Made by a program: the position numbers and the translations under genes
Part shown: in pieces, positions 1 through 64,000 of the stretch
Layout: every line of letters starts with the position of its first letter
How positions within the stretch are numbered: the first letter of the stretch is position 1
The notes under the pieces: model-generated
The model's database searches: none
What the model was told of the DNA's origin: nothing
The model's input: only the letters and a program-made list of their open reading frames with translations
From: an uncultured Eubacteriales bacterium
GTDB taxonomy: Bacteria > Bacillota > Clostridia > Oscillospirales > Acutalibacteraceae
Reading direction: 5' to 3'
Assembly: GCA_964454355.1 (NCBI GenBank)
Contig: CAYVTA010000002.1
Span: 8,428-72,427 of the forward strand
DNA length: 64,000 nucleotides

Positions 1-1
1 G

Positions 2-847
2 TCACAGGTCATGCAGGTTCGTGACGCATTTGTAATTGTAACCTTCGGCTGGGGGCATGGCGTAGGTATGAGCCAATGGGGTGCAATAGGTCTTGCAAGA
101 GCAGGATATTCCTACATTCAAATCGTTCAGCATTATTACAGCGGCGTCATGGTAATGAAGGAACAATATCCTCAAACAGTTAAATGTGCAGGCAAAGATG
201 TTGACACAGTGGAAATGCTTGCAAGAATTATACAGATGGAAATTGCAGGCTGTGCGACCCAATGGGATACACTTGATATGAACGCACTCAGAGCTCAGGC
301 TGTTGCAGCATACACAAACCTGAAATATTGCGATTACAAAGTAAGCGGATGTTCATATGTCAACAGTTATGAAAAATGTCGTGACGATGTTAAACAGGTG
401 GCACAGGAAATTGCCGGTCAATATATGACCTACAACGGTAATGTAATTTACGCTTACTATTCGGCTTGTTCGGCAGGCGTAACCGCAACGTATGAACAGG
501 TCTGGGGACAGACAAACCTTAATGTGTCATATCTTACAAATTCCGCATCATATTACGACTGTTCAACATCTGTGTATGTTACGGCAACTGCATATTCTCC
601 CGATGTCATTAAGGACTATATTCTTGCATACGATCCGTCTGTCGTCCTTTCGGAAAATCCTGCTGAATGGATAAAAATTCTTGTTCACGATGACGCAGTA
701 AACGAAAATATCGGTTATGTTTCATCAATGCAAATAGGTGACAAAACAATTTCACAGGGTGCAGGACTTAAATTCAGAGACAAAATTATGAAGTACGATA
801 TCAAATCACCGTGCTTTGCTATAATATACAACGGACAATATTTATAA
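2..847 (+). CDS. SpoIID/LytB-domain sporulation/cell-wall protein, 5'-truncated by the window edge
   Basis: The frame of ORF 11..847 stays open back to nt 2. GWGHGVGMSQWGAIGLARAGYSYIQIVQHYYSG is the hallmark C-terminal SpoIID/LytB motif. It is followed by a second SpoIID-like N-lobe (NALRAQAVAAYT ... YYSACSAGVTATYEQVWG). Confidence 0.7.
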   Translation, partial: SQVMQVRDAFVIVTFGWGHGVGMSQWGAIGLARAGYSYIQIVQHYYSGVMVMKEQYPQTVKCAGKDVDTVEMLARIIQMEIAGCATQWDTLDMNALRAQAVAAYTNLKYCDYKVSGCSYVNSYEKCRDDVKQVAQEIAGQYMTYNGNVIYAYYSACSAGVTATYEQVWGQTNLNVSYLTNSASYYDCSTSVYVTATAYSPDVIKDYILAYDPSVVLSENPAEWIKILVHDDAVNENIGYVSSMQIGDKTISQGAGLKFRDKIMKYDIKSPCFAIIYNGQYL

Positions 848-863
848 TTCAGAGGTGTTATTT

Positions 864-1877
864 ATGTCAATTCTTATTACAGGCGGTGCCGGTTATATCG
901 GCTCGCACACTTGCGTTGAACTCCTTGAATCCGATTATGATATAGTTGTAATTGATAACTATGTCAATAGCTGTAAAGAATCTCTTGAAAGAGTAAAAAA
1001 GATAACCGGCAAGGATTTCAAATACTACGAATGCGACATTCGTGACAAAGAAGGTCTTGACAAGGTTTTTAAGGCTCATGACATTGATGCGGTTATTCAT
1101 TTTGCAGGTCTCAAGGCTGTTGGTGAATCATGTCAGAAGCCTCTTGAATATTACGATAACAATATTGGCGGCACTATCGCCATGCTCGAAGTTATGAGAG
1201 AAAATAACTGTAAGACCATCGTTTTCTCGTCTTCAGCTACAGTTTATGGTGCAGAAAATCAGGTTCCTTTCGATGAAACTATGAAAACCGGTACAACAAC
1301 CAATCCCTACGGTACTACAAAACTCTACATCGAAAATATTCTTAAAGATATATGCAAGGCTGATGCTGACTGGAGCGTTGTACTTCTCAGATATTTTAAT
1401 CCCGTAGGTGCTCACATCAGCGGTCTTATCGGGGAGGCTCCATCATTCCCCAACAACCTTATGCCTTTCATTTCTCAGGTAGCAGTAGGTAAGAGAGAAT
1501 GTTTGAGCGTATTCGGTGACTGTTATGACACTCCTGACGGCACAGGTGTAAGAGATTATATCCATGTTGTCGATCTTGCTAAAGGTCATGTTAAGGCAAT
1601 AGCCTACGCACTTGATAAGAAAGGTGCAGAGGTATTCAATCTTGGTACAGGTAGAGGCACAAGCGTTCTTGAGCTTATCAATGCATTTTCAGAAGTTAAT
1701 AACGTAAATATTCCGTATAAAATAGTGGAACCGAGAGACGGCGATATCGCAACCTGTTATGCAAATGCACAGAAAGCATTTGACATTCTCGGCTGGAAGG
1801 CAGAAAAAAATGTTTCCGAGATGTGTGAAGACACCTGGAGATGGCAAAAAAATAACCCCAATGGCTATGATGAATAA
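864..1877 (+). CDS. galE: UDP-glucose 4-epimerase
   Basis: MSILITGGAGYIGSH Rossmann N-terminus, a YGTTK active-site motif and a 337-aa length. The ATG at 864 follows AGAGG at 851-855. The GTG at 855 lies inside that RBS, so it was not used. Confidence 0.93.
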   Translation: MSILITGGAGYIGSHTCVELLESDYDIVVIDNYVNSCKESLERVKKITGKDFKYYECDIRDKEGLDKVFKAHDIDAVIHFAGLKAVGESCQKPLEYYDNNIGGTIAMLEVMRENNCKTIVFSSSATVYGAENQVPFDETMKTGTTTNPYGTTKLYIENILKDICKADADWSVVLLRYFNPVGAHISGLIGEAPSFPNNLMPFISQVAVGKRECLSVFGDCYDTPDGTGVRDYIHVVDLAKGHVKAIAYALDKKGAEVFNLGTGRGTSVLELINAFSEVNNVNIPYKIVEPRDGDIATCYANAQKAFDILGWKAEKNVSEMCEDTWRWQKNNPNGYDE

Positions 1878-2793
1878 AGTATATATAAAAGAAGTTGTTA
1901 TACTTCTCACTGTTGTGCTTTTTCTTATAAATACAGCATTGCCTATTTTTGCCGATTCGGATCCTTTGCCTGCCCCGGATTGGGTAACAGTGACCGATAA
2001 TTCTGACGGTTCAAAAACTCTTACGGTACAAACGCCAAGCTATATGTTGGATGTTGTTTCTTACTACGAATACAGCACTGACTCAGGGCTCACATGGAAA
2101 AAAATCAATGACAATGCAGGCGGAGAGTTTGTATTTGATTCAACAACAGAATTTACATTGGTTTATATTTCTGATGGTTTCCGTTCAACAGCATATACGA
2201 CAACAGTAGAAATTAATAAGTATACACCTCTCTCAAGTTCAACAGGTGTAATATTGCTTATCCCATTCGATTCGGAGCTTCCTGCTGACATTTCATTGGC
2301 AACATATGAAATTATAGGCGGCACTGATCACAATTTTGTATCAGAGTATGCAGGTGAAGACAAAGCATTCCTTCTTTTTAATGTATTGCTGCTGTCGGAA
2401 GGTCAGATATATGAAAATACAATCACTAATTTGTGGTTTTTTCCTACAGGCGACATGAATGCTTCAAACTGTAGTCTTTATCATATTAGTTCCGAGGGTG
2501 AAATTACTCTGATAGAATCCGAAGCAGAACTGAACATCCTCGCTTGCTTAACAGACAAAACAGGGCTTTTTGCCGTAATTGAAGACAAAAGCGTATCATC
2601 ATCCTTAAGAGGTGATGTCAACGGTGATGGTGCTGTAACAGCAACCGATGCCAGACTTGTATTAAGATGCGCTGCTAAATTAGAAGAGCTGACATCCGTT
2701 CAGAGCTCTGCGGCAGATGTAAATTCGGACGGAAACATCACTTCTGCTGATGCGAGAACCATTCTGAGAATATCAGCAAAGCTTGAAGAATAA
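1867..2793 (+). CDS. Secreted dockerin (type I) protein with an unknown N-terminal domain
   Basis: Signal peptide MMNKVYIKEVVILLTVVLFLINTALPIFA. The C-terminus has a duplicated dockerin Ca-binding repeat, GDVNGDGAVTATDARLVLR ... ADVNSDGNITSADARTILR (nt about 2611-2790). The start overlaps the galE stop. 1861, 1867 and 1870 are all possible starts, and no strong SD is present. Confidence 0.72.
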   Translation: MMNKVYIKEVVILLTVVLFLINTALPIFADSDPLPAPDWVTVTDNSDGSKTLTVQTPSYMLDVVSYYEYSTDSGLTWKKINDNAGGEFVFDSTTEFTLVYISDGFRSTAYTTTVEINKYTPLSSSTGVILLIPFDSELPADISLATYEIIGGTDHNFVSEYAGEDKAFLLFNVLLLSEGQIYENTITNLWFFPTGDMNASNCSLYHISSEGEITLIESEAELNILACLTDKTGLFAVIEDKSVSSSLRGDVNGDGAVTATDARLVLRCAAKLEELTSVQSSAADVNSDGNITSADARTILRISAKLEE

Positions 2794-2813
2794 TGATTCA
2801 AAGGAGTAATATT

Positions 2814-4259
2814 ATGGATATTCCACATTTTCTTTTGGAACAGGCTCAATCCCTTGTAAGCACAAGTTCATATAAAAAATATCAAAAAAACACTCTGACT
2901 CCCCTTCCTGAAGGAAGTTTTGACTGTATTAAAAAACCTATATCGGATAAATTCACTTTTGGCTTTGCACAAAAAACCGTGATGCCGGAAGATAAAATTC
3001 CCGGCAAGAAAAAATACTATGTTGCAGGCTACAGAATAAACAATCCGGCAACAGGAGTTCTTGATGATTTACAGGCGAAGGCTATGTGGATCGATGACAA
3101 TTCCGGAAGAGGCGGAATAGTTCTTGTTTCAGTGGACTGTGTTGGACTTTTTGGCGAAGACGTAAAAAATATAAGAGAGCTTCTCTGCGATTTCTGTCGC
3201 AAAACTAATTGCAGAAGCATTAATATTTTTGCAACACATTGCCATGCCGGAATTGATACAATGGGTATGTGGGGACCTCTCCCCAAATCAGGCAGAGATA
3301 AGGACTATATCAAAATTGTTTATGACGGCGTCGTTTCAGCCGTTAAGGAAGCTTATAAAAACAGAACTGACGGACAGATTTATCTGGGCAGAACAAAAGC
3401 TGATAAAAATGCTCAAAGTGCACCCCGTCCGCCTCATGTTTACTCCGATGTAATTACAAGACTGAGATTTGTACCTGAAGACGGCTCTGCAGAAACTTAT
3501 CTTGTGAATTTTGCTTCACATCCGGAATCACTTCAAGGTAAAAATTCACTTGTCAGTGCAGATTTTCCCTGTTATATGGCAAGACATATCAAAGAAAAGA
3601 AAAATGCTAATATGATGTTTTTCGCCGGTGCGATTGGCGGTCTGTGCATGAATGATATGGATGAAAGTAACATCATTTCAACGATGAAAACAGGTCAGTA
3701 CCTGGGTGAAAAGGTTTGCAAAATTAAAAAAGAGGAAAAGCTTGAACCTGTGATAAACATTCTCAGACAGGAAAAATATCTTAATTGCGAAAACCCTGTC
3801 TTTTGGTTTCTTTCAAGACTCAATGTAATTCCCGAAAAAATGATTACCACCGAAGATAAAGCATTACATCTCGGAATGAAAACAGAGCTGTCCTACATTC
3901 AGATAGGCTCGCTTAATATGCTTCTTCTTCCCGGAGAAATATTCCCGGAGCTTGTTTACGGCGGTTATCTTTCAGAAGAGGAATCCGGAACCGGCAAGTC
4001 CCCTGATGTCAACCCAAGACCTCTTTGTGAAATCACGGAAGACAAAAATCTTCTTGTTTTTGGTCTTGCAAATGGTGAGATAGGATACATCTTATCACCA
4101 AATGACTTTGTTCTTGACGAAAGATTCCCTTATATTGAGCAGACAAAAGACCGTTTGGGCAGAAGGCATTATCACGAAACAAATTCTTTACACAAAAACA
4201 CGGCATATGAAATTGCGGATACAGTATCAGCAATGATGAAAATTGTAAAAAATCAATGA
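2814..4259 (+). CDS. Neutral/alkaline ceramidase-like N-terminal-domain hydrolase (cytoplasmic paralog)
   Basis: AAAGGAG at 2800-2806 precedes the ATG at 2814. The pattern DDNSGRGGIVLVSVDCVGLFGEDVKNIRE...INIFATHCHAGIDTMG resembles the ceramidase-family block D.G..V.VS.D....ATHTHSGP. It is clearly paralogous to 56619..58361. No signal peptide. Confidence 0.5.
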   Translation: MDIPHFLLEQAQSLVSTSSYKKYQKNTLTPLPEGSFDCIKKPISDKFTFGFAQKTVMPEDKIPGKKKYYVAGYRINNPATGVLDDLQAKAMWIDDNSGRGGIVLVSVDCVGLFGEDVKNIRELLCDFCRKTNCRSINIFATHCHAGIDTMGMWGPLPKSGRDKDYIKIVYDGVVSAVKEAYKNRTDGQIYLGRTKADKNAQSAPRPPHVYSDVITRLRFVPEDGSAETYLVNFASHPESLQGKNSLVSADFPCYMARHIKEKKNANMMFFAGAIGGLCMNDMDESNIISTMKTGQYLGEKVCKIKKEEKLEPVINILRQEKYLNCENPVFWFLSRLNVIPEKMITTEDKALHLGMKTELSYIQIGSLNMLLLPGEIFPELVYGGYLSEEESGTGKSPDVNPRPLCEITEDKNLLVFGLANGEIGYILSPNDFVLDERFPYIEQTKDRLGRRHYHETNSLHKNTAYEIADTVSAMMKIVKNQ

Positions 4260-4285
4260 TATATAAATCAAAGGAGATGATATAA

Positions 4286-5527
4286 ATGTTTGTAGCGGTT
4301 ATGGGATACGGAACAGTTGGTTCCGGTGTTGTTGAACTTCTCTATAAAAACCACGACAGCATTGTCAAAAAAAGTATGCAGGACTCTTTGGAGCTGAAAT
4401 ATATCCTCGACATCAGAGAGTTCCCCGAAAGCCCCTATAAAGATAAATTTGTAAAGGATTTCAATATTATCCTCAACGATCCCGAGGTTAAAATCGTTGT
4501 TGAAACCATGGGCGGTGCAACTTTTGCTTACGACTGCGTTAAAAAGCTTCTTCTCGCAGGTAAAAGCGTTGTTACATCAAATAAAGAGCTGGTTGCTTCA
4601 TACGGTTGTGAACTTCTTGCTATTGCAGAAGAAAAAAACGCTAATTTCCTCTTTGAAGCAAGCGTAGGCGGCGGTATTCCGATTATCAGACCCATTACAC
4701 AGTGTCTTGCAGCAAATGAAATTGATTCAATAGCAGGTATCCTTAACGGCACAACAAACTATATTCTCACAAAGATGATTACCGAAAAAGCTTCATTTGA
4801 AGAGGCTCTCAAAAATGCTCAGGAACTGGGCTATGCAGAAAAAGATCCTACAGCCGATGTCGATGGTCACGATTCATGCAGAAAGATATGCATTCTTGCA
4901 GCTCTTTGCTTCGGCAAACATGTTTACCCTGACAGTGTACACACTGAAGGTATCAGAAATATCACACTCAGCGATGTTGATTATGCAGCATCATGGGGCG
5001 GAGTTATCAAGCTTATCGCTTGTGCAAAAAAAGTCAGCGATGATTCAATCAGCGTAACAGTCGGTCCCGCTTTTGTTAACAATCACAGTCAGCTTGCAGG
5101 CGTAGAAGATGTATTTAATGCAGTTCTCGTAAGAGGCGACGCAGTTGGTGATGCAGTATTCTACGGCAGAGGTGCGGGCAAACTACCCACTGCCAGTGCT
5201 GTTGTTGCAGATGTTATTGATGCGGCTAAACATATAGAAAAGAAAAAGAGCTTCGGTTGGAGCGAAGCACAGGATAACCATGTTGCAGATTACCTCGATC
5301 AGACCGTAGCAGTTTATGTCAGAGGTGCTGTTTCCGGAAATAAAGCTGATGTTATAAAAGAAATTAACGATGCTATCGGAGCAGTAAGGATTCTCAAAAG
5401 CGAAAAAGCAGCCGATAATGAGCTTGCATTCGTCACGAATCCCGCAGCAGAAGGAAAACTGAGAGAAAAACTTGCGAATATAAGCGGATTCACTTCTGAA
5501 TCAATTATCAGAATTTCCGATTATTAA
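4286..5527 (+). CDS. hom: Homoserine dehydrogenase
   Basis: VAVMGYGTVGSGV NAD-binding motif, NGTTNYILTKM, GYAEKDPTADVDGHD, and a C-terminal ACT-like tail. AAAGGAG RBS. Confidence 0.9.
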   Translation: MFVAVMGYGTVGSGVVELLYKNHDSIVKKSMQDSLELKYILDIREFPESPYKDKFVKDFNIILNDPEVKIVVETMGGATFAYDCVKKLLLAGKSVVTSNKELVASYGCELLAIAEEKNANFLFEASVGGGIPIIRPITQCLAANEIDSIAGILNGTTNYILTKMITEKASFEEALKNAQELGYAEKDPTADVDGHDSCRKICILAALCFGKHVYPDSVHTEGIRNITLSDVDYAASWGGVIKLIACAKKVSDDSISVTVGPAFVNNHSQLAGVEDVFNAVLVRGDAVGDAVFYGRGAGKLPTASAVVADVIDAAKHIEKKKSFGWSEAQDNHVADYLDQTVAVYVRGAVSGNKADVIKEINDAIGAVRILKSEKAADNELAFVTNPAAEGKLREKLANISGFTSESIIRISDY

Positions 5528-5561
5528 TATATTTAAAAATTATTTATGAAAGGATAATAAT

Positions 5562-6773
5562 ATGGGACTCATTGTGCAGAAATTCGGCGGAAGCTCGGTT
5601 GCAAACGCCGAAAGAGTTAACAATGTTGCAAGTATCGTTACAGATACTTACAAAGCAGGCAATGATGTTATAGTTGTTGTATCCGCTCAGGGTGACACAA
5701 CTGATGACCTTATTGCAAAAGCGCAGGAAATCAATCCTAATGCGTCAAAAAGAGAAATGGATATGCTTCTTTCAGCAGGCGAGCAGATTTCAATATCACT
5801 CCTTGCTATGGCTATCGAAAGAATCGGCTGCCCCGTAGTATCAATGCTTGGCTGGCAGGCAGGCTTTAACACAAATTCAAACTATGCAGCAGCAAGAATC
5901 AAAAATGTCAAGGCTGACAGAGTAAAAGCAGCTATCGACAAACATCAGATCGTTGTTGTTGCAGGCTTCCAGGGACTTAATAAGTATGATGACATTACTA
6001 CTCTCGGAAGAGGCGGTTCTGATACAAGTGCAGTTGCACTTGCTGCAGCTCTTCACGCTGACAGATGTCAGATATTCACAGACGTTGAAGGCGTTTTCAC
6101 AGCAGACCCTAGAAAAGTTCCTGGTGCAACAAAACTCAGCGAAATCACTTATGATGAAATGCTTGAACTTGCAACTCTCGGTGCACAGGTTCTTAACAAC
6201 CGTTCTGTTGAGATGGGTAAAAAATATAATGTTGAAATTGAGGTGCTCTCAAGTCTTAAGAGAGTTCCGGGCACAATTGTCAAGGAGGTTGCCAATATGG
6301 AAAAAATGCTCGTAAGAGGCGTTACAAAGGATACAAACTGCGCCAGAATATCAATCACAGATCTTCCCGATACCCCCGGTATAGCTTTCAGAATTTTTGC
6401 AAAGCTTGCTGCTAAAAATATTAACGTTGATATCATTCTTCAATCTGTAGGCAGAGAAGGCTCAAAGGACATTGCATTCACTGTTTCAAGCGACAGTGCT
6501 GACGAAGCAATTAATGTTATCAAGAGCCTTGCAGAGCTTCAGGATAAGAATGTTGTTTGCGACACTGAAATTGCAAAGGTTTCAGTTGTCGGTGCAGGTA
6601 TGGAAACTCATCCCGGTGCAGCATCAATGATGTTTGAAGCTTTATATGAGCAGAACATTAATATTCAGATGATTTCCACAAGTGAAATCAAAATTTCTGT
6701 ACTTATCGACAAAAAGGATGCAGACAAAGCTGTTCTCGCTATCCATGATAAGTTCCTTCCCGAAAACGCATAA
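5562..6773 (+). CDS. lysC: Aspartate kinase (with ACT domains)
   Basis: IVQKFGGSSVANAERV N-terminus, GRGGSDTSAVALAAAL, and two C-terminal ACT repeats. Confidence 0.92.
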   Translation: MGLIVQKFGGSSVANAERVNNVASIVTDTYKAGNDVIVVVSAQGDTTDDLIAKAQEINPNASKREMDMLLSAGEQISISLLAMAIERIGCPVVSMLGWQAGFNTNSNYAAARIKNVKADRVKAAIDKHQIVVVAGFQGLNKYDDITTLGRGGSDTSAVALAAALHADRCQIFTDVEGVFTADPRKVPGATKLSEITYDEMLELATLGAQVLNNRSVEMGKKYNVEIEVLSSLKRVPGTIVKEVANMEKMLVRGVTKDTNCARISITDLPDTPGIAFRIFAKLAAKNINVDIILQSVGREGSKDIAFTVSSDSADEAINVIKSLAELQDKNVVCDTEIAKVSVVGAGMETHPGAASMMFEALYEQNINIQMISTSEIKISVLIDKKDADKAVLAIHDKFLPENA

Positions 6774-6793
6774 GTTTTAAGCATCAATTACTT

Positions 6794-6831
6794 GTGGCAC
6801 ACTTCATTGCGAAGTGTGCCACTGTTTTTTT
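6794..6831 (+). terminator. Rho-independent terminator closing the SpoIID..lysC gene string
   Basis: GTGGCACACTTC-ATTGC-GAAGTGTGCCAC forms a perfect 12-bp stem and is followed by TGTTTTTTT. Confidence 0.85.
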
Positions 6832-6853
6832 GGACATAATTCTTTTTCAATTA

Positions 6854-7732
6854 TCATGTTTTTTTCTTTTTTATTGCAAAATATATTCCCATCACGGCAA
6901 TTTCAGCAATCAACACCGTGCCTGCCGTTTTTGCACCGAATCTTAATGATAAGTCCAATGCATTTTTACGCAAATTTGTAATTTGATTGTGATTTTCAAA
7001 TATTGAATCGGACAACTCCTGCGGCAAACTGTCACAATCAACACTAAAAAGTGTCACAAGCTCGTAGGCATATTTATTCGTATCTTCTTTATCCAAGCAA
7101 AATGACAAAGCATAATAATCGTTCTCGTATTCAAAATATACTATATTAATAATTTTTACAGAATCTGCAATATAAGAAAACAGATGAACACCAACCTGAC
7201 GGGCATTGTTTTCAATATTTTGGTCTCGGAGAATTTCTATAGCTCTTTTTTCATCAATGAGGGTATAATTATATTCAGATAATTCTTGAATAACATCACC
7301 GTAATCAAAAGATATATCATCATAGTAATAGTGATACTTTTCACTTCCCTCTTGCAGAACGTCCTTATCGGTTACAGCGTGGAAAAAGCTGAACATCAGA
7401 TACTCATCTTCTGTATATCCGTAACAAGGAATATAAATTACTGCTGCGGAAACGGACATAACTATTAAAAATGACATTATCAACACTGTAACAGAAACCA
7501 AAATACGTCTTTTACCTTGTTTTGAAAATGTAATATCTTCAATCAGAGCATCAAATTCATTAGTTCTCTCGTCCGGAAAAACCTCTTTTTCTTCGACTTT
7601 TTCATATTCAGAGGTACTAATTTCATTCCAATAGCTTTTTCTTCTTTTTATAAACAGTACAAGAAATACCACTACAATTACAGCTGTCAAAATAATTGCC
7701 ATTTTATGATGCCAAAGCAATCTGAAATTCAT
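6854..7732 (-). CDS. Hypothetical polytopic membrane protein
   Basis: A GGGGAGGGTGA RBS sits just upstream of the ATG at 7732. Three predicted TM helices (near the N-terminus, mid-protein and at the C-terminus). No recognisable motif. Confidence 0.6.
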   Translation of the reverse strand: MNFRLLWHHKMAIILTAVIVVVFLVLFIKRRKSYWNEISTSEYEKVEEKEVFPDERTNEFDALIEDITFSKQGKRRILVSVTVLIMSFLIVMSVSAAVIYIPCYGYTEDEYLMFSFFHAVTDKDVLQEGSEKYHYYYDDISFDYGDVIQELSEYNYTLIDEKRAIEILRDQNIENNARQVGVHLFSYIADSVKIINIVYFEYENDYYALSFCLDKEDTNKYAYELVTLFSVDCDSLPQELSDSIFENHNQITNLRKNALDLSLRFGAKTAGTVLIAEIAVMGIYFAIKKKKT

Positions 7733-7836
7733 CAGTCACCCTCCCCTAATTTAAAAACTTATTCAAATTTCGCAAAGTAAAGTGTCGATGCAACTACAAA
7801 GGCAATCTGAAAATTATTTCAGTAAAAATTAATTGT

Positions 7837-8580
7837 TTATATCACAAAACCACCATTTATACCGATGACTTGACCTGTTATATACCCGGCATTATCACTT
7901 GCAAGAAAAGACACTGCGGCGGCGATCTCTTCAGGCTTACCTAATCGCATAAGAGGTATTTCTTCACACAGTGCAGCAATGTCTGCCTGTGAAAAAGAAG
8001 ACATCATCCCGGTATCAACCGCACCGGGAGCGATGCAATTCACAGTAATACCCGACGGGGCAACCTCTTGTGCAAGTGCCTTTGTAAGTCCGATAACTCC
8101 TGCCTTTGAGGCTGAATAATGCACTTCACACGAAGCTCCTACCTGCCCCCACATAGAAGAAATATTAATTATTCTCCCCTGCTTTTGCCTTATCATAAAC
8201 GGCAGAACTGCACGGCAACAGTTAAAAACACCTGTTAAATTTACACCAAGCATTTTGTTCCAGTCATCATCAGTAATATCAGTAAAAAGCTTTTGCTGTG
8301 CAATACCGGAATTATTTACAAGAATATACGGTACACCTATATCTCTGCTGATTTTTTCAAACATCTCATTAACTTCCGCTGATGAAGCAACATCGGCTTT
8401 TATCGGTGTTACATCATAACCTTTAAAAGAAAGCTCCGAAGCCAAAGCTTCTGCCTTCGCTTCAGAGCTGTTATAATTTATAACTACCGACAATCCGTCC
8501 GAACATAAAGCTCGAACAGTTGATTCACCAATACCGGAAGCACCGCCTGTTACAACGGCCACTCTTCCGAACTTCATCAT
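7837..8580 (-). CDS. SDR-family oxidoreductase (FabG-like 3-oxoacyl reductase)
   Basis: VAVVTGGASGIGEST cofactor motif, YSASKAGVIGLTKALAQE catalytic Y-x3-K, NISS. The start overlaps the upstream stop as ATGA. Confidence 0.85.
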   Translation of the reverse strand: MMKFGRVAVVTGGASGIGESTVRALCSDGLSVVINYNSSEAKAEALASELSFKGYDVTPIKADVASSAEVNEMFEKISRDIGVPYILVNNSGIAQQKLFTDITDDDWNKMLGVNLTGVFNCCRAVLPFMIRQKQGRIINISSMWGQVGASCEVHYSASKAGVIGLTKALAQEVAPSGITVNCIAPGAVDTGMMSSFSQADIAALCEEIPLMRLGKPEEIAAAVSFLASDNAGYITGQVIGINGGFVI

Positions 8581-9347
8581 TCAACAGTTGTAAAGAAAGA
8601 AGAAATGAAAGAAGTTACAGAAGTCTTTTCAAGTCCCTTAAGTGTGAGCTGGTTGGAAGGAATCGTTGCAGAGATCTCATTAATAACGATCTGCATTGTA
8701 AGTGTACCGTCAGAATTATAATTATCAACCTGAATAAGCTTATCTCCGATAGAATAAAGCTTGATTACAGCATCATCATAAACGTATTCGTTGCAAAGAC
8801 CTGCTTCACCGTTGATAGTAACAGCAGACTGCTTGAGGTTGTATATTTCCTCTTCACCAACATTATCTGCAAGTGACTGAAATTCAGAAACAGAGAAGCT
8901 GTCCTCAAGACCAAGTGCACTCAGAAGTGTGTCAGAAAGCTCTGTGTAAACATTTGCTGCAGGCTGGATAACATATGTTGAACCGTCAAGAACAAGCATA
9001 CCGAAACCTATTCCGCTTATGGAAGCTGTGAGCTGAACATTGGTACCGTCTGTTGCGATCTGAGTAGCCAATGCAGAACCTGAACTGTAAACTGTACCGT
9101 CAATGTAATATGATCCTCTGACGAAGATTTCAACTTCTTCAGGAACATATGTTTCAACAGTGGTTTCACCTTCTTCAATCTGGTTGTCACTCCTAACATC
9201 GCCTACGGAATCATCAGCGAGAAAAGCATCAAGACCGGAGTCTTCTTCCACTGATCCGGGAACATTTTCACTATCGTCTTCACAACCGGTAAAGACAATT
9301 GCCATGCACATAATAAGTGCAAATATTACGCAAAATACTTTTTTCAT
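8577..9347 (-). CDS. Hypothetical lipoprotein
   Basis: MKKVFCVIFALIMCMAIVFTGC carries a lipobox (FTGC). AAAGGTGA lies 5 nt upstream of the ATG at 9347. The ORF-track start at 9356 is a GTG inside that RBS. Confidence 0.7.
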   Translation of the reverse strand: MKKVFCVIFALIMCMAIVFTGCEDDSENVPGSVEEDSGLDAFLADDSVGDVRSDNQIEEGETTVETYVPEEVEIFVRGSYYIDGTVYSSGSALATQIATDGTNVQLTASISGIGFGMLVLDGSTYVIQPAANVYTELSDTLLSALGLEDSFSVSEFQSLADNVGEEEIYNLKQSAVTINGEAGLCNEYVYDDAVIKLYSIGDKLIQVDNYNSDGTLTMQIVINEISATIPSNQLTLKGLEKTSVTSFISSFFTTVE

Positions 9348-9448
9348 TTTAATCACCTTTTGTTATAGTTTATAATTTTACATTATCATAATACTACATA
9401 TTAGACAAAAAATCAAGAAAATAATTATTTATTACAAAATTGTATTAT

Positions 9449-12610
<3,162 letters not shown>

Positions 12611-12626
12611 TTATCTTTAATAAATT

Positions 12627-13358
12627 TTATTGAAGTGAATAATTACAATCAAAACCGTTCTTAAGCTCATTAATAAGCTCAATGCTCGGTTCGGGCAGAT
12701 GAGCAAAAGGAAATTCAATACCGATTTTATCATATTTCATCTGACATAATTTTTTAAAAGGCAAAAGCTCAATTATATCAACACAGCAATGCTCTTTCAC
12801 AATTTTATTAAGCTTTTTAATATTTTCGGCATTGTCATTTATTGTCGGAATAATTACCTGTCGCAATGTTACCGGGATATGCATTTTATCAAGAAAAGCA
12901 AGTGTTTCCATAGGTTTTTTTATACTGCAGCCAACATTTTCAATGTAAAGCTCTTCAGAAGTGTATTTTATGTCAAGCAGTACCCTATCAGTCAGCATAT
13001 ATAAAGCTTTTACTTCTTCATTTAGTATGCTTCCCGATGTATCCAGACAGGTATTTATACATCTCTCGTGACAAAGAGCAAAGACTTCACGGACAAAGTC
13101 TGCCTGCAAAAGAGGTTCACCCCCTGAAAAGGTAATTCCTCCCTCCTTGCCGAAATATTCACGATAACGCTCCGCTTTCTCAACGATTTGTTGTGCAGTA
13201 TAAGTCTTACCATCTGTCATGCTCCACGTATCCGGATTGTGACAGCATTTACATCTGAGATTACAGCCCTGCATAAAGACAACGAAACGGACTCCCGGTC
13301 CGTCAAGTGTACCGAGAGTCTGAATTGAATGTATACGTCCAATCACAGATGTATTCAT
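12627..13358 (-). CDS. pflA: Pyruvate formate-lyase activating enzyme (radical SAM)
   Basis: [14 protein letters not shown] Cx3Cx2C cluster and a [11 protein letters not shown] motif. The start overlaps the pflB stop. Confidence 0.92.
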
Positions 13359-15586
13359 ATGCTTTCGTGGAATGTACGGCTGATAACTTCACGCTGCTGT
13401 TCTCGAGAAAGTTTGTTAAAGTTTACAGCATAACCGGAAACACGGATGGTCAGATTGGGATATGCATCCGGATCTTCATAAGCCTTCATAAGTGTTTCCC
13501 TGTTCATAACATTTACATTTATATGATGTGCGTTCTTTGCAAAATAGCCGTCAAGAATTGAAACAAGATTATTAACACGCTCTTCATCATTTCTTCCGAG
13601 AGTATCGGGAGTGATTGAAAACGTATTGGAAATACCGTCACGGCAATCATCATAGCTGATTTTTGCCACAGAGTTAAGTGATGCCAATGCACCGTTTTCC
13701 TCTCTGTTATGCATTGGATTGGCACCCGGTGCAAAAGGTGCTGCTGCTTTTCTTCCGTCGGGAGTTGCACCTGTATTTTTGCCGTACATAACATTTGAAG
13801 TAATAGTCAAAACTGAAAGTGTGTGAATTGCGTTACGATATGTGGGAGTTTTACGAAGTTGAGTTATCATACGATGAGTCATATCCTTAGCAATAAGGTC
13901 AACACGGTCGTCATCGTTGCCGAATTTAGGGAAATCACCTGTTGTATTAAATCCTGTTATATAACCAATCTCATTTTTAACAGGTCTGACATCGGCATAT
14001 TTTATTGCACTCAGAGAATCTGCAACAACAGATAGTCCTGCTATACCAAAAGCCATAAAACGCTCCACTTCAGAATCGTGAAGTGCCATCTGAGATTTTT
14101 CATAAGCGTATTTATCGTGCATATAATGAATGATGTTCATTGTATTAACATAAAGCTTGCAAAGCCAACTGATATAAATATCATATCTTTCCATAACTGA
14201 ATCGAAGTCCAGTTTGTCTGCTTCCAACACCGGCATTTGAGGTCCGATGTGTATACCGCTGGTTGTGTCGTAACCACCATTGATTGCAATAAGCAGAAGC
14301 TTTGCAAGATTGCAGCGTGCACCAAAGAACTGCATCTGCTTGCCGACCTTCATGGCTGAGACACAACAGGCAATCGCATAATCATCACCGTATATCGGTC
14401 TCATAATATCGTCATTTTCATACTGAATTGAATCTGTTTCAACGGAAACCTTTGCACAGAATTTTTTAAAGTTTTCGGGAAGATAATTTGACCAAAGCAC
14501 CGTAAGATTAGGTTCGGGAGAAGATCCCAAAGTGTAAAGAGTGTTAAGAATACGATAACTGCTCTTTGTAACAAGAGTTCTGCCATCTTCACATATGCCG
14601 CCCACAGCTTCAGTTATCCACATAGGATCGCCGCCGAAAAGCTCGTTATATTCAGGTGTACGAAGATGTCTTGCTATTCTCAATTTTATGACAAAATCGT
14701 CAATAAGCTCCTGAGCACCTTCTTCTGTAAGAGTGCCGTTTGCAAGGTCACGTTCAATATAAATATCAAAGAAAGTACTGACTCTTCCCAGTGACATTGC
14801 AGCACCGTTCTGCTCCTTTATAGCGGCAAGATATGCAAAATATGTCCACTGAATCGCTTCACGTGCATTTTCCGCAGGCTGGCTGATATCAAAACCATAC
14901 ATAGCAGCCATATCCTTCATATAGCCTAAAAAAACTATCTGACGAGCAAGCTCTTCATCAAGTCTTATTTGTTCAGTATCAAATGTGCCGTTGGAGAGCT
15001 TCTGTTTATCTTTTTTCTTTTCTTCAAGAAGGCGGTCAATACCATAAAGAGCAACTCTGCGGTAATCACCGATTATTCTGCCTCTGCCGTATGCATCGGG
15101 AAGCCCGGTTATAACATGGCACTTACGAGCCTGACGCATTTCATCCGTATATGCACGGAAAACACCGTCATTATGAGTTGTACGGTAACGAAATTCCTCT
15201 TCAATTTTTTCACTGAGCTTATAACCGTATGCTTCACATGCCTGACGTGCCATTCTTATACCGCCAAAGGGATTAACCCCCCTTTTCAAAGGACGGTTAG
15301 TCTGCATACCAACGATAATTTCATTGTCTTTATCAATATATCCGGGAGAATAGCTTGTCAGAGAAGACACTGTAGCAGTATCAATTTCAAGCACACCGCC
15401 GAATCTGCGTTCAAGGACAAAAAGCTCATTGACCTGATTCATAAGGTTTTTTGTTCTATCTGTAGCACAGGCAAGAAAGCTGTCATCACCTGAATAGGGA
15501 TTGAAATTTGTCTGAATAAAATCACGAACATTAATTTCAGCTTTCCATGTCTGTCCTTTAAATCCGTTCCAATTTTTGTGTTCCAT
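13355..15586 (-). CDS. pflB: Pyruvate formate-lyase (glycyl radical enzyme)
   Basis: C-terminal RVSGYAVNF glycyl-radical motif, an active-site CC pair (ACCVSAM), 743 aa. Confidence 0.95.
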
Positions 15587-15607
15587 ATGTGTATTCTCCT
15601 TTGCAAC

Positions 15608-15714
15608 AAAAAAAGGGCAAGTCAGCTTGACTTAAACTGACTTGCCCAGACGGTCGGCATATATCTTTTACATTCCCATGCAGTATTCTGCTTTATCCGT
15701 CAGTCATGTAAAAG
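15608..15714 (-). promoter_or_regulatory. ZTP (pfl-motif) riboswitch aptamer plus intrinsic-terminator expression platform in the pflB leader
   Basis: Minus-strand RNA: CUUUUACAUGACUGACGGAUAAAGCAGAAUACUGCAUGGGAAUGUAAAAG-AUAUAU-GCCGACCGUCUGGGCA. Pairings seen: P1 CUUUUACAU/AUGUAAAAG, P2 GCAG/CUGC, pseudoknot GACGG/CCGUC. Both conserved cores, GACUG(A/G)CGG and CCG(U/C)CUGGGC, are present. Next comes GGGCAAGUCAG-N11-CUGACUUGCCC-U7. Its 5' arm overlaps the 3' end of the aptamer, and the U-tract ends 8 nt before the pflB RBS. Confidence 0.82.
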
Positions 15715-15729
15715 TCAAATAGTAATATT

Positions 15730-15758
15730 ATTATATATCATTGGAGTGATTTTGTCAA
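15730..15758 (-). promoter_or_regulatory. Sigma-A promoter of the pflBA leader
   Basis: Minus strand reads TTGACA-17 nt-TATAAT, both hexamers matching consensus exactly. It lies about 15 nt upstream of the riboswitch P1. Confidence 0.65.
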
Positions 15759-15814
15759 TTAATAAAGATAGACAAATCAACGGCTATATAAAAGTATAAT
15801 TTGTAAATATTAAA

Positions 15815-17593
15815 TCAAGTGTCAATATTGTCGAACTGACTGTTATAAAGCTCATAATAAAAGCCTTTTTCATTAAGCAGCCGTTCATGGTTGCCCTGCT
15901 CTATAACCTTACCGTCACGCATGACAAGAATCACATCCGCATCCCTTATGGTTGAAAGTCTGTGTGCAACAATAAAAGTTGTTCTGCCTTGCATAAGCTT
16001 CATAAAAGCTTTCTGAATGCGAATTTCAGTTCTTGTATCAATAGATGATGTAGCCTCATCAAGAATCAGCATAGGCGGCTGACAAAGCATCAATCTTGAT
16101 ATGCACAAAAGCTGTTTCTGCCCCTGTGAAAGACCTCCTCCATCTTCGCCGACATAGGTATCATATCCGTTGGGAAGCCTTTTAATAAAAGAGTGAGCAT
16201 GAGCTGCTTTTGCTGCAGCAACTATCTCTTCATCAGAAGCATCCCTCTTGCCCATTGCAATATTTTCCTTGATCGTGCCCTGACGGATCCATGTTTCCTG
16301 CAAAACCATGCCAAAACCGTGGCGAAGACTATTCCTTGTAATATCTCTGATATCATTATCATCAACCTTGACACTGCCTGAATCAACATCATAAAAACGC
16401 ATCAACAGATTGATGATTGTTGTTTTTCCGCATCCCGTAGGTCCGACGATAGCAACTCTTTGACCGGGCTTTACGTCAAGATTCAGATTTTCAATAAGCT
16501 TCTTTTGCTTATCGTATGAAAAATACACATTATCCAGCGTTACATTACCTTCAACATTAGTGAGAACCGTTGCATTTTCTTTGTCGGGTGTTCTTGGATT
16601 TTCATCAATAAGCTCAAAAATTCTTGCAGCACAGGCAAAAGCATTCTGAAGCTCTGTAATGACACCGGAAATTTCATTAAAAGGCTTTGTGTACTGATTT
16701 GCATAGCTGAGAAGACAGCTCAAGCTTCCCACTGTAAAAAGTGCTCCTGTATCAAAGCCCATGCCTATAACAGCAAAAGCACCCGTAAGAGCTACAAATG
16801 CGTAAACAACACTGTTAACAAAACGTGTGGAAGGATTTACAAGTGATGAAAAAAATGTGGCTTGCAATGAGCTTTTTTCAAGACGGGAATTAATCCGGGA
16901 AAATTTTTCAATATTTTCGTCTTCCCTGCCGAAAGCTTTTACAACCTTCTGATTTTCAATCATTTCATTAATAAATGCTGTCTGTTCACCTCTGATTTCC
17001 GATTGCCGTCTGAAATATCCGTAGGTCTTTTTTGAAATAAACCTTGCAACAAACAGTGAAAGAGGTGTCAATACTACGACGACAAGAGCTATCTTCCAAT
17101 TTATGGACAACATAAACGCAAGAGTTCCCAAAATAGTTACAACTCCGGTAAAAAGCTGTGTAAATCCCATAAGCAAGCCGTCTGCAAACTGATCCGCATC
17201 GGCAATTAAACGGCTGACCGTATCACCGTGAGGATGCGAGTCAATATATTCAAGAGGAAGTATGCCTATTTTCTTAAAAGCTTCTTCTCTGACATTCCTA
17301 ACAATATGAAAGGTTATCTTATTATTGACTGTGTTCATCAACCACTGAACTGCGGCAACAAAAACGGCAATAACAGCAATTTCCAAAAGAAGCACACCGA
17401 TTGCTTGAAAATCAACATTTCCCGGTTCAACTATCAGATCAATCGCTTCACCGATAAGGATGGGAGCATAAAGTGTACCTGCAACGCTGACTGCAGCAAG
17501 TATAACCGATAGAAGAAGTAATAATTTATATCTTTTTATATGACGAAAAATCTGTTTAAATGTCCCCGAGGGTACTTTTTGTAGCTTTGCCAT
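15815..17593 (-). CDS. ABC exporter, fused permease/ATPase (heterodimer subunit B)
   Basis: Six-TM N-terminal half, Walker A GPTGCGKTT, signature LSQGQKQ, Walker B LILDEATS. The ATG at 17593 follows GAAGGAGGG and lies next to the upstream stop. The 38-codon extension in the ORF track overlaps the upstream gene. Confidence 0.88.
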   Translation of the reverse strand: MAKLQKVPSGTFKQIFRHIKRYKLLLLLSVILAAVSVAGTLYAPILIGEAIDLIVEPGNVDFQAIGVLLLEIAVIAVFVAAVQWLMNTVNNKITFHIVRNVREEAFKKIGILPLEYIDSHPHGDTVSRLIADADQFADGLLMGFTQLFTGVVTILGTLAFMLSINWKIALVVVVLTPLSLFVARFISKKTYGYFRRQSEIRGEQTAFINEMIENQKVVKAFGREDENIEKFSRINSRLEKSSLQATFFSSLVNPSTRFVNSVVYAFVALTGAFAVIGMGFDTGALFTVGSLSCLLSYANQYTKPFNEISGVITELQNAFACAARIFELIDENPRTPDKENATVLTNVEGNVTLDNVYFSYDKQKKLIENLNLDVKPGQRVAIVGPTGCGKTTIINLLMRFYDVDSGSVKVDDNDIRDITRNSLRHGFGMVLQETWIRQGTIKENIAMGKRDASDEEIVAAAKAAHAHSFIKRLPNGYDTYVGEDGGGLSQGQKQLLCISRLMLCQPPMLILDEATSSIDTRTEIRIQKAFMKLMQGRTTFIVAHRLSTIRDADVILVMRDGKVIEQGNHERLLNEKGFYYELYNSQFDNIDT

Positions 17594-17594
17594 T

Positions 17595-19319
17595 TTATGC
17601 ACCCTCCTTCTTAAACTGTGATTCATAAATTTCACGATAAACCGTACAATTTTCCAAAAGCTCAGTATGTGTTCCGATTCCGACCATTTCACCGTCATCA
17701 AGAACAATTATTTTATCCGCATTTTGCACCGAAGAAGCACGCTGAGAAACGATAAAAACAGTGGAATCATCACATTCTGAACCTATCGCCTTTCTCAATG
17801 CAGCATCGGTTGCGAAGTCAAGTGCAGAAGCACTATCGTCAAGTATAAGTATTTCAGGCTTCTTCACTAACGCTCTTGCAACGGTAAGACGCTGTCTCTG
17901 ACCGCCGGACAGATTTTTACCGCCTTGTTCAACAACTGCATCAAGACCGCCTTTTGATTTTATTACATCTGCCGCACAGGCTGTTTCAACCGCTTGCATT
18001 ATTGCGGTATCATCAGCATTCTCATTACCCCAAAGAAGATTATCTCTTATAGTACCGCCGAAAAGCACTGCCTTTTGAGGGACGATTCCCATTTTATTAC
18101 GAAGTTCATCCGCAGCGTAATCTTTAACATCGATTCCGTCAACAGATACGCTTCCCTTACTTGCATGATAAAACCCCGGTATCATATTCACAAGCGAAGT
18201 TTTACCCGAACCTGTACCGCCGATAATACCGACTGTTTCTCCATGCTTAACCTTGAAATCAATTCCGGAAAGTGAATCCTCAGAGGCATTTTTATACTTT
18301 AACGAAACATTTTTAAATTCAACTGCATATTCATTTGACTTCGTACCTTTTGTTTTTTCAGGCATATCTGCCGAAGGCTCAATTTCAAGAACAGCTTGAA
18401 TTCGGTTTCCGCAGGCTACAGCTTTCGTGATACTGATAATAAGATTTGCCAACTTTACAAGCTCAACAAGAATCTGGGTCATATAGTTGTAAAGAGCTAC
18501 CACTGCTCCCTGCGTAAGAACTCCGGCCTCAACCTTGATTGCACCTGTGTGAATCAGCCACACGATAGCAAAATTTACAATGATATATGTCAACGGGTTC
18601 ATTAATGCAGATATTCTGCCGGTAAACTCCTGCATTTTTGTTAGAGCATTGTTTCTTCGTGAAAATTCCTGTTTTTCTTCATTCTCAAGACAAAATGCTC
18701 TTATAACTCTTGCACCTGTAAGGTTTTCTTTTGTTATTGAAAGCACACCGTCAAGCCTTGACTGTACTTTTTTATAGAGAGGGATGCATGAAAGCATTAT
18801 TCCAAAAACAACAACAGATAACACCGCAATTCCCGCAGCAAAAATACCTCCGGAGGATGCATCAATTGAAAAAGCCATTATCATTGCACCGAAAACAACG
18901 AACGGAGAGCGCATAAGAAGCCGCAATGTAAGATTTATACCATTTTGAACCTGATTTGCGTCACTAGTCATTCGGGTTATAAGTGATGATGTTCCCAGTG
19001 TATCGAGTTCAGTATAAGTAAGCGTTTGAATGTGCTCAAAAAGTGACTGTTTTATCCTTGCAGTAAAGCCAACTGCCGCCTTTGCGGCAAAATACTGTGC
19101 AATTACCGAAAATCCCAATCCTGCCAATCCAAGTGCAATAAGCAAACAGCACATTTTTATTACATAATTCACATTGCCTTCACCGGACAAGCCCACATCG
19201 ATAATCTGTGCAATTACAAGGGGAACGATCAGATCAAGCAGTGCCTCAAGCATTTTTAAAAGAGGACTCAGTATACTTTCCTTCACATAGGGTTTCATAT
19301 AAACAAGAAGCTTTTTCAT
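17595..19319 (-). CDS. ABC exporter, fused permease/ATPase (heterodimer subunit A)
   Basis: Walker A GGTGSGKTS, signature LSGGQRQR, Walker B LILDDSASALD, with an N-terminal TM domain. Confidence 0.88.
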   Translation of the reverse strand: MKKLLVYMKPYVKESILSPLLKMLEALLDLIVPLVIAQIIDVGLSGEGNVNYVIKMCCLLIALGLAGLGFSVIAQYFAAKAAVGFTARIKQSLFEHIQTLTYTELDTLGTSSLITRMTSDANQVQNGINLTLRLLMRSPFVVFGAMIMAFSIDASSGGIFAAGIAVLSVVVFGIMLSCIPLYKKVQSRLDGVLSITKENLTGARVIRAFCLENEEKQEFSRRNNALTKMQEFTGRISALMNPLTYIIVNFAIVWLIHTGAIKVEAGVLTQGAVVALYNYMTQILVELVKLANLIISITKAVACGNRIQAVLEIEPSADMPEKTKGTKSNEYAVEFKNVSLKYKNASEDSLSGIDFKVKHGETVGIIGGTGSGKTSLVNMIPGFYHASKGSVSVDGIDVKDYAADELRNKMGIVPQKAVLFGGTIRDNLLWGNENADDTAIMQAVETACAADVIKSKGGLDAVVEQGGKNLSGGQRQRLTVARALVKKPEILILDDSASALDFATDAALRKAIGSECDDSTVFIVSQRASSVQNADKIIVLDDGEMVGIGTHTELLENCTVYREIYESQFKKEGA

Positions 19320-19353
19320 TTTAATAAATACCTCAATAATATATTACTTGATT

Positions 19354-19382
19354 AATATACCATAATTTTGAATCAGAATCAA
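19354..19382 (-). promoter_or_regulatory. Candidate sigma-A promoter of the ABC exporter operon
   Basis: Minus strand reads TTGATT-17 nt-TATATT, with TGg immediately upstream of the -10. A TGAGGT RBS lies about 27 nt downstream. Confidence 0.55.
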
Positions 19383-19579
19383 CAAATAAAACAAGAAAAC
19401 AGCTTTCGCCCTACTGCGGCGACCGTTTTCGGTTTGTCCATCGCCGTGCCCGCAAAAAGGGACCCGATAAAACGTTAGTTTTGTTTGGAGATGAGAAGCA
19501 ACGCAGTGAAAGAGCTTTTTTGTGCTTGCACAAAAACGATTGATACGAAGTTTGCGACGACGACGGCGGGACATATAAT

Positions 19580-19621
19580 CTTTTTACTTTATGGAAACGC
19601 AGTTTCCTATAAAGTAAAAAG
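19580..19621. repeat. Long imperfect inverted repeat (19-bp stem, one bulge, 3-nt loop)
   Basis: CTTTTTACTTTATGGAAAC-gca-GTTTCC(T)ATAAAGTAAAAAG. It sits between the phosphoesterase terminator and the GC-rich island. Confidence 0.8.
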
Positions 19622-19658
19622 AAACCCGAATCTCACAAGAAATGTAAAATTCGGATTC
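19612..19658 (-). terminator. Probable intrinsic terminator of the metallophosphoesterase gene
   Basis: Minus strand reads GAAUCCGAAU-N17-AUUCGGGUUUC (9-10 bp including G-U pairs), followed by UUUUUACUUU. Confidence 0.5.
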
Positions 19659-19707
19659 TCTTGATTTAATTAATACAATAACATTTCCGGCATTTGGGAA
19701 ATACTTA

Positions 19708-21144
19708 TTATTTACCGAAAAGACAATCAAAGAAGTTTACGTCATAACCGTCATCTTTAAGGTCTGAGTAAACACCGATATTGTTAAAGAGTGCATATAC
19801 AGCACCGACTTTTCTTACAAAGCCGTTCCAGATGGACTGGAAGAAGCCTGTTTCCTTATGACCTCCATCATTTGTCGTCTTTGTAATTGAAAAGCTGTTG
19901 AAGGGTTCATTGCTGCCAAGCTCATAAGAATTTACAGTTATTGAATTCTCGGTAAAATCGAGAATGTTATATGTTGCCTCATCTGTAAGGTAATCATAAC
20001 CAACCCAATCATTAAGACCGATTTCATCATCACTTCTGGGTCTTGTTATTGAACATGATACCATATATACAGTACCGGCAGGATCAACCATTTCAGATTC
20101 CAAATCAGAAACATTCTTGTTATTATAAAGAACATTTGTAACTGTGTAATAATGGCTATGACCGAGAAGAACAAGGTCAATACCGTATTCATCGGCAATC
20201 GGTCCCCAAATCATTCTCAAAAGAGCATTTTCACTCTCTCTGTGAGGGATTCTGCCGCTGTAGAGGTCATGATGGCACATCATAACCTTCCATTTTACAT
20301 CAGGATTTGCTTCAAGAGCAGCTTCAATGAAACCTGCATGAGCTTCACCGTTACCGCTGTTTGAGTCCATAACAAGAAAAAGAACATCACCCTTTACGAA
20401 CCAATAATCTTCGCCTATATAGGATGTTATCATTGCTTCGGTGTCCTCATTGGGAAGATTTGTAAATGTTTTATAAGCAACACCCTTGCGGTCATGGTTA
20501 CCGATAGTTGTTGCAAGAGAAAGAGAGCTGAGATAAGGGTTAGCACAATACGCTTTATACTCAACCTCAAGACCTTCTGTTGCCTGGTCACCTGTTGAAA
20601 GAACAAGAGATACATCAGGATTATTGCTCAATGCAGCCTCAATCGTATTGCTGAATTTATATGCTGTATCATAAAGAACGTTCTCATTCTCGTCATCATT
20701 AGCCGTAACATGAACATCTGTAACATACATTGCGGAGAAATCCGTACCGCTGTCAGTTGTGAAGCTGTAAACAGATGAAGTATAATCACCGCTTACACAC
20801 TGATAATAATATGTTGTACCTTCTGCAAGACCTGTTACTGTAACTTTGTTTGAATAGTCACCGTCAGGAGCTGCAACGCAAACACCCTTAAATGTTTTTG
20901 CAGAAGTCATAAGCTCATCCTCAGAAAGCTTCACATAAGGCTCGCTTTCGGCATCAGAATACCATGAGAGATTACGCTCTGTCTCATCACTGCCTACGAA
21001 AATAACAATACCTGCAGCAGCATCGTCACTTTCCCATACTGAGTCCCATTCGCTCTCACTCATTGCAAAAGACGGAAGTGCCATCGTTGCAAGCATAAGA
21101 ACGGCAAGAAATACAGAAAGAACTTTTTTTGAAATTGATCTCAT
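19708..21144 (-). CDS. Secreted metallophosphoesterase (purple-acid-phosphatase-like)
   Basis: Signal peptide MRSISKKVLSVFLAVLMLATMALPSFA. Metallophosphoesterase blocks GDQ, GNHD, MCHHDLY and GHSHYY, plus an N-terminal FN3/PAP-like region. Confidence 0.8.
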   Translation of the reverse strand: MRSISKKVLSVFLAVLMLATMALPSFAMSESEWDSVWESDDAAAGIVIFVGSDETERNLSWYSDAESEPYVKLSEDELMTSAKTFKGVCVAAPDGDYSNKVTVTGLAEGTTYYYQCVSGDYTSSVYSFTTDSGTDFSAMYVTDVHVTANDDENENVLYDTAYKFSNTIEAALSNNPDVSLVLSTGDQATEGLEVEYKAYCANPYLSSLSLATTIGNHDRKGVAYKTFTNLPNEDTEAMITSYIGEDYWFVKGDVLFLVMDSNSGNGEAHAGFIEAALEANPDVKWKVMMCHHDLYSGRIPHRESENALLRMIWGPIADEYGIDLVLLGHSHYYTVTNVLYNNKNVSDLESEMVDPAGTVYMVSCSITRPRSDDEIGLNDWVGYDYLTDEATYNILDFTENSITVNSYELGSNEPFNSFSITKTTNDGGHKETGFFQSIWNGFVRKVGAVYALFNNIGVYSDLKDDGYDVNFFDCLFGK

Positions 21145-21258
21145 AAAATTTCATTCCTCTCTTATATTATGCTCTAAATTATACCACTTTTCAAAATCTT
21201 TGTCAATGAAAAACATCTGTTTATAAATTAATTTCGCACAATTTATTTAATATTTTAT

Positions 21259-21288
21259 TTGACAATTATGTATAAATTGTGCTATACT
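21259..21288 (+). promoter_or_regulatory. Candidate sigma-A promoter of the GPH symporter gene
   Basis: TTGACA-18 nt-TATACT with TGc immediately upstream of the -10. It is bracketed by an 11-bp inverted repeat (see findings). Confidence 0.55.
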
Positions 21289-21325
21289 ATTTTTTGACAA
21301 AAATACTAAAAAAGGGGTTTTTTTA

Positions 21326-22762
21326 ATGGCAAAAACTTCATCATCAATCCGTCCTTTCGGCATAAAGGACAAATTGGGTTATGCTCTGGGAGATATGGGC
21401 TGCGGCTTCTCCTTCCAGCTTATCTCCACTTATATGCAGCTTTTTTACTGCCAGCTCATCGGTATTAAAGCTGAGCATTATGCCGCAATAATTTTTATTT
21501 CAAAATTATGGGACGCAATAAATGATGTTCTCATCGGCAATCTTGTTGACACAAAGCGAATCGGCAAAAAGAGCAAATATATGCCCTGGATACTTATGGG
21601 TGCAGTCGGACTTGTGGGACTTACAATTATGATTTTTGCTCCCGTAGGCAACTTCTCCTACGCAGGCAAAGTTACATGGTGTCTCCTTTCCTATTGTCTG
21701 TGGTCAGTTGCTTACACAATGGTAAATGTTCCCTACGGATCACTTCTTAACGTAATAACTGACGACCCGAAACAGAGAACATCTCTTTCTACTTTCCGTT
21801 CTATAGGTGCCTCACTTCCGGGTGTAATTGTTATGCTTGTTCTGCCTAATGTTGTTTATTCAAGCACAACAACTGAAACAGGTGAAACGGCAGATGTACT
21901 CAACGGCAATTATCTGCTGATTGCAGCAGTTATAATGTCAATTCTTGCACTCATTACACTTTGGGGCACAACAAAGCTTGTCACAGAGCGTGTTGAACGT
22001 AAAGATACAGGTGCTTCAGCAAACGGTGCAAAAGCATTCTTCTCTGCTTTTAAATCTTTCTTTACAAACCGTCCCATGGTCGGTGCGACTGTTGCAACAA
22101 TAGCATCCGTTGCCTTCTTCAATTCAACAGCGTCACTTAACAACATGGTCTTCCAATACTTCTTTGAAGATACAAGCAAATTAACCCTTGCCATGATCGG
22201 CAGCTATGCACCTATGCTTGTTGCTATGGCACTCATCGGCAAGCTTACAGGCAAATTCGGCAAGAAAAAGGTTGCTTCTGTAGGTATGCTCATCAGCACT
22301 ATCGCAGGTATTGCATCACTACTCATTCCTCTTGAAGCAACTACCGGAGGAATGGTACTTTATATAGTTATTCTCATGTTTCTTAATACAGGTAACGGTC
22401 TTTTCCAGATTTCCGTATGGGCAATCGTTGCAGACTGTATTGAGATCAGCTACAGAAAAACAGGAAAAAGTGAGGAAGGCTCTCTCTACGCACTTTACTC
22501 CTTCTTCAGAAAACTCTCTCAGGGTGTAGGTCAGGCTATTTCTTCACTTGGTCTTGCTGCAATCGGATTTGTTGAAGGCACAGGAGCAGTCCAACCCGAA
22601 GGATTTGGTGAAAGCATAAAAAATCTATACTTTATTGTTCTTTTCGCAGGCTCACTTATCGCATTCATTGCAATGACATTTGTATACAACATTTCTCATA
22701 AACATGAAATTGAATTCAGCCAAAATTCAAACGAAAATGCACCCGAAACAGTAAATGCGTAA
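21326..22762 (+). CDS. Glycoside-pentoside-hexuronide (GPH):cation symporter, MelB/XylP-like
   Basis: N-terminal KDKLGYALGDMGCGFSFQLISTYMQLFY is typical of the GPH family. About 12 TM helices. AAGGGG RBS. Confidence 0.85.
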   Translation: MAKTSSSIRPFGIKDKLGYALGDMGCGFSFQLISTYMQLFYCQLIGIKAEHYAAIIFISKLWDAINDVLIGNLVDTKRIGKKSKYMPWILMGAVGLVGLTIMIFAPVGNFSYAGKVTWCLLSYCLWSVAYTMVNVPYGSLLNVITDDPKQRTSLSTFRSIGASLPGVIVMLVLPNVVYSSTTTETGETADVLNGNYLLIAAVIMSILALITLWGTTKLVTERVERKDTGASANGAKAFFSAFKSFFTNRPMVGATVATIASVAFFNSTASLNNMVFQYFFEDTSKLTLAMIGSYAPMLVAMALIGKLTGKFGKKKVASVGMLISTIAGIASLLIPLEATTGGMVLYIVILMFLNTGNGLFQISVWAIVADCIEISYRKTGKSEEGSLYALYSFFRKLSQGVGQAISSLGLAAIGFVEGTGAVQPEGFGESIKNLYFIVLFAGSLIAFIAMTFVYNISHKHEIEFSQNSNENAPETVNA

Positions 22763-22792
22763 AGAAATACAATAATAAAATATTTATGTAAT

Positions 22793-22828
22793 ATGGCGGT
22801 ACAGCATAAGCTGTGCTGCCATTTTTAT
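22793..22828 (+). terminator. Intrinsic terminator between the convergent GPH and spoVAD genes
   Basis: ATGGCGGTACAGC-ATAA-GCTGTGCTGCCAT (13 bp including 2 G-U pairs), followed by TTTTTATTTT. Confidence 0.7.
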
Positions 22829-22829
22829 T

Positions 22830-23843
22830 TTATCTGTAAATCAAATGCACCGCATGAGCAATTCCGGGAATAGTAAGATTCTGCAATGCAGACGTAGATG
22901 AAAGCAATGCTCCAGTCGCAACAAACAAAACATTTTTAAGCTCTCCCTCTCTCATTCGTCTGAAAATATGTGAACATAGTACACTTGCAGAACAGCCACA
23001 ACCCGAAGCTCCTGCGTGAACATCTTGTTCATCACGATTAAAGAGCATCAGTCCGCAATCATTATGAACATTCTGAATATTCAGATTTTCTCTTGTCTGA
23101 AGCAGCTCATACAGTAATTTTGTACCGACAACACCCAAATCGCCAGTCAAAATCAAATCATAGTCATCCGGATTGGTGTTTGTATCTGAAAGATAATCTT
23201 TTATCGTTCTTGCCGCAGCCGGTGCCATAGCGGCTCCCATATTATTTGCATCCGTTATTCCCAAATCCTGAACTCTTCCGAAAGATACGCTGTCAATTAG
23301 TATTCCGCAGGGCTGATTCTGCTCAATTACGGCACAACCGGCAGCTGTTGCCGTTCTTTGTGCTGTAGGACTACGCTGACCACCGTATTCAAGCGGAAAA
23401 CGGAACTGTTTTTCAGCAGAGCAAAAATGTGAGGATGTGGAAGCAGTTGCAATTCTTGCTGCACCTGAATCTACAAAAACCGAAGCTGTTGCAAGAGACA
23501 GTGCCATTGTCGAACAGGCACCGTAAACACCCAAAAACGGAATGTTCATGTCTTTGATGCCAAATGTTGAGCCTGTACACTGATTCAGCAAATCTCCGGC
23601 AAAAAGAATATCAATGTCATCGGGTGTTTTTCCCGATTTTTTTATTGCAATTTCAACCGCTTTTTTATGGAGTTCACTCTCCGCCGTTTCCCAAGTTTCC
23701 TGTCCTATACCGTCATCAGGATAAAGATAATCAAATTCCGAAGCAAGAGGTCCTTCTCCTTCAGCTTTTGCACCTACTGCTGCTGAGCCTATAACTCCCG
23801 TATTTCCGGATAATTTTATTGTGTACCTACCGAGTCTTTCCAT
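22830..23843 (-). CDS. spoVAD: Stage V sporulation protein AD
   Basis: Thiolase/KAS-III-like fold and the typical SpoVAD N-terminus MERLGRYTIKL..GVIGSAAVGAKAEGEGPL. GGTGAT RBS before the ATG at 23843. Confidence 0.88.
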   Translation of the reverse strand: MERLGRYTIKLSGNTGVIGSAAVGAKAEGEGPLASEFDYLYPDDGIGQETWETAESELHKKAVEIAIKKSGKTPDDIDILFAGDLLNQCTGSTFGIKDMNIPFLGVYGACSTMALSLATASVFVDSGAARIATASTSSHFCSAEKQFRFPLEYGGQRSPTAQRTATAAGCAVIEQNQPCGILIDSVSFGRVQDLGITDANNMGAAMAPAAARTIKDYLSDTNTNPDDYDLILTGDLGVVGTKLLYELLQTRENLNIQNVHNDCGLMLFNRDEQDVHAGASGCGCSASVLCSHIFRRMREGELKNVLFVATGALLSSTSALQNLTIPGIAHAVHLIYR

Positions 23844-23965
23844 TGTTATCACCAAAAAACACATTTTTTTGTATTTATTTTTTGATATTTAAAAGATAAT
23901 ATACACTTGTAAAATATTTGTAATTGTGTTAAAATTATGTTGAAAAATATTAGGGGGTTTCTGCG

Positions 23966-25210
23966 ATGAATTTCAAAGACATCATAAAAGGTGCAAAACA
24001 GCAAGTTTCAGACTGCACAAAGTATTCAATTGATTCAATTACACATATTTGCAAAGAGTTTGGTCCTCGTCCCTGCGGCGATGAAAGTGAAAAAAAAGCC
24101 CAGGAATACATGATGGAAAGCCTTAAACAATACGCAGACTCAGTAAGCCGTGAAACATATGAGGTTCATCCTGATGCTTTCATGTCATTTGTTCCGGTTG
24201 CAGGCACCTGTCTTCTCGGTTCAACCGTATGCAATATTTTAGGTGCATTTAAAAATAAGAAGATTTCCACCGTATCATATGCTCTTATCGGAGCAGCTCT
24301 TTCCGGAATTGTCGGTGAATTTGTGCTTTATAAAGAAATGCTTGACCCTCTCTTTAAGAAAAAAGAATCAGGCAATGTTATTGCTGTCAGAAAGGCAAAA
24401 GGCGAAACAAAACGTAGGATCATTGTTGCAGGTCATACCGATTCTGCTCCTGAATGGACATACACTTACCTTCTCGGCTCCCACGGAGTAATGGCCGTTG
24501 CTCTTTATGCCGTTGCTGGTCTTCTTTATACAGGAGTATCCACCGGTGCAATACTAAAAACAAGCAATAAGGAGCTTGCAAAAAAGCTCAGTCTCGGTCA
24601 ACTTGCATTTGTACCGGCATACGGTTTACTCTACAAATTCACAAACAACAAAAAGTATGTTCCCGGAGCAATTGATAATCTTACAGGCTGTTATGTTGCT
24701 GCGTCTGTACTTAAATTCCTTGAAGAAAACGACATAAGATTCGAAAATACAGAAGTTGTTGCTGCATTAGTCGGCGGCGAAGAAGCCGGTCTCAGAGGTT
24801 CAAAAGCTTTCTTCAAGGCTCATCCGGAATTTGACGGTTCAGACGGTATTGAGACAGTATTTACATCCTTTGATACAATCCGTGATGAAGACTTCATGAC
24901 GATTTACAATAAAGATATGTCGGGAACAGTTAAAAACAACGATGACGTATGCAATCTCATGAAAAATGCCGCTGCAAAAGTTGGACTTGAAGTGCCTTTC
25001 GGTACTGTTCCTCTTGGTGCAACCGATGCTGCTGCCGCTTCTCAGGCAGGTGTTCCTGCCGCAAGCTTTGTTGCAATGGATCCTGCTCCCGCAAGATATT
25101 ATCACACAAGACTTGACGATGTAGATAACCTTGTTCCCGAGGCTGTTGAAAAAGCAATTGATATAGCAATTCAGACTGTATTCGATTTTGACGAAAACGG
25201 ACTTAATTAA
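23966..25210 (+). CDS. Membrane-associated M28-family aminopeptidase
   Basis: Metal-ligand blocks GHTDSAPEW and GGEEAGLRGSKAF, with internal TM helices. AGGGGG RBS. Confidence 0.75.
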   Translation: MNFKDIIKGAKQQVSDCTKYSIDSITHICKEFGPRPCGDESEKKAQEYMMESLKQYADSVSRETYEVHPDAFMSFVPVAGTCLLGSTVCNILGAFKNKKISTVSYALIGAALSGIVGEFVLYKEMLDPLFKKKESGNVIAVRKAKGETKRRIIVAGHTDSAPEWTYTYLLGSHGVMAVALYAVAGLLYTGVSTGAILKTSNKELAKKLSLGQLAFVPAYGLLYKFTNNKKYVPGAIDNLTGCYVAASVLKFLEENDIRFENTEVVAALVGGEEAGLRGSKAFFKAHPEFDGSDGIETVFTSFDTIRDEDFMTIYNKDMSGTVKNNDDVCNLMKNAAAKVGLEVPFGTVPLGATDAAAASQAGVPAASFVAMDPAPARYYHTRLDDVDNLVPEAVEKAIDIAIQTVFDFDENGLN

Positions 25211-25371
25211 TCATTATTCAGCTTTACCGTCTCGATTTCTGTGCCGTCATTGATATATGCTGTTTGCTCTGCGGCCAAAATCAAGCCGGACAGCGTACAA
25301 ACAATAAACAAAATCCACACTACGGCAAGGCTGAAGCCTCTTGCAATCTTTTTTTCTTCTTTAGTTTTCAT
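25207..25371 (-). CDS. Unannotated 54-aa single-pass membrane micro-protein translationally coupled to spoIIP
   Basis: Hand translation gives MKTKEEKKIARGFSLAVVWILFIVCTLSGLILAAEQTAYINDGTEIETVKLNND*. The ATG overlaps the spoIIP TGA as ATGA. AAGGTGA lies 4 nt upstream. It is shorter than the 60-aa cutoff of the ORF track. Confidence 0.45.
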   Translation of the reverse strand: MKTKEEKKIARGFSLAVVWILFIVCTLSGLILAAEQTAYINDGTEIETVKLNND

Positions 25372-26525
25372 ATTTCACCTTTTTCTGCAAATTCATTTAT
25401 CAAATCGGTCAGGACATCGCCCAAAAGCCTTCCTGAATACGCCGCTTCTTTGAGGGTATTCATGTCTGTCCCCACTTCAATAAGCAGAGAATACGGTGTA
25501 ATGTCCATATTATATTTTCGGCAACAAAAATATATCGGTTTCATTAAATTTTCGTACTTTTCGTTTGCCGCTTTTTGCAAATGAAAAGCAAATGCAAGAT
25601 TGGTTTCCCAAGACGAAAAATCTGTTATACTTCCGTCCTGAGCACCTGCAATTATCATCATCTGAGCCGCTTTTTCATTTTCGATTTGAGTAATTTGCTT
25701 TACTCGAGTATAACTGTCATAATATATCGCATCACGGTGAATATCAAGGGTAATAACGATTGACGGATTCTCCTTGAGGATTTGTTCAATCCCCTCTCTT
25801 GACTTGCTGTAAGCTCCTGTATAAACGGTATCATATATTGTTTTATCATGAATAACACCGATTCCGTTTGATTCAAGCACTCTTGCAATTTCTTCCCCTA
25901 TACGAACCATATTTACATCCGTATTTTCATTCCGAGACGGATAATCGGAAGAAAATTTACCGTTGTCGGTCATTATGTATGTTTCAGTGGAATGTGTATG
26001 ATAAATCAACACAACAGGCTTTGAGATATCCTCTATCGGAAGAAAAAAATCCTGTGACAATATATCTTCAATATTAATTTCTTTCGTTTCTGTCACGTTT
26101 CTGACATAAACATTTTCAAAAGAATCCGTAGCCTGATAATCTGTAAATGTTTTTTCAACAATTTCTCCATCATAAATATATATATCATCGTCAAATCGCT
26201 TGAGCACCTCATTCATACTCTGAATAATATCTGTAGGAGTAACGCTTAAGTCAACTAACGGTTCACTGACATTTTCCCGTTCAGTATTCTGTTGTACATA
26301 CTCCTTATCATCCTCTTGCGAACAAAAAAATGATGTTATATTATCTTTAATGCGTTCAAACTCATAAACTGCTCCCTCAGGCATTACAAGAACAGCACTT
26401 GCATAAGCAATCCTTGATGCAAAAGCGTTATCGGTAGGCAGATTGTATGCCCCTACAGCCATTGCAACGGACAAAAGTACTGTTACACCGAGAGGGAGCT
26501 TAAATTGTTTCTTTTTACGGAACAT
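25368..26525 (-). CDS. spoIIP: Stage II sporulation protein P
   Basis: PVVLIYHTHSTETY and the amidase-like core DIHRDA. The N-terminal TM segment begins at MFRKKKQFKLPLGVTVLLSV. The start is ambiguous: the ATG at 26525 is 16 nt from GAGGTGAT, and the alternative ATG at 26573 has no RBS. Confidence 0.82.
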   Translation of the reverse strand: MFRKKKQFKLPLGVTVLLSVAMAVGAYNLPTDNAFASRIAYASAVLVMPEGAVYEFERIKDNITSFFCSQEDDKEYVQQNTERENVSEPLVDLSVTPTDIIQSMNEVLKRFDDDIYIYDGEIVEKTFTDYQATDSFENVYVRNVTETKEINIEDILSQDFFLPIEDISKPVVLIYHTHSTETYIMTDNGKFSSDYPSRNENTDVNMVRIGEEIARVLESNGIGVIHDKTIYDTVYTGAYSKSREGIEQILKENPSIVITLDIHRDAIYYDSYTRVKQITQIENEKAAQMMIIAGAQDGSITDFSSWETNLAFAFHLQKAANEKYENLMKPIYFCCRKYNMDITPYSLLIEVGTDMNTLKEAAYSGRLLGDVLTDLINEFAEKGEI

Positions 26526-26583
26526 CTTGCGTTTTATTTTTATCACCTCAACATTAATTGTATGAAATGACAAAAATAAAAAT

Positions 26584-27459
26584 TCACATAAGAATCATTA
26601 AATCCTCTGCAGATATATCCGTCTGCAATGCGGAATTTAAGGCAAGTGCAATAAATTTGGATGCTCGCTGACAAATAATATCTGCTTCTCTTGATGCTAC
26701 AATATATTCCTTGAACCTTTCTCCCTTTGAAATATCGGCCTCTGCCTCAATTTCGGAAAGGATATTTTCCGCCAATGTATATGCACTGATGACAGTAGGA
26801 ACACCAATAGCAATAACGGGGACTCCCAAAGTTTTTTCGCTCATTTCCTTGCGGCTGTTCCCGATTCCAGAACCGGGAGAAATGCCTGTATCTGTTAGCT
26901 GAACGGTTGAACCCAGCCTGTTTATATCCATTGCCGCCAATGCATCAACAGCAATCACACAGGAAGGTCTAATATGTGCCACAAGGCTCGCAATTATCTC
27001 AGATGACTCCATACCTGTATTGCCCAAAACACCGGGAGAAATCGCCGCAACAGAACGTAGGGAATCAAAACCCAAAGCTAATGCAAGCTCCCTACCGATA
27101 TGACGTGTAACAAAAATTTTATCAGCACATTCAGGACCGAGTGCATCAGCAGTCATATCCCTGTTTCCAAGTCCTGCAATAAGGACAGTTCCTTTTTTTG
27201 GCAATAGCGATTTAATTTCACTAATTAATCCGTCGAGTCTGCCGTCGAGCATTTCACCGTCTGAGGAAAATGAAGGAACATCAATGGTTATATATTTTCC
27301 CTTCGGTTTTCCTAAAAGCCGTTCACCGTTTTCATTTGTGATTTTTACGCTTGTAATAGTTGAATTTCCGCAATGTTTAACAGTTTTCTCAATTCCGTCC
27401 TTTTCACCTGCACCGCAAATTTCAATTCTTTCAATCGCAAGATCTGTTCTGAAATCCAA
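26584..27459 (-). CDS. gpr: Germination (spore) protease
   Basis: MDFRTDLAIERIE N-terminus and a GPR family-type core. TTG start 6 nt after AGGTGA. The conserved rpsT-gpr-spoIIP neighbourhood is present. Confidence 0.9.
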   Translation of the reverse strand: MDFRTDLAIERIEICGAGEKDGIEKTVKHCGNSTITSVKITNENGERLLGKPKGKYITIDVPSFSSDGEMLDGRLDGLISEIKSLLPKKGTVLIAGLGNRDMTADALGPECADKIFVTRHIGRELALALGFDSLRSVAAISPGVLGNTGMESSEIIASLVAHIRPSCVIAVDALAAMDINRLGSTVQLTDTGISPGSGIGNSRKEMSEKTLGVPVIAIGVPTVISAYTLAENILSEIEAEADISKGERFKEYIVASREADIICQRASKFIALALNSALQTDISAEDLMILM

Positions 27460-27558
27460 AATACATCACCTGTAAAAGTTTTTACCTACATGGGATTTTT
27501 ATTCAAATTATGATACAAAAACCGTTTTAAAATTATTCTATATTTTTTTTAAAATAAC

Positions 27559-27587
27559 TTGCTTTTTTTTACAAAGCATGATATTAT
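27559..27587 (+). promoter_or_regulatory. Candidate sigma-A promoter of rpsT
   Basis: TTGCTT-17 nt-TATTAT, about 30 nt upstream of the AAAGGAGG RBS. Confidence 0.55.
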
Positions 27588-27620
27588 AATAATCTGTATA
27601 GACAAAAGGAGGTGCGATGA

Positions 27621-27884
27621 ATGCCCAATATTAAATCTGCAAAAAAGCGTGTAATCGTAAATGCAACAAAAGCTCAGAGAAACAAGTCTGCTAACACAGC
27701 TCTTAAAACAGCTCTCAAGAAGGCTAACGTAGCTATTGAGACAAATGCAGCTGACAAGGCTGAAGCAGTTAAGGCTGCTGAGAAGAAAATAGATCAGGCT
27801 GTTGCAAAGGGACTTATTCACAAGAATAACGCTGCCCGCAAAAAGTCAGCTCTCGCAGTTAAGCTCAACAAGTCCAACGCTTAA
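27621..27884 (+). CDS. rpsT: 30S ribosomal protein S20
   Basis: [23 protein letters not shown], 87 aa. Confidence 0.95.
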
Positions 27885-27927
27885 TGGATAGTATGCTTTG
27901 ATTTTATCAACGAAGGGATGGTTCTCC

Positions 27928-28110
27928 ATGAAAAAGTTTTTAAAAGTTTTGGCAATTGTTGCCGCAATCGCCGGCGTTGCAACTGCAGTTTATGTTGCAG
28001 TAACAAAATTTATGGAAAAGAAACAGAAGATAGGCAATACTGAAGAGAATTATGTTTCCTGCTCTTGCTTTGACGATGAATTCGCTACAGCAGAAACAGT
28101 AGTTGCTTAA
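27928..28110 (+). CDS. Small (60-aa) single-pass membrane protein
   Basis: MKKFLKVLAIVAAIAGVATAVYVAVTKF TM helix. AAGGGA RBS 9 nt upstream. A strong terminator follows. Confidence 0.5.
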   Translation: MKKFLKVLAIVAAIAGVATAVYVAVTKFMEKKQKIGNTEENYVSCSCFDDEFATAETVVA

Positions 28111-28131
28111 TTTGATCGGTTGATAAAAACA

Positions 28132-28158
28132 AGAGCCCAGCTTCGGGCTCTTTTTTGT
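28132..28158 (+). terminator. Intrinsic terminator after rpsT and the small ORF
   Basis: AAGAGCCC-AGCTTC-GGGCTCTT followed by TTTTGTTTT. Confidence 0.85.
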
Positions 28159-28193
28159 TTTACCTGTACACGAAAAGTTTGTTAACAAATATA

Positions 28194-28214
28194 GGGCAGC
28201 GGAAACCGCTGCCC
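28194..28214 (-). terminator. Probable terminator hairpin of the beta-helix gene
   Basis: GGGCAGCGG-aaa-CCGCTGCCC, a perfect 9-bp GC-rich stem 13 nt after the stop. The T-tract on the minus strand is weak (TATATTTGTT). Confidence 0.5.
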
Positions 28215-28226
28215 TAAAATATTTAT

Positions 28227-30041
28227 TTATTGAAATATTCCATTGTTGAAATTCGAGGTCGTTTCAAGGAATGTTGCATAGTTGCTGTTGACAAGCTTTG
28301 TTGTTCCGCAGTAAACATTTTCAAATGTTATTGTATTGAATGTTGTAGCAGACTGAGTTGTATAAACCTTACTTGTAACATTGTTTGAAGCGTAATTAAC
28401 ATTCTTGAATGTAATATTACTCATTGTTATGCCGTAAGAAAGACCTTCAACAGCGTAACAGCTTATTGCTGCCGAATCATTACGGTAAATATTGATATTT
28501 TCAAATGTAACATTTGAAATTGTATTTGCACGCTGATTAGACTCTGTAACCATTATACCGATTGCAGCAATCTCATATTTAGCCCATGTTGCATCGTGAC
28601 AAATTACGGTGCAATCTTTAAATGTAACATCGCTGATAGGAAGATTTGCTTCACCGGAGATACCGAAAGCTCTTGCCTTGCTTGCCCATGCAACACAGTT
28701 TGTGATCTCGACATCGGTTGTATAGCAAGAAGCTGCATCTTCACCGCCGAGAGTCTTTACTGCAAACAGGTCGTCACCTGAACGTGCGAAGCAGTTGTCA
28801 ACAGTAACATTCTGTGAGTTACAGATATCAAATGCGTCAGAATTAAGACGGTAGCCGAAGATATCAACATCCTTAATTGTAACGCCGTTTACTCTGTAGG
28901 TCTGGATTGTCCATTCAGCAGAGTTAATAAGCTTGATACCGCTGATCTCAACATTGCTACCCCAAGAAAGAACGATACCCTTTCTTTCTGCCTTGTCAAG
29001 AGCTGTAAAGTCGATAGCACCGTAACCCATAATCTTTACGTTATTAACACCTGAACCGCCGATAAGCGGATATCTTGTAAGACCTCCGATGCCTGCAAGA
29101 CCTGAACCTTCTGTATACGAAGCTGCATCTGCTGCACTGCTTATATTCTGCTTGTTAGTGGCAGTAACATAAGTACCCTGTTTAAGATAAATAACTATAT
29201 TATCGGTAAGACCGGCTGCATTAAGATCAGTGTAATAAGCACCAAAGTCAGTGTAATAATCAAGATAGCCTTCATAAGCGAGAACTGTATAGCCCTGAGC
29301 TTCAAGCTCTGCTATTCTTGCATCGTCATCGACTTCTTCACGGACAAAAAGAGTATATGCATATTCCTGGCTTTCATTATTAAGAAGGAATGTGTAAATT
29401 CCGTAACCTGAAAGCTTTGCTGTCATAACACCGTTTGAAACGGAGGCTGTATATTTCTCGTTATCAACAATATATACTGCATTTGTTATGGTAAGATCTG
29501 CTGAATCAAGAGAAATTTTAAATTCAACATCATCCATATCATCTGTAATATAAATTTCAGAGAATGAGTGAAGAGCACCCTTACCTGTTTCACCTATATA
29601 TACGGTTGCAGCATATACGGGGATATCAGCGTCATCAATCTGTGCTGTGTAATAAGGTGAAATAACAAGTCCGTTAACATCTTCATAACCCTGACAAGCA
29701 CTATACTCGTCGTCATTATTCTCATTTGCTCTTGCAGTAAGAGTTGCTACGCTTATGTTGTTAGCAGCAAGTGTCTTTACAGCTTCAGAAGGATACTCAA
29801 GATAAGTATAATCGAGAGTTATCGGTGCCTCTGTTTCTGTTTCTGTTTCTGTTTCTGTTTCTGTTTCCGGTTCTGTTGTTGTCTCGTACTCGTCTCCGGG
29901 TGTTGTTGTTTCTTCAATCACAATGTCTGAAGAATCTTCAGGAGAAACTTCCGGAGCTGTGGAATTAAGTCCAAACAAAGAAGAAAATATAACAGAAAAT
30001 GCTAAAAATATAGTTTGTAAAAACTTAATTAATTGTTCCAT
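28227..30041 (-). CDS. Secreted right-handed beta-helix glycoside hydrolase (GH28-like) with a Thr/Glu linker
   Basis: Signal peptide MEQLIKFLQTIFLAFSVIFSSLFG. PbH1-like repeats. NSDAFDI, SGDDLFAVKT and RAFGISG resemble the GH28 blocks NTDG.D, GDD and G.HG.S. TEPETETETETETETE linker. Confidence 0.6.
   Translation of the reverse strand: MEQLIKFLQTIFLAFSVIFSSLFGLNSTAPEVSPEDSSDIVIEETTTPGDEYETTTEPETETETETETETEAPITLDYTYLEYPSEAVKTLAANNISVATLTARANENNDDEYSACQGYEDVNGLVISPYYTAQIDDADIPVYAATVYIGETGKGALHSFSEIYITDDMDDVEFKISLDSADLTITNAVYIVDNEKYTASVSNGVMTAKLSGYGIYTFLLNNESQEYAYTLFVREEVDDDARIAELEAQGYTVLAYEGYLDYYTDFGAYYTDLNAAGLTDNIVIYLKQGTYVTATNKQNISSAADAASYTEGSGLAGIGGLTRYPLIGGSGVNNVKIMGYGAIDFTALDKAERKGIVLSWGSNVEISGIKLINSAEWTIQTYRVNGVTIKDVDIFGYRLNSDAFDICNSQNVTVDNCFARSGDDLFAVKTLGGEDAASCYTTDVEITNCVAWASKARAFGISGEANLPISDVTFKDCTVICHDATWAKYEIAAIGIMVTESNQRANTISNVTFENINIYRNDSAAISCYAVEGLSYGITMSNITFKNVNYASNNVTSKVYTTQSATTFNTITFENVYCGTTKLVNSNYATFLETTSNFNNGIFQ
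29831..29866. repeat. Perfect hexanucleotide microsatellite (CTGTTT)x6 inside the beta-helix CDS
   Basis: Six exact tandem copies, encoding (Glu-Thr)n on the minus strand. Confidence 0.95.
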
Positions 30042-30144
30042 AGTTAACAAACCACTCCTATATGTTTTTTTAAATTGTATCACACATATACAAATTTTTC
30101 AAGACATTTATAATTATTCCGTCAATTTATTCCATCTTGATTGC

Positions 30145-30186
30145 AAAAAAGTGCTTTCGATCACACTAAATCAAAAGCACTTTTTT
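30145..30186 (-). terminator. Intrinsic terminator of hppA
   Basis: AAAAAAGTGCTTT-N16-AAAGCACTTTTTT, a 13-bp stem flanked by A and T runs. It begins 6 nt after the hppA stop. Confidence 0.75.
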
Positions 30187-30191
30187 ATATT

Positions 30192-32279
30192 TTAAAAAAT
30201 ACTGAAATTAACGACCAATGCTGAGAAAACAATTGATACCATTGAAAGCAGTTTTATAAGAATATTGATTGCCGGACCGGAAGTATCTTTGAAAGGATCA
30301 CCGACTGTATCACCTACCACTGCAGCTTTGTGATTATCCGAGCCTTTTCCGCCGTGTACGCCGCTTTCAATATATTTTTTTGCATTATCCCATGCACCGC
30401 CTGAGTTAGACATAAACACTGCCATAAGGAATCCTGAAGCTGTCGCACCTGCAAGCATACCCACTACACCTGCACAGCCGAGAATCAAACCAACAACAAC
30501 CGGAACAGCAATTGCTACAATAGTAGGAAGCACCATTTCCTTGAGACTTGCCTTTGTACAAAGGTCAACACATTTAGCATAATCAGCCTCAGCTTCGCCT
30601 TTCATAAGTCCCTTGATTTCCTTAAACTGACGTCGAACTTCCTTAACAACGCTCTGTGCCGCATGACCTACGGAATTCATAGTAAGTGCTGCAAAAACAA
30701 AAGGAAGACAAGCACCGATAAACAATCCTATAAGAACTGTAGGATTCATCAGGCTTAAATCAGCAATTTTTTCGGCTCCACCGGGAATAGACTGAACTTT
30801 ATCAATATAAGAAGCCATAAGAGCAAGAGCAGTCAGAGCAGCAGAACCGATTGCAAAGCCTTTGCCCGTAGCAGCAGTTGTATTGCCCAAGGCATCAAGT
30901 GCATCGGTACGTTCTCTTACCTCTTTTTCAAGTCCTGCCATTTCAGCTATACCGCCTGCATTGTCAGCGACAGGGCCGTATGCATCAGTAGCAAGAGTAA
31001 TGCCTAAAGTTGAGAGCATACCTACAGCCGCAAGAGAAATACCGTAAAGTCCCATGTTAGCCGAAGCTGCACCGCCGCAAACAAAATAAGCAACAAGAAC
31101 ACAAATTGCAACAATAATTATAGGAAGTGCTGTTGACAGCATACCCAGAGACAATCCGCTGATAATAATTGTAGCAGAACCTGTTTCGGAAGATGCTGCA
31201 AGCTTACGTGTGGGGTTATATGAATCTGAAGTAAAATATTCAGTTGACTGTCCGATAAGAACACCTGAAATAAGTCCTGCAAGAATTGCAAAATAGAACT
31301 TCCAGTTTTCCGCACCTAAAACAAAATAAACAAGAGGGAATGAAATAACTGCAATAAGAATTGCCGAAAAATTTGTACCTCTGCTCAAAGCTTTAAGAAG
31401 ATTTTTCTGACTTGCACCCTCTTTTGTACGAACGAGGAACGTACCGAAAACCGAACAAACAATACCAACCGCCGCCAGAAGCATCGGCAAAGCCATTGCC
31501 TTTATATCTCCGCTAAATGCGGCAACACCCAATGCAGAAGCAGATATAATAGAGCTTACATACGACTCGTAAAGGTCTGCACCCATACCGGCAACGTCAC
31601 CTACGTTATCGCCAACATTATCTGCAATTACAGCAGGATTACGAGGATCATCCTCGGGAATACCTGCTTCTACTTTACCAACAAGGTCAGCACCGACATC
31701 GGCAGCCTTTGTGAAGACTCCTCCGCCTACTCGTGCAAACAGTGCCATTGAAGAAGCACCCATACCGAAAGTAAGCATTGCACTTGTAATTTCTGCAGTT
31801 TCAAGTTTAAATACAAACTTCAACAGGAAGAACCAAATTGAAATATCAAGCAGTCCCAAGCCTACCACAGTAAATCCCATAACGGAACCTGCGGAAAAAG
31901 CAACTCTCAAACCTTTATTGAGTCCTTCACGACAAGCATTCGCAGTTCGGCTGTTTGAGAGGGTAGCAATTTTCATACCGACAAAGCCCGACAGTGCAGA
32001 AAAGAATCCGCCTGTAATAAAAGCAAAAGGCACATACGGTGTAAGGAAATCAAAAATTGCCATAACACCTAAAATAACAAACATTACCGTAAAGAAAATA
32101 AGAACGATAATGTACTGTCTTTTTAAGTATGCATTTGCACCTTTTCGGATTGATTCAGAAATTTTTTTCATTTTTTCGGTGCCTTCGGAATACTTAAGCA
32201 CTTTTTTTGCAGTAAAAAACGCAAACAAAAGAGCAATAAGAGCACCTGCACCTGTGAGAATTACAAGAATTTTATCCAT
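30192..32279 (-). CDS. hppA: Membrane-bound H+/Na+-translocating pyrophosphatase
   Basis: GDNVGDVAGMGADLYESY, DNVGDNVGD, about 16 TM helices, 695 aa. GGAGGGAG RBS. Confidence 0.95.
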   Translation of the reverse strand: MDKILVILTGAGALIALLFAFFTAKKVLKYSEGTEKMKKISESIRKGANAYLKRQYIIVLIFFTVMFVILGVMAIFDFLTPYVPFAFITGGFFSALSGFVGMKIATLSNSRTANACREGLNKGLRVAFSAGSVMGFTVVGLGLLDISIWFFLLKFVFKLETAEITSAMLTFGMGASSMALFARVGGGVFTKAADVGADLVGKVEAGIPEDDPRNPAVIADNVGDNVGDVAGMGADLYESYVSSIISASALGVAAFSGDIKAMALPMLLAAVGIVCSVFGTFLVRTKEGASQKNLLKALSRGTNFSAILIAVISFPLVYFVLGAENWKFYFAILAGLISGVLIGQSTEYFTSDSYNPTRKLAASSETGSATIIISGLSLGMLSTALPIIIVAICVLVAYFVCGGAASANMGLYGISLAAVGMLSTLGITLATDAYGPVADNAGGIAEMAGLEKEVRERTDALDALGNTTAATGKGFAIGSAALTALALMASYIDKVQSIPGGAEKIADLSLMNPTVLIGLFIGACLPFVFAALTMNSVGHAAQSVVKEVRRQFKEIKGLMKGEAEADYAKCVDLCTKASLKEMVLPTIVAIAVPVVVGLILGCAGVVGMLAGATASGFLMAVFMSNSGGAWDNAKKYIESGVHGGKGSDNHKAAVVGDTVGDPFKDTSGPAINILIKLLSMVSIVFSALVVNFSIF

Positions 32280-32584
32280 AAATCTCCCTCCTGAAATGAT
32301 ATTTTAAGGAATACTGTTTCCAAAAAATATTCACTATTATATTATAATTGAATATTATATACCTGTATTCAGAAAAATTCAATATTGATTGATAAACTTT
32401 TAACAATAAAAAATAAACAAAACATAAAAACTGTACAAATGTCTATTGAAACTTAAAAGATAATTGAGTTAATAAATATGTAAACAATAATTCAACTGCG
32501 ATAAATTATTGTTTGCCATATTGAAAAAAATATCTTATGATATATCACCCCTGCCCAATCATAGGGGATTAAGGTATTTACAGT

Positions 32585-32628
32585 AAAAAAAACGGCACAT
32601 TAAGCCCTAAATATGCTTAATTGTGCCG
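32585..32628 (-). terminator. Intrinsic terminator of yebC
   Basis: Minus strand reads CGGCACAATTAAGC-N9-GCTTAATGTGCCG followed by T8. Confidence 0.8.
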
Positions 32629-32689
32629 AATTATGCAATTTTTAATTTAAAGAACTTTTAATACAGCCTGTTTAATCTACACAAGCTGA

Positions 32690-33433
32690 TTATCCTTCGT
32701 AATCGTCTTCGTTCTCCCAGTTATGCCATACGTTCTGAACATCATCGTTGTCATCGAACATTTCAAGCATTTTACCCATACTCTTGATATCATCCGGATT
32801 ATCAAGTCTTGTGTATGTTGAAGGAATATACTCCGCCTCTGCTGAAATTGCAGTATAACCTGCCGCAGTAAGAGCATCACTGACAGCACCCACATCATGG
32901 GGATCGGTTCTGACCTGGAAAACTTCCTCTTCGTCAGTAATCAGATCTGTAGCACCGGCTTCAAGAGCAGTTTCAAGAAGAGCATCCTCATCAACGCCGT
33001 CTTTTTCTATAACGATATTACCCTGACGCTCAAACATGAACATAACGGAACCAGCTTGTCCCATATTTCCGCCGTACTTATCAAAATAGTGACGAACATC
33101 GCCTGCCGTTCTGTTTCTGTTATCTGTAAGAGTTTCAACAATAACCGCAATACCGCAGGGACCGTAACCCTCATAAACACACTCTTCGTAGCTTGTTGCA
33201 TCACCTTCGCCGGAAGCTTTCTTTATAATTCTTTCAATGTTATCATTGGGAACGTTTGCAGCCTTTGCCTTTGCGATAATATCCTTAAGTTTGGTATTTG
33301 CAGCAGGATCGGGACCGCCTTCACGAACAGCAACAGCAATCTCTCTGCCGATTTTTGTAAAAACTTTAGCTCTTTGATTATCAGTTTTTTCCTTTTTTCT
33401 CTTTATTGTACTCCATTTGGAGTGTCCTGACAT
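32690..33433 (-). CDS. yebC: YebC/PmpR-family transcriptional regulator
   Basis: MSGHSKWSTIKRKKEKTDNQRAKVFTK N-terminus. AAGGTGA RBS before the ATG at 33433. Confidence 0.92.
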   Translation of the reverse strand: MSGHSKWSTIKRKKEKTDNQRAKVFTKIGREIAVAVREGGPDPAANTKLKDIIAKAKAANVPNDNIERIIKKASGEGDATSYEECVYEGYGPCGIAVIVETLTDNRNRTAGDVRHYFDKYGGNMGQAGSVMFMFERQGNIVIEKDGVDEDALLETALEAGATDLITDEEEVFQVRTDPHDVGAVSDALTAAGYTAISAEAEYIPSTYTRLDNPDDIKSMGKMLEMFDDNDDVQNVWHNWENEDDYEG

Positions 33434-33566
33434 AAAAATCACCTTACATAAAAAAATTCTCATACATTTTATCACTAAATTGCATTTTCGTCAACACCGT
33501 TTTAAATATTTACCTGTTTTTCGGACAAAATATTTTACAAATATTCCTTAAGGACGGTTTTAAGCT

Positions 33567-36500
33567 GTGAACAGCATCATAAAGAAACTGAAAAGTGATA
33601 AAAAAATACTGTCAAAAGCATATAAAAATCATATTAAAGACCCGACTTCGGGATTTGAATGGCTAACTGATAATTTTTATATAATCGAAAAAATATATGA
33701 TTCAGCGTTGAAAGAAGCTTTAAAATTAAAAATTGACACCGACACAACAGCATTAACAAACCTTTGTGACAAAATATGCGAAAACGGAGTACTTCCCTGC
33801 GACGAAAAAATTATTGCGTTGCTTCTGAAAGAAAATCTGACAATAAAAGAACTGGAAAATATTGCCTTGTTTATAAAAGCTACCCTCTTATCCATAGCCG
33901 CCGATACCGTTGACAAGGATGAAGATGTGTTCTCGTCCTGCGTACAATCGCTTATAAGAATTGCAGAAACTGATTTCGGAAAAATTCTTTACGAAACAAG
34001 TGTAACAGAAAAGCTTCTCTGTCAGGATCCTGCCGGTATTTACAGAAACATGGATGAACAGACAAAAAGTATGTACAGAGAATCAGTTTACAAAACAGCG
34101 ATAAAAACAAAGAGAAGCGAAGCGGAAATTTGCGTTGAAATTCTTGAAAAAGCAAAAGCGGTCAACCGCCATATCGGCTTTTATCTTGATTTCCCCAAAC
34201 CAGACACAAAAATGGGGATTTTGGCTCTCACGCTCGAAGCAGTACTGCCATTAGCAGCAGGAATTATTCTTTCCGCAATTTTAAAAGCATGGTACCTTCT
34301 GCCTGTGTTATATTTGCCTCTTTGGGAAGGGCTAAAATTTATAACAGATTTTATTAATTCGAAAGCAGCAAAACCGAAACAACTGATGTCAATGGACTTT
34401 TCCCACAGCATACCTCTTAGTGAAAAAACAGTAATTGCTGTTTCTATTCTTCTTCCCGATGCTGCCTCATCAAAGAACATGACTGAACACTTGCGGCATC
34501 TCTACCTATCAAACTGCAAGGATAATGTATATATATGTGTTCTTGCAGACCTGCGTCAATCAAAAACGCCTACAACTCCTACTGACAAAGATGATATTAA
34601 TGCAATGAAAAGAGTAATTGATTCTCTGAATGAAAAATATAACGGAAAGTTTATCCTTGCAATCAGAGACAGACGTTTCTCGATTACGGAAAATGCATAT
34701 ATCGCTCACGAAAGAAAAAGAGGTGCTGTAACATCTCTTGTAAAGCTGATAAAAGAAGATAATCACGACTTTTCAGTGCTTCACGGAGATACAAAACAGT
34801 TAACAAACGCAAAATATATCATGGCTCTTGATTCAGACACCGAAATGCCTGCAGGAAGCCTTAATGCACTCATAGGAATCGGAGCACATCCATTGAACAG
34901 TCCTGTAATATCTCCATCAAAGAACCGTGTCACAAGGGGATTCGGTATCATATCCCCACGAATGGAAACTTCGCTGAATGCAGCTTCAAGAACTCACTTT
35001 TCTTCTGCTTTTGCAGGCTCAGGCGGTCTTCCTGCTTATACAAATACAGTATGTGAAAGATATCAGGATATGTTCGGCACAAGCATTTTTTCAGGCAAAG
35101 GTCTTATCAATGTTGATGCATATTACCGACTACTTCCTGACCGTTTTCCTCAAGAGCAGATTCTCAGCCATGATATTCTGGAAGGAATCATTCTCCGCAC
35201 AGGATTTGCAGGTGAAATTGCCCTTACCGATTCATTTCCGACAAATGAACACTCATACTTTAAGCGTCTTCATCGCTGGATCAGAGGTGATATTCAGAAT
35301 ATTCAAATAGCACTTGACCGCCGGTATAAGCAAACATTCAACGCTCTTGACAAATGGTGGTTGTCAGACAATATCAGACGTGCCTTAACTCCGACAATGT
35401 CAGTCATTGCGATTATTTTATCATTCATAATGCCGTCTTCGGCAGCAACAGCGGCTACGCTTACAGCACTGTTATCACTTTCAGCAGTTCATTTATTCTC
35501 AATGATAAGATCTCTGATACACGGAGAAATTGCTATAGTATCAAGACTGTATTTTTCCGACACAGTTCCCTACTCTATGAGCTGTCTGTTTAAAGCACTT
35601 ATAAATGCGATTACACTTGTCCGTCATGCTCAATGTGCAGTTGATGCGATTCTCCGTTCACTTCACAGAATGCTTATCAGCAGAAAGCATATGCTGGAAT
35701 GGACAACAGCCGCCGATGCAGAAAAAGAAAAATCATTTTTCTCGCTGATAAAAAAATCAATTATATCCTTTACGCTGGGCTTATTACTTCTCATTTTCGG
35801 AAACACAGCAATGAAAATTGCAGGATTACTGTTTATTTTTGATTTACCGTTTGCCGTTTTTTCCGGAAAGCAAAAAAAAGTTCACAAGCCTCATCTTAAC
35901 GAATCGGAAAAGAAACAGCTTTTATCCTACACATCGTTAATGTGGCGATTTTACGAAGATCTCTGTAACAAAGAACACAATTATCTCATTCCGGATAATA
36001 TTCAGTTTTCACCTGTTTTTGCCGTAGCCGACAGAACATCACCGACAAATATTGGGCTTATGTTATGTGCATTTCTTGCAGCAAGAGATTTTGACTACAT
36101 CGGAACTCAGGAATTATATTTAATGCTTTCTCGCTCACTGAATACAATTGAAAAATTGGAAAAGTACAAGGGAAATCTTTACAATTGGTACAGCACAAAA
36201 ACGCTTGATGTTCTGACACCCCGATTCATTTCCACAGTTGACAGCGGAAATTTTCTTTGCTGTCTGACAGCACTCAAACAAGGGCTTGTACAATACACCA
36301 ATGAATGTCCGGAACTTGAAAGCATAAGAGAACACATAGATTCAATTATAAACGGTTGTGACATGGATTTTCTTTACAGCAAAAAAAGAGATCTTTTTCA
36401 TATAGGCTATGACACACAAAGTCAAACACTTGCTTCGTCATATTTTGACCTTCTGATGAGTGAAGCGAGAATGACAAGTTATTTTGCCGTGGCAAGTGAC

Positions 36501-39500
36501 AAAGTTCCGTTAAATCATTGGAAGTCACTCGGTCGCACTCTTTCAAAAAGCGGAAGATATACAGGTCCCGTGTCCTGGTCCGGAACGATGTTTGAATATT
36601 TTATGCCTGCACTTTTTCTTCCTGATTTTCCCAACACCATAAGCAGAGAAGGCTTGAAGTTTTGCATTTATTGTCAAAAAAAGCAAGTAAAAAACATGAA
36701 TATTCCATACGGTATTTCTGAAAGCGGATACTATGCTTTTGATGTTAATTTGAATTACAGCTACAAAGCACACGGTACAGACGGTTTAAGTATAAGAAAA
36801 AGCAATAAAAATGAAACTGTAATTTCTCCGTATTCTTCATTTTTAACGATTTCTCAGGATCCGCACGGAGCGATGAAGAATCTGAAAGAGCTTAAAGATC
36901 TGGGCGTTTTCGGAAAATACGGTTTTTGCGAGGCAGTGGATTTTACAAAAAAAAGATGTCGGAATCGGAATTATTCTGTTGTCAGAAGCTATATGTCACA
37001 CCACATCGGAATGAGTTTTATTGCGGCGGCAAATGCAGTTTTTGAAAACACTTTCAGAAAAAGATTCATCAGTGACGATTCCATGCTTGCAAAAGAAAGT
37101 CTGCTAATGGAAAAAATCCCATCGGATGCAAAAATCGGGAAAAATCCTGCAAACAACTATAACACATACCGACCGGAAAGAACACAGCGAGCAAAAACAA
37201 ATCTTGAAAATGTTTGTGCAACAAATCCTGTCTGTGCAATGTATTCAAACGGTGAGTGGTCACTTTTTGCCGCAGACACCGGATGCAGTATTTCCTTATT
37301 CAGAGAAATGTCGGTTTTTAAATGCAGAAAAGATCCTTTCTGCTATCCGGACGGTATTTTTGCCGCTATAAAATACAACGAGGACAGTATCCTGCCCTTT
37401 ACCGATGCACCCACATACGGTAAAAATCCAAATATCGCAGTACAAATTTCAGATACGGGAATCGTTTATAAAAATTCAGACAAAAATTTTTCCTGCACGC
37501 AAAGCATAACGGTTCATCCGAAACTCCCCTGTCAAATCCAGACATTTCGTATTAAAAACAAAACAAAATCAAAAAAAAGTATCTCCTTAATGATATATGC
37601 AGAGCCATTCCTTAAAAAAATCGAAGAACCTGACACACATCCTGCATTTTCAAATATGTTTATTGAAGTATTTTATGATGAAGCTGAGAAAGTTTTAATC
37701 TTCACAAGAAAGACAGATTGTAAAGATAATCAGCTTTACATTACAATGGGCTTTTCTGAAAAATCTGAGCTTACGGTTGCAACAGACAGAGAGGGTGTAT
37801 TATCACCCACGACAGGCATTTTCGGCATTTTTGAAAACAATTTTAATATAAAATCCGAGTCAGTTGACAAGTGTATCGCTTTACAGCTTAATTTCAACGT
37901 ATCTGCCTTCAGCGTTCATTCTCAGACACTTCTGATTGCTGCAGCATCGAACAAAACCGAAGCTGTCAACTCAATAGTCTCACTGCGTAGATCTGTACTA
38001 CCCTCAGAAAGCAAATGTGCACCGTCTGTTTTTACACAAAATTCGGTCGAGGAAATTTATGCTAAAAAACTGTGTGAAAGATATCTGTTCGGAAGGTCCC
38101 TTTCTTCTGAATCAAAGAAGGCAGCAGCTATCAACGAAGGTTCACGCAAAGATTTATGGGAAACAGGCATTTCAGGAGATTTTCCGATTGTGTTGGTAAG
38201 ATGCGAAAAAGATTCAACTCAAATTCCCGCATTTATTGCAATGCATTCAGGGCTCAGACAGGCATCAATAAAAACAGAACTTGTGTTTATAACGGATTCT
38301 CCTCTGGGATACAATAACAAAATTAAAGATGCAGTTATGGCTGAAACACCAGACAGTGAAATTATAGGCAAACGAGGCGGGATTTTTATTATGAGCACAC
38401 TCGGAATGTCAAGAAATGCTCTGTCTGCTCTAAGCTGTGCCGCAACTGTTATTTATCCTGAAACAGAAACGCCGAGCGAAAATGAAAAATTTGTTTTATC
38501 CCCATTAAAAGCCTCAATACACAATGCTGATAAAAATATGTTTATAAAAAACGGGTATCTTGTCGGCAAAGAGACTTATCTTCCCTGGTGCCATGTTATA
38601 AGTAACAGAAATTTCGGAGTTCTTCTCTCAAACACATCATTAGGTTACACATGGGCATTCAACTCCAGAGAAAATAAACTTACGCCCTGGTATAACGATA
38701 CACGTCGTGTCTTTGGCGGAGAAATGCTTATTATGTCAACAGAAAACGGACGCTTTGATTTAATTAACGGCTCATGTGCGTTTTTCAAAAACGGCACCGG
38801 CGAATACTATGCACAAGCGGATGCATTTTCCGTGAGAACCGGTGTAAATGTTCAAGGAGAAAATCTGTGCAAAAAAATCGAGCTGACGGTAACAAACACT
38901 CTTGAAACACCGAAAGACATTGAAATCAGCTATTACTGCGAACTTGCATTAGGCGATTTTCCGCAAAAACAATTGTTTATAAAAAAAGAAACAGGTGCCG
39001 ACAGAATAATTCTTAAAAATATTTACAACAATGTTTTTGATGGTTACACAGTCATATCCGGTGACAGAGAATGTAAATTCTCATTTGACAAAACCGCATT
39101 TTTGGCAAACAAAAGCTCCGAAAATGATACGCACAATTGTGTAATAGCCACAAGAAAACTTCATTTGCCCGGAAAATCAAGTACTGATATAAAATTTTAT
39201 CTTTCTTACGGAAGCAGCATTTTTTCGGCAGTAAAAATGCCCTATATTGCACCGAAAAATACAAATACAAATCGAATAATTATTGAAACGGAAGACAAAA
39301 GCCTTAACCATCTTTTCAATGATTTTTTACCGAACCAGATCATTGACGGCAGAATTTTTGCAAGAACGGGATTTTATCAATGCAGTGGTGCATTCGGTTT
39401 TCGTGACCAACTTCAAGATGCAATGGCTGTTGCTGTTACTCACCCTGAAATACTAAAACTTCAGATTCTCCGATGCTGTGGTGCACAGTTCCGTGAAGGT

Positions 39501-40640
39501 GATGTCCTTCATTGGTTTCATCAGCTTTACACAGGCGGAAAACGTATTATGCGTGGTGTCAGGACACTTTATTCGGACGATCTTCTGTGGCTTCCTCTCG
39601 CAGTGAGTGAATACTGTACTGTCAGCGGTGACTTTTCACTTCTTGATGTAAATGTTCCGTTTATTGATGCCCCCGTTTTACAAAACGGTGAAATTGAACG
39701 GTACGGAGAATTTACAAAATCAAAATATACCGCTTCAGTATACAGTCATTGCATTACAGCCATATCTCATGCCTGCCGATTCGGCTCCCATTCACTGCCT
39801 CTTATAAAGGGCGGCGACTGGAACGATTCTTTTAATAAAGTCGGTATTAAAGGTAAGGGCGAAAGTGTATGGCTTGGAATGTTTTTGTCCTATGTGCTAA
39901 AAAAATTTGCTTTTATATGCAATTACAAGGGTGATAAGAAAACAAAAGAAACCATGAAAATGCTTGCTGTAAAAATTTTGAATGCGGTTGATGAACACGC
40001 ATGGGATACAAACAGATATTTGCGTTGCTTTTATGATGACGGAACTCCTATGGGTAAAATAGGGAACAGTGAATGCGAAACAGATCTGTTACCTCAGGCG
40101 TGGAGCGTAATTTCAGATATGCCAAACAAAGAACGATGCAAAACAGCGATAAATACTGCCTACGAACAGCTTGTTGACAAAGAAAACGGTATTATAAAGC
40201 TGTTTACACCGGCATTCAACGACAAAAGCAAAACTGCGGGTTATGTAAACAGATACCCGGAAGGTGTAAGAGAAAACGGCGGGCAATACACTCACGGTGC
40301 GGTGTGGCTTGCGGATGCTTTTTTCAGATTAAACGAGCCGCAAAAGGGATACGAATTACTAAACATTTTGAATCCTGCAAAGAAAAATACCGATATTTAC
40401 AAAACTGAGCCATATTATCTTGCAGGAGATGTTTATTCAAAAAGCTCAATGACGGGCAGAGGCGGTTGGAGCATTTATTCCGGTTCGGCAGGTTGGTTTT
40501 ACAGAACTGTCAGTGAGCAGATGTTCGGAATATCAAAATCCGGAAAAAATATAAAAATAAACCCCCGCCTTCCCGAAGAGCTTCGGGAAAGCAGGGTGAA
40601 AATTCAATCAGACGGTCATACCCATGAATTTAGGCTTTGA
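33567..40640 (+). CDS. NdvB/ChvB-type cyclic beta-1,2-glucan synthase-like multidomain protein (GT domain + glucoamylase-like domain + GH94 phosphorylase domain)
   Basis: GTG start 9 nt after AAGGACGG. GT-domain marks: DSD at nt 34830-34838, QILSHDILEG, and HRWIRGDIQ at about nt 35271-35297. TM helices flank the GT domain. Central-domain marks: TSPTNIG (TSP begins at about nt 36036), ISTVDSGNF, MFEYFMP. C-terminal GH94 marks: NSRENKLTPWYND, GFRDQLQD (nt 39396 onward), GGDWNDSFN (D at nt 39816), ENGGQYTHGAVW. Confidence 0.75.
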   Translation: MNSIIKKLKSDKKILSKAYKNHIKDPTSGFEWLTDNFYIIEKIYDSALKEALKLKIDTDTTALTNLCDKICENGVLPCDEKIIALLLKENLTIKELENIALFIKATLLSIAADTVDKDEDVFSSCVQSLIRIAETDFGKILYETSVTEKLLCQDPAGIYRNMDEQTKSMYRESVYKTAIKTKRSEAEICVEILEKAKAVNRHIGFYLDFPKPDTKMGILALTLEAVLPLAAGIILSAILKAWYLLPVLYLPLWEGLKFITDFINSKAAKPKQLMSMDFSHSIPLSEKTVIAVSILLPDAASSKNMTEHLRHLYLSNCKDNVYICVLADLRQSKTPTTPTDKDDINAMKRVIDSLNEKYNGKFILAIRDRRFSITENAYIAHERKRGAVTSLVKLIKEDNHDFSVLHGDTKQLTNAKYIMALDSDTEMPAGSLNALIGIGAHPLNSPVISPSKNRVTRGFGIISPRMETSLNAASRTHFSSAFAGSGGLPAYTNTVCERYQDMFGTSIFSGKGLINVDAYYRLLPDRFPQEQILSHDILEGIILRTGFAGEIALTDSFPTNEHSYFKRLHRWIRGDIQNIQIALDRRYKQTFNALDKWWLSDNIRRALTPTMSVIAIILSFIMPSSAATAATLTALLSLSAVHLFSMIRSLIHGEIAIVSRLYFSDTVPYSMSCLFKALINAITLVRHAQCAVDAILRSLHRMLISRKHMLEWTTAADAEKEKSFFSLIKKSIISFTLGLLLLIFGNTAMKIAGLLFIFDLPFAVFSGKQKKVHKPHLNESEKKQLLSYTSLMWRFYEDLCNKEHNYLIPDNIQFSPVFAVADRTSPTNIGLMLCAFLAARDFDYIGTQELYLMLSRSLNTIEKLEKYKGNLYNWYSTKTLDVLTPRFISTVDSGNFLCCLTALKQGLVQYTNECPELESIREHIDSIINGCDMDFLYSKKRDLFHIGYDTQSQTLASSYFDLLMSEARMTSYFAVASDKVPLNHWKSLGRTLSKSGRYTGPVSWSGTMFEYFMPALFLPDFPNTISREGLKFCIYCQKKQVKNMNIPYGISESGYYAFDVNLNYSYKAHGTDGLSIRKSNKNETVISPYSSFLTISQDPHGAMKNLKELKDLGVFGKYGFCEAVDFTKKRCRNRNYSVVRSYMSHHIGMSFIAAANAVFENTFRKRFISDDSMLAKESLLMEKIPSDAKIGKNPANNYNTYRPERTQRAKTNLENVCATNPVCAMYSNGEWSLFAADTGCSISLFREMSVFKCRKDPFCYPDGIFAAIKYNEDSILPFTDAPTYGKNPNIAVQISDTGIVYKNSDKNFSCTQSITVHPKLPCQIQTFRIKNKTKSKKSISLMIYAEPFLKKIEEPDTHPAFSNMFIEVFYDEAEKVLIFTRKTDCKDNQLYITMGFSEKSELTVATDREGVLSPTTGIFGIFENNFNIKSESVDKCIALQLNFNVSAFSVHSQTLLIAAASNKTEAVNSIVSLRRSVLPSESKCAPSVFTQNSVEEIYAKKLCERYLFGRSLSSESKKAAAINEGSRKDLWETGISGDFPIVLVRCEKDSTQIPAFIAMHSGLRQASIKTELVFITDSPLGYNNKIKDAVMAETPDSEIIGKRGGIFIMSTLGMSRNALSALSCAATVIYPETETPSENEKFVLSPLKASIHNADKNMFIKNGYLVGKETYLPWCHVISNRNFGVLLSNTSLGYTWAFNSRENKLTPWYNDTRRVFGGEMLIMSTENGRFDLINGSCAFFKNGTGEYYAQADAFSVRTGVNVQGENLCKKIELTVTNTLETPKDIEISYYCELALGDFPQKQLFIKKETGADRIILKNIYNNVFDGYTVISGDRECKFSFDKTAFLANKSSENDTHNCVIATRKLHLPGKSSTDIKFYLSYGSSIFSAVKMPYIAPKNTNTNRIIIETEDKSLNHLFNDFLPNQIIDGRIFARTGFYQCSGAFGFRDQLQDAMAVAVTHPEILKLQILRCCGAQFREGDVLHWFHQLYTGGKRIMRGVRTLYSDDLLWLPLAVSEYCTVSGDFSLLDVNVPFIDAPVLQNGEIERYGEFTKSKYTASVYSHCITAISHACRFGSHSLPLIKGGDWNDSFNKVGIKGKGESVWLGMFLSYVLKKFAFICNYKGDKKTKETMKMLAVKILNAVDEHAWDTNRYLRCFYDDGTPMGKIGNSECETDLLPQAWSVISDMPNKERCKTAINTAYEQLVDKENGIIKLFTPAFNDKSKTAGYVNRYPEGVRENGGQYTHGAVWLADAFFRLNEPQKGYELLNILNPAKKNTDIYKTEPYYLAGDVYSKSSMTGRGGWSIYSGSAGWFYRTVSEQMFGISKSGKNIKINPRLPEELRESRVKIQSDGHTHEFRL

Positions 40641-41052
40641 CATTCTTTCGATGAGCCATATAATCTTCAAGAATCATAACCGCAGAAACTGCATCAACAA
40701 CAGCTTTACGTTTTTTACCTCTTGTGTCGGTCATATTCAGTGCAAGATGGGCTGAAACAGTAGTCAGGCGTTCATCATACATCTGAACATCAAGACCTGA
40801 TTTTTCAGCAAGTTCAGAAGCAAATTCTTTACAGGCTTCGGCTCTAAAGCCCTGTGAACCATCCATGTTTTTTGGCAGTCCAACAACAAAGGCCTCGGCT
40901 TTTCTGTCTTTTGCGGCAGAGATGATCTTTTCGATAAGAGAGTCTCTGTCGCTTTCTTTTATCACAGAAACCGGCGAAGCGAGAATCTCATTTTTATCAC
41001 ACACGGCAAGCCCTGTGCGTACATCTCCGTAATCAACAGCCATTATAACCAT
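40630..41052 (-). CDS. ruvX: Holliday-junction resolvase-like / pre-16S rRNA nuclease RuvX (YqgF)
   Basis: MAVDYGDVRTGLAVCD motif, 140 aa. AGGAGA lies 6 nt upstream of the ATG at 41052. The 3' end overlaps the convergent giant gene by 11 nt. Confidence 0.9.
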   Translation of the reverse strand: MVIMAVDYGDVRTGLAVCDKNEILASPVSVIKESDRDSLIEKIISAAKDRKAEAFVVGLPKNMDGSQGFRAEACKEFASELAEKSGLDVQMYDERLTTVSAHLALNMTDTRGKKRKAVVDAVSAVMILEDYMAHRKNVKA

Positions 41053-41054
41053 AT

Positions 41055-43469
41055 TTATTCTCCTGCGGCCGCAGCAGCTACAGTTGTCGATGCATTTGCA
41101 GTGGTTGTTGCTGCTGTAGTGGTCGATGCTGCCGCTGTAGTACTATCGACAGGCACAGCACCTTCATCAGGCTCTTCTGCTTTTGCAGAGCAGTTCGTAC
41201 AGGTTGACGGAATTGAATCCTTTTTGTACCATCCGGTTGCTACGGAAGTACAACTCGAGCCTGCAATAAGACCTGTTGATGTACAGTAGGATTTTTTCAC
41301 GATTTCATCGCTGTATTCAAAAGACTTTGTGGGAAGGTCTGCATGAATCTCATTCATAACTGTCTGATATAACTTACCGCAGTAGTTAGTTGAGAAATCA
41401 AGCTCTTCTGCATGTTCGGAATATCCCATCCAGACGGCACAGACATAATAAGGTGTGCCTCCGATAAACCAACGGTCCTTCTCGTCAGATGTAGTACCTG
41501 TTTTTGCAAACATATCAAAACCGGTTACTCTGTATGCACGACCTGTACCGTTTGATGAGGTCGTTACAGTCTGAAGAAGCTTGTTCATAACATCAGCCGT
41601 ACCAGCTTCCATAACCTGCTCACCTGCATCGTTATGAGTAAGGTATACAGTGGACTCTGTGCTGTTTGTGACAGTGTAATAGCAGTAAGGCTCATAATAA
41701 ATGCCGCCGTTACCGAATGTTGTGTAAGCTGCACACATTTCAATAGCATAAACACCGTATGACATAGCACCAACCGCCAAAGGTGCATAATCACAGTCAG
41801 CAGAGTCAAGAGATGTTATCTTGAATGCATCCTGAAGCCAATTATAGCTCTTTTCCACGCCCATATTCTTTAATATCTGTGCGGGAACTGTATTGTGTGA
41901 CGGAGCTAACGCCTGCTGAATAGTCTCATAGCTTGTTGATGATCCCGGATCTCCGCCATAGTTGGTAGGCCATCTCTCACCGTTGACTGTAATACCGTAG
42001 TTCTGAACGAGAGGGTAAGACCATGTATAAAGATTACTTTCAATTGCAAGTGAATAAACACTCAGCGGTTTTATTGCTGAACCGGGCTGACGCTTTGAAT
42101 CTGTGGCAATATTAAGGCATCTTGCACCTTCCTTTTCGCCGGCCTGACCTATGATCCCCATAACTCTGCCCGTATAATCCATAATAACCATACTCGACTG
42201 AACAAGCTCACCGTGCGAGTTTGTAGATGTGGGGAATCCTTTACGGTTATAATAAGTATCTTCAAGCAATTCCTGAATTTCAAGATCAACAGCGACATGA
42301 ATCTTCAATCCGCCGTAATATACCATTTTCCACGCTTCATTATATGAATAGGAATATGCACTCATCAAATCCTCAATAACTGATTCGATAACATAGTCCA
42401 CATAATAGCTTTGAACTTCTGTTTCATCGTCACCTGAAGCGGCATCAGTTGAATTAAGATCAGCACTGTCGCTGTCATCATTTGTGGCAACGTAATCTTC
42501 ATCTGTTGTGAACACAAGGTCATACTCGATTGCCTCGTCATACTCTTCCTGTGTGATATACTCCTGTTCAAGCATACAATTAAGAGTATATTCCATTCTT
42601 TTTCTGTTTGTGTCGTAATTCAGAATGGGGTTATTTGCTCTGGGCTCCTGCGTAATGGCTGCTATACATGCACATTCTGCAAGATTAAGTTCGTCTACAT
42701 TTTTGCCGAAGTAATATTCTGAAGCAGTCTGAACGCCGTAACATCCTGCATCAAGATAAAGCGTGTTAAGATAAGCTTCAAGAATAGTTTCCTTTGAATA
42801 ATGCTTTTCAAGATTCAGAGCATTTAAAATCTCTCTGAATTTTCTGATATAAGTAACATCTCTTTCGCCCGTAAGGTTCTTGATAAGCTGCTGAGTAATT
42901 GTTGAACCGCCCTGTCCGTCATATGCAGGAACTATCATAACAGCAACCGTTCTTACCCAGTCAACACCCTGATGAGAATAAAATCTGTAATCTTCAAGAG
43001 CAACAAATGCATTTTGAAGATACTTTGGAATTTCATCAAGATTGACCCATATACGGTTCTCTTCACCGTGCAGTCTTGCAATCTCAATTTCATTTCCGTC
43101 ATCATCAAGAGTATAAAGTATCGTAGTCTGACTCTGATTTGCTTTGTACTCATCAAGGTTGATCGCAACCTCTCCGGTTATGAAATCTGACATATATTTG
43201 ACAAAATAAAGTCCTACAGATGATACAGAAAGCATAACAACAAGAAATAATGAGCAAAGAACGATGCCGACTTTTCTCATTTTTGTGCGATCCTTCTTCG
43301 GACGAGGTCTTTTTTCTTTCTTTTTACCGGATTTATTGTCTTCAGCTTTACCTGACGATTTTACGGTCTTATCATTTTTTGTAAGATTCTGTTTTTCAGA
43401 ATAACTGTTTCTGCCGGTGGGTCCGTTACTGTTTTGGTTATGGAACTCCGGTCCTTTCATTTCATCCAT
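41055..43469 (-). CDS. Class A penicillin-binding protein (GT51 transglycosylase + transpeptidase)
   Basis: GT51 motifs ALEDYRFYSHQGVDW, GGSTITQQLIKN and RKFREI. Transpeptidase motifs SAIKPL, SHN and KTGTT. Low-complexity Ala/Thr C-terminal tail. Confidence 0.9.
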   Translation of the reverse strand: MDEMKGPEFHNQNSNGPTGRNSYSEKQNLTKNDKTVKSSGKAEDNKSGKKKEKRPRPKKDRTKMRKVGIVLCSLFLVVMLSVSSVGLYFVKYMSDFITGEVAINLDEYKANQSQTTILYTLDDDGNEIEIARLHGEENRIWVNLDEIPKYLQNAFVALEDYRFYSHQGVDWVRTVAVMIVPAYDGQGGSTITQQLIKNLTGERDVTYIRKFREILNALNLEKHYSKETILEAYLNTLYLDAGCYGVQTASEYYFGKNVDELNLAECACIAAITQEPRANNPILNYDTNRKRMEYTLNCMLEQEYITQEEYDEAIEYDLVFTTDEDYVATNDDSDSADLNSTDAASGDDETEVQSYYVDYVIESVIEDLMSAYSYSYNEAWKMVYYGGLKIHVAVDLEIQELLEDTYYNRKGFPTSTNSHGELVQSSMVIMDYTGRVMGIIGQAGEKEGARCLNIATDSKRQPGSAIKPLSVYSLAIESNLYTWSYPLVQNYGITVNGERWPTNYGGDPGSSTSYETIQQALAPSHNTVPAQILKNMGVEKSYNWLQDAFKITSLDSADCDYAPLAVGAMSYGVYAIEMCAAYTTFGNGGIYYEPYCYYTVTNSTESTVYLTHNDAGEQVMEAGTADVMNKLLQTVTTSSNGTGRAYRVTGFDMFAKTGTTSDEKDRWFIGGTPYYVCAVWMGYSEHAEELDFSTNYCGKLYQTVMNEIHADLPTKSFEYSDEIVKKSYCTSTGLIAGSSCTSVATGWYKKDSIPSTCTNCSAKAEEPDEGAVPVDSTTAAASTTTAATTTANASTTVAAAAAGE

Positions 43470-43507
43470 TCAAATCGCTCCCTTTAAGGCGATAATAGCC
43501 GATTTAA

Positions 43508-43996
43508 TTATTCGGCTTTTAAATAATCCATTGATACCCAGCCTCTTTCGCCATTGTATTCAATGTATCCCCATGAAGGTGATGAACTGTCATCAACAAA
43601 CAGCACTTGCACACTTGTGCCGTTAGGGATAGCGACAATGGGACTGTATTCAGTTCCTGCGGTAGGACGCATATTAAGGTCTGCCGCAGAACCTGTTGAA
43701 ACAACATAAGACCCTGCACCGTTTTTTGTAACAACATCACTCGCAATCTCGTAATCGGTGGATCCTTCTTCAACAATATAAGAATCATTAGGTAGATTAG
43801 CAGAAGAATTTACGTTGTCATCCTTACCGGAGCTGATACCAACACAAATTAAAACGATAAGTACTATTACAATAACGATTGCTATACCTACCATCATAAG
43901 AAAACGCCTGTCGGCCTTTTTTATGCGTTCAATTGCAGTATTGACAAATCTGTAAACCTCTCTTACAAATTTCTGAAAATTAGTTTGCTTTGCCAT
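43508..43996 (-). CDS. Single-pass membrane protein with a C-terminal SH3b domain
   Basis: GGGAGGT RBS before the ATG at 43996. TM segment MMVGIAIVIVIVLIVLICVGI. SH3_3-like LNMRPTAGTEYSPIVAIPNGTSVQVL....WGYIEYNGERGWVSMDYL. Confidence 0.65.
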   Translation of the reverse strand: MAKQTNFQKFVREVYRFVNTAIERIKKADRRFLMMVGIAIVIVIVLIVLICVGISSGKDDNVNSSANLPNDSYIVEEGSTDYEIASDVVTKNGAGSYVVSTGSAADLNMRPTAGTEYSPIVAIPNGTSVQVLFVDDSSSPSWGYIEYNGERGWVSMDYLKAE

Positions 43997-44155
43997 AAAT
44001 ATACCTCCCGTACATACTTTCAAACTCTACGATAATAATCGTTCCCAGCGGATAAAACCGGATTGTTGAAACGTATCTGAATATTTCAATATATGATATT
44101 TATTATAACAAATGGATTTGTCAATTTCAACACTTATAACAATATTGTAATACTA

Positions 44156-44169
44156 TTTTGTTAACAAAA
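44156..44169. promoter_or_regulatory. Perfect 14-bp palindrome, candidate TetR autoregulatory operator
   Basis: TTTTGTTAACAAAA. It overlaps a -35-like TTAACA about 55 nt upstream of the tetR-family start. Confidence 0.35.
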
Positions 44170-44225
44170 AATTTATACAGGGTATATAAAATGTAAAAAA
44201 AAACGGTGTGAAAGGATCTAATTTA

Positions 44226-44798
44226 ATGAAAAAAAGAGCTTTAAGCAAAATTCCCGCCTCAGCAAAAAGAACGTATAAACTATTATCCGAATCTCTTCTG
44301 AAGCAGCTTGAAGAAAAATCCTTTGAAAAGATCTCAACAATTGATATATGTAAAGGTGCAAATGTTCCGAGAGCAACTTTTTACAATCATTTTGATGATA
44401 AATATGATCTGCTCAGATACACCTTGCGCAATGTCACAAAAGATATTATACCCTCTGTCTCAGAGAGCACATCAACAAACAATTACATAATAAAGATGAT
44501 TGAAAATTTCATTCAATTTACAATTGAAAATGAAAAAATCATCAAAAAAATAAACAGTGCGAACTACAACAGTATCCTGTTTGCGGAAATAAAAAACATA
44601 ATGTATGAAAATCTATACGAAATTATGACATACAAAGAATCGAAGAAAAAAGGTTATTCCGCCAACATGAAAATCGTTGCTCAATTTTATGCAAGCGGAA
44701 TCGTATATTCTGCAAAGACATGGCTCGATGAAGGAATGACCATTCCAAAGAATGAAATCATCGACAGTGCAAAAGCTATTCTTTTTTCATACAAATAA
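44226..44798 (+). CDS. TetR/AcrR-family transcriptional regulator
   Basis: HTH block FEKISTIDICKGANVPRATFYNHFDDKYDLLRY. GAAAGGA RBS before the ATG at 44226. Confidence 0.85.
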   Translation: MKKRALSKIPASAKRTYKLLSESLLKQLEEKSFEKISTIDICKGANVPRATFYNHFDDKYDLLRYTLRNVTKDIIPSVSESTSTNNYIIKMIENFIQFTIENEKIIKKINSANYNSILFAEIKNIMYENLYEIMTYKESKKKGYSANMKIVAQFYASGIVYSAKTWLDEGMTIPKNEIIDSAKAILFSYK

Positions 44799-44981
44799 AT
44801 TATTCATCGCCGGCTTCATCCTTTTTGGAGTTGGCGTATATTTTTTTGCATTCTTTCATCATCAAAATACTCGTCAAATAAAATCTCAATGCTGTTTGAC
44901 GCTTCCTTTCTCTCTGCTCCGGCATTCATTCTGAAAGCGGCACCAGCAGAAATCACTGCATCAAAAATAAAAAATCAGCAA

Positions 44982-45011
44982 ATTCACTCTGTCCGAAACC
45001 GAACAGAGTGA
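44982..45011. terminator. Bidirectional terminator hairpin between the tetR-family and rluA-family genes
   Basis: TTCACTCTGT-N10-ACAGAGTGAA. T-rich tracts follow on both strands (minus: TTTGCTGATTTTTTATTTTT). Confidence 0.6.
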
Positions 45012-45054
45012 AATATTTGTATACGCAATATTCAATTAGAGTTCTTAATACCCA

Positions 45055-46023
45055 TCAAAAGAGTTCATCATTATAAAATGCAGATCTGAACCAAACTTCT
45101 TTCGCTTCAAAATCGCTTCCGTTAAGATAGGAAAGAATACCTGCATCGGATGAAAATTCAAACCCTAACTTATAGGAATAAAGACACTGTTTTTTATATC
45201 CGCCGAGTTTTTTGTTTATCTCATTGGTGCCATACTTGCCGTCACCGAGAAGCGGGCATCCGATTGAAGCAAAATGGGCTCTTATCTGATGCGTTCTGCC
45301 GGTATGAAGCCTTACTTCAACAAGGCTTACACCGTTTTTTGTGTCAAGAACATTATATTCGGTTATCATTGTTTTTCCACCCTCGACAGGATGAGAATAA
45401 ACATGTACTTTGTTCTTTTTTTCGTCCTTTATCATGAAGGACGTCAGAGTGTTGCTTTTTTTCTTCGGACACCCTACCACAATGCACAGGTATCTCTTAT
45501 CAATCTCACGATTCTTAATTTTTTCATTCAGGATTCTGAGCGACTCTGCATTTTTTGCAGCAATTACTATTCCGCCCGTATTTCTGTCTATCCTGTTTGC
45601 AAGAGCCGGAGCAAAGGAGTTTTCTGCTTTCGGATCGTATTCTCCTTTTTCGTAGAGATAACGCTGTACTCTTGTTATAAGAGTGTCAACGTACTCCCCT
45701 TCATCAGGATGAGACAAAACTCCCGCTTTCTTATTGAGCAAAAGTATGTTTTCATCCTCATATACGACATCAAGGCTTGCAGGAGCCTTAAGAAAATCAT
45801 ACTTATCCTGTCCTGCTTCAAAAAATTCATCATTTATATACATATCAACAACATCGCCAACATGCAGTTTAGAGGCAATATCGCTTTTCTTTCCGTTTAC
45901 CTTGATACGCTTGATTCTTATATACTTATACATAAGATTCTTCGGCAGCATAGGAGCAACCTTTGCTATAAATTTATCCAAACGCTTATCTGCGTCATTT
46001 TGAGCTATTGTAAAAGATTTCAT
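45055..46023 (-). CDS. RluA-family 23S rRNA pseudouridine synthase (RluD/YlyB-like, with N-terminal S4 domain)
   Basis: ANRIDRNTGGIVIAAKN (catalytic Asp motif) and HTGRTHQIRAHF. The start overlaps the upstream stop as ATGA. Confidence 0.88.
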   Translation of the reverse strand: MKSFTIAQNDADKRLDKFIAKVAPMLPKNLMYKYIRIKRIKVNGKKSDIASKLHVGDVVDMYINDEFFEAGQDKYDFLKAPASLDVVYEDENILLLNKKAGVLSHPDEGEYVDTLITRVQRYLYEKGEYDPKAENSFAPALANRIDRNTGGIVIAAKNAESLRILNEKIKNREIDKRYLCIVVGCPKKKSNTLTSFMIKDEKKNKVHVYSHPVEGGKTMITEYNVLDTKNGVSLVEVRLHTGRTHQIRAHFASIGCPLLGDGKYGTNEINKKLGGYKKQCLYSYKLGFEFSSDAGILSYLNGSDFEAKEVWFRSAFYNDELF

Positions 46024-46784
46024 CCTGCAATTGATTCCTTCTGACCGAGTTCCTCAAGAATCTGCTCTCCTACAGCCCTTTTTGCCGCTTTAAGCTCTTT
46101 TCTCGCAACAGAATTCATAACTATATTAACAATAAACAAAGCCATACCGATAAACAAGCCATACGAAAGCTTTACGCTCATCACCTCAGGAATTGCCGCA
46201 TTAAACATTGAAGATGAAACAACTACGCATACCGATGACACAACAAAAAACACGAGGCTTAATACACAGCAAACAATGTTTCCTTTTGCATGATATCCGA
46301 AACCTGAAACAAGAATAACAACGAAGTTAAGAACACCTGCGACAACGCCCAAAAGTACAAACGCAAGGGCTGCATACAGAACGGTAAATGCCATACCGGA
46401 TCTTTCAAAAAAGATAAAATTAAACATTGAACCGATATCTACATTTCCATTAACTATTGCAAGAATAATGTTAAGCATAGATATGCCTTCACTTCCCGTA
46501 TCAAAGGGCAATGAGGTCGTAACCGTCACCATGGGAAACAGAAAAAATATCAAAGGGGCAAAAGTAAGTACAAATCTCGCAATCAAAAATTTATTTCCGA
46601 AAAGAGAGGTTTTGAATGCACCTACTGTTCTTCTGAAAGATTTAAATGATGCTTCCGCATTCTCAGCATCTCTGTCAAGTCTTGCTTCCCAATCGTAATT
46701 GGGAATATTCACTTTGCAGACGGGACATTCCGCCTTAACGTCAATCAAACGCAACCTATAACCGCAATGAGGACATCTTGCCAT
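46020..46784 (-). CDS. Hypothetical zinc-ribbon polytopic membrane protein
   Basis: N-terminal CPHCGYRLRLIDVKAECPVCK (CxxC-N14-CxxC), then about 5-6 TM helices. AAAGGA RBS. Confidence 0.6.
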   Translation of the reverse strand: MARCPHCGYRLRLIDVKAECPVCKVNIPNYDWEARLDRDAENAEASFKSFRRTVGAFKTSLFGNKFLIARFVLTFAPLIFFLFPMVTVTTSLPFDTGSEGISMLNIILAIVNGNVDIGSMFNFIFFERSGMAFTVLYAALAFVLLGVVAGVLNFVVILVSGFGYHAKGNIVCCVLSLVFFVVSSVCVVVSSSMFNAAIPEVMSVKLSYGLFIGMALFIVNIVMNSVARKELKAAKRAVGEQILEELGQKESIAG

Positions 46785-46809
46785 TTCTATTATCCTTTCT
46801 TAATCAAGA

Positions 46810-47688
46810 TTACTTATAAAGAGTAATTTCACTGACAATTGCAAAATGGTCTGAGGGGTAGATATCATTGTATTTGTCTGTTATTACCTTGTATGATACA
46901 GCAAAACCATATTCATCCTTAAAGAGGATATGGTCAATAGGCAGCTCACCTTCGGTAGAGCTCTTTGTGTAACCGTGATATGTGCCGATATCCATTGCAT
47001 CCTCTGCAACGTACATACTGTCAACAAATCCGCCATCAATAAGAGAAGCATACGCAACGGTATTAGCTTTACAGTTGAAGTCTCCCAATATAACCACAGG
47101 CATATCCGGAGCATATTCTTCTATTTTCTCAAGAAGAAGCTCTGCTGATTTATTTCTTGCAATAACAGAGAGATGGTCCCAATGAGAATTAAAAACAGCA
47201 AAAGTAAATCCTGTGTCCTTGTCCTCAAGAATTGCCCATGTACATATTCTGTTATAGAAAGAAGCCCAGGAAAGAGACGGTTTATCAGGTGTATCGGAAA
47301 ACCAGAAGGTACCGGAATCTACAAGATTATATTTTTCTGTCTTATAAAAAACGGGGGAATATTCACTGTCCGTTTCACCTTTACCTCTGCCTCTGCCAAC
47401 ATAAGAATAATCCTCAAGTCCCTCAGAAAGTCGCATAAGCCAGTCATAATCAACCTCCTGGAAACCTGCAACATCAGGCATTTGGCTTTCTATTGTCGAA
47501 ATAACACCTTCACTGCGGTTTTCCGGACTTTTTTCACCGGTACCTTTTATGTACACATTGTAGGACATTGCAACAACGCTGTAAGTATCTGCCGTTTCGG
47601 GCACAGCAGTCTGAGTCTGAACCGGAACAGATCCTGTCAGTCCGAATAATGCAAGAAAGAATGCTACGATTTTGTTCAAGAGTTCCAT
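46810..47688 (-). CDS. Secreted endonuclease/exonuclease/phosphatase (EEP) family protein
   Basis: Signal peptide. QEVD, GDFN and C-terminal SDHFAIVSE, which are EEP catalytic blocks. AAAGGAG RBS. Confidence 0.8.
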   Translation of the reverse strand: MELLNKIVAFFLALFGLTGSVPVQTQTAVPETADTYSVVAMSYNVYIKGTGEKSPENRSEGVISTIESQMPDVAGFQEVDYDWLMRLSEGLEDYSYVGRGRGKGETDSEYSPVFYKTEKYNLVDSGTFWFSDTPDKPSLSWASFYNRICTWAILEDKDTGFTFAVFNSHWDHLSVIARNKSAELLLEKIEEYAPDMPVVILGDFNCKANTVAYASLIDGGFVDSMYVAEDAMDIGTYHGYTKSSTEGELPIDHILFKDEYGFAVSYKVITDKYNDIYPSDHFAIVSEITLYK

Positions 47689-47707
47689 AAAAAATATCTC
47701 CTTTGAT

Positions 47708-49210
47708 TTAAGTATAATTTATTGCTACCGCCAGAAGCATAAATGTCACAGCAATAACACCTTCAATAACAAAAAGCTTCCATGACCATTTCAGCCATTT
47801 TTTATACGACACACCTACCATGCCGATTGCAATAATCATTATTCCGCTTGTGGGAAAGAGCAAATTTGTAAAACCATCAGCCATACAAAAAACAACAACC
47901 ATTGACTGTCTTGTTACGCCTAACAGATCACACAGCATACTCATAAGAGGAACAATAAGAAACGCCTTTGCAGTACTGCTGCCGATAAAAAATTCAAGCA
48001 CAACAATAAATATAAACAGGAGAAGAATCGCAGAGTATGGTGACAGCCCACTCATTACAGAATCAATATAATACAAAAGAGTATGCATTATCTTGCCTTC
48101 ATCAAGGACATATGTAATCGCAAGAATAAAGATAATGAGAGGAATTATGGGAAGTGCAGTTTTTATTCCCTTACCAAAAGCTTTCCACAAATTTTTACCC
48201 TTCAATCCTGCAAGTCTGCCTGCAATCAGACCACCCACGGGAAAAAACACTGCCATACATCCCAAAGAAGCAACACTGCCGATGTCACTGAGCGTGTCAT
48301 TATCAGTATAAGCACCTGCATAACTCATTATAAATGATGCCGCAATTCCAACTAACACCGCAAGGAGACAAGCAACAAATGCTCTCGTTGCATTTCGAAT
48401 ATTTTGACTTTCCAAAACATACATGGATTCTTCCATTGAATATTTTACTCTGTTTGCATTATCGCTTTCATATGCAATTGATCGTTTAGGATCTTTTTCT
48501 ATTCTTTTTGCATAAGAAACAAGAAACAGAACAAGAGTCACATATACTGCAATAAAAATCAGCACTCTGAACCACAGTCCTGAAAAAACCTCAAGTCCTG
48601 CGAGCTTCTGAACAGTTACAACATTAAACGGATTGAACGTAGCCGCTGTAAAACCGAATGCAACGGCAACAAGGCTCATTCCGATTCCCACAAGAGAATC
48701 CCATCCCATTGCAAGAGAAACAGCAACCGCAATAGGCACCAAAGTCAGGCTTTCTTCAAGAATGCCGGCTGTAGAGCTCAGAAGCATACATACTAAAACC
48801 ATTACCGCAATCAAAAGATACGGTCTGTTTCTGAATTTATTTACAATCACAACCATTATGTACTTAAGTACACCTATTCGGTCAAGTATCAGGAAGGTTC
48901 CGCCGATAAGAATGATTATTGCCATAATCATAAAGCCTGTCGAAGCATTATCACTCATAAAAGCAAGTACGGGAGATGCTATCACCTTCCACAGCGGAAG
49001 CTTATAATCTTCCAACTGTTCATAGGTTCCGTCAACAATAGAGCCGTTTGTATCGATTTGATACTCACCTGCAGGAACGACCTGCGTCAATATACCTACA
49101 AAAACAAGTACACAAAAAAGGACTGCAATAATATTCAATACCGTCTTTTTGTCAATGTTCAACCCTTCTGATTGTTTGAACTGCTTTTCATCCGTCATAT
49201 TTTCACTCAT
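47708..49210 (-). CDS. YfcC-family (DcuC/ArcD-like) membrane transporter
   Basis: About 12 TM helices. The N-terminal segment ILTQVVPAGEYQ resembles the YfcC-type P(A)GEY block. 500 aa. Confidence 0.6.
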   Translation of the reverse strand: MSENMTDEKQFKQSEGLNIDKKTVLNIIAVLFCVLVFVGILTQVVPAGEYQIDTNGSIVDGTYEQLEDYKLPLWKVIASPVLAFMSDNASTGFMIMAIIILIGGTFLILDRIGVLKYIMVVIVNKFRNRPYLLIAVMVLVCMLLSSTAGILEESLTLVPIAVAVSLAMGWDSLVGIGMSLVAVAFGFTAATFNPFNVVTVQKLAGLEVFSGLWFRVLIFIAVYVTLVLFLVSYAKRIEKDPKRSIAYESDNANRVKYSMEESMYVLESQNIRNATRAFVACLLAVLVGIAASFIMSYAGAYTDNDTLSDIGSVASLGCMAVFFPVGGLIAGRLAGLKGKNLWKAFGKGIKTALPIIPLIIFILAITYVLDEGKIMHTLLYYIDSVMSGLSPYSAILLLFIFIVVLEFFIGSSTAKAFLIVPLMSMLCDLLGVTRQSMVVVFCMADGFTNLLFPTSGIMIIAIGMVGVSYKKWLKWSWKLFVIEGVIAVTFMLLAVAINYT

Positions 49211-49311
49211 AATTATTCACCGTTTTTTGAATAAAGATAATTTAATTATATACAATATGAGTTGCAATTACAAGGTTATTCAAAAAAGTTTTTTATTTTT
49301 TCATTTAATGG

Positions 49312-49340
49312 TTGTAATTTCCGTATTCTAATGTTATAAT
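49312..49340 (+). promoter_or_regulatory. Candidate sigma-A promoter of the GH35 gene
   Basis: TTGTAA-17 nt-TATAAT, with TGt immediately upstream of the -10. Confidence 0.5.
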
Positions 49341-49417
49341 GGTATAAATTATTATGTGTAATTATGTGTCCGTATAAAATCAACTTTTATGAAAGCACGA
49401 ACAGGAGCGATTCGTAA

Positions 49418-51199
49418 ATGGAAAACAATAAAATTTTCTCTATAGGCAAGGACAGCTTCCTCCTCAATGACGAACCTTTTACCGTTGTTGCCGGAGCTGT
49501 TCATTACTTCAGAATTCCCAAAGAATACTGGCGTGACAGACTTCTCAAGCTCAAAGCCTGCGGCTTTAATACCGTTACTACGTATGTGCCTTGGAACTGC
49601 CACCAAAAAAATGAAGATTCATTTGACTTCAGTGACAACTATAACCTTGAAGAGTTTATTGACATTGCCGCAGAACTGGGACTTTATGCAATTGTATGTC
49701 CCGGTCCATATATAGGCGGCGAATGGGAATTCGGCGGTTTCCCCTGGTGGCTCCTCAAATACGATGACATTGAGCTTCGTTGTATGAATGAACGCTACAT
49801 AAACCTTGTAGACAAGTACTTTGACGAGCTTATTCCCAGAATAGCTAACCATCAGGTTACCAACGGCGGCAATATAATCATGGTTCAGGTTGAAAACGAA
49901 TACGGCAGCTACGGCAATGATGAAAAATATATGCAGTATATTGCTGCAGGGCTTGTAAGCAGAGGAATCAACGTTCCGTTGTTCACTGCTGACGGCATTG
50001 AAGACCATATGCTCGCAAATGGTGCAGTTGACGGCATACTTAAAACAGTAAAATTCGGGGCTAATCCTTCTGTTAATTTCCCTTACCTTCGTGAGTTCCA
50101 GCCCGAAGGTCCCCTCATGTGTTCTGAATTCTGGAACGGTTGGTTTGATCAGTGGGGTTACAGACATTATGAAAGAAAGCCTCAGGATGCGGCACTCAGC
50201 CTTCAGAGAATCATGGCAGATGATGCTTCGGTTTCCACATATGTATTCTGCGGCGGAACTAACTTCGGTTGGATGAACGGTGCAAACTTCGATACAGAAT
50301 ACAAGCCCATCGTAAGCAGCTATGACTGCGATGCTCCTCTTACTGAAAGCGGAGACATCACTAAAAAATACGAACTTTTGAAGAAGACAATAGCTAATCA
50401 TATAAAGCAGGAAGAAGAGACAACTCTCGATCCTCAGGTCCCCAAGGCAAAGTACGGATCAATTCCCTTCACACACTGTGCAGGTCTTTTTGAAAATATT
50501 GACAATCTTTCCAGTGCATTTGAACTGCTCAAGCCCGTTCCGATGGAAAAGCTCGGTCAGGGTTACGGTTTTATACTCTACAAAACTCACATAAAAGGTC
50601 CCAGCGACTATCAGCCTCTTGTCATTAAAGAAGTTCACGACAGAGCGTACATTTTCGTAAACGATGACCTTTATGCTATTCAGTCAAGAAATGATGCAGA
50701 ATCAATCGTTTCGTTGAAAGTTCCCAAGGAAGGTCTTGACCTTTCAATCCTTGTTGAAAACATGGGGCGTGTAAGCTACGGCAGTGAAATGAAGGACTAC
50801 AAGGGTATTACTGATTGTGTAAGATTGGGACAGAATTACATCTACAACTGGACTGCATATCCTCTTGAGCTTAACAATCTCACACAGATTGATTTTAAAG
50901 CAGAAACCGATATGATCTTCTTCGATCATCCCACATTTTATAAAGCCCAGTTCATCATTGAGGAGAAACCCGCAGATACCTTTGTAAAGCTTCCCGATTT
51001 CACAAAGGGTATGATATTCGTTAACGGCAAACCTCTTTCAAGATATTGGAACAAAGGTCCTCAGATTTCAGCTTACCTTCCTGCACCGTTCCTTAACCAA
51101 GGTGTAAATGAGATTGTTATTCTTGAGCTTGAAGGCTTTAAGAAGGGCAAGAAAAATCCTGTTGTTCTTCTTGACAAGAGACCTGAACTTAACGGTTAA
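49418..51199 (+). CDS. GH35 beta-galactosidase
   Basis: GAVHYFRIPKEYWRDRLLKLKACGFNTVTTYVPWN and VQVENEYGSYG (acid/base Glu block), 593 aa. Confidence 0.92.
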   Translation: MENNKIFSIGKDSFLLNDEPFTVVAGAVHYFRIPKEYWRDRLLKLKACGFNTVTTYVPWNCHQKNEDSFDFSDNYNLEEFIDIAAELGLYAIVCPGPYIGGEWEFGGFPWWLLKYDDIELRCMNERYINLVDKYFDELIPRIANHQVTNGGNIIMVQVENEYGSYGNDEKYMQYIAAGLVSRGINVPLFTADGIEDHMLANGAVDGILKTVKFGANPSVNFPYLREFQPEGPLMCSEFWNGWFDQWGYRHYERKPQDAALSLQRIMADDASVSTYVFCGGTNFGWMNGANFDTEYKPIVSSYDCDAPLTESGDITKKYELLKKTIANHIKQEEETTLDPQVPKAKYGSIPFTHCAGLFENIDNLSSAFELLKPVPMEKLGQGYGFILYKTHIKGPSDYQPLVIKEVHDRAYIFVNDDLYAIQSRNDAESIVSLKVPKEGLDLSILVENMGRVSYGSEMKDYKGITDCVRLGQNYIYNWTAYPLELNNLTQIDFKAETDMIFFDHPTFYKAQFIIEEKPADTFVKLPDFTKGMIFVNGKPLSRYWNKGPQISAYLPAPFLNQGVNEIVILELEGFKKGKKNPVVLLDKRPELNG

Positions 51200-51200
51200 A

Positions 51201-51394
51201 ATGTCTTTATCGGAAATAATGTTTTTCGCAGCAGAGCTTATCGGCACTGCTGCATTTTTCATTGCAGGCACTTAAGTTGCGATTCGTCTTAAACTTGATT
51301 ATTCGGTGCTGTTGTTGTAAGTGTCAACACTGCCATTTCAAACGGTTTTAGCGACAATGCATTTCTGTCTATATGTGTCGGTGTTCTGGCATAA
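51201..51394 (+). pseudogene. Decayed UPF0126 (YadS/YicG, TRIC-like channel) gene remnant
   Basis: The ATG lies 2 nt after the GH35 stop. The reading is MSLSEIMFFAAELIGTAAFFIAGT*, then in frame VAIRLKLDY, then a +2 frame shift to FGAVVVSVNTAISNGFSDNAFL. This tracks the family pattern IGT.AFAISG....KLD.FGV.V.G..TA.GGG..RD, but with an in-frame TAA at 51273-51275, a frameshift near 51300, degraded GGG/RD residues, and only about one third of the expected length. Confidence 0.55.
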
Positions 51395-51516
51395 AAATAA
51401 TCAGTTTTATTCACCGTTACTATATACTTAATCATATCAAGTTAAATATTGCATAAAAATGATTATTTTTAATAAACAGATGTTTTTAACATTCCTATTT
51501 TTGGCGGTTTTTACTA

Positions 51517-51545
51517 TTGCGAATTCAGTCGTTTAAGAGTAATAT
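51517..51545 (+). promoter_or_regulatory. Candidate sigma-A promoter of typA
   Basis: TTGCGA-17 nt-TAATAT, about 45 nt upstream of the TTG start. Confidence 0.45.
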
Positions 51546-51589
51546 ATATCTAAATGTAATATATAATAAATATAACAGAAGGTGTTATT

Positions 51590-53413
51590 TTGAATACTGC
51601 ACAGGATATAAGAAATATTGCTATTATCGCTCACGTTGACCATGGTAAGACAACACTTGTTGACCAAATGCTTCATCAAAGCGGTACATTCAGAGTTAAT
51701 GAACAGGTTGCTGAACGTGTCATGGACTCCAACGACCTTGAAAAAGAAAGAGGAATTACCATTCTTTCAAAAAACACTTCCGTTCATTATAATGGAGTAA
51801 AAATCAATATTATAGACACTCCCGGTCATGCTGATTTCGGCGGTGAAGTTGAACGTATAATGACAATGGTTGACGGTGTTCTTCTGCTTGTTGATGCATT
51901 TGAAGGTTGTATGCCACAGACACGCTTCGTGCTTTCAAAAGCCCTTGCTCTTAAGAAAAAACCGCTTGTAGTTATCAACAAAATCGATCGTCCCGGTGCA
52001 AGACCTGCCGAAGTTGTTGACGAAGTTCTTGACCTTTTCATTGAACTTGGAGCAGATGATGATCAGATTGAATTTCCTGTTGTTTACGCTTCAGCAAGAG
52101 AGGGTTATTCTTCACTCAATCCTGAAGACAGACAGGGAGATATGCAACCTCTGCTTCAAGCTATTATTGATAACATTGACTCCCCCGACGGTGATGAAGA
52201 GCAGCCCTTGCAGCTTCTTTTTTCCAGTCTTGATTATGATGAATATGTAGGCAGAATCGGCGTAGGTAAGGTTGAACGAGGCAAAGTCAAGATGGGGCAA
52301 AATATTGTTATCTGCAAGCAGGATGGTACAACACAGAATGTCAAAGTCTCAAGACTTTATCAGTTTGAAGGGCTCAGACGAGTTGAAGTTGAAAACGCAA
52401 AAGCCGGTGATATAGTAGCCGTTTCAGGAATTGAAGGGCTTAACATCGGTGAAACAATCTGCGACCCGACCTGCATCGAACCACTCCCCTTTGTGAAAAT
52501 TGATGAGCCAACAATTTCAATGAATTTTATCGTAAATGACAGCCCATTTGCAGGACAGGAAGGAAAATTTGTCACATCAAGAAATATTCGTGCAAGACTT
52601 TTCAAGGAAGTAGAAACAAACGTAAGCATGAGAGTTGAAGAAACAGAAAACACAGACACTTTCAAAGTTTCAGGCAGAGGCGAGCTTCATCTTTCAATCC
52701 TCATAGAGACTATGAGAAGACAGGGCTATGAATTTGCTGTTTCAAGACCAAAGGTTATCCTCAAAAAAGGCAAAAACGGAGAAACTCTTGAACCGATGGA
52801 GCTTCTCATTGTTGAAGTTCCCGAGGCTTATGTGGGTGCAGTTATGGAAAAAATCGGTTCAAGAAAAGGCGAACTTGAAGACATGAGCATCCGTGACGGC
52901 GGAACTACACATCTTGAATTTAAAATTCCCGCAAGAGGACTTATCGGATACAGAAGTGAATTTCTTACTGACACAAACGGTTACGGTGTCATGAACAATC
53001 TTTTTGCCGGCTATGAACCCTTTAAGGGCGAGATTCAGACTCGTGACAGAGGTTCAATCGTAGTTCATGAAACAGGTGAAAGCACAGCCTACGGTCTTTT
53101 TAATACACAAGACAGAGGCAGACTGTTCATCGGCCCCGGCGTACCTGTTTATGAAGGAATGATCTGTGGCGAATGCTCAAAGAATGAAGACATCGTATGC
53201 AATGTCTGTAAGAAAAAACAGATGACAAATACACGTGCAGCAGGCTCAGATGATGCACTTCGCCTTGTTCCTCATTCAACACTCAGTCTTGAGCAGAGCA
53301 TGGAATTTTTAAGCGAAGACGAGCTCCTTGAAGTCACCCCGAAAAGTCTTCGTTTGAGAAAAATGATTCTTTCAAAAGAACTCAGACTCAAACAGCAGTA
53401 CAGAAGAAAATAA
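51590..53413 (+). CDS. typA: Translational GTPase TypA/BipA
   Basis: [23 protein letters not shown]1 motif, [17 protein letters not shown], 607 aa. TTG start 7 nt after GAAGGTG. Confidence 0.95.
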
Positions 53414-53425
53414 TAAAGAACAGTT

Positions 53426-53480
53426 AAATAATGCGTAATCAATTTCAGACTCAAGTCTTTCATTGGTTACGCATTATTTT
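53426..53480. terminator. Structured element or terminator between convergent typA and the SGNH-like gene
   Basis: The outer arms AAATAATGCGTAA and TTACGCATTATTT pair. They enclose an inner AGAC-TCAA-GTCT hairpin. Confidence 0.45.
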
Positions 53481-53493
53481 AATATATATCCCT

Positions 53494-54978
53494 TTATCTT
53501 ACAAACTTTCCTGTTGTATAACTGAATCCGATTGAATCAACCGTTGATTCTGTAAGCGTATCATAAACGTAAATGTTTATTCCCTCAACAACCTTAGTTT
53601 GATCGCTTTTGTTAACAAAAGTCTTTTTTGAATACAATATTTTTCCGTCTTCTGTTTCATCGTCTGACTTAATCTGCACTGACGTTGTTTTTACATGAGC
53701 GGTATGAGATTTACTCAGCCGTATAGACTTAGAATAGTCGGTATTACTAAAATCTTCATAATCGGAAAGCTCTCCGTTTTTAAAGACCCATAATCCACCG
53801 GTCTTGTAATCGGTGATACCTAAAGATAAAAAAAACATATATGCAGCATCTTTTGTACTGTTAGACAAAGAATCATAATCATCGCAGGTATGCGTTACGA
53901 TAATTGTATATCTATCATTATCAAAAACGGACAAATATCCTCCTAATGACTCTATTTTTTTTACATTATGATTTTCAAGTTGATCATAATAAACCTCTGC
54001 ATCAGCATCCCATGCGGAATAACGCTGGTTTCCTCTTTTGTCCGGAACTGTATATTCCATGGTAATAAGCTCACCGAAAAAGTTTGTAAGCTTTGTGTTT
54101 CCAAGATGATTAAGGTGCTGATTGTCAGCAAAATCCGTGCTGTAATCAATGCCTAAAGCTTCTTTGTATTCTCTAAGGAAATTATAAAAAGGTACACCAT
54201 ATTCCTCTGCAATACGCTGAGCTTCGTTGATATATTTTATATTGAAGCTGTCTGCTTTGAAAGGAATTGCAGTTATAAGCAGTGTAATACCTTCACTTTG
54301 AGCCAACTCAATAATTTTTCTGTAATAATTCTCTGTTTTTTCTGGCAACTCACTGCATTCCGTCAGTTCGGTATAATCGTTATCAGCAACATTTTCAGTA
54401 TTAAAAGAACAATAGAAACCCATATGGTTTTCATACATTGCCTTCTTACCCTGATAAAAATAAAAATCGTTCTGTGAAAGGTCTGAATACCTTGAATGAT
54501 ACTGCAACAAACTGAAAAAGTACTGATATCCGGTATTTTCAGTGTCAAAGCTTGCATTTATTGCATCAACCTTAGTCTGAGACCACTTTAGACCGTAAGT
54601 GTTTTTTATTGCATAGCTTGATTCACTGTATTCATCAGATACATAAAGCATATAAGTATCAAGAATGATTACTTTTGGAGATTGTGTCTTAAGTGCTTCT
54701 TCAAGGTAATAATATGTGTTCCATATAGGCTGTGCCGGACCACACAAATTAAAAGTTGAATAGCCAAACTCTTTCCACATTATTGCCGTATTTATACCCT
54801 GATAGGCATGACTGGAACCCAGCACAAGGACATCAACCGTATCGTCTTCAAGCCTGTAAAATGATTCTAACTTGTATGTACTGTCAAGATATTTAAAACT
54901 TAGTGCATAATTGGATACAGAAAATAAAAGCACAAAGACAAGCAGAAAAGATGTAATTTTAAAAAATTTTTTAACCAT
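53494..54978 (-). CDS. SGNH/DltD-like O-acyltransferase partner protein (membrane-anchored, extracytoplasmic)
   Basis: N-terminal TM segment KITSFLLVFVLLFSVSNYAL. VLVLGSSHAYQG (block I-like) and DNQHLNHLG (DxxH block V-like). An extra C-terminal domain of about 150 aa. It starts 16 nt downstream of the MBOAT gene. Confidence 0.55.
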   Translation of the reverse strand: MVKKFFKITSFLLVFVLLFSVSNYALSFKYLDSTYKLESFYRLEDDTVDVLVLGSSHAYQGINTAIMWKEFGYSTFNLCGPAQPIWNTYYYLEEALKTQSPKVIILDTYMLYVSDEYSESSYAIKNTYGLKWSQTKVDAINASFDTENTGYQYFFSLLQYHSRYSDLSQNDFYFYQGKKAMYENHMGFYCSFNTENVADNDYTELTECSELPEKTENYYRKIIELAQSEGITLLITAIPFKADSFNIKYINEAQRIAEEYGVPFYNFLREYKEALGIDYSTDFADNQHLNHLGNTKLTNFFGELITMEYTVPDKRGNQRYSAWDADAEVYYDQLENHNVKKIESLGGYLSVFDNDRYTIIVTHTCDDYDSLSNSTKDAAYMFFLSLGITDYKTGGLWVFKNGELSDYEDFSNTDYSKSIRLSKSHTAHVKTTSVQIKSDDETEDGKILYSKKTFVNKSDQTKVVEGINIYVYDTLTESTVDSIGFSYTTGKFVR

Positions 54979-54994
54979 TTTTTTTCACCGTAAG

Positions 54995-56497
54995 TTAAAA
55001 TTGGAAATAGATAAATTCCTGAGCATCGAAGTTATATCCGTATGCACCAAAAATTATTACTGCAAAAATCAGAGTCATAATTATAAGACCACGCACCCAG
55101 AAATTCTGATTATCTGCAATATTTTCAAAGCGTATATTCCTTTTATATTTGAGAATATCCACAATAAGCATCACTGCAACAGCAATAAGCAAAATATTCA
55201 TTTCCTGCCTCTCAAGACCGAGTGAATAAATTACACCTGTTGTAAGAGCCCAAGGATTAATCTGAGTAAAAATTCTGGCAATATAATCGGCTGCAATATA
55301 AATTGTATCAGCTCTGAAGAATACCCAAGCAAGGCAGGTAAGTGCAAATGTTATCAATATTTTAACGCCTTTATAGGACAATGCCTGCGTTCTGACATTA
55401 AACTTTGTCGTAATTTTATCCTTTATCGGTTTTGTGATATCACCGATGACCTGATAAGCACCGTGAAGAGCTCCCCAAACGACAAAAGTCCAGTTAGCAC
55501 CGTGCCATAAACCGCTGACAAGAAAAACGATCATAGTGTTAAGATATTTTCTGAATTTTCCTTTTCTGTTACCGCCCAAAGGAATGTAAAGGTAATCTCG
55601 AAACCAAGTAGATAATGAAATATGCCATCTTCGCCAAAATTCTTTGATAGACATTGCAAAATAAGGAGTGTCAAAGTTATCCATCAGCTTAAAGCCCATA
55701 ATTTGTGCTGCTCCAACAGCAATGGTAGAATAACTTGCAAAATCACAATATATCTGAATTGCAAACATAACAACAGCCGTAATCAGCTCAAAGGAACCGT
55801 AAGCATAATATTGTTCAAATACTGTGTTTACAACAGTTGCCGATCTATCAGCAATGACAACTTTGAGGAAGAATCCCCACATCATTATCATAAAACCTTT
55901 GACTATTCGTTCATAATTCCACAGATTTATCTTGTCTGCATTTTTAAGCTGATTAATAAGATTTCCCGAACGCTCAATAGGACCGGCAACTAACTGTGGA
56001 AAAAACGATACAAAAAGAGCATATCTGAACAAATTATATTCTGCAGTAATATCTTTTCTGTAGACATCCATAACATAGCCTAATGCTTGGAAGGTATAGA
56101 AGGATATTCCTACAGGAAGCAGGAAATTAAATTCAGTTTCAATGACCGATATCCCTATTTGATTCAGAACTACATTTAGATTGTCTATTGCAAAATCCAA
56201 ATATTTAAACATAAACAAAATCGAAAGGTTGACAGCCATAGCAACAAACAATGTAAACCGTTTCATATACAGCCATATCTTGTCTGTTTCATTATGCATT
56301 TGCTGGATTATTAGTGCACATAGGTATGTCACAACTGTAGAAAAAGCAATAAGAATTGCATAGGTTGGATTCCAACTCATATAAAAATAGTAGCTGGCAA
56401 CAAGCAACCATAAATAACGTAATTTTTTCGGTATTATAAAATATACCAACAACACTATTGGAAAGAAGACTAAAAAATGAATTGAATTGAATTGCAT
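54995..56497 (-). CDS. MBOAT-family membrane O-acyltransferase (AlgI/DltB/PatA-like)
   Basis: MQFNSIHFLVFFPIVLLVYF N-terminus, FWRRWHISLSTWFRDYLYIPLGGNR, and VSGLWHGANW (conserved His). Confidence 0.9.
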   Translation of the reverse strand: MQFNSIHFLVFFPIVLLVYFIIPKKLRYLWLLVASYYFYMSWNPTYAILIAFSTVVTYLCALIIQQMHNETDKIWLYMKRFTLFVAMAVNLSILFMFKYLDFAIDNLNVVLNQIGISVIETEFNFLLPVGISFYTFQALGYVMDVYRKDITAEYNLFRYALFVSFFPQLVAGPIERSGNLINQLKNADKINLWNYERIVKGFMIMMWGFFLKVVIADRSATVVNTVFEQYYAYGSFELITAVVMFAIQIYCDFASYSTIAVGAAQIMGFKLMDNFDTPYFAMSIKEFWRRWHISLSTWFRDYLYIPLGGNRKGKFRKYLNTMIVFLVSGLWHGANWTFVVWGALHGAYQVIGDITKPIKDKITTKFNVRTQALSYKGVKILITFALTCLAWVFFRADTIYIAADYIARIFTQINPWALTTGVIYSLGLERQEMNILLIAVAVMLIVDILKYKRNIRFENIADNQNFWVRGLIIMTLIFAVIIFGAYGYNFDAQEFIYFQF

Positions 56498-56562
56498 AAT
56501 ATTTTCCTTTTTAATATAATAACTTAATTTATATTTTAATATAAATTAAGTGAAAAATCAAT

Positions 56563-56601
56563 AGAAAAAAAGAAGCAGTGCGAATTTTTCACACTGCTTC
56601 T
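56563..56601 (-). terminator. Intrinsic terminator of the secreted ceramidase-like gene
   Basis: Minus strand reads AGAAGCAGTG-N11-CACTGCTTCT followed by TTTTTTTC. Confidence 0.8.
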
Positions 56602-56618
56602 GAAATTATTTAATTTTG

Positions 56619-58361
56619 TTATCTTACGCTGTCGTAGAGATCATAAATTGCTCCGTAAACATCAGATGCTGCATTTGAACCGATTGATGTAAGACCCCAG
56701 CTATCTGCAAGTGAGAAGTCAGAATCAACTCTGAAGTAAACGAAATCGTTGTCAGGCATAATATAACCGAGAGCGTCATTCATAAGATCGAATACGAGAA
56801 TATCATCATCTTCGTCCGCCATAATGTCATATGCACAATCATAAACGAAATCAGCCATATTTTCGCCGCCTATGATAAGTTCAGCATATGTCTCACCGGG
56901 GCAAATGATAACTTTAATGTTTTCACCAAGCTCCATGTATCCGACTTCTGTTGCGGCTGTAACATTACCTTTAGAATCTTTATACATTACATTGTTTGCA
57001 AGTGAAAGCTTACCAAACAGCTTGTAAACACCATTTGTAACTTCTACTGTCATAGCCTGAAGCTTGATATTGAGGATAGGAGCAACATCCTCAGCAACAA
57101 CTGCTTCCCAGCCTTCATACCAGATTGTGCAATTCTCGCTTGCAAGTGCCTCTTCAGTGTAGTCATTGGTGTAAAGCTCACCTTCTGCATATGCTGCTGC
57201 GATTTCTTCTTCTGTCATGCCTGTAGCAACAGCGATAAGAATGTTACCGATTTCATGACCGTAACGGATTGTAGCATCAACTCTGTCAAGATCAAGACCG
57301 TCACTTGCAGAACCGTTTTCTTCTGTGTATGTACCTACGGAACCTTGCATATAAAGATAATTGTAGCCTGCATTATTAAGAGTCTCTTCTGTGTAATAAA
57401 TAAAGTCAGATGTTATAAGCTTTGTGCCGTATCCGATACACTCGGGATGGCAACCAAAGTTGGAAATAACAGTGCCCGTTGAACCGTCATCGGGTGTAAA
57501 CATAAGGCAATACATATCTTCAAGCATAATTTCGGGATCTGTACGGTCACGAACATAATCAGATATGTCTGTCTTAGCATATGTAAGAGTACCTTCAGTC
57601 ATTGTTGCAACAGCTTGCTTAACACAAGCTACAGTCTGAGCCTGAATGGTTGCAAGAAGGTCCGTGTCAACAGGATCACAAAGATTATCACTGCCAACAA
57701 TAGCACCAAAAAGATTCTGGAAAACATGACTGAATGTATTTGTGTAAATACCCTGTGTATCAATACCGCTATGAACATGGGTTGCGGAAACATTAATGCT
57801 TGTAAAATCAACATCGGGAAGAGCAGCAGCAACAGCAGCTCTGATGTTCTTTACGTCATCATTTGCAAGGCCAAGACAATCAACAACAGCAAATACGGTA
57901 ACACCTCTGCCGCTACCGTCATCAAGAGCAATAACTCTTACCTTGAGGTCATCAATGCACTCGGAAAGCTGAAGGTTGATATCATAGCCGCCCTTATAAT
58001 ACTTACCGGTACTGAAATCAGCAGGAAGGATTGAAGCGTTTGCATAACCGAGGCTCCACTGAGCTCCTTCTGCAGCTTCGTCGATAAATGTATCTGTGCC
58101 GTCATAGAAATTCTCATCTGCATAGTCAGCGTATGCTGAAGGATCTTCAACCTTAACTGTAGCAGGAATAACACCTGAAATAAGGTTCAGAAGTGCATCA
58201 ACAGCCTTATTGAGACCTGTTGTAATTACCTGAGCAACGGTCGTCATTACAGAGCTCTGTGTTTCAGCAGAAGTTGAAGCAGCAGAAGCACCTATAACAG
58301 TTGAAAACATCATTGCAACGCACATTACAACAGCAACAATAGTCTTTGTTCTTTTTTTCAT
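56619..58361 (-). CDS. Secreted neutral/alkaline ceramidase-like hydrolase (paralog of 2814..4259)
   Basis: Signal peptide MKKRTKTIVAVVMCVAMMFSTVIGASA starting at the ATG at 58361. VIALDDGSGRGVTVFAVVDCLGLANDDVKNIR...INVSATHVHSGIDTQG. Colinear similarity to the first paralog, including the C-terminal GE..PEL..GG and PNDF blocks. Confidence 0.5.
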   Translation of the reverse strand: MKKRTKTIVAVVMCVAMMFSTVIGASAASTSAETQSSVMTTVAQVITTGLNKAVDALLNLISGVIPATVKVEDPSAYADYADENFYDGTDTFIDEAAEGAQWSLGYANASILPADFSTGKYYKGGYDINLQLSECIDDLKVRVIALDDGSGRGVTVFAVVDCLGLANDDVKNIRAAVAAALPDVDFTSINVSATHVHSGIDTQGIYTNTFSHVFQNLFGAIVGSDNLCDPVDTDLLATIQAQTVACVKQAVATMTEGTLTYAKTDISDYVRDRTDPEIMLEDMYCLMFTPDDGSTGTVISNFGCHPECIGYGTKLITSDFIYYTEETLNNAGYNYLYMQGSVGTYTEENGSASDGLDLDRVDATIRYGHEIGNILIAVATGMTEEEIAAAYAEGELYTNDYTEEALASENCTIWYEGWEAVVAEDVAPILNIKLQAMTVEVTNGVYKLFGKLSLANNVMYKDSKGNVTAATEVGYMELGENIKVIICPGETYAELIIGGENMADFVYDCAYDIMADEDDDILVFDLMNDALGYIMPDNDFVYFRVDSDFSLADSWGLTSIGSNAASDVYGAIYDLYDSVR

Positions 58362-58487
58362 AAATATCACTGCCTTATAAATTTTATTCGGGTAAATTAT
58401 ACCACTACTTTTGTCAAATTGCAATAGTAAATAAAATAATTTAAAGGTTTGTATAAAAATTATAACATTTTAATGCATAAGCTCAAC

Positions 58488-58513
58488 AAAAAAGCTCCCG
58501 AAATGTTCGGGAG
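58488..58513 (-). terminator. Intrinsic terminator of htpG
   Basis: Minus strand reads CTCCCGAA-CAT-TTCGGGAG followed by CTTTTTTG. Confidence 0.85.
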
Positions 58514-58521
58514 TTTCTATA

Positions 58522-60393
58522 TTAAATCATCAATCCGCTTATCAGACTGCTGAATTCAGCAGGGTCATCAATCGAGAGTCCGCCGATAAGCCTTGCCTGC
58601 ATATAAAGCAGTTTTGCGTATTTGCCAAGCGTTTCATCATCAAGGGTTTTGAGCTTCTCCGCAATGGGATGGTTTGCGTTGATTTCCAAAACGGTTTCCG
58701 CTTTGATACCGTTTGCATTAGGCATTGTATTGAGCACCTTTTCCATCTCAGTTGAAAGCATTCCTTCGCTTGTTAAACATGCAGGATGGTTTTTGAGAGC
58801 GTTTGTAAAACGGACACTGTTTACACCGTCACCGATAGCCTCACTCATTTTGTCAAGAATTTCTTTAGCATCTTCATTTGTCTTTTTAAGCACTTCTTTT
58901 TCTTCATCTGTATCAAGATCAAGCTTATCAGCACAAACATTTACAAAATTCTTATCCTCGTAATTCATAAGCATCTGAATTGCAAATTCATCAACATTAT
59001 CTGTAAAATAAAGAATTTCATATCCCTTATCTTTAACAGCTTCCACCTGAGGAAGCATATCAATTTTTGTTTTTGTTTCGCCGCAAGCATAGTAAATGCT
59101 TTCCTGACCGTCCTTCATTCTGTCAACATACTCATTGAGCGTTGAAAGCTTGTCTTCATAGGAAGAAACAAACATAATAAGATCCTGTAAAGTTTCTTTG
59201 TTAGCTCCATAGCCTTCATAAAGACCGTATTTAAGCTGAACGCCAAAAGATTTATAAAACTCTTCGTAAGTTTCTCTATCCTTTTTAAGCATTGATGAAA
59301 GCTCGGACTTGATTTTTTTCTCAACAGTCTTCGCAATGAGCTTAAGCTGATAATCATGCTGCAGGACTTCACGGGAAATATTAAGTGTAAGGTCAGCACT
59401 GTCAACAAGACCTTTTACAAAGCTGAAATAGTCAGGAAGCAGTTCAGCACACTTATCCATAATAAGAACGCCGTTTGAATAAAGCTGAAGTCCTTTTTCA
59501 AAGCTCTTTGAATAATAGTCATAGGGTGCTTTTTTAGGAATAAAGAGCAATGAATCATAAGTGGCCTGACCTTCAACCTTTGAGTGAATAACTCTTGCAG
59601 GGTTTTCATAATCATAGAACTTATCTTTATAAAATGACTCGTACTCTTCCTGCTGAATCTCGCTCTTATTTTTTCTCCATAATGGAATCATACTGTTAAG
59701 AGTTTTAACTTCTGAATATGTTTCAAACTCATTCTCGCTGTCTTCAACAGGTCTTGTGAGCTGAACTTCCATTGTAATGGGATAGCGAATGTAATCGGAA
59801 TATTTTTTTATAATTGTACTGAGTCTGTATGTTTCAAGATAATCGGAATATTTTTCCTCTTGAGTATCTTCTTTCAGATACATGGTAATTACAGTACCCG
59901 CTTCCGCTTTTTCAGCTTTTTCTATTGTATACCCCTCTGCTCCTTCGCTTGTCCAAAGATGAGCTTCATCACTGCCAAAGGCACGGCTGAGGACTGTAAC
60001 TTTATCACTTACCATAAAAGCGGAATAGAAGCCTACACCGAACTGACCGATAATTTCAACATCGCTCTTTTCGTCCATGTCATTTTTAAAATCCAGTGAA
60101 CCGCTTTTTGCAATCGTGCCAAGATTGTTTTCAAGTTCTTCTGCGGTCATGCCACAGCCATTATCTGTAACGGTAATTGTTCTGTTCTCTTTATCCGGGG
60201 TGATAGTGATTTTAAAATCGCTTTTATCCATACCGACAGAATCATCGGTAAGTGAACGGAAATACAGCTTATCGATAGCATCGCTGGCATTTGAAATAAT
60301 TTCACGCAGAAAAATCTCTTTGTGAGTGTAAATAGAGTTAATCATCATATCAAGCAATTTTTTAGATTCAGCTTTGAATTGCTTTTTTTTCAT
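58522..60393 (-). CDS. htpG: Molecular chaperone HtpG (Hsp90)
   Basis: FKAESKKLLDMMINSIYTHKEIFLREIISNASDAIDKL and GQFGVGFYSAFMV, 623 aa. Confidence 0.95.
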   Translation of the reverse strand: MKKKQFKAESKKLLDMMINSIYTHKEIFLREIISNASDAIDKLYFRSLTDDSVGMDKSDFKITITPDKENRTITVTDNGCGMTAEELENNLGTIAKSGSLDFKNDMDEKSDVEIIGQFGVGFYSAFMVSDKVTVLSRAFGSDEAHLWTSEGAEGYTIEKAEKAEAGTVITMYLKEDTQEEKYSDYLETYRLSTIIKKYSDYIRYPITMEVQLTRPVEDSENEFETYSEVKTLNSMIPLWRKNKSEIQQEEYESFYKDKFYDYENPARVIHSKVEGQATYDSLLFIPKKAPYDYYSKSFEKGLQLYSNGVLIMDKCAELLPDYFSFVKGLVDSADLTLNISREVLQHDYQLKLIAKTVEKKIKSELSSMLKKDRETYEEFYKSFGVQLKYGLYEGYGANKETLQDLIMFVSSYEDKLSTLNEYVDRMKDGQESIYYACGETKTKIDMLPQVEAVKDKGYEILYFTDNVDEFAIQMLMNYEDKNFVNVCADKLDLDTDEEKEVLKKTNEDAKEILDKMSEAIGDGVNSVRFTNALKNHPACLTSEGMLSTEMEKVLNTMPNANGIKAETVLEINANHPIAEKLKTLDDETLGKYAKLLYMQARLIGGLSIDDPAEFSSLISGLMI

Positions 60394-60416
60394 TTTATTT
60401 CACCTTGCAAAAAATA

Positions 60417-60443
60417 TTAGCACTCTCAAACTACGAGTGCTAA
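60417..60443 (-). promoter_or_regulatory. CIRCE element (HrcA operator)
   Basis: TTAGCACTC-tcaaactac-GAGTGCTAA matches the 9-N9-9 consensus exactly. It lies immediately downstream of the htpG -10 box. Confidence 0.9.
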
Positions 60444-60448
60444 TATTT

Positions 60449-60476
60449 AGTATACTCCGTTTTTTTCGTTTGTCAA
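60449..60476 (-). promoter_or_regulatory. Sigma-A promoter of htpG
   Basis: Minus strand reads TTGACA-16 nt-TATACT. CIRCE starts 5 nt downstream of the -10. Confidence 0.6.
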
Positions 60477-60539
60477 CAGTTTTTTTGAAAATTTTTTCCT
60501 GATGTTTACAAATCATGGAAAGTGCAGAGCTTCTCTAAA

Positions 60540-60893
60540 TTATTTAGACTTTGGTTTTGTAAATATCGACACGACCAAACCGGAAAGCAAGGCCGCCATA
60601 ACGCCTGCCGAACAAGCGGTAAGAGGTCCGGTCAACGCACCTAAGAGTCCTTGCTCGTCAATTGCTTTCTTTGTGCCTTCAACAAGAGTATGCCCGAAGC
60701 CGGTAAGCGGTACAGTTGCTCCCGAGCCTGAAAATTCCTTTATAGGTTCATACAGTCCCAGTGCAGAAAGCACAACACCTGCAACAACAAATCCGACAAG
60801 TATTCTGCCGGGGGTAAGTTTTGTATTATCTATCAATATTTGTCCGACTACACAAATAAGCCCGCCTACAACAAATGCTTTAAGAAACATCAT
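60540..60893 (-). CDS. spoVAE: Stage V sporulation protein AE (SpoVAEB-type, 117 aa)
   Basis: FLKAFVVGGLICVVGQILID..LTPGRILV...GSGATVPLTGFGHTL....FTKPK is colinear with B. subtilis SpoVAEB as I recall it. GAGGTG RBS. Confidence 0.85.
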   Translation of the reverse strand: MMFLKAFVVGGLICVVGQILIDNTKLTPGRILVGFVVAGVVLSALGLYEPIKEFSGSGATVPLTGFGHTLVEGTKKAIDEQGLLGALTGPLTACSAGVMAALLSGLVVSIFTKPKSK

Positions 60894-61008
60894 AAAATAT
60901 ACACCTCAAAAAAGATTTTGTGCAAAAAGTTACCGGTTATTACAGCGAATAAAAGTTTTTATACAGAAAAAATACACAAATTACTGTAGCCAGATGTTAA
61001 TTAAGTTG

Positions 61009-61037
61009 TTGACATTATAATAAAATATTGATATAAT
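61009..61037 (+). promoter_or_regulatory. Consensus sigma-A promoter of the lipoprotein gene
   Basis: TTGACA-17 nt-TATAAT with TGa immediately upstream of the -10. All elements match consensus exactly. Confidence 0.6.
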
Positions 61038-61054
61038 TAGTCCGTGGTTTTATT

Positions 61055-62116
61055 ATGAAAAAGTTAGTTTCAATTTTTATATTAATATCTTTGATTTTTT
61101 CGCTGTCCTCATGTTCGGTCGGCAGTAAAAGTGTGCTTACCGTTAATGAATCGACAGATGTTGATTCCGAGATATTCACATACTTTCTCAACAATGCTTA
61201 CTATTCCGATAACTCATACACTGAATCAGAATGTATCGAAAAAGCAACTGCGGAAAGTCTCAAATACGTAGCAGTAAACACTCATTTTGCTCAGACAGTG
61301 GGCAATTTAACTCTTGATGAAAAAGCTGATGTTTCACAAGAAGTAAATGCTCTCTGGCGAATTTACGGAGAATACCTTGCTGAAATCGGCGTAAGCAAAG
61401 ATGCATTTTTTAAAATCAAGCAGTATGAATACTGTAAAAACAGTCTGTGCCTATCACTTTATGATACAGACGGCACAAAGCCCATCAACGAACAATATAT
61501 TCAACAGTATTTCACCTCAAATTATGTCGGAATAAAATACTTTTATCAAGAGCTTTACACCGTAAAAAGTGCCGAAGAGGTTGCTGCCATGTCTGATTAC
61601 GACAGGCAGGTATATGAAGCCTCCCGAACTGCCGCAGCTCAAAGATATGAGTATATAAGCTCATTAGCAAACTATGTAAACAGTGGTGTTTACACCATGA
61701 ATGAAGCTTTTATGTCTGCTACAGGTGAAGTTTCAGCAGATACAAATGTATCTGCAACAGTTATCAACAAATCCGGCTCATCTTTTTCACAGGAGTTTAT
61801 TGATGCAGTCTGTCTTCAGTCAGTCGGCAGTGCATTTATCATAACAAATGCGGACAGAAGCTATATTTATCTCATTGAAAGAGTGGATCTGCTCGATTCA
61901 AAATACAGCTTTTATTCCGAATACCGTGATACCTGTCTTATGGCAGTATCTGAAAGTTATTTTATAAATGAAATTAATTCGTGGGTTCAATCCTACAACG
62001 CTGTCAGACATCTGTCTCAGGCTGAAAAATGTCTGTCAAACATCAAAAAAGTAGACCGCAGCAAATATGCAGGGACAGAAAAATATGCTTTCAGCAGTTT
62101 TAAGACCGAAAAGTAA
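61055..62116 (+). CDS. Hypothetical lipoprotein
   Basis: MKKLVSIFILISLIFSLSSC carries a lipobox (LSSC). No catalytic motif recognised. The SD is weak. Confidence 0.65.
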   Translation: MKKLVSIFILISLIFSLSSCSVGSKSVLTVNESTDVDSEIFTYFLNNAYYSDNSYTESECIEKATAESLKYVAVNTHFAQTVGNLTLDEKADVSQEVNALWRIYGEYLAEIGVSKDAFFKIKQYEYCKNSLCLSLYDTDGTKPINEQYIQQYFTSNYVGIKYFYQELYTVKSAEEVAAMSDYDRQVYEASRTAAAQRYEYISSLANYVNSGVYTMNEAFMSATGEVSADTNVSATVINKSGSSFSQEFIDAVCLQSVGSAFIITNADRSYIYLIERVDLLDSKYSFYSEYRDTCLMAVSESYFINEINSWVQSYNAVRHLSQAEKCLSNIKKVDRSKYAGTEKYAFSSFKTEK

Positions 62117-62127
62117 GGTGATATATT

Positions 62128-63600
62128 TTGAAAAAACAAGTTTTAGCATTTGATTTCGGTGCTTCAAGCGGAAGAGCCATTTTAGGTATTTTTGACGGTG
62201 AAAAAATTACATTGGAAGAGATTCACCGATTCAGCAATGACCCTGTAAAAGTCGGAAACACGTTTTTCTGGGACATTCTGAGGCTTTTTCATGAAATAAA
62301 ACAAGGTATCCTTAAAGCCAAGCAAAAAGGCGGTTTTGACAGTATCGGTATTGATACATGGGGTGTTGACTTCGGTCTCATAGACGAGAAGGGATATCTG
62401 CTTGAAAACCCCGTTCACTATCGTGATGACAGAAACATCGGAATGATAGAAGAATCCGAAAAATATATGTCAAACGATGAAATGTACTCAAGAACCGGCA
62501 TACAGTTTATGGAATTCAACACCGTTTTCCAGCTTTTGTCATTAAGAAAGAACAGACCTGAACTTCTTGAAAGAGCAGATAAGCTTCTGTTTATGCCCGA
62601 CCTTCTTACATATATGCTCACCGGTGAAAAAGTTGCAGAATATTCAATTGCAACAACATCACAGATGGTAAACATTAAAACCAAAACATGGGATAAAGAT
62701 ATTCTTAAAGCTCTTGACATACCGGAAAAAATTCTTTGCGAGATTGTTCCCGCAGGAACAAAAGCAGGTATGCTCAGAGCTGAACTGTGTGAAGAATTAG
62801 GCGTTGAAAGTGTTCCCGTAATTTCAGTTTGCGGACACGACACGCAAAGTGCGATCACTGCTATACCCAGCGAAAAGAAAGATTTTGCATTTATCAGCAG
62901 CGGAACATGGAGCCTTTTCGGCACAGAGCTTGACAATCCTGTTGTAAATGAAAAAACAAGAGCACTCAATGTTACCAACGAGGGCGGTTACGACTACACT
63001 ACTGCATTCCTTAAGAATATCTGCGGGCTTTGGCTGATTCAGGAAAGCAGAAGACAATGGATTCGTGAGGGCAAAGAGTATTCCTATGCTCAGCTCGAAG
63101 AAGAAGCTCTCAAGGTTGATCCATTTAAGTGTTTTATAGATCCCGATGCACCTGACTTTGTTGCTATGGGAGATATGCCGTCAAGAGTCCGTGAGTTTTG
63201 CAGAAAAACAGGACAGTATGTTCCCGAAACAGTAGGCGAAATCATGAGATGTATCTATGAAAGTCTTGCAATGAAGTACAAATACATTCTTGCGGGCATT
63301 GAGGACTGTACAAAAAAATCCTTCGACAGAATCCATGTTGCAGGTGGCGGAACAAAAGATACTTTTCTTTGCTCTATGACTGCTTCAGCCTGTAACAGAA
63401 CTGTGTATGCAGGTCCTATTGAAGCCACTGTTTTAGGCAATATTGCAGTTCAGTTTATGTCTGACGGTGCAATCAAAGACATTGCCGAAGCAAGAAAGAT
63501 TATTGCAAAAGGTGAAAACCTGAAGATTTATGAACCCGTTGATGCAGAAAAATGGGAAGAAGCATATAAAAAATTTGTTAACATTTTAGTAAATGCTTAA
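62128..63600 (+). CDS. FGGY-family sugar kinase (rhamnulokinase/L-fuculokinase-like)
   Basis: VLAFDFGASSGRAILG N-terminal phosphate-1 motif, GIDTWGVDFG, and HVAGGGTKD. TTG start after AAGGTGAT. It lies next to fucI. Confidence 0.82.
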   Translation: MKKQVLAFDFGASSGRAILGIFDGEKITLEEIHRFSNDPVKVGNTFFWDILRLFHEIKQGILKAKQKGGFDSIGIDTWGVDFGLIDEKGYLLENPVHYRDDRNIGMIEESEKYMSNDEMYSRTGIQFMEFNTVFQLLSLRKNRPELLERADKLLFMPDLLTYMLTGEKVAEYSIATTSQMVNIKTKTWDKDILKALDIPEKILCEIVPAGTKAGMLRAELCEELGVESVPVISVCGHDTQSAITAIPSEKKDFAFISSGTWSLFGTELDNPVVNEKTRALNVTNEGGYDYTTAFLKNICGLWLIQESRRQWIREGKEYSYAQLEEEALKVDPFKCFIDPDAPDFVAMGDMPSRVREFCRKTGQYVPETVGEIMRCIYESLAMKYKYILAGIEDCTKKSFDRIHVAGGGTKDTFLCSMTASACNRTVYAGPIEATVLGNIAVQFMSDGAIKDIAEARKIIAKGENLKIYEPVDAEKWEEAYKKFVNILVNA

Positions 63601-63676
63601 TTGACATTTATTACAATAAAAAAATGAAAATTTAAGTGACTTAAATCACTTTATATAAGAAAGGAAGCATTATATA

Positions 63677-64000
63677 TGGCTGAAAAAAGATTTGCAGGCG
63701 AATATCCGGTAATCGGCATCCGCCCTGTTATTGACGCAAGAAAAGGTCCTCTTGACGTAAGAGGCTCCCTTGAAGATCAGACAATGGGAATGGCTAAAGC
63801 GGCGGCTGAGCTTTTCAGAAACAATCTGAAATACTCCAACGGCGAACCCGTAAAGGTAGTTATTTCCGAGTGCACTATCGGCAGAGCAGGTGAATCTGCA
63901 AAGTGTGCTGCTCAGTTCAAAAAGGAAGGCGTAGATATTACTCTTTCCGTTACTCCCTGCTGGTGCTACGGAAGTGAAACAATGGATATGGATCCCAATA
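63677..64000 (+). CDS. fucI: L-fucose isomerase, 3'-truncated by the window edge
   Basis: PVIGIRPVIDARKGPLDVRGSLEDQTMGMAKAAA and LSVTPCWCYGSETMDMDP are colinear with E. coli FucI. GAAAGGAAG RBS. Confidence 0.9.

Follow-up and report, generated by a model that had tools for sequence, protein, structure and literature searches.

The gene cgs, found in the 64,000-nucleotide stretch of DNA that was analysed (hereafter, the window), has a product that is, judged by sequence comparison and structure models, a homolog of the NdvB/ChvB-type cyclic β-1,2-glucan synthases (Cgs) and a compact variant of the known enzyme (Table 1). Its reading frame was earlier described as one uninterrupted ORF of 2357 codons, and it is so; it opens with GTG, agrees in its start with the N-termini of 11 homologs, and encodes 2357 aa (265.6 kDa). 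The local DNA has ~39% G+C, a composition shared by cgs and its surroundings, and a chance origin of an open frame of 2357 codons in such DNA is taken to be impossible. In phmmer comparison with Agrobacterium tumefaciens Cgs (AtCgs; PDB 8rf0/8rf9), the protein gave E=0 and 1017 bits over four collinear blocks covering residues 221–2354, and residues 776–1190 matched the cyclisation domain of Thermoanaerobacter italicus CGS (TiCGS; 8wy1) with E 9.7e-112. AlphaFold half-models of residues 1–1195 and 1180–2357 reached pLDDT values of 91.4 and 90.5, with a pTM of 0.89 for both. The top Foldseek matches of both are cryo-EM structures of AtCgs, at TMq 0.82–0.83 for the N-terminal half and 0.88 (8rfe/8rf0) for the C-terminal one, and superposition of the half-models on AtCgs predicts that the domains are also arranged in the same way relative to each other. 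The identity proposed in the preliminary description is borne out by these matches.

Table 1. Predicted features of cgs and its surroundings (positions in the window; aa, residues of the protein).
Feature	Position	Strand	Basis or remark
yebC	32690–33433		divergent, upstream of cgs; window annotation
Divergent yebC–cgs intergenic region, promoter region	33434..33566	.	133 nt
AAGGA ribosome-binding site	~12 nt ahead of the cgs GTG start	+	sequence
Predicted Cgs gene (NdvB/ChvB-type)	33567..40640	+	ORF, Pfam, phmmer, AlphaFold models, Foldseek
N-terminal scaffold domain (NTD), aa 1–215	33567..34211	+	HHalign; all-helical (DSSP of model)
TM helices 1–2, aa ~216–268	34212..34370	+	hydropathy scan; model helices 214–239, 244–267
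GT84 glycosyltransferase domain, aa ~270–600	34374..35366	+	phmmer alignment to AtCgs; residue mapping
Y491 codon, predicted self-glucosylated primer tyrosine	35037..35039	+	alignment to AtCgs Y694, IF1-homology loop
TM helices 3–6 and interface helices between, aa ~601–770	35367..35876	+	hydropathy, model
GH189 cyclisation (transglycosylation) domain, (α/α)6 barrel, aa ~776–1190	35892..37136	+	phmmer vs 8wy1
Short loop, aa 911–916, at the four-helix insert site of long-type Cgs	36297..36314	+	phmmer, MSA, model
GP1 β-sandwich subdomain, aa ~1210–1462	37194..37952	+	DSSP of C-half model; superposition on AtCgs
Rossmann-fold-like (RFL) subdomain, aa ~1463–1630, retained	37953..38456	+	C-half model
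GP2 GH94 supersandwich subdomain, aa 1673–1850	38583..39116	+	PF06165 best stretch; model
GP3 GH94 catalytic (α/α)6 domain and C-terminal β-sandwich, aa 1901–2357	39267..40637	+	PF17167, phmmer
ruvX	40630–41052	-	downstream of cgs
Class A PBP gene	41055–43469	-	downstream of cgs
SH3 protein gene	43508–44023	-	downstream of cgs

The nearest known systems are Cgs/ChvB of A. tumefaciens (8RF0, 8RF9, 8RFE; PMC10901819) and Cgs/NdvB of Brucella and Sinorhizobium. One polypeptide carries the NTD, a TM segment, the GT84 domain, a second TM segment, the cyclisation domain (CY), and the GH94 phosphorylase module, collinear with 8rf0 and in the AtCgs order (NTD, 2 TM, GT84, 4 TM, CY, GP1-RFL-GP2-GP3). 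Pfam recognizes PF10091 at 963–1157, PF06165 twice, and PF17167 at 1901–2321 (E 5.8e-89); GP1 is one of the two PF06165 matches, for which coordinates were given for the best stretch only (1673–1850). Within GP3, residues 1901–2354 align by phmmer with AtCgs 2347–2800. The RFL subdomain, residues 1847–2012 in AtCgs (PMC10901819), appears in the C-half model (its residues 284–451) as a four-stranded unit in which helices and strands alternate. The hydropathy scan and the structure model place six TM helices in pairs, at ~216–236 and 240–262, 608–628 and 630–650, and 726–745 and 748–768. Because the number of TM helices between the soluble domains is even, and by comparison with the AtCgs structure, these domains would all lie on one side of the membrane.

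The motifs quoted in the preliminary description for the glycosyltransferase, central, and C-terminal parts are all present in the protein: DSD (422–424), SHDILEG (534–540), and HRWIRGD (569–575) in the first; TSPTNIG at 824, STVDSGN at 889, and MFEYFM at 1008 in the second; and NSRENKLTPWYND at 1699, GFRDQLQD at 1944, GGDWNDSFN at 2082, and ENGGQYTHGAVW at 2236 in the third. In the phmmer alignment, the GT84 residues D328, D422/D424 (DxD), D536, R570-W571, and R573 correspond to D527, D624/D626, D739, R773/W774, and R776 of AtCgs; D536 is the predicted catalytic base and D328 the equivalent of the UDP-binding Asp. Y491, placed in a loop in the model, aligns with Y694, the primer tyrosine of AtCgs (PMC10901819). 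In the cyclisation domain, E966 (acid/base), E1010, E1052 (nucleophile), and H1145/H1146 map to E1356, E1400, E1442, and H1536/H1537 of TiCGS, the founder of GH189, which also comes from Bacillota (8WY1; PMC10834661). In the GH94 module, D1947 corresponds to AtCgs D2393 and D2084, the catalytic acid, to D2528; R1946-D1947 are also key residues. The roles of all these GT84, GH189, and GH94 sites are taken from published work (PMC10901819; PMC10834661). In a set of 119 homologs (91 compact and 28 longer), D422, D424, Y491, D536, R570, W571, R573, E966, E1010, E1052, H1145, H1146, D1947, and D2084 are invariant, and D328 is nearly so (115/119). The three catalytic domains are the best conserved parts of the compact clade (46–52%, vs 27–33% for the scaffold and TM regions).

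The structural comparison also agrees with the earlier view of the N-terminal half as a processive glycosyltransferase: its top match is AtCgs, and the GT fold is recognized in BcsA and hyaluronan synthases as well. What they share is a GT-A fold topped by a TM bundle, together with the motifs D, DxD, D, and RW; however, the similarity to these two enzymes is remote (TMq 0.23–0.29), and the compact protein has no PilZ domain. The central region had been called glucoamylase-like, of which the (α/α)6 barrel stands, but such a domain is now classed as a GH189 cyclisation/transglycosylation domain (PMC10834661). In Foldseek, this domain matched 8wy1 with TMt 0.69, followed by β-1,2-glucanases of GH144, GH162, and the newer SGL group.

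As was noted earlier, the protein is shorter than the α-proteobacterial enzyme, with 2357 aa vs 2818 aa for the 8rf0 chain. Most of the ~460 missing residues belong to two regions: ~190 aa to the NTD, and ~120 aa to the cyclisation domain, where the four-helix dimerisation insert is lacking. The N-terminal ~215 aa, previously regarded as unassignable, proved to be the Cgs NTD scaffold. A single-sequence PDB search with residues 1–215 returned chance antibody matches only, and the assignment needed profile–profile comparison: the compact and long NTD profiles, aligned with HHalign, matched at a probability of 100% and E 1.9e-42, with residues 4–117 matching template 67–199 and residues 118–212 matching 283–384. 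Compared to the canonical NTD of ~400 aa, the first ~65 aa and an internal ~85–110 aa are absent. In AtCgs, the primer is held by this domain, which is also in contact with the RFL subdomain (PMC10901819).

The second missing segment is a four-helix insert of ~120–155 aa (AtCgs ~1101–1230, TiCGS ~1149–1303), absent between residues 913 and 914. The phmmer alignments pass here from query 907/913 to 916/914, skipping ~130 aa of AtCgs and 155 aa of TiCGS, and the model has pLDDT 97–98 over the insert-less junction. TiCGS, an enzyme of the long type, differs accordingly by extra cyclisation-domain helices (chain residues ~146–300). Located outside the catalytic barrel, the insert takes part in dimer formation (PMC10901819). 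It is also missing in 149 of the 186 sampled homologs, including long-NTD and proteobacterial ones, and is therefore not family-defining. The C-terminal subdomains are somewhat shorter than in AtCgs, with smaller deletions in the GP region, as seen from MSA segment lengths. Unlike AtCgs, to which its identity is only ~25%, the compact enzyme belongs to a monoderm spore former. Since the dimerisation insert is missing, it would act as a monomer, and, with both the NTD and the glucan-binding landscape trimmed, it may form rings of a size other than DP 17–25. The loss of ~190 aa of the NTD and the shortened C-terminal subdomains mean, more generally, that chain handling, hence cyclisation efficiency or ring size, could differ in the compact form.

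We consider it likely, from sequence and model comparison, that the enzyme works like the Agrobacterium Cgs and makes cyclic β-1,2-glucan from UDP-glucose, although the chemistry itself and the cyclic nature of the product are what we infer. The GT motifs, the primer tyrosine, the CY glutamates, the GH94 acid, and the predicted fold and domain packing are like those of AtCgs. In the proposed mechanism, the six TM helices would anchor the protein with all soluble domains facing the cytoplasm. The GT84 domain would glucosylate Tyr491 once and then extend this primer from UDP-glucose to a linear β-1,2-glucan, which the GH94 domain may trim by phosphorolysis via D2084. The GH189 domain would next cut the chain by retaining transglycosylation, with E1052 as the nucleophile and E966 as the acid/base, and cyclic β-1,2-glucan would be released in the cytoplasm with the primer regenerated. 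The TM bundle of Cgs does not provide a channel for translocation, and the glucan remains on the cytoplasmic face of the membrane (PMC10901819). Afterwards, it might pass through an unlinked exporter and be released through the wall, or it might be retained in the cell or spore.

With a trimmed NTD and no insert, the chain would also be presented differently to the GH189 site, and for this reason, it can be asked whether the compact enzyme yields linear or enzyme-bound β-1,2-glucan, or disproportionated oligosaccharides, instead of released rings. Besides the absence of ~190 aa of the NTD and of the cyclisation-domain insert, it can be argued that the isolated T. italicus domain gives cyclic or linear products depending on the substrate chain length (PMC10834661), and that the length determinant proposed for AtCgs in the literature is the distance from the primer tyrosine over the landscape to the GP site. 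However, the catalytic and supporting residues of GH189 are all invariant, and the cyclisation domain alone, with no NTD at all, is enough for cyclisation in vitro (PMC10834661). As a variable accessory, the insert is missing also in many long-NTD homologs, and the landscape-forming RFL and GP subdomains are retained (TMq 0.88). A product other than released rings is thus rather improbable.

A mainly catabolic or recycling function, in which GH94 and GH189 process imported β-1,2-gluco-oligosaccharides while the GT domain is vestigial, is less probable by far. The C-terminal ~1150 aa resemble Lachnoclostridium phytofermentans SOGP (5H3Z) and cellobiose/chitobiose phosphorylases in the GH94 sandwich, the (α/α)6 fold, and the catalytic Asp; stand-alone GH94 1,2-β-oligoglucan phosphorylases are catabolic in Listeria and Lachnoclostridium, and the glycoside hydrolases of the window (GH2, GH35, and GH28-like) might be read in the same sense. 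Yet, SOGP and the cellobiose/chitobiose phosphorylases are soluble, stand-alone, catabolic enzymes, whereas the GH94 module of the compact protein includes the RFL insert and is joined to a synthase in one polypeptide. The 119 homologs show next to no variation in the GT84 catalytic residues or the primer tyrosine, with the GT domain among the best-conserved parts; the membrane anchoring is that of synthases, and no sugar importer or β-1,2-glucanase gene is linked to cgs. The reading that cgs came from a proteobacterium by horizontal transfer and survives as a decaying or non-functional remnant, as its shortness relative to the characterised enzymes, its lack of partner genes, and its divergence faster than that of the flanking genes could suggest, can practically be dismissed, given the intact 7.1-kb frame, the G+C equal to the surroundings, same-length full orthologs over a deep clade, invariant catalytic residues, and confident, compact models.

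The synthase reading leaves the question of export. In agreement with the preliminary description, no adjacent exporter or modification gene was found: the 64-kb window has no ChvA/NdvA-type exporter and no Cgm-like modification gene, and no transporter is encoded within 10 kb on either side of cgs. The sole ABC exporter pair of the window (15815–19319) was considered and rejected as ChvA/NdvA; it lies 14 kb off and scores far below the curated cut-offs of both NF010178 and TIGR01192 (399 vs 733 bits and 324 vs 585 bits), as a generic MsbA-like heterodimer. Of the related loci, only three, from Acidobacteria, were seen to have an ABC exporter gene immediately upstream of cgs.

The cell-envelope neighbourhood described earlier is real in that the PBP, SH3, and divergent yebC genes are present; however, the arrangement recurs only in the relative with 66% identity, by which a functional link of these genes to cgs was ruled out, and the neighbourhood is synteny, not a functional cluster. 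At ~38% identity, the context of cgs is radical-SAM/Lgt/FolD or GerABC/M16/Lgt. Clustering of the neighbours of 84 loci yielded only housekeeping synteny (two M16 peptidases, Lgt, and FolD), and none of these recurrent neighbours is in the window. Upstream in the window are genes for an H+-PPase, gpr, spoIIP, and spoVAD. A sigma-70-like promoter is predicted in the yebC–cgs intergenic region on the minus strand only, for yebC; the promoter scan found no site above threshold on the plus strand. About 115 nt of this region are conserved with one relative (L001), at the level of the yebC coding DNA; since this matches the nucleotide identity of yebC itself, special conservation of the DNA upstream of cgs was ruled out. 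Rfam gave no element near cgs, and its sole match is a ZTP riboswitch at 15637–15717. In one relative, a gerABC operon stands directly upstream of cgs, and in a sister clade, a two-component system stands directly downstream. Sporulation genes lie 6–10 kb from cgs in the window. A sporulation link of cgs was considered and not adopted, as proximity is the whole of the case for it.

In Brucella, Agrobacterium, and rhizobia, cyclic β-1,2-glucans are known to act as osmoprotectants in the periplasm and as factors in the interaction with the host. It is tentatively proposed, as an idea that we hold to be doubtful, that monoderm spore-forming Clostridia of gut and rumen might make cyclic β-1,2-glucan with a minimal Cgs acting as a monomer, and to an end different from osmoprotection in a periplasm, with a ring size possibly other than DP 17–25. 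If true, the product might serve as a protective solute, cytoplasmic or spore-associated, as a substance filling the space between the forespore membranes, the sole periplasm-like compartment of such cells, or as a freely released cyclodextrin-like factor acting on the host or neighbouring microbes. The gerABC, sporulation-gene, and two-component neighbours can be read as hints of such roles, none of them strong. Literature searches for Cgs physiology in Gram-positives/Firmicutes returned nothing. As to characterised Firmicute orthologs with a defined role, a point raised in the preliminary description, one domain of the long-type T. italicus enzyme has been characterised in isolation and in vitro (PMC10834661), but its physiological role is not defined.

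Cgs homologs are frequent across Bacillota among the matches listed, and the compact layout forms a large group, in which Oscillospirales-type Clostridia dominate and which includes the cultured Clostridium methylpentosum DSM 5476, whose ortholog has 2451 aa. The compact form is thus not peculiar to the present genome and is a modest architectural variant of the known enzyme. Full-length orthologs of the same length are found across a deep clade, in at least ~150 clusters at 50% identity, and together with the gene described here they suggest that many monoderm gut Clostridia encode a complete synthase. The earlier statement that the host is a spore-forming member of Bacillota is consistent with SpoIIP, Gpr, and SpoVAD being encoded in the window, and with the nearest relatives among the matches listed, which are MAGs of Clostridia and Oscillospiraceae. 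To a specialist, the enzymology as such will probably hold no surprise. As a natural "minimal" form (~266 kDa vs ~300 kDa), with the dimerisation insert gone and the scaffold domain halved, the compact Cgs could, however, show on which parts priming, length control, and cyclisation depend, and it could serve as a simpler chassis for cyclic glucan production; with C. methylpentosum DSM 5476 as a cultured carrier, the question is accessible to experiment. In one and the same genome pair, aa identity is 66% for Cgs and 77–95% for the housekeeping proteins encoded next to it, so that Cgs diverges faster. The glycoside hydrolases encoded in the window comprise GH2, GH35, and a GH28-like protein.

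Judged by its sequence and predicted structure, the 265.6-kDa product of cgs belongs to the synthases of cyclic beta-1,2-glucan (Cgs) as a compact variant of the family. The preliminary description had named it an NdvB/ChvB-type Cgs, and rightly so; the catalytic and architectural features of the family were all found, and the motifs quoted there lie where they had been placed. Pfam matches are confined to the C-terminal two thirds. The phmmer alignment with Agrobacterium tumefaciens Cgs (AtCgs; PDB 8RF0, 8RF9, 8RFE; PMC10901819) is collinear, residues 221-907, 916-1625, 1667-1828, and 1901-2354 matching AtCgs 416-1119, 1250-1987, 2067-2241, and 2347-2800, and the next match among solved structures is the cyclisation domain of Thermoanaerobacter italicus CGS (TiCGS; PDB 8WY1; E 9.7e-112). 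The structure was predicted in two halves from alignments that comprised 42 homologs (residues 1-1195, pLDDT 91.4, pTM 0.89; residues 1180-2357, pLDDT 90.5, pTM 0.89). In Foldseek searches against the PDB, AtCgs structures ranked top for both halves (query-normalised TM-score 0.82-0.83 and 0.88), so the domains are predicted to fold, and to be placed relative to one another, as in Cgs. For the N-terminal half, AtCgs was followed at lower ranks by beta-1,2-glucanases (GH144, GH162, and the newer SGL group) and BcsA-type synthases, and for the C-terminal half by GH94 phosphorylases, among them 1,2-beta-oligoglucan phosphorylase. These lower-ranking matches agree with what is expected of the domains. 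Hydropathy and the model place six transmembrane (TM) helices in three pairs, and the membrane anchor of AtCgs is built likewise (PMC10901819).

The start of cgs is credible because the N-terminus of the product lines up with those of homologs. The G+C content of the gene is the same as that of the flanking DNA. Its stop overlaps that of the convergent ruvX by 11 nt (window 40630-40640), which leaves no space for a terminator between the two genes. Upstream, the mechanical start of the divergent yebC is GTG at 33475; the true one is most likely ATG at 33433, giving the conserved N-terminus MSGHSKW, which results in a yebC-cgs intergenic region of 133 nt (33434-33566). About 115 nt of it is ~86% identical to the corresponding DNA (9826-10000) of L001, the locus of a relative with Cgs at 66% identity, and this equals the level of the yebC coding DNA.

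Four differences explain the short length of the protein: an N-terminal domain (NTD) of 215 aa vs ~400-450 aa in long forms, the absence at 913/914 of an insert in the cyclisation domain (CY), a 1625-1667 linker ~25 aa shorter than in long forms, and smaller deletions in the GP2 and GP3 regions of the GH94 half. Residues 1-215, earlier regarded as unassignable, are identified by profile comparison as the Cgs N-terminal scaffold domain. Profiles of 81 compact and 27 long N-termini were matched by HHalign with a probability of 100% (E 1.9e-42), query 4-117 to template 67-199 and query 118-212 to template 283-384; the compact NTD thus lacks ~65 residues at its start and ~85-110 residues internally. 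At 913/914, the phmmer alignments pass over ~130 aa in AtCgs and 155 aa in TiCGS. The extra alpha-helices at this stretch of TiCGS were termed unique to CGSs (PMC10834661), and in AtCgs it is a protruding four-helix motif of ~120 residues, which pairs with the C-terminal domain of another molecule into a back-to-back dimer (PMC10901819). In the model, pLDDT is 97-98 across the junction, and a Rossmann-fold-like subdomain is kept at ~1463-1630. Of 186 homologs, 149 lack the CY insert, some proteobacterial ones among them; because the insert is so variable, the compact clade is marked out more by its trimmed NTD. Compared with the characterised long-type enzymes, only accessory parts, the full NTD and the four-helix insert, are missing.

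Functional residues were mapped by reading the phmmer alignments against those defined experimentally (PMC10901819; PMC10834661). When 119 homologs (91 shorter than 2560 aa and 28 longer) were aligned with MAFFT, every mapped GT84, primer, GH189, and GH94 residue was invariant except D328, which is kept in 115. Within the compact clade, mean identity to the query is highest in the three catalytic domains (46-52%, vs 27-33% in scaffold and TM regions), as would be expected of an enzyme that employs all three activities. That the gene is decaying has little support.

Features of cgs, its product and the surrounding window (At, AtCgs; Ti, TiCGS)
Feature	Position	Strand	Counterpart or basis
cgs, single open frame, 2357 codons, GTG start	33567..40640	+	
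yebC, H+-pyrophosphatase, GH28-like protein, gpr, spoIIP, spoVAD	upstream of cgs	-	
ruvX, class A PBP, SH3 protein	downstream of cgs	-	
TetR regulator	downstream of cgs	+	
PF10091	aa 963-1157		Pfam
PF06165 supersandwich, two matches			Pfam
PF17167 GH94 catalytic domain	aa 1901-2321		Pfam
GT84 UDP binding	D328		At D527
GT84 DxD	D422/D424		At D624/D626
GT84 catalytic base	D536		At D739
GT84 RW motif	R570-W571		At R773/W774
GT84 arginine near putative UDP-Glc site	R573		At R776
Predicted primer tyrosine	Y491		At Y694
GH189 acid/base	E966		Ti E1356 / At E1300
GH189 supporting Glu	E1010		Ti E1400
GH189 nucleophile	E1052		Ti E1442 / At E1386
GH189 supporting His pair	H1145/H1146		Ti H1536/H1537
GH94 Asp	D1947		At D2393
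GH94 catalytic acid	D2084		At D2528
ORFs without Pfam match	6854-7732, 8577-9356, 46020-46784, 56619-58424, 61055-62116		Pfam

For the cgs product, homology and predicted fold are established, as is the conservation of all functional residues, and the best-supported reading of the alignments and models is that it would be a working Cgs following the published cycle (PMC10901819). It is proposed that Y491 would be glucosylated once by the enzyme itself, the chain would be lengthened from UDP-glucose by the GT84 domain and trimmed via phosphorolysis by the GH94 domain, and the ring would be freed via retaining transglycosylation by the GH189 domain, all at the cytoplasmic face of the membrane. 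We infer in this way both the chemistry and a cyclic product; a linear product only, or a catabolic role, finds little support. Since the dimer motif is absent, the protein is presumably monomeric, and the ring size may possibly be altered. The product may either be exported by a transporter encoded away from cgs or be retained. If a ring of ~3 kDa is exported from a monoderm, then it would probably pass out through the wall.

The compact variant is plentiful in databases, and the earlier sense of its rarity was too high. In a word-indexed search, an NCBI protein proved identical, the closest relative (66% identity) came from a Clostridia MAG, and dozens of homologs 2300-2500 aa long came from MAGs of Clostridia, Oscillospiraceae, and Ruminococcaceae; longer forms (2800-2930 aa) belonged to Clostridium sardiniense, Anaerosalibacter, and others. 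An exhaustive search with the N-terminal half among 1.84 billion cluster representatives gave 2918 clusters at E <= 1e-30, and the best 150 of these are, fragments aside, nearly all 2270-2680 aa long. Relatives were confirmed in at least 338 places in GTDB species genomes; cultured Bacillota among the matches listed include Clostridium methylpentosum DSM 5476, Paenibacillus harenae, P. humicus, Bacillus sp. OV166, Alkaliphilus pronyensis, and Inconstantimicrobium porci. When 186 full-length homologs were placed in a neighbour-joining tree, which is distance-based and midpoint-rooted and hence gives no direction of change, proteins with a short NTD and no insert cluster together, mostly from Oscillospirales-type Clostridia. 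Cgs genes are also present in MAG bins labelled Bacteroidaceae (L020), Bacteroidia (L055), and Muribaculaceae (L079); the first clusters with Clostridia-type compact proteins and the other two adjoin a Clostridium sp. CAG:780-like group, a pattern that points to either mis-binning or horizontal transfer.

For CAZy GT84, a total of 1930 proteins was reported (PMC12102758), and GT84 was reported in an Aneurinibacillus genome listing. A 2025 review describes CGSs as ~300-kDa proteins and calls T. italicus Gram-negative (PMC11842490), although it is a member of Bacillota; with this label, the question of how a monoderm uses the product was not raised in that literature. No paper on the compact form, or on the role of Cgs in monoderms, was found in the literature searched, and as far as that literature shows the variant is undescribed. 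The enzymology of compact Cgs is as expected; the interest lies in what cyclic beta-1,2-glucan does in monoderm anaerobes of the gut, a question now open to testing.

Within the 64-kb window, no beta-1,2-glucanase, SOGP, succinyl- or phosphoglycerol-transferase, or cgs-linked sugar importer was found, nor was a linked glucan exporter; the sole ABC exporter pair (15815-19319, minus strand) scored 399/324 bits vs curated glucan-exporter cut-offs of 733/585. The order yebC-cgs-ruvX-PBP-SH3-TetR is kept in the 66%-identity relative and lost at ~38% identity. Between window positions 32690-49210 and L001, flanking proteins are 77-95% identical and Cgs 66%; YebC, RuvX, the RluD-like protein, and DcuC reach 86-95% and PBP 77%, with the SH3 protein at 49% and TetR at 52%. 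Cgs has thus diverged faster than its housekeeping neighbours, and the alignments indicate that this divergence is comparatively rapid outside the catalytic cores. Across 84 loci, only two M16 peptidases, Lgt, and FolD recur as neighbours of cgs, and they reflect housekeeping synteny in part of the clade.

Other arrangements occur among the relatives. In seven loci (L031, L032, L033, L041, L045, L052, L053), which belong to the CAG:780-like sister group (long NTD, without a CY insert), the gene directly 3' of cgs on the same strand encodes an OmpR-type response regulator, followed in most by a histidine kinase; this is possibly a dedicated cgs regulator. An ABC exporter directly upstream of cgs was observed in only three of the 84 loci, all from Acidobacteria, where a 606-610-aa protein ends a few bases 5' of cgs (L073 7583-9403, L076 7692-9515, L085 7617-9449). 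This layout resembles chvA-chvB type loci, with exporters that are also below the curated ChvA cut-offs. In A. pronyensis (L072 4201-6675), a fused sugar-1-phosphate nucleotidyltransferase/phosphoglucomutase gene directly 5' of cgs fits a local NDP-glucose supply.

Elsewhere in the window, five ORFs of 254-601 aa gave no Pfam match at E <= 0.001. A ZMP/ZTP riboswitch (RF01750, 60.5 bits, 15637-15717, minus strand) lies upstream of the genes for pyruvate formate-lyase (13355-15586) and its activating enzyme (12627-13358). A dockerin type I protein (1759-2793, plus strand), which points to a cellulosome-type organism, and a GalE-like UDP-glucose 4-epimerase (855-1877, plus strand) are also encoded. 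At 53494-56497 (minus strand), genes for an MBOAT O-acyltransferase (54995-56497) and a weak DUF1574-like protein (53494-54978) form a pair that resembles polymer O-acylation pairs of the AlgI/DltB type.
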